A DNA stretch of 21,855 nucleotides from positions 135,047 through 156,901 of the IMG/VR virus record IMGVR_UViG_3300031555_005217. One strand, 5' to 3'. Positions 1 to 21,855 of this stretch are shown piece by piece. The notes under the pieces are model-generated. The model was given only the letters and a program-made list of their open reading frames with translations, had not been told where the DNA came from and did no database searches. The stretch is from a virus. Taxonomy: Duplodnaviria > Heunggongvirae > Uroviricota > Caudoviricetes. Both the position numbers and the translations under genes were made by a program. Position 1 is the first letter of the stretch. Every line of letters begins with the position of its first letter.

Positions 1-1263
1 TCTGTTAGTAGTAGCACCATCAAATTCCATATCACTTACAATCATAATTTGAGAAGGAATTTCTTCTTGCTTCATATTATGATCTTTTGCAGTCTTTAAG
101 ATTAAATCAAATACTGATTCTAAATTTGTATTGCTACAATCATCATAATCAGCTAAATAATCTAATTTACTATGTAATGAAGAAAGCTCAGTTAAATCTA
201 CCATTTGAGGTCTACTTGAGAAAGTAATAAACTTATTCTTAAAGTCGCCTTGTAATCTTTCAGCACAGTAAACTGTTAAGGCTGAAGCTACATCAATTGC
301 TTGAACGTTGCTACCTGATTGAATAGTTTGATACATTGAACCTGAACCATCTCTTACGACAATAGTATTATTCATACCTTCCATTTGAGGTAAGTTCTTC
401 CATAATTGTTCTAGTGTTTCATCATAAGCTTGTACTCTACGTGACCAACCATTACCCATATACTTACTTACAATATCATGTGGAAAGTTAACTGAAGAAT
501 TAATCTTTACTGACTTATCTCCTACTACTAATTTTGCTAAATATTCACGACGTCTTTCTTCATCATGTTTTAAGAAGGCATTTTTATACTTTAAATTAGC
601 TCTAGATGGAACAGTATTGTAATTAATATCTCCCCACTTATTATCAGATGTCTTTACTTCTACTATATCTAAATAAGCTCTTAATGAAGACATTAATTGT
701 CTATATTCCTTTTCACTAGAACCAAACTTCTTAGCAATCTTTAAAGCTAACTTTCTAGCATTACGGTTACCATTAATACTTGGCATCCACTTAGCCAATA
801 AAGAAATAGGAGTACCATTTTGCATACCAGTAAAATCATCTAATAATTGTTTCTTTAAAGATTCAATTAAATAATCTTCATGCTTAGTATCCATAAATAC
901 AAGTAAATCATCATAACGACCATACTCAGGAATGTATTCATCGATAATACTCTTTACAATATTATCATCGTTCATATGCTTAATTAATTCATTAATACAT
1001 ACTCGGAATAAACGTCTTTCACCAAGACCTTCTCTTGCATCTCTTACCATAAATAAGAATCTTAAGGCATACTTAGAATCATTAGTATCCTTTAAGATAG
1101 CAACGAAGTCTTCAGCTATCTTAGATTCAGACATATTTCTATATGAACTGATTCTGAAATTCATATCAACTAATGGATGGTAAGTAGTCTTATAACCAAC
1201 CATACCATTTTCAGTTACAGAAACATTATCCATTGTTTGTTGCATTTTATTATAAAAACTCAT
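1..1263 (-). CDS. DUF2828-family protein with C-terminal vWA domain (TROVE/Ro60-like architecture), 3' end outside window
   Basis: Missing from the ORF track. I translated 421 open codons from ATG at 1263 (RBS GAAAGGAAG): MSFYNKMQQTMDNVSVTENGMVGY...VRDAREGLGERRLFR...IPEYGRYDDL...LLAKWMPS...VPSRA...VVRDGSGSM (MIDAS DxSxS)...FITFSSRP...SNTNLESVFDLIL...VSDMEFD. I recognise these as DUF2828 motifs. Confidence 0.88.
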   Translation of the reverse strand, partial: MSFYNKMQQTMDNVSVTENGMVGYKTTYHPLVDMNFRISSYRNMSESKIAEDFVAILKDTNDSKYALRFLFMVRDAREGLGERRLFRVCINELIKHMNDDNIVKSIIDEYIPEYGRYDDLLVFMDTKHEDYLIESLKKQLLDDFTGMQNGTPISLLAKWMPSINGNRNARKLALKIAKKFGSSEKEYRQLMSSLRAYLDIVEVKTSDNKWGDINYNTVPSRANLKYKNAFLKHDEERRREYLAKLVVGDKSVKINSSVNFPHDIVSKYMGNGWSRRVQAYDETLEQLWKNLPQMEGMNNTIVVRDGSGSMYQTIQSGSNVQAIDVASALTVYCAERLQGDFKNKFITFSSRPQMVDLTELSSLHSKLDYLADYDDCSNTNLESVFDLILKTAKDHNMKQEEIPSQIMIVSDMEFDGATTNR

Positions 1264-1441
1264 AATATCAACTTCCTTTCAATTTTAATTATTTTCAATA
1301 CTACTATTTATTATACAATAAAAACTTTAAAAATAAATTAAAGCATCTAAATTCGCTCTATAACAAGTTTTATTTATTTTAATATACATTTAATAACCTT
1401 TTAAAATAAACGCTTTTATAATTAAAATTTAACAAAATAAA

Positions 1442-1461
1442 AAGGGTTATTTAAAACCCTT
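1442..1461 (-). terminator. Rho-independent terminator
   Basis: AAGGGTT/AACCCTT inverted repeat, followed by a T-run on the minus strand, just after the stop of 1467..1907. Confidence 0.7.
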
Positions 1462-1466
1462 AATTC

Positions 1467-1907
1467 TTAAGCTAATACATATTTATCAACAAATTCTTCT
1501 ACTGAATTATAAATCTTACCTTCATCCCCATAATCCAAATAATCTTCTTCATCAAATAGACCAACATATAAATGAACTCTACCTTTAGAATCTAATTCTG
1601 CTGAGAATGCTTTATATCCTTCCTGAGTTAATAAATCATCAAATATATAATCATCTAATTCCTCTTCATCAAGATATTCCTGAGCTAAGTCATTATATTC
1701 ACTTTCATCGAACAAGACATAAACTCCACATCCATATGTATCAGGATCACCACTAATATCTATCCAGTGAATTTTATATTCAGGTGAAACCAATTCCCAC
1801 ATCTTATCTAAAAATTTATTGTCCTTTTTACGATAATCCAAATTAATAGGACTATTACTTTCTTTTAAATTTAAGTGTCTTAATGCTTCTAATATTACGT
1901 TTGACAT
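1467..1907 (-). CDS. hypothetical acidic protein, 146 aa (possible virion-packaged protein)
   Basis: RBS AAGGAG, TAA stop. N-terminus has ILEA/LKES motifs. Upstream CTAAATTATA motif is shared with the 968-aa gene. Confidence 0.8.
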   Translation of the reverse strand: MSNVILEALRHLNLKESNSPINLDYRKKDNKFLDKMWELVSPEYKIHWIDISGDPDTYGCGVYVLFDESEYNDLAQEYLDEEELDDYIFDDLLTQEGYKAFSAELDSKGRVHLYVGLFDEEDYLDYGDEGKIYNSVEEFVDKYVLA

Positions 1908-1952
1908 TTATAACTTCTCCTTATAATATATATATTTATATATAATTTAGTA

Positions 1953-2420
1953 TTAAATATTTTCTTTATTCTTTAAAATTTGTTGTTTGGTGTTATAAGG
2001 AATAGCTAACCATAAAGGTGAGAAGCTAGCTCCATCCCAAAACAACCATTTATATATTTTATTGTCTGGATCGAATAAATACATATATTCTTGACAATAA
2101 TCTAAATAATTCATATTATAATTATCTCGATGTATAAATTTAGGTTTAATATCTTCCCAATCTTCACCTTTACGATCTTTATAAGCAACAGTTAAATCAC
2201 TTTCTAAACATTTAGGCCATTTCCAATATTCAGGTTTAGAAATAGGTTCAGGTCCAAGAGCTGAAAGATCACCTAATGAAATTAATGATTCTACTTTTTC
2301 TTTAGTATCATAATGAGCTTGTAATGTTACTCCTACTCCTTTAATATAACCATCATTATGACAATAAATAAATTCTACATCATTATCTTTTAAAATACCA
2401 ATTAAACTTCTTGTTGACAT
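1953..2420 (-). CDS. phage hypothetical protein, 155 aa (MSTRS...YCHxDGY type)
   Basis: ATG start with purine-rich RBS, TAA stop. The MSTRSxIG...IYCHNDGY...LGDLSxLG pattern is one I recall from phage hypothetical proteins. Confidence 0.85.
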   Translation of the reverse strand: MSTRSLIGILKDNDVEFIYCHNDGYIKGVGVTLQAHYDTKEKVESLISLGDLSALGPEPISKPEYWKWPKCLESDLTVAYKDRKGEDWEDIKPKFIHRDNYNMNYLDYCQEYMYLFDPDNKIYKWLFWDGASFSPLWLAIPYNTKQQILKNKENI

Positions 2421-2483
2421 ACGCTTTTATTCCCCTTTTTAATTTTAAAATTATATACAATGTTTAAATTAAAATTTTAATTA

Positions 2484-2510
2484 TATAAAGCAACTTATTG
2501 TTGCTTTATA
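2484..2510 (-). terminator. Rho-independent terminator
   Basis: TATAAAGCAAC/GTTGCTTTATA 11-bp inverted repeat overlapping the stop of 2495..2809. Confidence 0.65.
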
Positions 2511-2809
2511 TAATTGTTAAATAATTGAGATATTATATTAGGAATATATTGACGTAAATTAGATTGATAAGTAATTTGTGTTTGTTTAATATTATTAATA
2601 TAATAAGTTAAATTTCTAGTATTAATTTGTAATTCGATTAAATTATCGTTATGAAATATGCCAATTTCGAGTAATGTTGGTGCGCTTATATTTTTTTGAT
2701 AAAATTCGTCGTGAATATTATCGATATAAGCTACGTTAAAATTGTTTGATAATAATTGATTTTTGATTTGTTTAATTAATTTTTTGTTTAAAAAGAATTT
2801 TGTTTGCAT
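2495..2809 (-). CDS. hypothetical protein, 104 aa
   Basis: RBS AGGAGG, own promoter, terminator overlapping the stop. Confidence 0.75.
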   Translation of the reverse strand: MQTKFFLNKKLIKQIKNQLLSNNFNVAYIDNIHDEFYQKNISAPTLLEIGIFHNDNLIELQINTRNLTYYINNIKQTQITYQSNLRQYIPNIISQLFNNYIKQQ

Positions 2810-2825
2810 GTTTTATTTCCTCCTA

Positions 2826-2871
2826 TTTACATATATAATTATATATTATTTTAATGTTAAATTCAAATGCA
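2826..2871 (-). promoter_or_regulatory. class I early promoter
   Basis: TGC-AT-TTGAAT-N17-TATAAT-N6-TGTAAA. Confidence 0.8.
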
Positions 2872-2883
2872 TATAAATAAAAA

Positions 2884-2909
2884 AATAATAAGGATTATTC
2901 CTTATTATT
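2884..2909 (-). terminator. Rho-independent terminator
   Basis: AATAATAAGGA/TCCTTATTATT 11-bp inverted repeat at the stop of 2895..3173. Confidence 0.6.
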
Positions 2910-3173
2910 TTTTATTTTTTGATAGTTGTTATAATAAGTGCATTTCTTTTCAGCTTCATTTAAAGTATCGAATACACCTATAACTTCTTGTAATTTATTA
3001 TCTGCTTGTAATCTAATAGTTAATGGTTCATAAATTAAATTTGATTTAGAAGTATAAATTACTTGATAATTAATAGCTTTGTTTCGACACGTTGCTTCGG
3101 ATACATTGCCTATTATAAAATAGAATTGTGAATTTGGTGATGAAGTTTTAAAAGTTTGTGAATTAATATACAT
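2895..3173 (-). CDS. hypothetical protein, 92 aa
   Basis: RBS AAGGAGG, own class I promoter at 3190-3235, TAA stop. Confidence 0.75.
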   Translation of the reverse strand: MYINSQTFKTSSPNSQFYFIIGNVSEATCRNKAINYQVIYTSKSNLIYEPLTIRLQADNKLQEVIGVFDTLNEAEKKCTYYNNYQKIKNNKE

Positions 3174-3247
3174 GTTTATATCCTCCTTATGTACATTTAT
3201 AATTATAATTTAAATTAACATTTAATTCTAACCCATATAAAAAGAAA

Positions 3248-3267
3248 AAAGGCTATTATCAGCCTTT
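3248..3267 (-). terminator. Rho-independent terminator
   Basis: AAAGGCT/AGCCTTT inverted repeat plus T-run. Confidence 0.7.
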
Positions 3268-3300
3268 ATATAAATTTGTAAAATTGTTTAAGAACTTTTA

Positions 3301-3588
3301 TTAAAGTCCCAAACAATTCTTAATATCATCTTCAGCATCAAAATATCTCATTGGATAGCCGACTCCTATTACTAATCCTTTACTGCCATCCTCATACTCA
3401 ACTAATTCTACAAATTCTAAACCACATAATTTTTCTTCATATTTTTCCTTAACTGCTAACCAACCTAAATGTTTTCCTAATCCTTCATTTTCACAACTTT
3501 CTGCTTTCACCTCATCTTCTTTTAAACCAACATCATCTGCTATCTCTTTGTGACTTTTTAAATTATAATACTTCTTCCAGTTTAACAT
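3301..3588 (-). CDS. hypothetical protein, 95 aa
   Basis: ATG with purine-rich RBS, own promoter, downstream terminator. Confidence 0.8.
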   Translation of the reverse strand: MLNWKKYYNLKSHKEIADDVGLKEDEVKAESCENEGLGKHLGWLAVKEKYEEKLCGLEFVELVEYEDGSKGLVIGVGYPMRYFDAEDDIKNCLGL

Positions 3589-3610
3589 AATTTTATTTCC
3601 TCTATCTTTC

Positions 3611-3655
3611 TTTACGATTATATTATATAATAAAATGACATATTTTTCAAAAGCA
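3611..3655 (-). promoter_or_regulatory. class I early promoter
   Basis: TGC-TT-TTGAAA-N17-TATAAT-N5-CGTAAA. Confidence 0.8.
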
Positions 3656-3666
3656 TATAAAAAGAA

Positions 3667-3690
3667 AACGATCTTTTAATTAAGATCGTT
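3667..3690 (-). terminator. Rho-independent terminator closing the tRNA/ncRNA unit
   Basis: AACGATCTT/AAGATCGTT 9-bp inverted repeat followed by TTCTTTTT on the minus strand. Confidence 0.75.
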
Positions 3691-3850
3691 TATAAAAAGG
3701 AGGTATGCAAACTTTTATTTTGAAAGGAGGATAATAAGGTAAGACCTAGCATAGCAGAGTCGGCCACACAATCTTTTTCCAAGCATTTAGCTCCACATAG
3801 AAGTATCTACTCACACTATCTATGATACCTAATTTCTAAACCTTATTTTA
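3667..3850 (-). ncRNA. candidate sRNA: long irregular hairpin plus two anti-Shine-Dalgarno tracts
   Basis: No ORF. Closing stem 3733-3740/3840-3847 (8 bp perfect) with further inner helices. ACCUCCUUU (3696-3704) and CCUCCUUU (3723-3730) lie just before the terminator. Confidence 0.45.
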
Positions 3851-3872
3851 TATTATAACTTACATTAAACTT

Positions 3873-3949
3873 TGGTGGACCCGGAGGGGCTCGAACCCGC
3901 GACCCGCACATTATGAGTGTGCCGCTCTAACCAACTGAGCTACGGGTCC
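3873..3949 (-). tRNA. tRNA with CAT anticodon, probably tRNA-Ile2 (lysidine type) rather than Met
   Basis: 77-nt cloverleaf. GGACCCG/CGGGTCC acceptor stem, GCACA-CTCATAA-TGTGC anticodon arm, GGTTCGA T-loop, encoded CCA. The GGACC acceptor resembles Bacillus/Mycoplasma tRNA-Ile2. Confidence 0.93.
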
Positions 3950-4196
3950 AAGAAAGAAAACGGGTCGCGCTGTGAATGCTACCGTCATTACATCCTCTGA
4001 AGTTTTTCTCGCTCCTTAACAGCTTTCAGGAGTTAGGATCACGCGTCTTACTTCCAACCTTTTTGAGGAACTGATCTCACTGTTCACCTTGGCGCCCCTC
4101 ACAAGCTAGCTTCGGCAATTGCCTGTCAAACTAATTTCTTTTACTTGGCGCAAGTGTCTCCGGGTTTATAAGAGTTTTCCTTCTCGAGTTAACTTA
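3950..4196 (-). ncRNA. candidate ~235-245 nt structured RNA between tRNA-Lys and tRNA-CAT, unclassified
   Basis: About 45% GC by hand count (111/247) in an otherwise very AT-rich context, with no credible ORF. 11-bp closing helix 4174-4184 with 3951-3961, plus several nested stems. Confidence 0.6.
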
Positions 4197-4272
4197 TGGT
4201 GAGATCGGAGAGATTCGAACTCTCGACCCCATGATTAAAAGTCATGTGCTCTACCATCTGAGCTACGATCTC
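4197..4272 (-). tRNA. tRNA-Lys(TTT)
   Basis: 76 nt. GAGATCG/CGATCTC acceptor stem, CATGA-CTTTTAA-TCATG anticodon arm, GTTCGAA T-loop, encoded CCA. Confidence 0.96.
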
Positions 4273-4303
4273 AAGTAATTATTAACTATGTATTTATATA
4301 CAA

Positions 4304-4465
4304 TTAATAATTATTATAATCTACTTTTTTAGCTCTTTTTCTATTATAAACTTTTTTAGATTGAACAATATTCATTCTAGTTTTCTTTTGAACTTCTAAA
4401 TGTAATTTGTTTGGAATGTTAACTGGCTTTTGTTCCTTGCCATCAATTTTACCTTTAATTTGCAT
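4304..4465 (-). CDS. small basic protein, 53 aa, ArfA-like C-terminal motif (tentative)
   Basis: Missing from the ORF track. RBS AAGGAG 9 nt upstream, class I promoter at 4482-4526. MQIKGKIDGKEQKPVNIPNKLHLEVQKKTRMNIVQSKKVYNRKRAKKVDYNNY*. Confidence 0.75.
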   Translation of the reverse strand: MQIKGKIDGKEQKPVNIPNKLHLEVQKKTRMNIVQSKKVYNRKRAKKVDYNNY

Positions 4466-4481
4466 TTGAATCATCTCCTTA

Positions 4482-4526
4482 TTACATTAATAATTATATA
4501 ATATTTTAACAAGATATTCAAATCCA
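4482..4526 (-). promoter_or_regulatory. class I early promoter
   Basis: TGG-AT-TTGAAT-N17-TATAAT-N6-TGTAAT. Confidence 0.75.
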
Positions 4527-4563
4527 TATAAATAATAATAAGCCATATAAGCTTTTAATATTT

Positions 4564-4654
4564 TGGCGGAGCGTGAGGGGTTCGAACCCTCGCATCCAAT
4601 TAAGGACCTAAGACGTTAGCAGTGTCTTCTCTTCACCAACTTGAGTAACGCTCC
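4564..4654 (-). tRNA. tRNA-Ser(GCT)
   Basis: 91 nt. GGAGCGT/ACGCTCC acceptor stem, G discriminator, CT-GCT-AA loop (one mismatch in the anticodon stem), long variable arm, GTTCGAA T-loop, encoded CCA. Confidence 0.93.
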
Positions 4655-4722
4655 ATTTAACGTCTCCTTCCTTTGCGGAGACGAGTCCGTTCAGTGGACC
4701 ATGCATAATATTATACAATTAG

Positions 4723-5049
4723 TTAATTATAATTATACCCAGGTAATTTAAATCTACCATTGTTTTCAGTTAGATGTTTATCAATAGCTTCAACTGATTC
4801 AAAATCAATATAGCGAGCATGATAAGGAAAGTTAACTGAAATATATCCTTTAGCAATCTTATCTTTTATTACTTCAGGATCTTCATCATCACCAGTCCAC
4901 CATCTATCACCAGGATTAAAATCTAAAGATGTAATTACTTCCAAATTATTACTATCTTCATCAGGTTCCACATAACTATAGAATTCACATCCGGCTTTTT
5001 TTGGATTACTTAAATCAGGCCACTTTGCAAATAAATCATTTATTGTCAT
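4723..5049 (-). CDS. hypothetical protein, 108 aa
   Basis: ATG with RBS GAAGGAAAGG, TAA stop. Confidence 0.8.
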   Translation of the reverse strand: MTINDLFAKWPDLSNPKKAGCEFYSYVEPDEDSNNLEVITSLDFNPGDRWWTGDDEDPEVIKDKIAKGYISVNFPYHARYIDFESVEAIDKHLTENNGRFKLPGYNYN

Positions 5050-5092
5050 AATATTTACCTTTCCTTCTTATTATGTTTTTATTATAATATAT

Positions 5093-5443
5093 TTAGCTTA
5101 AAGTTTCAAAACCAGCATTAAGACTTTTTATACATTCAATTAATTCTTCTTTAGTCTCAAAACCATAATTACCAGGTAATATTCCTAAACCATCATTTTC
5201 TACATCTTCGATTGTTAAAGGTTGAATTGTAGTTTCTAATAATTTAATTAACTCTTCCTTATGAGTGAAGTGAAAGAAACCTCCCATAGAATCAGTACTA
5301 TAATGTGTAGGATTTAACCAGCAAATATTTAAGCCAGGTTCCATACTATCACAGTCCCATTCAAATTCTTTTATACATGGATACTTAGCTTTTAACTTTT
5401 CTCCATATTTTTCTTTTCTTTCATATTTAGTTAGCTTTGTCAT
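5093..5443 (-). CDS. hypothetical protein, 116 aa
   Basis: RBS AAAGGAG, class I promoter at 5472-5505. Confidence 0.8.
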   Translation of the reverse strand: MTKLTKYERKEKYGEKLKAKYPCIKEFEWDCDSMEPGLNICWLNPTHYSTDSMGGFFHFTHKEELIKLLETTIQPLTIEDVENDGLGILPGNYGFETKEELIECIKSLNAGFETLS

Positions 5444-5519
5444 AAATTAATTCTCCTTTCCTTTCAATAATATTATAATATATTTTTGCTTAGTTTTAAA
5501 CTGCATATTAAATAATAAA

Positions 5520-5539
5520 AAGAGGTTTTTCAACCTCTT
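5520..5539 (-). terminator. Rho-independent terminator
   Basis: AAGAGGTT/AACCTCTT inverted repeat plus T-run, 1 nt after the stop of 5541..5912. Confidence 0.75.
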
Positions 5540-5540
5540 A

Positions 5541-5912
5541 TTAATTATTTAAGAATTCTTTTGTATCTGCAATCGATGAATGGAATGCAAAATCTTTACC
5601 ATCATCTCTAATACAAATTACTGGATACTTTTTACCATATTCATAATCAACCACTTTAAATCTATGTCTTCCTTCAATAAAACTTTTTCCATAAATATTT
5701 TTAAACCAAGTTAAATTATCTAAAGCTCTTTGAGTTTGAGCTTTAATACCAGATGAGTTTACATTATTTACACGTAAAGTAAGTGAAAAGTGATCATTCG
5801 AATATGAAGCACCACCTGCATCAATATTCACTCCATATTTATTTGCCACTTCTTTTAAAGCAGCTTCTACATCTTTCCTAAAATTGTTTAAACTTTCTTT
5901 TGTAATTAACAT
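5541..5912 (-). CDS. phage hypothetical protein, 123 aa
   Basis: RBS GAGGA, own promoter and terminator. The R.DVEAAL..VA.KYG pattern is recalled from large phages. Confidence 0.85.
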   Translation of the reverse strand: MLITKESLNNFRKDVEAALKEVANKYGVNIDAGGASYSNDHFSLTLRVNNVNSSGIKAQTQRALDNLTWFKNIYGKSFIEGRHRFKVVDYEYGKKYPVICIRDDGKDFAFHSSIADTKEFLNN

Positions 5913-5972
5913 ATATATTTCCTCCTATTTACATTTATAATTATATAATAAAATGTTCAAAAATCAACTGCA

Positions 5973-6344
5973 TTATAAAAACATCATACCTATACGAGGT
6001 TTCTTATTATGTGCTAACCTAATATCAAATACATTAGTTCCATCATGGTGTGAACATTCAACAATTAATTTCCCATCCACATCACTGATTTTTAATTCCT
6101 CTGTATTATCTCCAATACAACGTTTGATAGCTGTTTCCAAATCAGTTTCTTTTTCAGGGATAATTTCTTTCTTACCATTCCATAAACCTAACGTACCAGT
6201 TATTGTTGCCTCACCTTCAACTTCACCAATTACATCTAACACGTAATCTAATTCAGTTTTCATTGCATCATGGACAACATCCCATTCATCAGGATCCTCA
6301 CAAATATAATCAGCACTGTTAAATAAAATTTTTTCTTTTGCCAT
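5973..6344 (-). CDS. phage hypothetical protein, 123 aa
   Basis: RBS AGGAG, class I promoter at 6366-6410, natural-looking protein (TLGLWNG motif). Confidence 0.85.
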   Translation of the reverse strand: MAKEKILFNSADYICEDPDEWDVVHDAMKTELDYVLDVIGEVEGEATITGTLGLWNGKKEIIPEKETDLETAIKRCIGDNTEELKISDVDGKLIVECSHHDGTNVFDIRLAHNKKPRIGMMFL

Positions 6345-6507
6345 ACTCTTATTCTCCTATTTATCTTTACACATATATTTTATAATATTTTAAATAAACT
6401 TTCAATCGCATATAAAAATTATTAATAGTTCTTAAAAGCTTATTTAAAGCGGCTATATAACAGTTTAGATTTAATAGAATATAAATTATAAATAAGAAAT
6501 AAAAAAA

Positions 6508-6530
6508 AAAGGATTTAAAAGAAATCCTTT
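6508..6530 (-). terminator. Rho-independent terminator
   Basis: AAAGGATTT/AAATCCTTT inverted repeat followed by a long T-run on the minus strand, directly after the stop at 6531. Confidence 0.8.
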
Positions 6531-7310
6531 TTACTTAAGAACTTGTGTTCTCTCTGCATTATAATGAGTTACTGGATGATCTCCATACTTCTCAAGATAT
6601 AATGCTCTTACATAATCCACCGCTTGTTGTGGATTTCCATCTAATGCAACTTCAACTACATCGGCACATAGCTTACTCCAATAAGTTATATTTTCTAACA
6701 TCAATTCCGTAGTAATATCTCCACAACCAGCTGCTCTACATTCCCAAACCTCTGAAGGAATATTTCCAGTAATGAAGTTTCCAAAACCAATATTATTTCT
6801 TCTAAAGAATTCATCAGCTCTACACCAAATCACAAATAACTTCTTATCTTTTAGTAATTCAGCATGTGAAGAATTAATGATACTTCCTCCAGCTTGAACA
6901 TTAATTAAACCACCTGGAGTTCCATGTCCTAACATTACAATTCTATCATGAGATTGAATAAGTTGTCTTAACTCTTCATCAGCTATGCAACCATCGTTTA
7001 CAACATCCCAACCTTTTCCAGCATAGATTTGAGAAAGCATGTCAGTACTTCTATCAGCACAGTGAATAACTAAAGTATCTGATTTGTTAAGCTTATCTAC
7101 AAAACCAGTTTTAGTTTGTCTATTATTTCTATACCAGGAATTAGAACTTCTTACATATCCATCATTCTCAGTATCTTCAATTTTATTTTTATTACTAATT
7201 GTTTTTTGAATTCTTTTTTGTCTCTCTTTAGCTTCAGGACTTACATCTTTTCCATAATCATAAGGATAATCAAAATCAAACCAAAATTTTCTTGCTTTCA
7301 TAAAAGTCAT
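6531..7310 (-). CDS. 259-aa protein with possible caspase/gingipain-fold (clan CD) cysteine peptidase domain
   Basis: RBS AAAGGAG. Strand-His-Gly motif IVMLGHG followed ~30 aa later by strand-Cys LFVIWC. Confidence 0.8.
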   Translation of the reverse strand: MTFMKARKFWFDFDYPYDYGKDVSPEAKERQKRIQKTISNKNKIEDTENDGYVRSSNSWYRNNRQTKTGFVDKLNKSDTLVIHCADRSTDMLSQIYAGKGWDVVNDGCIADEELRQLIQSHDRIVMLGHGTPGGLINVQAGGSIINSSHAELLKDKKLFVIWCRADEFFRRNNIGFGNFITGNIPSEVWECRAAGCGDITTELMLENITYWSKLCADVVEVALDGNPQQAVDYVRALYLEKYGDHPVTHYNAERTQVLK

Positions 7311-7365
7311 CTCCTTTATTTACATTTATATTATATATTAGATTTAGCTTTTTTACTACACCAAA

Positions 7366-7650
7366 TTATGAAACTTCTCCTGAAAGTGATTCTTCTAAAA
7401 ACTCTTCTTTAGCTTCTTCATTCATTTTATACTTGATAGTCTGCTCTATTAAATCTAACTTCTTCCCAATTGTCATGGTGGTTTCTTGTTTAAGTTGTCT
7501 ATCTCAATATTCTTCAAAGCTATTAATTTCTTTTAGTAACATTAATTTGATATAAGAAATTCCCAAATTTTTATTCTCAGGATCTAGCTTCTCACAATAG
7601 TTATAAGCTTGTTCTAATCCATTTAATTTTCCTTTATAGAATTCATTCAT
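7366..7650 (-). CDS. hypothetical protein, 94 aa, one in-frame TGA (read as Trp)
   Basis: Missing from the ORF track. RBS AAGGAGG, ATG 7650, TGA at 7504-7506, then 45 further open codons to TAA at 7366: MNEFYKGKLNG...INSFEEY[W]DRQLKQ...ESLSGEVS*. Confidence 0.75.
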
Positions 7651-7697
7651 ATAAACTTATAACCTCCTTATATGGTATTTTATTATATTTAATATAC

Positions 7698-7740
7698 AAT
7701 AAAAAGCTCCCTTTAGAATAAAGCAAGGGAGCTTTTTATT
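7698..7740 (-). terminator. strong Rho-independent terminator
   Basis: 16-bp perfect inverted repeat 7698-7713/7725-7740 (GCTCCCTT core) with T-runs. Confidence 0.8.
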
Positions 7741-7796
7741 TTGAAACGTGTGTTTAGGAGGTAACTAATATTTCAAGAAGTATTTTTCTACTTCAA
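7698..7796 (-). ncRNA. candidate ~100-nt sRNA with anti-SD tract
   Basis: Lies between an ATTGTATA promoter-like motif (7802-7809) and the terminator. 5' hairpin GAAGTA/TACTTC (7777-7794), ACCUCCU at 7756-7762, no ORF. Confidence 0.45.
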
Positions 7797-7808
7797 TATA
7801 ATATACAA

Positions 7809-8009
7809 TTAATTTTTATTATTTTCTAATCAGTTCATATAATAGTTTCTAATTTTATTTAATTCTTCTTTTTTCTCTCTTAATTCTGTTTTAGATAAAG
7901 AAGAGGTATTATTCTTTATCAGTCCATCTACCTTATCTATTTCATCTATTAAGTGTAATGAAAAATTATCTACTCCTAATAGCTTACCTAATTCCATATA
8001 TGTACTCAT
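7809..8009 (-). CDS. hypothetical protein, 66 aa if the TGA at 7830-7832 is read through (59 aa otherwise)
   Basis: Missing from the ORF track. RBS AAAGGAG, ATG 8009: MSTYMELGKLLGVDNF...RNYYMN[W]LENNKN*. Confidence 0.7.
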
Positions 8010-8027
8010 AACTATTTCTCCTTTATT

Positions 8028-8261
8028 TTATTTGATACTAATTACATAACAACTAATAATTTGTTTTGCTAAACGATAATCATCTCTATAATTAACTGAT
8101 TTAATTTCACGATTTAATAATCTTTCAGGTAATGAAGTTGGGGATAAATCCTCATGATCAATGTATACTATACCTTGAACCCAACCACCATCTTCAACTA
8201 CCGCTAATGTACCTGCATCAGTTTCATGTAATAAGAAATCCTTTAAAGTTTGTTTTCTCAT
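8028..8261 (-). CDS. hypothetical protein, 77 aa (start revised to MRKQTL)
   Basis: GGAGG RBS precedes the ATG at 8261. The track start at 8306 lies inside the upstream gene. Confidence 0.78.
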   Translation of the reverse strand: MRKQTLKDFLLHETDAGTLAVVEDGGWVQGIVYIDHEDLSPTSLPERLLNREIKSVNYRDDYRLAKQIISCYVISIK

Positions 8262-8278
8262 AATATAATTTCCTCCAA

Positions 8279-8608
8279 TTAATCTAAATATGGTTGGTAA
8301 TCCCATCTACCGAAAGTGGCATACTCAGGATAGTCTGTTTCTCTTCCTCGTGTTCCCCAACATCCAAATTTAGGTTTCCAAAATAATTGTTTAATTCTAC
8401 CATTCTTATCTTCTACAATATCATCAGCTAATGTATCGTAATATCTTGGACCATTAAATATCAAATTACATTCTTGAATAAATATACAATTTGTATTTAC
8501 TCCTATAACAGTGTAAGGATGACGAACCATATCAATCATACCATTACCTGTTCTTTGAGATAAGTAAAGTCTATCTCCTACCTTTGGATAACTCTTTTCA
8601 TTTCCCAT
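8279..8608 (-). CDS. phage hypothetical protein, 109 aa
   Basis: RBS AGGTAGGT, class I promoter at 8634-8678, TAA stop. Confidence 0.85.
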   Translation of the reverse strand: MGNEKSYPKVGDRLYLSQRTGNGMIDMVRHPYTVIGVNTNCIFIQECNLIFNGPRYYDTLADDIVEDKNGRIKQLFWKPKFGCWGTRGRETDYPEYATFGRWDYQPYLD

Positions 8609-8633
8609 ATTATACTACCTACCTTTTTAATTA

Positions 8634-8678
8634 TTTACAAATTAATTATAGAATATATTATATTTAAATTCAAAACCA
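8634..8678 (-). promoter_or_regulatory. class I early promoter
   Basis: TGG-TT-TTGAAT-N17-TATAAT-N5-TGTAAA. Confidence 0.8.
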
Positions 8679-8683
8679 TCAAG

Positions 8684-9001
8684 TTAGTTTTCTATATAAC
8701 AATAGTCAATAACCCATTCTGGAAGATAACGTTCTAATCTAACACAAGGATCTGTATCGTCTAGACTACTAGCAAATATAGAACTTCCTATCATATCTGG
8801 AAGAAAATACTTATTATCACTTCTAAAAGAATAAGATCTTGATTCGAGAGGATATTCTTTACCCCATGATTCAACATCTTTGAATACTACAACGCACTTT
8901 AAAGGATTTGAATCTCCATATTGATTCTTAATATTATTTTGAGAGTTATGCTCACTGATTTTCTCAGTAAGCTCTCTCCATGTTAATTTGTTAATTTGCA
9001 T
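8684..9001 (-). CDS. phage hypothetical protein, 105 aa
   Basis: Starts 5 nt after the upstream stop. The YPLESRSY...SDNKYF...SIF..SLD.TD.CVRL pattern is recalled from Bacillota phage proteins. Confidence 0.85.
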   Translation of the reverse strand: MQINKLTWRELTEKISEHNSQNNIKNQYGDSNPLKCVVVFKDVESWGKEYPLESRSYSFRSDNKYFLPDMIGSSIFASSLDDTDPCVRLERYLPEWVIDYCYIEN

Positions 9002-9006
9002 AATTA

Positions 9007-9210
9007 TTACTCCTGTATTAAATGATTAATTAATGAAGAAGGTGTAAATCTAATAGTGTAAATATCTCCGCTATGGAAATCTTTTCTTACTAGATTATTA
9101 AATGTAATGTGAAGAACAGGTTCGAAATGTTCTCTTTCTTCGATTTGTGTAATTGTGCCTTTGCCGAATTTGCTGTGATTAATTTGTTGATTTAATGTAA
9201 ATGTTTGCAT
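9007..9210 (-). CDS. 67-aa Tudor-like protein resembling the PcrA/UvrD C-terminal domain
   Basis: RBS AAAGGAG. Motif QINHSKFGKGTITQI...LHITF. Confidence 0.75.
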   Translation of the reverse strand: MQTFTLNQQINHSKFGKGTITQIEEREHFEPVLHITFNNLVRKDFHSGDIYTIRFTPSSLINHLIQE

Positions 9211-9234
9211 ATTATATATTCTCCTTTACCTTTA

Positions 9235-9279
9235 TTTACACCTTAATTATATAATAAATAAATATAACTTTCAAAACCA
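9235..9279 (-). promoter_or_regulatory. class I early promoter
   Basis: TGG-TT-TTGAAA-N17-TATAAT-N5-TGTAAA. Confidence 0.85.
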
Positions 9280-9291
9280 AATAAAAAGAAA

Positions 9292-9314
9292 AGTCTAGAA
9301 ATAATTTCTAGACT
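9292..9314 (-). terminator. Rho-independent terminator
   Basis: AGTCTAGAAAT/ATTTCTAGACT inverted repeat overlapping the TAG stop of 9308..9694. Confidence 0.65.
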
Positions 9315-9694
9315 AAAAAGAAATACTTTATAGGATCAAAATCAGGTGCAGCATATTCTCCAACATCTTCTGTTAAAATATCTACTATTGAAACATTAGT
9401 TTCTCCAGCACCTAATAGAATCTTTCCTGAATTAAACTTAACCATGAAATGTCCATCTTTGATTCCATACCCAATAGTAGATCCATTTTCATATCCTAAA
9501 TCTTCTAACTTACTACAAGCTATATATTCTATATCTTCAAATAAATTTAATATAACTTGTAATGCTTCTGATTGAGAAAACTTTCCTGTTAATTTTTTTA
9601 ATTGATTCCCATTTAAACTATCTACAATCTCTTTAGATAAAATATCAAAATCAGAAGAAGTTATGAATTGAAGTTTCTTAATTTGTAGTTTCAT
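9308..9694 (-). CDS. hypothetical protein, 128 aa
   Basis: RBS GGGAGGG, TAG stop inside the terminator. Confidence 0.8.
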   Translation of the reverse strand: MKLQIKKLQFITSSDFDILSKEIVDSLNGNQLKKLTGKFSQSEALQVILNLFEDIEYIACSKLEDLGYENGSTIGYGIKDGHFMVKFNSGKILLGAGETNVSIVDILTEDVGEYAAPDFDPIKYFFLV

Positions 9695-9726
9695 ATAATT
9701 TTAACCCTCCCTTATATGGTTGTTTA

Positions 9727-10053
9727 TTATTTCGACTTATCATTTATTTTAGCATTATTGTCTTCACACCATTTAAAACAATCTTGTCTTTTATTAAACA
9801 AGAGTAACTTCCTATTATCCTTTTGAACATATAAATGAGTAGCTTTATCTATAACTGCCCAATAATATTTACTTTTATGACAAGGCATATATCTATTATT
9901 TATAGTATTTTGTTTCTCTATAAGATTATCTATAACTCCTTTACATTCTTTTATTGAAGCATATTTAAAATCATTTATAGCTTCTTTAAAAGCGTTTTGA
10001 ATTATATATTGAGTATTATGTTTAAGTATATTATATCCTTTGTATTTACTCAC
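9727..10053 (-). CDS. hypothetical basic protein, 108 aa
   Basis: GTG start with RBS AGAGGT, TAA stop. Confidence 0.75.
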   Translation of the reverse strand: MSKYKGYNILKHNTQYIIQNAFKEAINDFKYASIKECKGVIDNLIEKQNTINNRYMPCHKSKYYWAVIDKATHLYVQKDNRKLLLFNKRQDCFKWCEDNNAKINDKSK

Positions 10054-10110
10054 ATTAACACCTCTTTAATATTATTTATATATTCAATTTAATATATAAC
10101 TAAAAAAGAA

Positions 10111-10134
10111 AAAGTATCTTATTAAAGATACTTT
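10111..10134 (-). terminator. Rho-independent terminator
   Basis: AAAGTATCTT/AAGATACTTT inverted repeat plus T-run. Confidence 0.7.
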
Positions 10135-10288
10135 AATCTTTATCATACTTTTCTGATAAATAATAATAGTCAGCTAAATCAGCTTTATCTAAAGAACATA
10201 CTTTACTTTTTCTTTTTAAATATGTTAAGAAAGCTTTTTCTTTTTTAACAATTAAATATTCTTGTTCTTCTTCTTTTAAATGGTCTAT
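10133..10288 (-). CDS. possible 51-aa protein with non-canonical (ATA) start
   Basis: The open frame exactly fills the gap between the TAG at 10285 and the terminator: IDHLKEEEQEYLIVKKEKAFLTYLKRKSKVCSLDKADLADYYYLSEKYDKD*. No ATG/GTG/TTG start. Confidence 0.4.
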   Translation of the reverse strand: MDHLKEEEQEYLIVKKEKAFLTYLKRKSKVCSLDKADLADYYYLSEKYDKD

Positions 10289-10482
10289 AAGTTAACTAAC
10301 TCTTCTGATTCTTTAACTTCTTCTTCATCATCTGTATAGCAATTAAATCCATTTAATCTACACATGTCTTTAACATCGTCTTCTGACATATAACTTAAAC
10401 AAGCTCTAGCTACATCTTCCCAAGTTACAAAACCTTCTTCTACTGAACATATTAAATTATTAGTTACTTCTCTTGCTTCCAT
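10285..10482 (-). CDS. phage hypothetical protein, 65 aa
   Basis: RBS AAGGAAGG, class I promoter. The ...V..CLSYMSEDDV.DM..N pattern is recalled from phages. Confidence 0.8.
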   Translation of the reverse strand: MEAREVTNNLICSVEEGFVTWEDVARACLSYMSEDDVKDMCRLNGFNCYTDDEEEVKESEELVNL

Positions 10483-10506
10483 AATTAATTACCTTCCTTA
10501 TTTTTC

Positions 10507-10551
10507 TTTACACCTATATTATATAATAAAAAAAGATGATTTTCAAAACCA
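10507..10551 (-). promoter_or_regulatory. class I early promoter
   Basis: TGG-TT-TTGAAA-N17-TATAAT-N5-TGTAAA. Confidence 0.85.
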
Positions 10552-10552
10552 T

Positions 10553-11203
10553 CTAATCTAAATTATAATTTCCTTTTTTCACTTCAGCATCCCAATAAAT
10601 TGCCACTTCACATATTAATGACATTATTTTAGGGTCAATTGTACTATATGCTTTAGACCACCCACCACTCTTTGTAACATATCTTAATTGTGTTCCTTCA
10701 TTATTAGGAAGTAATTCAAGTGTATATTGTGGACTATCTTGCATTTCACCTGTACGATAAATTCTACCGAACTTAATTGTTCGTTTTACTTTTCTTTGCA
10801 TAACAATTCCAGCTTCCTCTAAAGCTTTTAAAGCTGCTTCAGGTTGAGTTAATATCTTATACTTTGAAGATTTAATTTTATCTGTATGAAGAACTATAGG
10901 TTTTATACCATCTATTATTTTTAGATAGGTAGGCATACCAGCAACTAGAACAGTAATTCTTGTATCTTCCCATTTAAAATCATCTGCAGATAATGTCGGA
11001 TATTTATCTAACCACCATTTATTAACTCTATCAACCTCTTCTATTGTTAATGGTTTAGCTTTCTCATCTGCTAATGCGTCATAACCACAATCTTTTAAAT
11101 TGACATTACAATTCTTACTTTGGCTATTCCAAACCTTCTTATATTCCCAACAGAATATATTGTTATGAGCTTCAAATAAATCATCCTTATAATTTTTAAA
11201 CAT
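10553..11203 (-). CDS. hypothetical protein, 216 aa
   Basis: RBS AGGAGG, class I promoter at 11225-11270. Confidence 0.85.
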   Translation of the reverse strand: MFKNYKDDLFEAHNNIFCWEYKKVWNSQSKNCNVNLKDCGYDALADEKAKPLTIEEVDRVNKWWLDKYPTLSADDFKWEDTRITVLVAGMPTYLKIIDGIKPIVLHTDKIKSSKYKILTQPEAALKALEEAGIVMQRKVKRTIKFGRIYRTGEMQDSPQYTLELLPNNEGTQLRYVTKSGGWSKAYSTIDPKIMSLICEVAIYWDAEVKKGNYNLD

Positions 11204-11275
11204 AACTATTTCCTCCTATTTCTTTATCACGTTTATATTATATAATAAACTAAATTTAAATTAAACACCATTTAA

Positions 11276-11935
11276 TTATAATAATTTATTTAAAATATTT
11301 AAAGCATTCAAGAATGTATAGGAATCTTCCATATCATATTTGTAAGTGTTGTTGACAAAATGTCTTTTACTAGTTTTACTCTTACAAATAGTGTAAGCAG
11401 TTCTTTCTAGAATCTCATCTGACATCTCACTGTAGCAACGTAATGTATTTTCAGTTCTTTGAAGATTTTGTACATCATATTGAGATAAACTTAGAACTTT
11501 AACACCACAGTTATTAAACGCATTACAAAACTCATTATACTCACTGCTTCTCTTAGCCCTAATTTCCATCAGCTTATATAAGATATCTTCTCTAGGGATA
11601 TCAGGTAATACATCAAATAAGTGTTCAAACTCTTCGGAATACTTCTTTGCAGTATTAGCTAAATCCAACAAATCTTGTTCAGTTAATACATCTACATCTA
11701 CCCCATTTAATTTATCGAGTTCTCTATGAGAAGGTAACTTTGAATATTCTTCCCAATTTAAAGTTTTTGCTCCTATTCTATCTCCTCTACCAGACAAATA
11801 TAATCTATTACCTGAACGTAGGTAACTAAATACTATACCGTGAATTACATAACCTTTGAAGTAATTCCCATCATCAGCAAAATCATAAGATGAATTTCTT
11901 ACAAAACCATATTTACCTAAATTAATCTTACGCAT
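11276..11935 (-). CDS. hypothetical protein, 219 aa
   Basis: RBS GGAGGAGAG. Overlaps the upstream gene by 8 nt (translational coupling). Confidence 0.85.
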   Translation of the reverse strand: MRKINLGKYGFVRNSSYDFADDGNYFKGYVIHGIVFSYLRSGNRLYLSGRGDRIGAKTLNWEEYSKLPSHRELDKLNGVDVDVLTEQDLLDLANTAKKYSEEFEHLFDVLPDIPREDILYKLMEIRAKRSSEYNEFCNAFNNCGVKVLSLSQYDVQNLQRTENTLRCYSEMSDEILERTAYTICKSKTSKRHFVNNTYKYDMEDSYTFLNALNILNKLL

Positions 11936-12176
11936 ATTTACTCTCCTCCAATTCAGATATTTGTTCTATAAGTGCTTTCTTAGCTTCTTCGAATGTTGTA
12001 AATATCTCATCAGTATCTCTTTCATAATCCCCATATCTAGTATATACATGATAACTAATTGATGTTCTGTCAATTGAAATACTTCTAACCTCAACTTTTA
12101 TTATAGGGTCATATAAATTATCTCTATTTAAAATGTATACCTGTTGACCAAGATTAAATTCTGTTGTAATTTTCAT
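11928..12176 (-). CDS. hypothetical protein, 82 aa (small beta-barrel-like)
   Basis: RBS AAGGAGG. FNLGQQVYIL pattern typical of SH3-like phage proteins. Confidence 0.8.
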   Translation of the reverse strand: MKITTEFNLGQQVYILNRDNLYDPIIKVEVRSISIDRTSISYHVYTRYGDYERDTDEIFTTFEEAKKALIEQISELEESKYA

Positions 12177-12193
12177 AACTGTATTCCTCCTTA

Positions 12194-12238
12194 ATTACAC
12201 ATTAATTATAATATAAAAAGACATCTTAATCAAAACCA
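12194..12238 (-). promoter_or_regulatory. class I early promoter
   Basis: TGG-TT-TTGATT-N17-TATAAT-N5-TGTAAT. Confidence 0.8.
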
Positions 12239-12251
12239 AATAAAAAAAAAT

Positions 12252-12274
12252 AAAAGAGGTTTATAACCTCTTTT
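12252..12274 (-). terminator. Rho-independent terminator
   Basis: AAAAGAGGTT/AACCTCTTTT 10-bp inverted repeat plus T-run. Confidence 0.8.
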
Positions 12275-12488
12275 ATTTGTCAAGATCAATTATATCGATA
12301 CTTAATAATGAATATCCTAATTTTTCTACTTCATCTTGAATTTCATCATAAGCTTCATAAAAATCATCTGATCTATCTAAAATTTCATTTGCAATTCCTT
12401 GAATAGAAGTTTTAATTGATTCTCCTTGAGCTTCTTTAGTATCTACTACTCCAATAATTACTTCTTGATATTTAATTCCATATAACAT
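12273..12488 (-). CDS. hypothetical acidic protein, 71 aa
   Basis: RBS AAAGGAG, class I promoter at 12524-12557. Confidence 0.8.
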   Translation of the reverse strand: MLYGIKYQEVIIGVVDTKEAQGESIKTSIQGIANEILDRSDDFYEAYDEIQDEVEKLGYSLLSIDIIDLDK

Positions 12489-12563
12489 ATTTTTATATCT
12501 CCTTTTTATTTTATTTCAATTAAATTATATATTAAATATAGCTATAAATCAAATGCATTATAA

Positions 12564-13520
12564 TTAAAATAAGCTGCTTATTAGCTCTTTATTTTGTCTT
12601 AAATCATTTAATGTACTTTCGATATATTTATATAATTGAGGATTCTTTAAGCTCTTTAAATGATTCAATAATTTAATTCCTTCATTATCACTTAATTTAT
12701 AACACTTACAGAAATGATTTAACATAAATTCTTGATTTATAGAATTTAAATACTTAACCAATCTTTTAGGATCGAATGAAGTAGAATAATTATAACATTT
12801 CTCTTTAACTTTATTTCCATCTTCATCGAATACTTCAATGTAATTAGTACTTTTAGTTTCTTTAAAAGAATCTCCTAAAGCTATACCATCTATAATGATT
12901 GCTTCAATTTCTTTACCTGAAACTATTAAATCTTGAATTAAACTTCTTACAGGAGAAATAGAAGGACCATCTACATATAAACCAGCATATTGTAGAATTG
13001 AGTCTCCATTTTCTTCAATCTCTTTATCTAGTCTAATTGTTTGGTAATTACCTTTTCTAATTTGTTTATTAGTAGCTTGGTACTCTTTAGCTCTTCTAGC
13101 TCCAAGAAAGAAATTAATATTCTTGTCTGGAGCATTCTCATCTAATAGATAATAGTTAGGATTTGGAATTCTATTTCCATTTTCATCTAATTTCCATTCT
13201 ACAAACTTTCCATTTTTAACTACAGCTTTATATTCAAATCTCCAACCTCTGTAGTAGAAAGCATCACTTAAAGAATCATGTAACCAATTAACAAAATCTA
13301 ATGGATCTAAATTTAAACTTAAAGATTCTTTTTGCCATTTAAATATCCATCCCCAATAACGTAACATTAAAGCTCCCCAATAACGACTACGTAATAATTC
13401 ATTTCCTGCTTCTTCAGCATCACAATAACCATTTGCTAAATCTGTTTTTGAAATTGCCTTATAATCTCCTAATAATTCGGCTTCTTTTTCAAAACATCTT
13501 CTTACATCATTTAATGTCAT
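12564..13520 (-). CDS. 318-aa protein, putative divergent phage sigma-factor-like protein
   Basis: Helical pattern reminiscent of sigma70 regions 2-3: ALMLRYWGWIFK...D.LDFVNWLHDSLSDAF...ARRAKEYQATNKQIRKGNYQTIRLDKEIEENGD (cf. SLD...DGD). The CDS is solid; the function is tentative. Confidence 0.55.
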   Translation of the reverse strand: MTLNDVRRCFEKEAELLGDYKAISKTDLANGYCDAEEAGNELLRSRYWGALMLRYWGWIFKWQKESLSLNLDPLDFVNWLHDSLSDAFYYRGWRFEYKAVVKNGKFVEWKLDENGNRIPNPNYYLLDENAPDKNINFFLGARRAKEYQATNKQIRKGNYQTIRLDKEIEENGDSILQYAGLYVDGPSISPVRSLIQDLIVSGKEIEAIIIDGIALGDSFKETKSTNYIEVFDEDGNKVKEKCYNYSTSFDPKRLVKYLNSINQEFMLNHFCKCYKLSDNEGIKLLNHLKSLKNPQLYKYIESTLNDLRQNKELISSLF

Positions 13521-13610
13521 TTTCCCTTATTTAATTAACTTTTTCATACTCTGCAAACTATTTAATGTTACTACAAATTATAAAATAATTAATTATCTCC
13601 TTTCCTACAT

Positions 13611-13655
13611 CTTACACCTTAATTATAGAATAATTAAGTGGGTTATTCAAACCCA
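13611..13655 (-). promoter_or_regulatory. class I early promoter, -35 in the loop of the upstream terminator
   Basis: TGG-GT-TTGAAT-N17-TATAAT-N5-TGTAAG. Confidence 0.8.
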
Positions 13656-13660
13656 CTTAA
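13633..13660 (-). terminator. Rho-independent terminator overlapping the next promoter
   Basis: TTAAGTGGGTT/AACCCACTTAA 11-bp inverted repeat. Confidence 0.65.
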
Positions 13661-13674
13661 ATTCTTTATTTTAA

Positions 13675-14412
13675 TTAATTGTTATAATACTTGTCAATGA
13701 ATTCATTATATTCATCTAAAGTAAGCTTTCTTCCCCATTGAATATCTGAAATCTTAATATGAGTTTCAGTTCTACTTAATGTAGGATTTGTACCTCTAGC
13801 TAAGCAACGTTGATACTTTTTCTTTAAATATCTCTTTGGATTATCTTCAGCTAATTCAGCATCTTCACTACCTAATTCAATTTCAATTTCACTAGGTTGA
13901 TCATCAAGTGCTTTAATATCATTTGCTAATCTATTAAGTCCTCTTTCAGTCATCTTATCTACTGCTAATCCACTTAAAACTAATTCATTAGCTTCAGTTG
14001 ATATTAAATCCATATTTAAAGTATTTGCTAATTCATTACCTTTTAAATCAAATGCAACCTTATCTTCAGCAGCTACTAAAATATCTCCTCTAACTACCTT
14101 AACCTTATTAATTGAAGCTTCCTTTAAATTAATTGCAACTTCAAACCACTTCATTACAGGCTTACCCCAATAAGCTCTACTAAAATGTCTTTGAAGAATT
14201 TGATCTTCTAAATAAGACTTATTAGTAATCATATTAAGACCTATTAAATTGCCACCTGAATATAAACCAACTAATTGATCATTTTGAACTAATTCAATAA
14301 TCTCTTCTAATGTTCCTTTATAAGGATTTTCAATGCTTTCCTCTAGTTGATTTAAATCTAACTTCTCAACTTCTACTACTTCTCTTCCTAAAACTTCTGC
14401 AAACTTATTCAT
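13675..14412 (-). CDS. hypothetical protein, 245 aa
   Basis: RBS AGGAGG, two tandem class I promoters upstream (14456-14501 and 14551-14595). Confidence 0.88.
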   Translation of the reverse strand: MNKFAEVLGREVVEVEKLDLNQLEESIENPYKGTLEEIIELVQNDQLVGLYSGGNLIGLNMITNKSYLEDQILQRHFSRAYWGKPVMKWFEVAINLKEASINKVKVVRGDILVAAEDKVAFDLKGNELANTLNMDLISTEANELVLSGLAVDKMTERGLNRLANDIKALDDQPSEIEIELGSEDAELAEDNPKRYLKKKYQRCLARGTNPTLSRTETHIKISDIQWGRKLTLDEYNEFIDKYYNN

Positions 14413-14579
14413 ATACTTTCCTCCTAATTTTTAATATTTTTTGCTTTGAATAACTTTTACATTTATTATTATAAGATATTTTTAAGTACTTTACTAACCC
14501 ATATAAATGTTTATTTTTTTTTTAATTAGGTTAAAGTAAAGTACTTAAAACTTACATCTATATTATAACTTACTTTTTA

Positions 14580-15002
14580 TTAAATTTCTACACCAATACT
14601 TAAAATATTTTCAAATTTAATATTATAAACATCAGGGTTTCCACTCTTTAATTTCTTTTCTCCAATAATTCCAATAGCATCTTCTTTAGTGATTTGAACA
14701 CCATCTAAATAATACGTTGATTTATTATTGCTTGAATAACTTGACGCTACTCTTAAATAATAATTACCTTTGTGTTCAATGACCAAATTTTCTAAACCAG
14801 GTACCCAACTTCCCCAAGGTAGACTTTGAATAGGTGTTTGGCGATCTTTATTGATTGCCATGTTAGCATAATTAACACCTAATCTAATTACTAAATCAGA
14901 TTCTTTTGTAACTCCTTTACCATAATCTTTTACTTTCTTTAATGAAATGTAACGTCCTTTCTTAACGTTTGCTAATGCTAATAAGATTTGATCTTTTGTC
15001 AT
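14580..15002 (-). CDS. phage hypothetical protein, 140 aa (LPWGxW...IEHKG.YYLR type)
   Basis: RBS AGGAGG, class I promoter at 15028-15072. Motif recalled from large phages. Confidence 0.88.
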   Translation of the reverse strand: MTKDQILLALANVKKGRYISLKKVKDYGKGVTKESDLVIRLGVNYANMAINKDRQTPIQSLPWGSWVPGLENLVIEHKGNYYLRVASSYSSNNKSTYYLDGVQITKEDAIGIIGEKKLKSGNPDVYNIKFENILSIGVEI

Positions 15003-15079
15003 ATTAATTATCCTCCTGTTTATCTTATTTACACCTTAATTATAATATAAATGGTTAATGTTTTCTAACCCAAATACAA

Positions 15080-15194
15080 AAATTTATTTAGCTCTTTAAA
15101 TCGATTTTAATTTTAAACATGAACAAATACTTATGATTTAAATTTAAATTGATTATAAAAGCTTTTAGATATCAAATATGAGCTAAATAAATTT
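15080..15194. repeat. 115-bp element bounded by 15-bp perfect inverted repeats
   Basis: AAATTTATTTAGCTC (15080-15094) / GAGCTAAATAAATTT (15180-15194). Confidence 0.7.
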
Positions 15195-15198
15195 AATC

Positions 15199-15438
15199 TT
15201 AATCATTTTCCCAAGTATCTGTTGCAGAATTATAGATATAAAGCTCTAAATCTTCATGGTTTTCATTCATAATTGCAATTGCAGAATAACTAGATGAAAG
15301 ACATGGTTGTGATATTATATTTTGAACTCTTGCTCTAGCATCTTCTAAATTTGAATAAAACTCTCTACATGAAGTAAAACTATCTCCAAATTCATTTCTA
15401 TAATCTACTTTAAAAATTTCTAAATCTTCATGTTTCAT
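15199..15438 (-). CDS. hypothetical protein, 79 aa
   Basis: RBS AAGGATGG, class I promoter at 15481-15526. Confidence 0.78.
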   Translation of the reverse strand: MKHEDLEIFKVDYRNEFGDSFTSCREFYSNLEDARARVQNIISQPCLSSSYSAIAIMNENHEDLELYIYNSATDTWEND

Positions 15439-15480
15439 ATTTTAATTACCATCCTTTTATGTTATATATTGTTTTTAAAA

Positions 15481-15526
15481 TTTACATCTTTTATTATAAA
15501 GGAATTAAATAAAATATTCAAAACCA
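15481..15526 (-). promoter_or_regulatory. class I early promoter (first of the early block)
   Basis: TGG-TT-TTGAAT-N17-TATAAT-N6-TGTAAA. Confidence 0.82.
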
Positions 15527-16130
15527 TAAATCAAACTACTTTTTGGGAGGATATATATGTAATATATATTCTTCTTTTTAATTAACCTTTAATATATACG
15601 TTTAATATTAACCCTTAATTAAAGTAATTAAGCCTATATATTATCGCTTAATATAATTATCTCTTTACAAGAGATAAACAAAAAACAACAATTATATTAT
15701 ATATTTCATATATAATATAATTACTATTTTTTGTCGACCCAAGCAAGGTGATAGGTAAGGAACAAGATATTTACTTTAGTGAAAGATTAAATCTATAATT
15801 GCAAACATCACGCAGCTCATATGCAATATTATTACACATCATCTGCAAGATGAGATGATATAGTATTGAAAATTATTTAAGATAATATCAATTATTAAAT
15901 AATCTATTTTTAATTATGATATAATATAATCTTAAGTATTAAGTTATATCATCTTAATTAATATATCAGCTCATAATTAAAAATCTCTCTTTAAATTAAT
16001 TTTATTTTAAAGAATGAGTATTTATTAAAGACTTACTTTAAAGTTTGTTATTTAAGCAATTTGATATCAAATATGAGCTATTATTTTATAATCCTTTTAA
16101 AATTTATTATTTAATTATATTATAAAATAA
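15527..16130. other. long noncoding AT-rich region with palindromes and repeated ATGAGCT sites (origin- or regulatory-like)
   Basis: No credible ORF even with TGA as sense. 14-bp inverted repeat near 15690-15722. 18-bp direct repeat at 15168-15185 and 16063-16080. Confidence 0.45.
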
Positions 16131-16131
16131 A

Positions 16132-16155
16132 AAATGGACTTTTTCAAGTCCATTT
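16132..16155 (-). terminator. Rho-independent terminator ending the late block
   Basis: AAATGGACTT/AAGTCCATTT inverted repeat plus T-run at the stop of the 626-aa gene. Confidence 0.78.
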
Positions 16156-18034
16156 ATTCTATATTTAAAACTTTTTTAAATGTCTTAAAAATAGCTCCAT
16201 CTATTTTATAATTTCCGTATTTAAATAAGTTTTCTACTTCATCTTTCTTTAAAGAACGTAAATAAGTTTCGAATTCAGTATTATTTTTCAAACCAGCTTT
16301 TTTAGCTTTTTCAACAAATTCTTCTTTCTTATATTCTTTTGTTCCTTCCCATGAATCTACTGTTTCACTAGCATAAGTAATATCTTCTTCAGACTCTTCT
16401 TCAGCTTCTTCAGCTTCTTCTGTAGAGTCTGTAGACTCTTCTTCAGCTTCTTCTTTTGGAACTTCTTCTCCGAACTCTACGACATCATCTATTTCAATTC
16501 TAACGATAACTTTTTCTTCAGCTTCAGTATCTATTTCTATTTCTTCTATTCTTAATGACTGTACTTTTAGAATAACTTTATCATCTTTTAATTCAAAGTA
16601 TTTACTTAATTCAGTTTTTACTTTAGATTTTTTTAAAGAATTGATTAAGATGTCTGCCTCATCATCTTCGGAAATTCCCATGGTAAGAACTGAATTCTTT
16701 TCTTTAGCTGTTATTGTAAAAGGATTTTTATTCTCATAATTATCTTCTTCATTTATCTCAAGTCCGAAACTTGCTTGCTTACCATTTAAGGTACATACTA
16801 AGTTTATTGATCCTGTTTCTTCAGGATCTTTTTTAGGTTGACCAGTTGTATTACTTAAGAAGTTAAATAATTTTTCTACTTCTTCAATCTTTCTTACTGT
16901 AACTCCTTCAGTACTTAAAGTGATTTTAGATAAAGCAATATCTGTCTCTCCATTAAGAACTTGGTTTAAATCTATATCACTAGAACTTGGTTTTAAAATA
17001 ATATTTCTAGCTAATCTAATAGTTTTATAATCTTGAGCTAACTTTCTCATTACAGAGTTTTTAATCTTATCAGCATTTGTGTTTCTTAACTTATTAAATT
17101 TATTTAACATTTCTTCTACATCTTTTATTGTAGTATAAGTTTCATAATAAGAAGGATGTTTTACTAATTCTAAAATTAATTTATTAGAAGCTTCATCACT
17201 TACTAATTCATTCCATTTAAATAGTCCTTCTGCAATATGTTGTTTTAAAAAGTTAAATCTCTTTTCTCCAGTTGAATCTAAAGTGAATACCTTTCTTAAC
17301 TCTTCTGTTGACTGACTCCAATTTATTAAATGATATAAACTATTTTCTTTTGTACATAACCCATTATTATTTTTTATAAATGAAGTTATGTCTCTATTGA
17401 AAGTTTGTAAAACTGGAAAATCTTGACTTAAGTCTTCATCCAAACCTAAACTCTTATTTGTAAATTTTAATCAGAAACATTTTAAAATATAATTTGAAAC
17501 ATTTGTTTGTCTAGCTAAGTCTTGTTGTAATTGAAGATCTTTTATATTCCCATATTTTACAAATGTTTTCCCATCTTTAATTTGTAAAGCTTTTAGCAAT
17601 CCATTGTTGATCATTTTAACATCTTCATCTTTGAATATAGAAGCTTTATTAGGATCTTCTGTAAAAGAAATATCTTTTGGTTGTATGGTTGTTGTAGGAC
17701 CTCAAAATATAGCTTTTCTTTTTTGTCTATCACCTGTTGTTTCTCCAGTCATTACAACATACACTGGTTTATTAGAATCAGTAGTTGTAAACTCATCTCC
17801 TTCATGAGAAACTGTTTTATCTTTAGCAATTGCTATTTTAGCATACTTCACGTTTGGATCCGACTTAATTTCAGTTAATGATTTATTGTACAAATCATTT
17901 CATTTTTTAAAATCATCGGAGCTTATATCTGTTATGCTTCCAGTTAAAATTTTATTTTCTTGTAAATAAGTATCTAATTCACTTACAGTTTTAAAGTTAT
18001 TTTGAGCTGTAGCTTCATTTAATATTTTATTCAT
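16154..18034 (-). CDS. 626-aa protein with three in-frame TGA codons (read as Trp), probable virion/late protein
   Basis: ATG 18034 with GGAGAG RBS, overlapping the upstream stop. I checked the frame: the only interruptions are TGA at 17900-17902, 17702-17704 and 17471-17473. Joins track fragments 17702..17893 and 16154..17443. Starts MNKILNEA, with a Glu-rich linker near the C-terminus. Confidence 0.88.
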
Positions 18035-18536
18035 CTTCGTCTCTCCAATCAGTTAGTAAATTAAAATCAGTAGTTTTGAAATCATGTAATTGACTTGGTT
18101 CAAATTCATTTTCTAATACTGGTCCGATCTCACATGTTATAGATGCTGGATAAATTGAAATAGTAGACATCCTAACAACTTTAAATACACGTCCTTCAGA
18201 ATTATCTAAAGCACTAGGAATTATAAATAAACATCCTACTTGAAGTTTGTCTAAATCATAAGGGACATGAATGATCGGATTTCCTTGAAGAAGTTCAGCA
18301 TTTCATCTTAACTTCTTCATTGTTTGTTGTGTCGGATGATCATCATAGATACATCCGACAATTTCTGGTGGATTATATAAAGTATCTAACTCTCCATAAG
18401 AATCATACTGTTTTGAATCTTTAGGAGATCTATAAATGACATTAAGTCCAAGGAGCTTGGTCATCTGTTCAAACCAAGTCCTATGTAAACTAATGTCTTT
18501 CTTATTTAATAAAAGTCCTGTGTCTGTATTTTTCAT
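18027..18536 (-). CDS. 169-aa protein with one in-frame TGA, possible head-closure/neck protein (T4 gp14-like pattern)
   Basis: Track ORF 18303..18536 ends at TGA, but the frame stays open 91 more codons to TAA at 18027: ...TMKKLR[W]NAELLQGNPIIHVPYDLDKLQVGCLFIIP...RVFKVVRM... The motif order resembles gp14 (G.ECYYVPR...KEGDLIYFP...LFEI). Function is inferred. Confidence 0.85.
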
Positions 18537-18537
18537 G

Positions 18538-21444
18538 TTATAATGTTATTCCGAACACATCATCATTTAAATCATTAAATACTTTATAATCACACTCTGT
18601 AGTATAATTTTCATCTAACTTATTTGTTGGACATAATGTAAATGAAATAATCTTTTCTAGATCTTCTTCTACTAAAATTCCTTTAACTGAAATAATATCT
18701 TCTTCTAAGTTAACTTCTGAAGTTTTATATAATCTTGTTTTATCATCTTCAATTGAATCAAAGTATTCATTAATTAAATTATCAAACTCATTTCTGTCTA
18801 ATACTAAATATGATTCTAATAAATTTGGTTCTACATAATCTATTTGACCATTTTTAACTGCTAATAAGAATTCTCTAGAATTAATTTTATTATCTATTGC
18901 TTGAGGAGTAAATTGTTCTGAGTCTAAAGCTTTTAACGCCATAGATAACTCTCTTGCTCTATCTCTTCTAACATTGAATGTATCATGTACATATTGACTA
19001 AATCCATCATATGCTTTATATAAATATGAAGTAAGTTGGTTAAGAGGAGTAGATTCTAATTCATTAACATCTAAATCTCCTGAAATTAATCTTAGATCCT
19101 GAATAATATCTGAAACTACAAATCTCGGATCAACTTCAATATTATAATGATTTTCAATTGAATCACAAATATCTTTTGAAATTCTGCAAATCTTTTTTAC
19201 AATTTCTTTATCTTCATCTGAAATTGTTTTAGTAACATTTGAAGAAGTTTTAACTAAAGAATTACTTTCAAGGATAACTGTGTATCTATATCCTTCTTTA
19301 TCTGATCTTTGAACCTTATATGGTTGTTTATTATTTCTAGCTTCTGTAATTCTCTCAGATAATTCTTTTCTATCTTTACATTCAAATATAGTTTCTACTT
19401 CTTTTTTACCTAATTTGTCGGAAACTAAAAAATGTTCCTCTGAAATTACTTCTTGTTCTTTATTTTGATCTAATTCTTCAAGTACATCGTCTCCAGCACG
19501 TGAAGGATCATGATCTGGATTAAACCAAATTTCACTAGCTTCCATATCTGAAATCGGATTTCCTTCTTCATCAATCTCTGTAACTTGTTTTTCTACAGAA
19601 TATCCATTATTATCAATACAAGCATTCTTACAGCTTTCTAAATCAGTATATGTAGTAGAAGTACCATAATTACCTTCTTCATCAAACCAATAAACATATT
19701 CAACTCTTAATAATGGTTCATAGTCTTCATCAATTTTATCGTTCATTTCTTCTTCGAAAATATCATTATCAAGTAATTCATGTCCATCAAAATCATCTTC
19801 TAAAGCAGCTAAAACATCATTAGCTAATTCTTCTGAATCATAATCAGAGACAATATCAAACCAAATATCTTCATGATTATCTTTATTATATTCATATCTA
19901 TATTTATTTATAAGATCATTTAAAAGATGATATTCATAATCTTCTTTAACTTCTTTTTTATCTTTGAATACTACATTTGATTCTTGAAGTTTCATTCCGA
20001 GTTTGTTTAAAGCTTCATCTACATCATCTAAGTAACCAGTAACATCTTTGAATAATCTAACTAATACTTCATCTTTAAGAGGTAATATTAAGGAATTAAA
20101 TACATGATCTAACTCTTCACCATTCTTGATATTGTTTGTTAAAACATTTTCCCATGTACCTGGTCGGAAGATTTTGTAAACTTCTCCACCATTCTTGTTA
20201 ATAATTTCATGAATTAAAAGATCCTCATCACTTAGATCCTCTTTAGCTTCATTTAATACTTTAATATTTGAATTGTTTAAAATTTTGATTTCAATATATT
20301 TTGGAGTCTCTATACCAACTACTGTATAGTGTTGAACAAAATTAATAACATTATTAATAGATCCTGCAGCTAATAAATCTGTACTTGCTACATCATAAAC
20401 TTCAACAAAGTCTTTATTAGTACAATATCTGCCAACTAAATAATTGAAGTATCTGTTCGGATCATTTTCAGACTTATCAACATTAACAACTAACTTATCC
20501 CCACATGTTTCAAAAGTAACTAAAGTAGAATCTAAAAGATCTTTATTTAAATCATCATAATCACCTTTAAATAAAATATTATTATTAAAAGAGTCTTTAA
20601 TGATAATTTCTTTTAATTTACTTGGTTGGATAAAAACATCTTTAATATATTCTCCAAGAGTATATTCTTTAATATCTTCAATTTCTTCAATTATAATTTT
20701 ATCTTCTTCATAATCTAGATCCACATTTTCAAGAACATCTTCTTTGATATCTTCATGAATTGGTGTATATTCTTCTGTATCGTCCCATTCTACATCATCT
20801 TGATCATAAACAGTTCCGAAAGATTCACTTAAGTTATCTTCTTCTGTATCATCTTCAAGATCTGTTTCCATGTAATCTTGTTCTTCATCTTCATCAAAAA
20901 GGTTGTCGGAAGATTCTTGTTCCTCCTCTTGATCCTCTTCAGTATCTTCAAGAGTATCCTCAGGTTCAATTTCATCTTCTACATCATTTTCAATAGAAGG
21001 CTCATCATCAACCTTCTCATCATTATCAATTTCAGGTTCTTCTTCAACCATTTTACCTACTTGCCCAATTAAAGAGTAACCAGTAAAATCAGAATGACAA
21101 TAAGGACATTCTTCTCCAATATTGTATAATTCATTGTCAGACTCAGAAGACTCTAAATTTTCAAGATCAATAAAGCGAGTAGCCTTACAAGCATTACATT
21201 GTATAATAGCTTGACCAATATACCCTTTATTGTCCTTAAGGTGTTCTAGAGAGTCAGCATCTACATCAATTACTTGAAGTTCAGTTTCTTTTTGTTGACT
21301 ATCAATTTCTGATTTATATTCTTGAGCTTGTTCTACTTCTTCTTTATCATTTAAAGAAAAAGATTTGCTTTCATATAAATCATCTAAATCTTCTAAAGCC
21401 ATAAAAGCTTCTATAATGGATAAACCATTCTTATTATTTTCCAT
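18538..21444 (-). CDS. 968-aa highly acidic multidomain protein with N-terminal Zn-ribbon, probable internal virion protein
   Basis: RBS AAAGGAG. CNAC...CPYC, long D/E-rich linker, two ~55-aa tandem modules, many [LI]xE-[AS] motifs. All five Trp codons are TGG. Confidence 0.88.
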   Translation of the reverse strand: MENNKNGLSIIEAFMALEDLDDLYESKSFSLNDKEEVEQAQEYKSEIDSQQKETELQVIDVDADSLEHLKDNKGYIGQAIIQCNACKATRFIDLENLESSESDNELYNIGEECPYCHSDFTGYSLIGQVGKMVEEEPEIDNDEKVDDEPSIENDVEDEIEPEDTLEDTEEDQEEEQESSDNLFDEDEEQDYMETDLEDDTEEDNLSESFGTVYDQDDVEWDDTEEYTPIHEDIKEDVLENVDLDYEEDKIIIEEIEDIKEYTLGEYIKDVFIQPSKLKEIIIKDSFNNNILFKGDYDDLNKDLLDSTLVTFETCGDKLVVNVDKSENDPNRYFNYLVGRYCTNKDFVEVYDVASTDLLAAGSINNVINFVQHYTVVGIETPKYIEIKILNNSNIKVLNEAKEDLSDEDLLIHEIINKNGGEVYKIFRPGTWENVLTNNIKNGEELDHVFNSLILPLKDEVLVRLFKDVTGYLDDVDEALNKLGMKLQESNVVFKDKKEVKEDYEYHLLNDLINKYRYEYNKDNHEDIWFDIVSDYDSEELANDVLAALEDDFDGHELLDNDIFEEEMNDKIDEDYEPLLRVEYVYWFDEEGNYGTSTTYTDLESCKNACIDNNGYSVEKQVTEIDEEGNPISDMEASEIWFNPDHDPSRAGDDVLEELDQNKEQEVISEEHFLVSDKLGKKEVETIFECKDRKELSERITEARNNKQPYKVQRSDKEGYRYTVILESNSLVKTSSNVTKTISDEDKEIVKKICRISKDICDSIENHYNIEVDPRFVVSDIIQDLRLISGDLDVNELESTPLNQLTSYLYKAYDGFSQYVHDTFNVRRDRARELSMALKALDSEQFTPQAIDNKINSREFLLAVKNGQIDYVEPNLLESYLVLDRNEFDNLINEYFDSIEDDKTRLYKTSEVNLEEDIISVKGILVEEDLEKIISFTLCPTNKLDENYTTECDYKVFNDLNDDVFGITL

Positions 21445-21512
21445 ATTATTTAATTTCTCCTTTTTTTATGCTTTTTATTTTATTATTATAACTAATTAGG
21501 TTCTAGCATAAC

Positions 21513-21539
21513 CTAAATTATAATTACATTATAATTTAG
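21513..21539. promoter_or_regulatory. 12-bp perfect palindrome containing the CTAAATTATA motif (candidate late promoter/operator)
   Basis: CTAAATTATAAT-TAC-ATTATAATTTAG, ~70-95 bp upstream of the 968-aa gene. Confidence 0.55.
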
Positions 21540-21565
21540 CTGAATAAAAGTTTATATGGTTCATT

Positions 21566-21855
21566 ATTATTATTTTTAGTCTTAATATATACGCTTAAAA
21601 TAAATAAAATTTTGTTTTTTCTATTTTAACAAAATTTTATTTTCCTCCCCACTGGTAAAAAGTGAAGTACAAACTAACTTTATTTTAAAAATTAAAGAAA
21701 AATCAAATAAAGTTTATTTTAAATTAAAATTATTATTTTTAGTCTTAATATATACGCTTAAAATAAATAAAATTTTGTTTTTTCTATTTTAACAAAATTT
21801 TATTTTCCTCCCCACTGGTAAAAAGTGAAGTACAAACTAACTTTATTTTAAAAAT
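21566..21855. repeat. direct repeat, period 163 bp; second copy runs to the window end (127 bp identical)
   Basis: 21566-21692 is identical to 21729-21855. Each unit holds a 15-bp inverted repeat (21602-21616/21628-21642). Confidence 0.92.

Follow-up and report, generated by a model that had tools for sequence, protein, structure and literature searches.

A candidate anti-Shine-Dalgarno small RNA in the trailer of a phage tRNA unit and its recurrence in related phages

The window analyzed in this study, a stretch of 21,855 nucleotides, is the terminal part of a 156,901-bp virus record that has 26% GC and is 88% complete. The coding density was 0.86 under code 4 and 0.70 under code 11, and TGA is read as Trp in this phage genome. 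The phage family is of a large, uncultured, gut or rumen type, and the coding-density test showed that it spans code 4 (this genome, G000), code 11 (G001) and code 15 (G002). The SD usage of the phage would fit a Firmicute host. The neighbourhood of the locus described below consists of short minus-strand genes and three tRNAs (Ser, Lys and CAT). A 53-aa basic protein encoded there (4307-4465, minus strand) is kept in relatives at 59-92% and has no Pfam or PHROG match; its C-terminus is, as we take it, reminiscent of ArfA/BrfA. A conserved two-hairpin leader is located immediately 5' of tRNA-Ser(GCU) (4655-4705, minus strand), and is also seen in L117 (6340-6405), L005 (380-414) and L007.

On the minus strand, the elements are arranged in the order of tRNA-CAT, an AT-rich stretch, a folded domain, UCCUCCUUUC, an A-rich linker, ACCUCCUUU and a terminator. 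The likely start of the precursor is a promoter-like motif, ATTGTATA, at 4297-4304 (minus strand) upstream of tRNA-Lys; nine copies of this motif were found in the window against 3.3 expected (0/100 shuffles). No terminator was called between 4297 and 3691. The first tRNA of the unit, tRNA-Lys(UUU) (4197-4272), is followed by a GC-rich structured spacer (3950-4196), which would be part of the same precursor and is composed of two separately mobile modules without a match in Rfam. Its 5' half was also found in L116 (299-422) and its 3' half in L004 (1922-2026), L005 (2622-2727) and L117 (9869-9974), and both halves are present in L339. The modules in the relatives sit upstream of a cytidylyltransferase-like gene, which this genome does not have here. 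The 3' module shows a covarying stem (ACUCC/GGAG vs ACUAC/GUAGU) and a possible GCUGU/ACAGC pseudoknot. The second tRNA, tRNA-CAT (3873-3949), has an encoded CCA and an identical copy in L117. Since G1-C72, C4-G69 and C5-G68 are paired, we presume from the identity rule that it is probably a lysidine tRNA-Ile2. A possible internal promoter at 3852-3866, with TATAAT at 3857-3852 and degenerate surroundings of the ATTGTATA type, is weak and gained no support from the early-promoter matrix (score -7.9, 21st percentile).

The trailer beyond tRNA-CAT contains a multibranched 5' domain (3733-3847, minus strand), for which no homolog was found in any relative. The sequence-only reading had taken this domain to be a single hairpin of about 115 nt; folding gave instead an 8-bp closing stem (3847-3840 with 3740-3733) around two firm hairpins and a weak one, with hairpins near 3824-3796 and 3775-3741. 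Downstream of the domain, on the same strand, lie anti-SD tract 1 (UCCUCCUUUC, 3722-3731), the complement of an AGGAGGA-type SD, which together with the A-rich linker reads CCUCCUUUCAAAAUAAAA (3713-3730), and anti-SD tract 2 (ACCUCCUUU, 3696-3704), the complement of an AGGAGGU-type SD, with CAU directly 5' of it. An intrinsic terminator with a 10-bp stem and a U-run (3660-3691) would form the 3' end of the RNA. The positions of both tracts between tRNA-CAT and the terminator are thus as originally described, and so is the match to 16S rRNA: each tract agrees with 9 nt of the Firmicutes 16S tail as found in B. subtilis, GAUCACCUCCUUUCU (PMC5732282). Tract 2 is the terminator-proximal seed, and it is this seed that is kept in relatives. 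No terminator separates the tRNA from the trailer, and co-transcription is predicted. The U-run, the tRNAs, the neighbouring genes and the ATTGTATA motifs are all on the anti-SD strand. On the plus strand, the ATG at 3705 lies 1 nt past AGGAGG and opens a frame of nine codons (MQTFILKGG, 3705-3734), and the second SD has no start. This frame was rejected as a gene, in agreement with the earlier view that the plus strand carries no credible one.

The occurrence of two CCUCCUUU in the 181-nt trailer was reproduced in 0 of 20,000 dinucleotide shuffles, in which a single copy appeared in 0.6%. A genome Markov estimate put the chance of the tandem at about 1.6e-6, and 0 of 100 window shuffles contained it. 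The main tRNA array of the genome (93-101 kb) has no comparable anti-SD tract. The stability of the fold is modest, with z = -1.8 to -2.1 for the 5' domain and z = -1.6 for the whole trailer. The proposal that the tail is unstructured held only in part. In the full trailer the seeds are partly paired: the 7-nt seed of tract 1 is fully unpaired with a probability of 0.11-0.25, and that of tract 2 with a probability of 0.04-0.44. Without the 5' domain, tract 1 becomes largely free (0.93; 0.45 for tract 2).

Direct DNA searches for the trailer gave no homolog in cultured phages, IMG/VR or JGI contigs (25 JGI matches, all unrelated). The relatives were therefore reached without use of the motif, via proteins, namely the 53-aa cluster gene and a cytidylyltransferase gene that relatives have in this cluster. 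L001, being 100% identical, adds no information, and L002 and L007 do not cover the trailer. A common layout, a tRNA, a variable spacer, an unpaired ACCUCCU and a terminator, was found in L005/L117/L118, L116, G001 and G002. In L117 and L118, whose shared proteins are 81% identical in the median, a 56-nt spacer separates the identical tRNA-CAT from ACCUCCUUA, and the terminator after it is not the one seen here. A homologous trailer is present in L005, where it follows a different tRNA-CAT. In L116, tRNA-Thr is the last tRNA, with ACCUCCUUA 4 nt beyond it and then a third terminator; this is the shortest natural version, about 60 nt. Since the spacers of these relatives differ and the seed is kept, the 115-nt domain is replaceable and the seed ahead of the terminator is the part retained. 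With relatives' spacers ranging from 4 to about 240 nt and their folds unrelated, the idea that the hairpin is an essential part found no support. What did recur in related phages, as the original proposal demanded, is the anti-SD seed and its place at the end of the tRNA unit.

The more distant genomes show the same layout. In G001, a 217-kb genome that uses code 11 and has 72 shared proteins (median 46%), the tRNA-Leu stands alone and is followed by a multibranched domain, UCACCUCCUUUUC and a terminator. In G002, which is 144 kb long, uses code 15 and has 42 shared proteins, the tRNA region closes with tRNA-Gln, a hairpin, ACCUCCUUUCU and a terminator, and additional anti-SD tracts lie within and before the tRNA array. 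The layout thus holds irrespective of the tRNA, the spacer (4-240 nt) and the genetic code, and reaches relatives at about 40% protein identity. A tie of the layout to recoding was rejected, because it is present in G000, G001 and G002 under three codes. The seeds of the relatives and of the sister units described below are predicted to be unpaired (P 0.62-0.996). The sequence around the seed is not alignable across relatives, and the copies share a core, ACCUCCU, which is exactly complementary to the canonical SD.

Two further copies were found by a motif scan, unlike the protein-fetched relatives. G010 (L127; 204 kb, 63 shared proteins, 41%) and L166 each have a 17/18 match to tract 1 plus the linker after a tRNA-CAT, in a unit that sits between tRNAs and not ahead of a terminator. 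The seed and linker are invariant and predicted to be unpaired between two hairpins, in which two double-compensatory and two single changes and no broken pairs were found, in a comparison of two sequences only. In 7.2 Mb of loci, the 18-mer gave only three distinct matches at <=1 mismatch (this genome, G010 and L166). The placing of L166 in the family would rest on its likeness to G010, with no support from the marker protein.

The position of the seed was examined against controls. Among tRNA-proximal terminator calls, four of six had the seed within about 38 nt upstream, compared with none of 96 other terminators (p = 3.5e-6; lenient terminator rule, own genome and the redundant L340 left out, relatives few and not all independent). 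The two misses are extra folds within the same tRNA units. In 54.6 kb of sense-strand intergenic DNA, own genome included, ACCTCCTT occurred seven times versus 0.45 for permuted words, and 8 of 11 seeds were within 35 nt of a terminator versus 57 of 400 control positions. Of 120 tRNA-plus-ACCTCCTTT matches in bacterial genomes, only 2 had a free seed before a terminator. Unselected tRNA trailers of unrelated phages showed weak enrichment at best, and the feature is therefore claimed for this family alone. As a phage-wide feature, tRNA-plus-ACCTCCTT was rejected: the generic scans had no matched control and were dominated by terminator stems, neighbouring tRNAs and chance. We conclude that the trailer is an RNA feature that is real and conserved within the family.

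All four intergenic sense-strand anti-SD 7-mers of the genome precede terminators; two are in the trailer and two are in stand-alone units. The sister unit in the window (7698-7809, minus strand) consists of a ATTGTATA motif, a hairpin, an exposed ACCUCCU (7762-7756; P unpaired 0.93) and a strong terminator. In the second (genome 131,330-131,440), a ATTGTATA motif and a 5' hairpin precede an ACCUCCU that is likewise exposed (P unpaired 0.98), and a terminator follows. Both are gene-free. The 13-nt A-rich linker recurs at 7734-7746 in the former unit (p = 0.004 vs shuffles); since 17 of 478 genome windows score as high, this match is only suggestive. At 131,330-131,750 (minus strand) of G000 (L370), three small non-coding units stand in tandem, each behind a TTGTATA motif. 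In this tandem, one unit ends in ACCUCCU and a terminator and its neighbour in UUUCUCCUUU, the complement of AAAGGAG, the common SD of the phage.

Several other features were noticed in the relatives. A recurring hairpin, the loop of which could pair with a downstream tract, is found in L005 (2560-2620 and 560-640) and L117 (6520-6600 and 9800-9860), with the pairings ACCCU/AGGGU, AGCUCU/AGAGCU and UCGCU/AGCGA and the conserved words GACA and UGAAUAUAG; it is a candidate for a new pseudoknot RNA motif. In L005 (3195-4138), the 5' part of a tRNA-CAT precedes a TGA-containing frame that, judged by eye, resembles a homing endonuclease. A second tRNA-CAT, complete and different from the first, comes next, and the anti-SD tail is kept. 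G001 has a long ORF-free stretch (120,600-121,290) upstream of tRNA-Leu. G002 has a tRNA spacer that looks like a pseudoknot and contains ACCUCCUUUCU, as well as two anti-SD tracts in tandem (95,030-95,140 and 111,055-111,075), and in G006 an anti-SD tract directly follows a phage tmRNA (about 56,700). A repeat array with the word CATACAGCAA and tRNA-like pieces lies after a DUF2828 gene in L116 (9369-10020) and L117 (18186-19120), and gives a weak YrlA (Y RNA-like) match of 45 bits versus a cut-off of 69.

As to function, we lean towards the view that the trailer is a trans-acting, csRNA-like anti-SD small RNA that is cut from the tRNA precursor and blocks initiation on long-SD mRNAs, a reading to which we give somewhat better than even chances. 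Transcription would start at the ATTGTATA motif at 4304-4297, before tRNA-Lys, and a single precursor extending to the terminator would contain tRNA-Lys, the structured spacer, tRNA-CAT and the trailer. A cut at the tRNA 3' end would free a trailer of about 190-210 nt, which the 5' fold and the terminator would protect. The seeds would then bind AGGAGG(U/A) in ribosome-binding sites, in competition with the 16S tail, and lower initiation on long-SD mRNAs. The two seeds in this copy would cover both AGGAGGA and AGGAGGU, and may stay partly hidden as long as the 5' domain is neither cut nor refolded. Action in trans is best argued by the sister units, because there is nothing inside them to regulate in cis. 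With only 7-9 nt of seed and no chaperone, a stable duplex is hard to achieve.

The targets would most likely be a broad set of host mRNAs, with the phage's own strong-SD mRNAs as a possible second set. Host mRNAs are favoured because the full AGGAGGU, the complement of tract 2, precedes just 9 of the 205 phage genes; AGGAGGA, the complement of tract 1, precedes 16 of 205, seven of them early. The early phage genes, whose AGGAGG-led mRNAs had been suggested as possible targets, do not stand out: AGGAGG is found before 10 of 66 early, 8 of 105 middle and 8 of 34 late genes. In the target prediction among phage start regions, none pairs better than the seed alone predicts, and the flanks pair no better than shuffled flanks (p 0.14-0.71). 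As downstream genes are mostly not preferred either, broad and probably host-directed targets are favoured. A more far-reaching version, about which we are doubtful, is that the trailers and stand-alone copies together form a target-general 16S anti-SD mimic that damps translation of strong-SD host mRNAs while most phage genes, having a partial SD, escape, and that possibly also times the TGA-recoded late genes of the phage. AGGAGGT tends to precede genes that contain TGA (6/9, p = 0.03) and genes of the late class (4/9, p = 0.04), a weak bias with uncorrected p values. If true, such a mimic would be an RNA-only route to redirect host ribosomes.

Other explanations of the tract must be weighed against the trans-acting small RNA. 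The RNA might be a decoy for a protein, in that a mimic of the 16S 3' tail titrates a host factor that binds or cuts there (an anti-phage endonuclease, Era or a 16S 3'-end maturation factor) and thereby shields ribosomes or slows their assembly. Several copies do match further into the 16S tail (ACCUCCUUUCU in G002), and the A-rich motif adjoining the seed is conserved. The link to tRNA units is compatible with counter-defence, and RtcB is present in relatives. However, Era needs a 5' GAUC, which is missing from all copies, and the 3' flank is variable (UUUC, UAUU, AAAC, AAUU), so that the SD complement alone remains. A precedent is offered by E. coli MazF, which cuts off the 16S anti-SD end (PMC7781912). 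We regard the decoy as unlikely. Even less can be said for a cis element, in which the seed would pair with an RBS on its own precursor or, in read-through RNA, with that of the next gene, and shield the gene from the strong tRNA promoter. While the downstream gene in L005 ranks 1 of 19 start regions, it ranks 88-98 of 205 here and 15/19, 22/38, 69/252 and 22/214 elsewhere. In L116, the bases at the seed could pair with the RBS of the cytidylyltransferase gene that lies upstream; against this, downstream genes carry their own promoters past the terminator, and the stand-alone units have no gene to regulate.

We likewise consider it improbable that the opposite strand is the functional one. There, a 5' hairpin and a strong SD, with or without a mini-ORF, would trap ribosomes as CreT does, or an SD-stabilised RNA would be antisense to the tRNA precursor. 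AT-rich promoters are able to fire in both directions; nevertheless, the terminator U-runs and the ATTGTATA motifs favour the anti-SD strand. An antisense ATG at plausible spacing is present in L005, L117 and the G002 array end, but here only 1 nt separates the ATG from its SD, no start accompanies the second SD, and both G001 and the 7.7-kb sister unit are without a usable ATG. The antisense frames are random in length (21, 47 and 54 aa, or absent, in relatives) and not homologous. Although CreT sets a precedent for an SD with a mini-ORF (PMC10097628), an anti-AUG is also typical of csRNAs, where it was reported in 53 of 61 (PMC3091779). Finally, we see little likelihood that the tract has no function of its own, as a chance or vestigial pyrimidine tract or as part of termination or 3'-end processing. 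The seed surroundings are indeed unalignable across relatives, and generic scans yield many chance or terminator-stem matches. Yet the same 7-mer occupies the same position amid unrelated spacers and terminators, and neither the other terminators of the relatives (0/96) nor the bacterial tRNA-plus-ACCTCCTTT matches (layout in only 2/120) reproduce it.

The reading as a trans-acting anti-SD small RNA was compared with known systems. Above the cut-off, Rfam gave tRNAs and a tmRNA only, with no family for the trailer, and no theta (HDV-like) ribozyme, which would be a nested double pseudoknot beginning at the tRNA 3' end, was found either by Rfam or by eye. A type I antitoxin, which would be antisense to the ORF of a small hydrophobic toxin led by a usable RBS, was rejected, as only the 9-codon frame with 1-nt spacing is present and no frames are conserved. 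CreT of Acinetobacter is an RNA toxin with an SD and a mini-ORF, tied to CRISPR-Cas (PMC10097628). Both CreT and the trailer (by prediction) work through SD/anti-SD at initiation, but CreT bears the SD and a start codon and is of opposite polarity. RsaE of S. aureus, RoxS of B. subtilis and RNAIII are Firmicutes sRNAs that bind SD sequences through C-rich seeds, which are unpaired and present in several copies. The trailer resembles RsaE/RoxS in its repeated C-rich seeds, but these are ACCUCCU and not UCCC; there is no UCCC in the tail and no Rfam match to this group. Bacillus ncr1241 gave a weak Rfam match to the tail of 27.7 bits, far under the 60-bit cut-off, which does not indicate homology. 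The E. coli 3'ETS-leuZ is an RNA left over from tRNA processing that ends at a terminator and sponges RyhB and RybB. The trailer would likewise be left after tRNA 3' processing, but is phage-encoded and has a 16S-tail seed.

Anti-SD small RNAs are known from bacterial chromosomes, and the phage tRNA-operon case appears to be undescribed: no precedent was found in Rfam or in the literature searched, the coverage of which is incomplete. The word 'tRNA' is nowhere in a 2025 review of phage sRNAs (PMC12197685). If the trailer RNA is real, phage tRNA clusters gain a second product beyond tRNAs and a simple RNA means of biasing translation. The layout of tRNA, exposed ACCUCCU and terminator is a searchable signature, and the 7-nt seed and the L116 version of about 60 nt make the candidate RNA easy to test in a laboratory Firmicute.

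Streptococcal csRNAs are CiaR-dependent and carry anti-SD and anti-start sequences in an unpaired region, being otherwise poorly conserved (PMC3091779, PMC4438229). The CiaR box NTTAAG-N5-TTTAAG has three one-mismatch matches in the window, which is chance level, and none is near the unit. The csRNA nonamer [A/C]UCCUAAA[A/C] is absent from the trailer and occurs once in the sister unit, its count in the window being at chance level, and the Rfam csRNA models gave no match at E <= 10. Because it has no CiaR box, no nonamer and no Rfam match, the trailer is not a member of the csRNAs, but it is predicted to work like them. As in csRNAs, where the sequence is CCUCCU, the anti-SD lies in an unpaired stretch between two stem-loops, partly masked here and fully exposed in relatives; there are several copies per genome, and little is conserved beyond the seed. 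With regard to an anti-start, the copies differ: here CAU abuts tract 2 with a 0-nt spacer, in L005, in L117 and at the G002 array end its distance is like that in an RBS, and several copies are without it. Unlike csRNAs, the RNA would be phage-encoded and mostly the trailer of a tRNA precursor, with two seeds and a larger 5' domain in this copy.

Follow-up and report, generated by a model that had tools for sequence, protein, structure and literature searches.

Two separately conserved, unclassified RNA modules lie head to tail between two tRNA genes of a phage

Results

Genes and features around the spacer

The stretch of DNA analyzed here (the window, 21,855 nucleotides) covers the final 21.9 kb of an IMG/VR phage record of 156.9 kb. 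The record is 88% complete, has a GC content of 26%, and carries 26 tRNA genes, as identified by ARAGORN. At its center of interest is a spacer between a tRNA-Lys and a tRNA-Met gene, and every gene around this spacer lies on the minus strand (Table 1). Read 5' to 3', the spacer is part of a transcription unit that encodes only RNA and consists of a promoter-like ATTGTATA box, tRNA-Lys, two modules that we call A and B, tRNA-Met, a noncoding trailer, and a terminator. The 3' end of tRNA-Lys is the 5' boundary of the spacer RNA, whose positions are counted below from that end. The trailer contains CCUCC tracts (3667-3850, minus strand) ahead of the terminator.

Upstream of this unit lies an ORF for a Lys/Arg-rich protein of 56 amino acids. 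It has five homologues (59-92% identity), all from related phage contigs, and belongs to no Pfam or PHROG family. The ORF neighbors module A or B in two of the relatives described below (L010 and L017) and not in a third (L018); it usually adjoins one of the modules or shares the same tRNA region. Downstream of the terminator, five small ORFs are followed, 2.7 kb away, by a gene that encodes a protein with DUF2828 and vWA domains.

Table 1. Features of the tRNA operon and its surroundings (positions in the window)
Feature	Position	Strand	Basis or remark
DUF2828 + vWA protein, 528 aa (N-terminal 421 residues in window)	1-1263	minus	Pfam; phrog_850 ("RNA-binding protein")
Intrinsic terminator	3666-3691	minus	Terminator scan; closes the RNA-only transcription unit
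Noncoding trailer after tRNA-Met	3666-3872	minus	Ends in the intrinsic terminator; ~180 nt without it
tRNA-Met(CAT)	3873-3949	minus	ARAGORN and Rfam
Spacer, 247 nt	3950-4196	minus	Between tRNA-Lys(UUU) and tRNA-Met(CAT)
Closing helix, 3' strand GUUUUCUUUCUU	3950-3961	minus	Linker from module B to tRNA-Met
Module B, ~110 nt, predicted three-way junction	3953-4062	minus	Homologues L018:1617-1729 and L017:1922-2027
Module A, ~120 nt, irregular hairpin	4065-4188	minus	Homologue L010:296-423, nhmmer E = 4e-22
Closing helix, 5' strand GAGAAGGAAAAC	4174-4185	minus	Overlaps P1 of module A
tRNA-Lys(UUU), encoded CCA	4197-4272	minus	ARAGORN; Rfam, 75.6 bits
Promoter-like box ATTGTATA	4297-4304	minus	Upstream of tRNA-Lys; read from the sequence
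56-aa basic ORF, conserved, Lys/Arg-rich	4304-4474	minus	Upstream of tRNA-Lys
Sigma-70-like promoter	4493-4521	minus	Promoter scan; upstream of the 56-aa basic ORF

The spacer is GC rich and noncoding and matches no Rfam family

A previous reading of this DNA, made from the sequence alone (the sequence-only reading), had proposed that the spacer is a GC-rich, noncoding, unclassified RNA, and this description held up. The GC content is 45% over the whole spacer and 42 to 47% in 100-nt windows, compared to a background of 17 to 30%. The modules thus lie about 20 points above the genome, and the spacer resembles the tRNAs in GC content. It is present in a single copy in the phage record. Coding potential was checked under genetic codes 11 and 4. 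No ORF of at least 50 aa was found in the spacer under code 11, and the sole longer frame under code 4 starts with TTG, is 63 aa long, and runs into tRNA-Met, leaving no plausible ORF. A small peptide gene was also considered and rejected, because 1-nt indels between the homologues would shift or break its frames.

The spacer was next compared to the 4227 models of Rfam 15, which include GOLLD, ROOL, Y RNA, tmRNA, RNase P, SRP, and 6S RNA as well as group I introns, riboswitches, and self-cleaving ribozymes. There was no match within 3950-4196, either at gathering scores or at E values up to 10 with lax filters, and the homologous modules of L010, L017, and L018 were likewise without a match. 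The claim that the RNA fits no named family therefore survived this cmscan-type comparison, in which no family matched even at an E value of 10. The likeness to GOLLD and ROOL drawn in the same reading stands as far as the location beside tRNAs is concerned, but neither Rfam model matches the spacer. A group I intron or self-cleaving ribozyme was rejected, as neither gave an Rfam signal at an E value of 10. A degenerate piece of a tRNA or tmRNA was rejected as well, since ARAGORN and Rfam detect only the flanking tRNAs and the spacer contains no T-arm motif.

The predicted folding energy of the spacer (-58.1 kcal/mol; z = +0.40) was not better than that of shuffled sequences, and the same was true of module A alone and module B alone. 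A search of the phage record for antisense targets found none beyond chance, returning only AT-rich chance matches and one 14-mer (0.3 expected by chance).

The spacer consists of two modules that occur separately in related phages

Several searches for relatives of the spacer were negative. A blastn search of 50,697 phage records gave no match; pattern scans of IMG/VR returned no RNA relative and at most unrelated coding sequence (L012-L016); a pattern scan of 185,579 prokaryote genomes returned one chance match in a GC-rich coding region; and IMG/VR searches anchored on the neighboring proteins found no close relatives. Related loci were reached through protein homologues, those of the DUF2828 protein (66-72% identity; L008-L011) and those of the 56-aa ORF (L017-L019 and L036). 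When these were searched with the spacer as an nhmmer query, RNA positions 8-151 matched L010:295-449 (E = 4e-22), with close conservation stopping near position 127, whereas positions 128-241 matched L018 at ~1615-1729 (E = 1e-24 to 9e-24) and positions 133-238 matched L017:1922-2027 (E = 4e-21 to 3e-20). Module A thus occurs alone in L010, module B occurs alone in L017 and L018, and none of the relatives has both. The tandem is known only from this phage and near-identical variants, and the known distribution of the modules comprises five metagenomic contigs. The spacer is therefore not one RNA but two separately conserved, unrelated RNA modules placed head to tail. This result contradicts the proposal of a single multi-stem RNA family, as the 5' half (A) and the 3' half (B) have homologues of their own that occur singly.

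Both modules are conserved at least as well as the neighboring ORF. They are 87 to 92% identical to their relatives, versus 84 to 90% for this ORF, and the flanking intergenic DNA cannot be aligned. Gene order in the tRNA islands of these phages is highly fluid. Neither module was present in 16 metagenome loci anchored on a nucleotidyltransferase gene (see below) or in L037 and L038, and models of module B (R1) and module A (R2), run over 180 kb of related loci and the whole phage record, recovered only their training sequences. The L008 spacer after tRNA-Lys was considered as a decayed module A and rejected (one 22-nt match, 15 bits, E = 0.86). Modules A and B represent a new sequence family outside all described families, with a narrow distribution and thin structural support.

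Module A folds into an irregular hairpin. Judged from the consensus fold and the fold of A only, P1 is formed by AGGAA/UUCCU and UCUUAU/GUGAGA; P2 is a long helix (CACUUGCGCC/GGCGCCAAGGUG); and two pairs of P3 differ by compensatory changes, one from A-U to G-C and the other from U-A to A-U. The hairpin at the tip is variable, and its pairing is kept in a shifted register (GGC..GCC here and GUCA..UGAC in L010). The alignment with L010 includes identical blocks of 39 and 25 nt, and model R2 scores 154.9 bits on this phage and 161.2 bits on L010. Among the 21 pairs, compared over two sequences, there are two compensatory changes and one one-sided change. Between this phage and its near-identical variant L036, module A is unchanged (0 of 119 positions; 100% identity), compared to 8 changes in 174 positions of the adjacent ORF and 3 changes in tRNA-Lys; two of the latter (L036:470-545 versus 4197-4272) compensate each other by replacing U-A with C-G in the acceptor stem, and the third affects a base of the D-loop. 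The end of module A (GAUCA-N2-3-UCCUC) loosely resembles the 3' end of 16S rRNA. The short palindromes GGCAAUUGCC and AAGCUAGCUU, which the sequence-only reading had listed among the structural features, lack conservation in L010. This speaks against a role as DNA sites for proteins, and their candidacy as DNA operators was dropped on this ground.

Module B is predicted to form a three-way junction. In the consensus fold, P1 is GGUUG/CGACC, P2 is GAAGU/ACUUC around the hairpin CUCCU/AGGAG, and P3 is GGAUGU/GCAUYC. Its alignment contains long invariant blocks, and model R1 scores ~132 bits in all three copies. The 24 pairs, compared over three sequences, include one compensatory and two one-sided changes, and 98.6% of cells are paired, versus 33 to 49% in slid controls. 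The hairpin proposed at 4012-4032 is retained in the relatives, where it carries one compensatory pair (C-G to A-U). However, 151 of 500 shuffles reach the observed covariation score of module B, with two to three distinct sequences available per module. Thus, a comparison of homologues provided three compensatory pairs, but the covariation is not significant.

Substitutions in both modules are located at the tips of hairpins and in a small number of unpaired segments, and changes at paired sites (three compensatory and three one-sided for the two modules together) keep the pairing. At all four paired positions that differ between copies, the weaker pair is found in this phage, which could reflect relaxed constraint.

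Helices that join the two modules

The ends of the spacer can pair with each other. RNA positions 12-23 (4185-4174) and 236-247 (3961-3950) form 12 consecutive pairs in both the minimum free energy (MFE) and the centroid fold, and an end-to-end run of 12 pairs was matched by only 3 of 2000 shuffles. The GAGAAGGAAAAC strand is invariant in L010, where no complementary strand is nearby, and the GUUUUCUUUCUU strand is not conserved in L017 or L018. The proposal that the spacer ends pair was thus correct in that the helix exists and is rare in shuffled sequences, but its partner strands are missing from the relatives. The two nested helices proposed alongside it (4098-4106 with 3969-3976 and 4065-4069 with 3993-3997) join parts that are found apart in the relatives and, because they cross the module boundary, cannot be ancestral. 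Since the halves occur apart, neither the terminal helix nor the cross-module helices are conserved.

A nucleotidyltransferase gene follows the modules in relatives

A box of the same type as the one before tRNA-Lys (ATTGTATAAT or ATTGTATATT) precedes the module in L010, L017, and L018, and in all three the module sits between this box and the ribosome-binding site (RBS) of a gene for a nucleotidyltransferase of 129 to 130 aa. The enzyme belongs to the cytidylyl/adenylyltransferase family (PF01467, phrog_7878), and its gene is followed by tRNA genes in L010 and L017. L010 and L017 share 97% identity in this enzyme, and yet the same slot is occupied by module A in L010 and by module B in L017. 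It follows that A and B either replace each other as cassettes at a single site or are the two parts of an ancestral tandem that have survived. The nucleotidyltransferase gene was not found in this phage's record (157 kb, 88% complete), and thus no cis target stands behind the modules here. More distant relatives also have the gene among tRNAs and other unassigned GC-rich noncoding stretches. In L020 (positions 1000-1130), a nucleotidyltransferase gene of 79% identity has upstream of it a different GC-rich stretch with GGUUGG and CAGCGCGCAC, a hairpin that resembles a terminator, and a TTGACT/TGTATAAT promoter of its own. Model R1 does not match this stretch.

A predicted Ro60-like protein and a tandem array behind its gene

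The full gene for the DUF2828 and vWA protein (L002:9724-11310) lies on the same strand as the tRNA operon. An AlphaFold model of the protein (pLDDT, 79.6) was compared to the PDB, and the top 13 fold matches were all Ro60/TROVE proteins, aligned over the full length (E = 2e-7 to 1e-4) and including Thermus phage Ro60 and Deinococcus radiodurans Rsr. A sequence-profile search of the PDB with the same protein returned no match to solved structures. On the basis of the model, we predict that the protein is Ro60/TROVE-like, a fold for which a partner RNA is expected. Homologous genes are found in or beside the tRNA islands of 711 phage records, together with RtcB and RNA ligases.

Directly behind this gene, at L002:8990-9700 on the minus strand (genome ~133,990-134,700; 350 to 1060 nt before the start of the window), there are six tandem units of 115 to 128 nt, each made up of a TATAAT-like box with (C/A)CAUACAGCAA after it. 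Of the 10 genome-wide matches to the CAUACAGCAA-type motif, 6 fall in this array, and the relatives L008-L011 keep one to three copies in the gap behind their Ro-like genes. In the last unit (L002:~8990-9060), a T-arm (CUGGUUCGAAUCCAG) is followed by a stem-loop and then by a hairpin resembling a D-arm, which is the permuted order of YrlA. The sole Rfam match on the array was a subthreshold one to Dictyostelium class I RNA, through CCUUACAGCAA. These tRNA-mimic units are better candidates than modules A and B for partners of the Ro60-like protein.

Discussion

Here, we describe a phage tRNA operon that carries two conserved modules of noncoding RNA, each of which is found on its own in other phages. 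The reading that we rank first, although we put it slightly below even, is that these are two new small RNAs that are released from the tRNA operon by tRNA processing and act in trans. Host enzymes would cut the primary transcript, with 3' trimming after the encoded CCA of tRNA-Lys on one side and RNase P cleavage at the 5' end of tRNA-Met creating the 3' end of the spacer RNA on the other. The freed product would be an RNA of ~247 nt whose ends are clamped by the 12-bp helix, with A and B as independent domains that would then act in trans as stable small RNAs, carried as cargo of the tRNA operon. Because the spacer shares one transcription unit with both tRNAs, it is plausible that its ends arise from tRNA processing. 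The analysis establishes that the spacer is composite, conserved, and noncoding and how the operon is laid out; we infer the processing, stability, and trans action of the spacer RNA. This reading comes first because the operon encodes only RNA, the spacer resembles tRNAs in GC content, its ends can pair in a closing helix, and module A is under constraint in a lineage where no gene stands behind it. It is plausible that the processed product in this phage is a single molecule in which the closing helix clamps both modules, as a lineage-specific arrangement. In the relatives, each module stands alone at the start of a transcript that continues with the nucleotidyltransferase gene and then tRNAs. 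Their position directly before the RBS in three of three relatives is that of a classic cis regulator and counts against action in trans.

This position is the starting point of the main alternative, which we consider possible but rather unlikely, namely, that A and B are cis-acting 5' leaders (riboswitch-like elements or anti-Shine-Dalgarno switches) that control translation of the nucleotidyltransferase, and that the tandem in this phage was orphaned when the nucleotidyltransferase gene was lost or moved, or was reused. In all three relatives (L010, L017, and L018), the module is flanked by the promoter box and the RBS and lies 25 to 40 nt from the start codon, and two different modules in one slot fit a functional replacement. 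The 3' strands of P1 (UCCUC in A and ACC in B) are anti-Shine-Dalgarno-like. When the RBS is included, P1 gives way in the MFE fold of L010 to a pairing between the invariant CUCUUAUAA of A and UUAUAAAGAG, which covers the Shine-Dalgarno sequence, and in the MFE fold of L018 ACUUCA of B pairs with UGAGGU; no such pairing is seen in the MFE fold of L017. The weaker pair in this phage at all four variable paired positions also fits an orphaned leader. Nevertheless, no ORF follows A-B here, only tRNA-Met and the terminator, and module A is still unchanged between this phage and L036. Relatives whose nucleotidyltransferases are 56 to 82% identical to that of L010 lack both modules, and the short alternative pairings occur in folds that do not outperform shuffled sequences (z = +0.46, +0.34, and -1.30). 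Neither a ligand nor an expression platform can be named, and control in cis leaves a tandem without a gene unexplained. A combination of action in cis and in trans is also conceivable. A and B may be sensor RNAs that can stand in for each other. As riboswitch-like aptamers that recognize a metabolite or a protein of the phage or host, they would gate the nucleotidyltransferase in some phages and would have moved into the tRNA operon in this one, where the freed tandem would act in trans as a sensor or sponge. We regard this combination, aptamer function included, as doubtful. If true, it would show that aptamer cassettes are exchanged in nature between a use in cis and a use in trans.

The remaining explanations appear less probable still. 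One holds that a multi-domain RNA of ~240 nt is the functional, ancestral unit, from which the forms with only A or only B were derived by reduction. The MFE fold includes the 12-bp closing helix, which is rare in shuffles; the closing helix, the A rod, and the B junction make a tidy three-armed fold; and descent from an A-B ancestor through two losses is roughly as parsimonious as an exchange of cassettes. Even so, we consider this improbable: A and B each persist alone with conserved sequences, the 5' strand of the closing helix is invariant without its partner while the 3' strand is not conserved, the cross-module helices lack support, and neither pattern scans of IMG/VR nor searches with R1 and R2 found a second lineage that bears the tandem. 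At the other extreme, the modules could be something other than functional RNAs, either DNA-level elements, such as a recombination cassette, or decaying remnants of a former tRNA or other genes that are shuffled among tRNA islands. The highly fluid gene order of these islands, the narrow distribution of the modules, and the weak thermodynamic and covariation signals would all be in keeping with this. Invariant blocks, changes at paired sites that keep the pairs, and apical hairpins that are shifted yet maintained are not what it predicts, however, and the modules match or exceed the adjacent ORF in conservation, lie 20 points above the genome in GC content, and bear no similarity to tRNAs or tmRNA, so that we give this explanation slightly less credence again. 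Least probable in our estimate is that A, B, or both are partners that tether the Ro60-like protein or control access to it in the way of the Y RNAs of Ro60. Ro60/TROVE structures match the protein model over its full length, both modules are ~110 nt long and closed by pairing of their ends, and homologous protein genes lie in or beside the tRNA islands of 711 phages. The criteria for YrlA Y RNAs (PMC4201824) are a conserved Ro-binding motif, GNCGAAN0-1G, near the 5' end and a Ro60 orthologue encoded no more than 4 kb away on the strand of the RNA, and the gene found here lies on the same strand within that distance. The authors of a study of Listeria phage CKA15 also proposed Y RNAs for unannotated transcripts upstream of a Ro-like gene (PMC12282133). 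In the spacer, however, the motif occurs just once, as GCCGAAG at 4116 in the variable tip of A, where L010 has ACCGUAAC, and module B lacks it. There is no T-arm or D-arm in A or B and no GGUUCRANYC in the spacer, and module A of L010 (296-423) is 7.4 kb from the Ro-like gene (7777-9369). Neither the Ro-like gene of Listeria phage A511 nor that of Enterococcus phage VRE9_4 has a match to model R1 or R2 nearby, and the CAUACAGCAA array directly behind the Ro-like gene offers a better candidate.

In general kind, the modules are tRNA-island cargo RNAs. The tRNA cluster of phage T4 encodes small stable RNAs (species 1 and 2, or rnaD and rnaC) of ~100 to 140 nt that are not tRNAs, are cotranscribed with tRNAs and freed by tRNA-processing enzymes, and have no known role. 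By analogy, these may be the closest historical parallel to the modules: like species 1 and 2, A and B are encoded between tRNA genes in one ORF-free transcription unit, but the host and phage lineage differ, and A and B are fused here while each serves as a gene leader in relatives. A precedent comes from Listeria phage CKA15, where three unannotated regions next to the tRNAs are highly transcribed and lie upstream of the Ro-like gene (PMC12282133), which is a 36% identical homologue of the gene for the Ro60-like (DUF2828) protein of this phage. The spacer shares with these regions a place in a tRNA island, on the same strand and a few kilobases upstream of such a gene. The CKA15 RNAs are backed by expression data, whereas modules A and B are predicted from sequence, and since R1 and R2 do not match the equivalent region of the sister phage A511, the CKA15 RNAs are not homologous to them. 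Y RNAs (YrlA and YrlB; PMC4201824) resemble the modules in being ~100 nt long, paired at their ends, and, as far as the modules of this phage are concerned, near a Ro60-type gene on the same strand; unlike YrlA, A and B lack the conserved Ro-binding motif, T arm, and D arm, and the YrlA-like element of this phage stands behind the Ro-like gene. GOLLD and ROOL are structured phage RNAs next to tRNA islands, sometimes directly beside tRNA-Met (PMC12286853), but they are three to five times larger than the modules and have ornate conserved folds. Finally, as in translational riboswitches, a conserved element of ~110 nt fills the gap between promoter and RBS in three relatives, and the 3' strand of its closing helix could alternatively pair with the Shine-Dalgarno region; unlike riboswitches, the modules match no known class, and the window holds no gene for them to regulate.

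Phage tRNA islands keep yielding RNAs that cannot be assigned, as in T4, GOLLD, ROOL, and CKA15, and this locus adds two modules that are defined in sequence. Because they occur singly as leaders in some phages and fused between tRNAs in another, they provide a built-in comparison of cis and trans arrangements. The phage in question has a full RNA repair kit, a Ro60-like protein, and a recoded stop codon, a setting that bears on roles in RNA quality control or in the takeover of translation.

The tRNA regions of this phage and its relatives contain further RNA features. L008 encodes a tmRNA (3233-3625; Rfam, 105 bits; ARAGORN tag ANLNKIETVILDTRRAVLA) as well as a Ro-like protein of 72% identity, and no tmRNA was found in the phage record by ARAGORN or in its scanned stretches by Rfam. 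Two tRNA-like genes on the minus strand (L039:4109-4179 and 6410-6481) are matched by the Rfam tRNA model at 49.1 and 32.9 bits and are absent from the ARAGORN list. The main tRNA island (L039:7560-9160; genome 99,559-101,159) includes 1.6 kb without an ORF of >50 aa and with three GC-rich islands, which are probably further unassigned RNAs. An 83-nt piece of this region (genome 99,735-99,817) recurs at 302-383 in L037 and L038, within a 540-nt noncoding stretch upstream of tRNA-Asp and a nucleotidyltransferase gene.

What the first reader, a model, noticed from the sequence alone, without database searches (positions are those of the whole stretch)
7366..18536. TGA is reassigned to a sense codon (probably Trp, genetic code 4) and is concentrated in late genes
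Seen: all 27 accepted standard-code genes end in TAA (24) or TAG (3). Every TGA met in a real reading frame is followed by continued open coding: 18303, 17900, 17702, 17471, 7504 and probably 7830. Readthrough turns fragments and gaps into a gap-free operon (968 aa, 1-nt gap, 169 aa, 8-nt overlap, 626 aa). Contexts (KK*NDL, IF*GP, CF*LK, EEY*DRQL, N*LE) suit Trp better than Gly. Usage is skewed: 4 TGA vs 5 TGG in 16154-18536, but 1-2 TGA vs about 60 TGG in the early block by hand count. Known: stop-recoded phages often restrict recoded codons to structural/lysis genes, whereas AT-rich code-4 Mollicutes generally favour TGA over TGG. Inference: either a phage-controlled code switch gating late genes in a code-11 host, or recent adaptation to a code-4 host.
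Basis: partly seen in the sequence, partly recalled or inferred. Interest (0 to 1): 0.88.

Follow-up and report, generated by a model that had tools for sequence, protein, structure and literature searches.

The report
Phage reads TGA as tryptophan
This large AT-rich gut or rumen phage reads the stop codon TGA as tryptophan, mostly in late virion genes, and carries its own unusual UGA-reading tryptophan tRNA; the recoding is real but of a kind already described for gut phages.

Summary
All six TGA coordinates, the 968/169/626-aa operon geometry and the codon counts are correct.

TGA means Trp. At 46 TGA sites with homologues, the aligned residues are W 50, F 10, Y 9 and G 1. This mirrors the TGG control. 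W78 of the 169-aa protein is invariant in 28 homologues.

The recoding is genome-wide. The window is the end of a 156.9-kb IMG/VR phage contig rated 88% complete. Coding density rises from 0.75 to 0.89, with 170 in-frame TGA against 380 TGG.

Use is strongly skewed. TGA is 70% of Trp codons in the tail and recombination block. It is 0-12% in replication and small-gene blocks and 6% in the window's early block. Other A/G codon pairs are 80-94% A-ending everywhere.

The contig carries no TrpRS and no release factor. It does carry a 96-nt tRNA(UCA) outside the window. That tRNA has a Trp-type acceptor stem and an extra arm copying the CCA anticodon hairpin.

A phage-driven code switch in a standard-code Bacillota host is the best reading. 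This is a new member of a known kind (Borges et al.). Earlier notes of this scan, on other windows of this genome, already reported the recoding and the odd tRNA.

The parts
18027..18536 (-). 169-aa gene with one in-frame TGA (18303-18305, W78); predicted virion neck or stopper (head-completion) protein
   Evidence: W78 is invariant in 28 homologues (A1). The fold model (pLDDT 68) matches the phage P1 connector, the lambda neck and T4 gp14. The exact protein was found on 22 contigs.
16154..18034 (-). 626-aa gene with three in-frame TGAs (17900, 17702, 17471 = W45, W111, W188); function unknown
   Evidence: W45 and W188 align to W in two homologues, and W111 aligns to K. In the relative L025 those codons are TGG, AAA and TGG. 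The 8-nt overlap with the upstream gene is conserved in L025.
18538..21444 (-). 968-aa first gene of the operon; 0 TGA and 5 TGG; acidic N-terminal region; function unknown
   Evidence: Searches gave no family. It is syntenic with 997- and 999-aa genes in relatives.
21533..21540 (-). GCTAAATT late-promoter-like motif, 95 nt upstream of the 968-aa gene's ORF start
   Evidence: It is the only copy in the window. Genome-wide there are 25 copies, and 16 lie within 110 nt upstream of a same-strand start against 2.0 expected.
16132..16155 (-). Terminator-like hairpin directly after the 626-aa gene, overlapped by a strong sigma-70-like promoter (16147-16119)
7366..7650 (-). 94-aa gene with in-frame TGA at 7504-7506 (W49); lies in the early block but behind an ATTGTATA motif
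   Evidence: The relative L025 keeps the TGA at the same codon. The 38 codons after it have pN/pS 0.19, against 0.30 before it. The motif is shown.
7809..8009 (-). 66-aa gene (59 aa if TGA stops) with TGA at 7830-7832; read-through is not settled
   Evidence: L025 has TGA at the same codon, followed by 5 codons of weak likeness.
2800..16131 (-). Block of small genes, three tRNA genes and sigma-70-like promoters that almost avoids TGA
   Evidence: TGA share of Trp codons is 0.06 of 67. All 11-of-12 promoter matches on the minus strand lie in this block.

Best explanation
The window is the end of a roughly 180-kb virulent myovirus genome. The contig held is 156.9 kb and rated 88% complete; its head genes appear to be missing.

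Shown:
- UGA is translated as tryptophan.
- In-frame TGAs sit at conserved Trp positions, and reading frames stay under purifying selection after them.
- No excess of TGA is seen at gene ends.
- The phage carries one tRNA with anticodon UCA at genome 101157-101252, minus strand, 33.8 kb before the window. It has a tRNA-Trp-type acceptor stem (AGGGGCU) and discriminator G73.
- The contig holds no TrpRS and no release factor.

Inferred:
- The host uses the standard code.
- Early genes, which have sigma-70-like promoters and almost only TGG, are translated by unmodified host machinery.
- The suppressor tRNA sits behind an ATTGTATA motif that also precedes other tRNAs and replication genes.
- Once that tRNA accumulates it competes with host RF2. 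TGA-bearing genes then yield full-length protein. These are tail, neck and recombination genes and homing endonucleases, many behind a GCTAAATT late-type motif.
- TGA therefore acts as a timing gate, and as a barrier to expression outside an infected cell.

More speculative: the tRNA's extra arm is a covarying 5-bp stem with a loop holding UCCAA, the same loop as a real tRNA-Trp anticodon arm. It may present the CCA identity element to the host TrpRS, so that a UCA-anticodon tRNA is still charged with Trp.
For: Trp identity:
- All 4 TGAs of the helicase align to TGG-Trp in IMG/VR relatives.
- W78 of the 169-aa protein is invariant in 28 homologues.
- 2 of the 3 TGAs in the 626-aa protein align to W.
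- Over 46 TGA sites the aligned residues are W 50, F 10, Y 9 and G 1. The TGG control gives W 117, Y 15 and F 13.

Reading frames:
- Coding density rises from 0.750 to 0.889.
- pN/pS after the TGA at 7504 is 0.19.
- 7 TGAs lie within the last 10 codons of ORFs, against 8.3 expected.

Not sequencing error: the stretch with the four operon TGAs (window 8026-21728) is 99.99-100% identical in three other samples.

Machinery:
- The tRNA(UCA) is a standard tRNA by Rfam (58.9 bits) and not tRNA-Sec.
- No PF00579 (TrpRS) or PF00472 (RF) hit, with positive controls ringing.

Skew:
- The TGA share of Trp codons is 0.70, 0.12, 0.00, 0.65 and 0.06 across blocks. Other A/G codon pairs stay at 0.80-0.94 A-ending.
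- 33% of genes carry a TGA. This falls within the 26-71% reported for recoded phages of standard-code hosts, against about 90% for phages matching a recoded host (Borges et al.).
- Genes just behind GCTAAATT have TGA:TGG of 27:19, against 143:361 elsewhere.
- ATTGTATA lies 42 nt upstream of the suppressor tRNA.

Host:
- The helicase of relative L008 ends in TGA, and its region is 95% coding under code 11.
- Homologues of the neck gene lie on contigs binned with Clostridiales, Lachnospiraceae, Bacillales and Acholeplasmatales MAGs.

Extra arm of the tRNA:
- In an unbiased census, 25 of 26 long-variable-arm tRNA(UCA) genes carry UCCAA in the arm's loop.
- All 5 pairs of the arm's helix show compensatory changes.
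- The loop and its closing pairs match the ordinary phage tRNA-Trp(CCA).
Against: - No protein or RNA data exist, so translation of TGA as Trp is inferred from sequence alone.
- The host is unknown. MAG binning of AT-rich phage contigs is weak evidence.
- TGA is not absent from genes needed before late transcription. The helicase has 4 and the DNA polymerase 1. The switch must therefore act by middle times, or low-level read-through must suffice.
- The promoter classes are motif inferences without transcript data.
- The 968-aa gene behind the late-like motif has 0 TGA.
- In-frame TGAs show no special +4 context.
- Many phages with the two-arm tRNA also carry an ordinary tRNA-Trp(CCA). This neither requires nor excludes the decoy idea.
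- The geometry of a variable-arm mimic reaching the TrpRS anticodon-binding domain is untested.
Confidence: 0.78

Rival explanations
1. The host itself uses code 4, for example a Mycoplasmatales or Entomoplasmatales mollicute. The phage is then simply adapted, or recently adapting, to its host's code, with no phage-driven switch.
For: The genome is 26% GC. TGA = Trp is the mollicute code. One relative's contig is binned with an Acholeplasmatales MAG. Homing endonucleases are almost purely TGA.
Against: - TGA is 31% of Trp codons overall, and 0-12% in early and replication blocks. Every other A/G pair is 80-94% A-ending. A code-4 host would impose no such selection by gene class.
- The phage carries its own tRNA(UCA).
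- Only 33% of genes use TGA.
- A relative ends its helicase gene in TGA.
- From general knowledge, Acholeplasmatales read UGA as stop, and myoviruses of about 180 kb are not known from code-4 mollicutes.
Confidence: 0.12
2. TGA encodes another residue: glycine (code 25, CPR hosts), or selenocysteine or cysteine as ARAGORN's 'tRNA-SeC' label suggests.
For: ARAGORN labels the 96-nt tRNA as SeC because of its UCA anticodon and long extra arm.
Against: - Aligned residues at TGA sites are W 50, G 1 and C 4 of 106.
- Rfam scores the RNA as an ordinary tRNA. It has a 7/5 acceptor/T fold, a 4-bp D stem and a Trp-type acceptor.
- There are 170 sites.
Confidence: 0.02
3. The TGAs are real stops, so the fragments are pseudogenes, assembly errors or split genes.
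For: Under code 11 the fragments are open reading frames of 59-429 aa. For the 66-aa gene the TGA at 7830 may truly be the stop.
Against: - The four operon TGAs recur in near-identical (99.99-100%) assemblies from three other samples.
- Full-length homologues lack the breaks.
- Purifying selection continues after a TGA.
- Coding density gains 14 points.
Confidence: 0.01

Closest known systems
TGA-recoded (code 4) 'Agate', 'Jade' and 'Sapphire' gut phages of Firmicutes (Borges et al., bioRxiv 10.1101/2021.08.26.457843)
   Same: These are large, low-GC phages from animal guts. TGA aligns with Trp and they carry suppressor tRNA(UCA). Recoded codons concentrate in structural and lysis modules spread over the genome. 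Replication genes are variably recoded, and close relatives use the standard code.
   Different: Clade membership was not tested, because no terminase is available on this contig. This phage has no TrpRS or RF1 operon, unlike the two Jade genomes. The second anticodon-like arm of its suppressor tRNA is not mentioned in the passages I read.
TAG-to-Gln (code 15) crAss-like and Lak phages (Peters et al. 2022, PMC9523058)
   Same: A phage suppressor tRNA imposes a stop-to-sense change on a standard-code host, with a late-gene bias. That case was validated by metaproteomics.
   Different: A different stop codon, amino acid, host phylum and phage lineage.
Mycoplasma/Spiroplasma genetic code 4
   Same: UGA is read as Trp by a tRNA-Trp(UCA) in an AT-rich genome.
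   Different: There the whole cell is recoded, RF2 is lost and TGA outnumbers TGG. Here TGG dominates (380 against 170), and TGA use follows gene class.
Phage tRNA(UCA) species tested in E. coli extract and the AP1/HF2 TrpRS:tRNA pairs (bioRxiv 10.1101/2025.10.30.685624)
   Same: These are phage UCA tRNAs. All 13 analysed inserted Trp.
   Different: Those pairs come with a phage TrpRS, and none is present here. No extra anticodon-like arm is described in the text I read.

Membership tests
Alternatively coded (TGA->Trp) phage of a standard-code host | In-frame TGA in conserved genes aligns with Trp in homologues | tested here: met
   (W 50 of 106 aligned residues; Gly 1).
Alternatively coded (TGA->Trp) phage of a standard-code host | Marked gain in coding density and loss of gene fragmentation when TGA is read as sense | tested here: met
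   0.750 to 0.889, against 0.764 for the TAG control.
Alternatively coded (TGA->Trp) phage of a standard-code host | Phage-encoded suppressor tRNA with anticodon UCA | tested here: met
   Genome 101157-101252, minus strand.
Alternatively coded (TGA->Trp) phage of a standard-code host | Recoded codon enriched in structural or late genes, with early genes readable in the standard code | tested here: met
Alternatively coded (TGA->Trp) phage of a standard-code host | Host uses the standard code | tested here: inconclusive
   Indirect evidence only: the codon-usage skew, a relative's gene ending in TGA and MAG bin labels.
Alternatively coded (TGA->Trp) phage of a standard-code host | Peptides spanning TGA carry Trp | not testable with these tools
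Code 25 phage (TGA->Gly) of Gracilibacteria or Absconditabacteria | TGA columns hold Gly, and about 90% of genes use TGA | tested here: not met
   Gly at 1 of 106 aligned residues. 33% of genes carry TGA.
Selenocysteine decoding | tRNA-Sec architecture (8/5 fold, 6-bp D stem) and rare UGA sites | tested here: not met
   Rfam assigns the tRNA family, the fold is 7/5 and the D stem has 4 bp. There are 170 sites.
Phage adapted to a code-4 host | TGA used at the mutational expectation in all gene classes | tested here: not met
   TGA share is 0.31 overall and 0.00-0.12 in early and replication blocks. Other A/G pairs are 0.80-0.94.

The most novel reading that the evidence does not exclude
The code switch may depend on a previously undescribed tRNA architecture: a tRNA-Trp(UCA) whose long variable arm is a faithful mimic of the tRNA-Trp CCA anticodon stem-loop. 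The UCCAA loop is invariant in 25 of 26 long-arm UCA tRNAs across several tRNA scaffolds, and the stem covaries fully. The mimic would serve as a displaced identity element that lets the host's own TrpRS charge an opal suppressor. That would explain how phages without a TrpRS impose code 4 on standard-code bacteria. An earlier follow-up in this scan (e1-1849610) reached the same reading, and I re-derived it independently. I found no description in the literature searched.
Probability: 0.4. Interest if true: 0.8.

Novelty: new member of a known kind. Interest (0 to 1): 0.42.

Why it matters
Practical use:
- The genome must be annotated with TGA as Trp. Under code 11 about a third of its genes come out fragmented or missed, including the tail, neck, recombination and helicase genes.

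Biological interest:
- It is a clean, quantitative example of the stop-codon-recoding timing model. Within one genome the TGA share of Trp codons runs from 0% to 70% by gene class, while mutational pressure stays constant.
- Three promoter-like motif classes line up with that gradient.

Wider interest:
- The suppressor tRNA's second, CCA-bearing arm, if it is a TrpRS identity decoy, would be a new solution to the problem of charging suppressor tRNAs.
- It would also be a ready-made design idea for opal-suppressor engineering.

Tried and rejected
Searches that gave nothing useful:
- PHROGs and Pfam on the five window proteins: no credible family.
- blastn of the operon against GenBank phages: no match.
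- The search for related loci with the 968-aa protein: none.
- Gp23 (PF07068) in the contig: none, and that search also rang in none of the control genomes, so it is not informative. A relative's 208-kb contig has Gp23 about 10 kb upstream of the homologous operon, so the head module is probably beyond the contig end.
- Atlas search of the 968-aa protein: nothing usable.

There was therefore no read-level or RNA evidence, and read laying went unused.

Analyses that failed or were uninformative:
- My first six-frame comparison with L025 was swamped by off-frame matches. I replaced it with gene-restricted comparisons.
- Local coding densities around tRNA genes in other contigs were too noisy to call their codes.
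- The +4 base after in-frame TGA shows no bias (p = 0.29).

Readings considered and rejected:
- Sec, Gly or Cys decoding.
- Sequencing error.
- The idea that one tRNA serves both UGG and UGA. This is weakened because sister phages also keep an ordinary tRNA-Trp(CCA).
Full report
WHAT THE WINDOW IS. The window is the last 21.9 kb of a single 156,901-bp IMG/VR virus contig. The contig is 25.9% GC, classed linear, and rated 88% complete by CheckV. PHROG scans show a contractile-tailed phage.
- 1.4-21 kb: tail fibre, baseplate hub and tail tube genes.
- 21-38 kb: exonucleases, SbcC, SbcD and UvsX.
- 40-93 kb: DNA polymerase, DnaB-type helicase, SNF2-type helicase, ligase, NrdD, CCA-adding enzyme and Tgt.
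- Elsewhere: RNA ligase, RtcB, a Ro-like protein and two homing endonucleases.

No Gp23-type capsid gene was found. That search also rang in none of the control genomes, so its blank says little on its own. In a relative's 208-kb contig Gp23 lies about 10 kb upstream of the homologous operon. The head module is therefore probably beyond the contig end. The last 127 nt of the window are an exact copy of 21566-21692, a k-mer-sized assembly artefact.

CHECK OF THE OBSERVATION. All six TGA positions, their amino-acid contexts, the operon geometry and the counts are correct. The geometry is 968 aa, a 1-nt gap, 169 aa, an 8-nt overlap and 626 aa. The counts are 4 TGA against 5 TGG in the two downstream genes, and about 2 against about 63 in the early block. 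The stretch 8026-21728, which holds the four operon TGAs, is 99.99-100% identical in contigs assembled from three other samples. The exact 169-aa code-4 protein is on record on 22 contigs. Sequencing error is excluded for those four TGAs; the two at 7504 and 7830 lie outside the stretch fetched from those contigs.

WHICH AMINO ACID.
- The SNF2-type helicase has four in-frame TGAs. All four align to TGG-Trp in five or six IMG/VR relatives.
- In the window, W78 of the 169-aa protein is an invariant Trp in 28 homologues of 54-89% identity.
- W45 and W188 of the 626-aa protein align to Trp in both homologues, and W111 aligns to Lys.
- In the syntenic relative L025 (Logan SRR8820673, 26.6% GC) these four codons are TGG, TGG, AAA and TGG.
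- A gene-restricted tally over all loci fetched covers 46 TGA sites. The aligned residues are W 50, F 10, Y 9, C 4 and G 1. The TGG control gives W 117, Y 15 and F 13.

TGA behaves like a Trp codon. Gly (code 25) and Sec or Cys are excluded.

THE TWO TGAs IN THE EARLY BLOCK. L025 carries TGA at the very same codons of the 94-aa and 66-aa genes. For the 94-aa gene, the 38 codons after the TGA have pN/pS 0.19, against 0.30 before it. Both genes end at corresponding TAA stops, and the other two frames are closed. The TGA is therefore read through in both phages, and the relative is itself a low-level TGA user. For the 66-aa gene only 5-6 weakly similar codons follow, so it stays open whether 7830 is sense or a true stop.

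GENOME-WIDE PICTURE. Reading TGA as sense raises greedy-ORF coding density from 0.750 to 0.889. The TAG control gives 0.764. There are 170 in-frame TGAs against 380 TGGs in 230 ORFs. 33% of credible genes carry at least one TGA. TGAs are spread evenly along ORFs, with 7 in the last ten codons against 8.3 expected. There is thus no sign that TGA still ends genes.

The skew is large. The TGA share of Trp codons by block is:
- 0.70 at 1-38 kb (tail and recombination);
- 0.12 at 38-93 kb (replication and metabolism);
- 0.47 at 93-115 kb;
- 0.00 at 115-125.7 kb (36 Trp codons);
- 0.65 at 125.7-134 kb;
- 0.06 in the window's early block;
- 0.29 in the 968/169/626 operon.

The A-ending share of the Lys, Glu, Gln, Leu and Arg two-fold pairs stays at 0.80-0.94 overall (0.65-0.97 in single blocks). 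TGA is therefore selected against by gene class and approaches the mutational expectation only in virion-type modules. The two homing endonucleases are extreme, at 6:1 and 6:0.

IS THE WINDOW OPERON 'LATE'? The 169-aa protein has no Pfam or PHROG family. Its AlphaFold model (pLDDT 68) matches phage neck and stopper proteins almost exclusively. Examples are the P1 connector 9ums_B (E = 4e-5), the lambda neck 8k37_M and T4 gp14. Atlas feature neighbours include head-closure families. It is a structural gene.

A GCTAAATT motif lies 95 nt upstream of the 968-aa gene's ORF start. Genome-wide, 16 of the 25 copies lie within 110 nt upstream of a same-strand gene start, against 2.0 expected. The genes right behind them have TGA:TGG of 27:19, against 143:361 elsewhere (Fisher p = 5e-5). 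A terminator-like hairpin closes the operon at 16132-16155. The best sigma-70-like matches on the gene strand all lie in the 2.8-16.1 kb block.

MACHINERY. ARAGORN finds 26 tRNAs. There is no tRNA-Trp(CCA). One 96-nt tRNA has anticodon UCA, at genome 101157-101252 on the minus strand. Rfam scores it as an ordinary tRNA at 58.9 bits and not as tRNA-Sec. Its acceptor stem AGGGGCU with G73 is the tRNA-Trp type; that comparison rests on my recollection of the E. coli and B. subtilis tRNA-Trp sequences.

Its 'variable arm' is a 5-bp stem with loop CUCCAAA, a second anticodon-like arm bearing CCA. An ATTGTATA motif lies 42 nt upstream. That motif has 42 copies, mostly 28-50 nt before tRNAs and TGA-poor replication genes. 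The contig has no TrpRS and no class-I release factor, with positive controls ringing.

THE TWO-ARM tRNA IS A FAMILY. A pattern requiring both loops found 15 IMG/VR contigs of 39-136 kb. An unbiased pattern fixed only the UCA arm and the T loop. It found 38 loci: 12 with normal 4-6-nt variable loops and 26 with 23-32-nt inserts. In 25 of the 26 the insert is a hairpin whose loop contains UCCAA. These span at least three different acceptor and D-arm scaffolds.

On a 19-sequence alignment the five-helix structure pairs 96% of cells. The covariation score is 0.481 against 0.150 for shuffles (0 of 500 shuffles reach it). All five pairs of the extra arm show compensatory changes. The loop and its closing GGU/ACC pairs equal those of the ordinary tRNA-Trp(CCA) genes that several of these phages also carry.

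An earlier follow-up of this scan (e1-1849610) described the same object and the same reading. I reached it before seeing that note. I found no description in the library searched. That is absence of evidence only.

HOST. The host is unknown. Evidence for a standard-code Bacillota host:
- the gene-class skew described above;
- the phage's own suppressor tRNA;
- a 54%-identical relative whose helicase gene ends in TGA, in a region 95% coding under code 11;
- best cultured-phage helicase hits in Bacillus, Clostridium and Streptococcus phages;
- neck-gene homologues on contigs binned with Clostridiales, Waltera (Lachnospiraceae), Bacillales and Acholeplasmatales MAGs.

Bin labels are weak evidence for AT-rich phage contigs.

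COMPARISON WITH WHAT IS KNOWN. Borges et al. (bioRxiv 10.1101/2021.08.26.457843) describe large low-GC TGA-to-Trp phages (Agate, Jade, Sapphire) of Firmicutes. Those phages have suppressor tRNAs. Recoded codons sit in scattered structural and lysis modules, replication genes are variably recoded, and near relatives use the standard code. 26-71% of their genes are recoded, against about 90% when the host shares the code. This phage fits on every tested count, so the finding is a new member of a known kind. Other windows of this genome were already noted as code 4 by this scan (e1-5399189, e1-5399190).

VERDICT. TGA is enriched in, but not confined to, late genes. The decoding tRNA lies outside the window and there is no RF1. 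My odds are: TGA = Trp about 0.95; phage-driven switch in a standard-code host about 0.8; extra arm as a TrpRS identity decoy about 0.4.

Noticed in passing
G000 genome 101157-101252 (-), 33.8 kb before the window; relatives L029-L067: A 96-nt tRNA-Trp(UCA) whose long variable arm copies the CCA anticodon hairpin. It belongs to a family of at least 25 phage tRNAs with UCCAA in the arm's loop and full covariation in the arm's stem. This was already reported by the earlier scan finding e1-1849610.
   Followed up: yes
window 21729-21855: The last 127 nt are an exact copy of 21566-21692. In three other assemblies the sequence continues differently. This is a k-mer-sized assembly artefact at the contig end, not biology.
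   Followed up: yes
window 21533-21540 (-) and 24 further genome copies: GCTAAATT(A/T)(A/T)AT is a promoter-like motif. 16 of the 25 copies lie within 110 nt upstream of gene starts (2.0 expected). It precedes tail genes, both homing endonucleases and the window operon.
   Followed up: partly
genome-wide; window copies at 1312-1319, 2454-2461, 4297-4304, 4712-4719, 7693-7700, 7802-7809 (as listed in note e1-5432972; each agrees with a genome coordinate): ATTGTATA is a second promoter-like class with 42 copies. Most lie 28-50 nt before tRNA genes (including the suppressor) and TGA-poor replication or metabolism genes. It is possibly a middle class.
   Followed up: partly
G000 genome 105112-106290 (-) and 127585-128442 (-): Two homing endonucleases (HNH-type and GIY-YIG-type) have the highest TGA use in the genome, at 6:1 and 6:0 TGA:TGG. 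Each has GCTAAATT 9 nt before its start.
   Followed up: partly
window 18027-18536 (-): The 169-aa protein belongs to a widespread family with no Pfam or PHROG model. It has 274 homologues of about 60% identity. Its predicted fold is that of phage neck or stopper proteins.
   Followed up: partly
L072 / L009 (contig of 123,552 bp): A 123.5-kb contig binned into an 'Acholeplasmatales' MAG (CAAGJD010000133.1, L072) carries a homologue of the neck gene. It has exactly the length of the IMG/VR phage contig IMGVR_UViG_3300045988_139151 (L009), found through the helicase. The two are probably the same phage contig, but only the lengths were compared.
   Followed up: no
L031-L041: Several phages with the two-arm tRNA(UCA) also encode an ordinary tRNA-Trp(CCA), often within a few hundred bases. 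This phage's 157 kb holds none.
   Followed up: partly
L053, L066: Two loci fetched for a UCA-like hairpin gain much more coding density with TAG as sense (0.46 to 0.77 and 0.41 to 0.76) than with TGA. They may be TAG-recoded phages.
   Followed up: no
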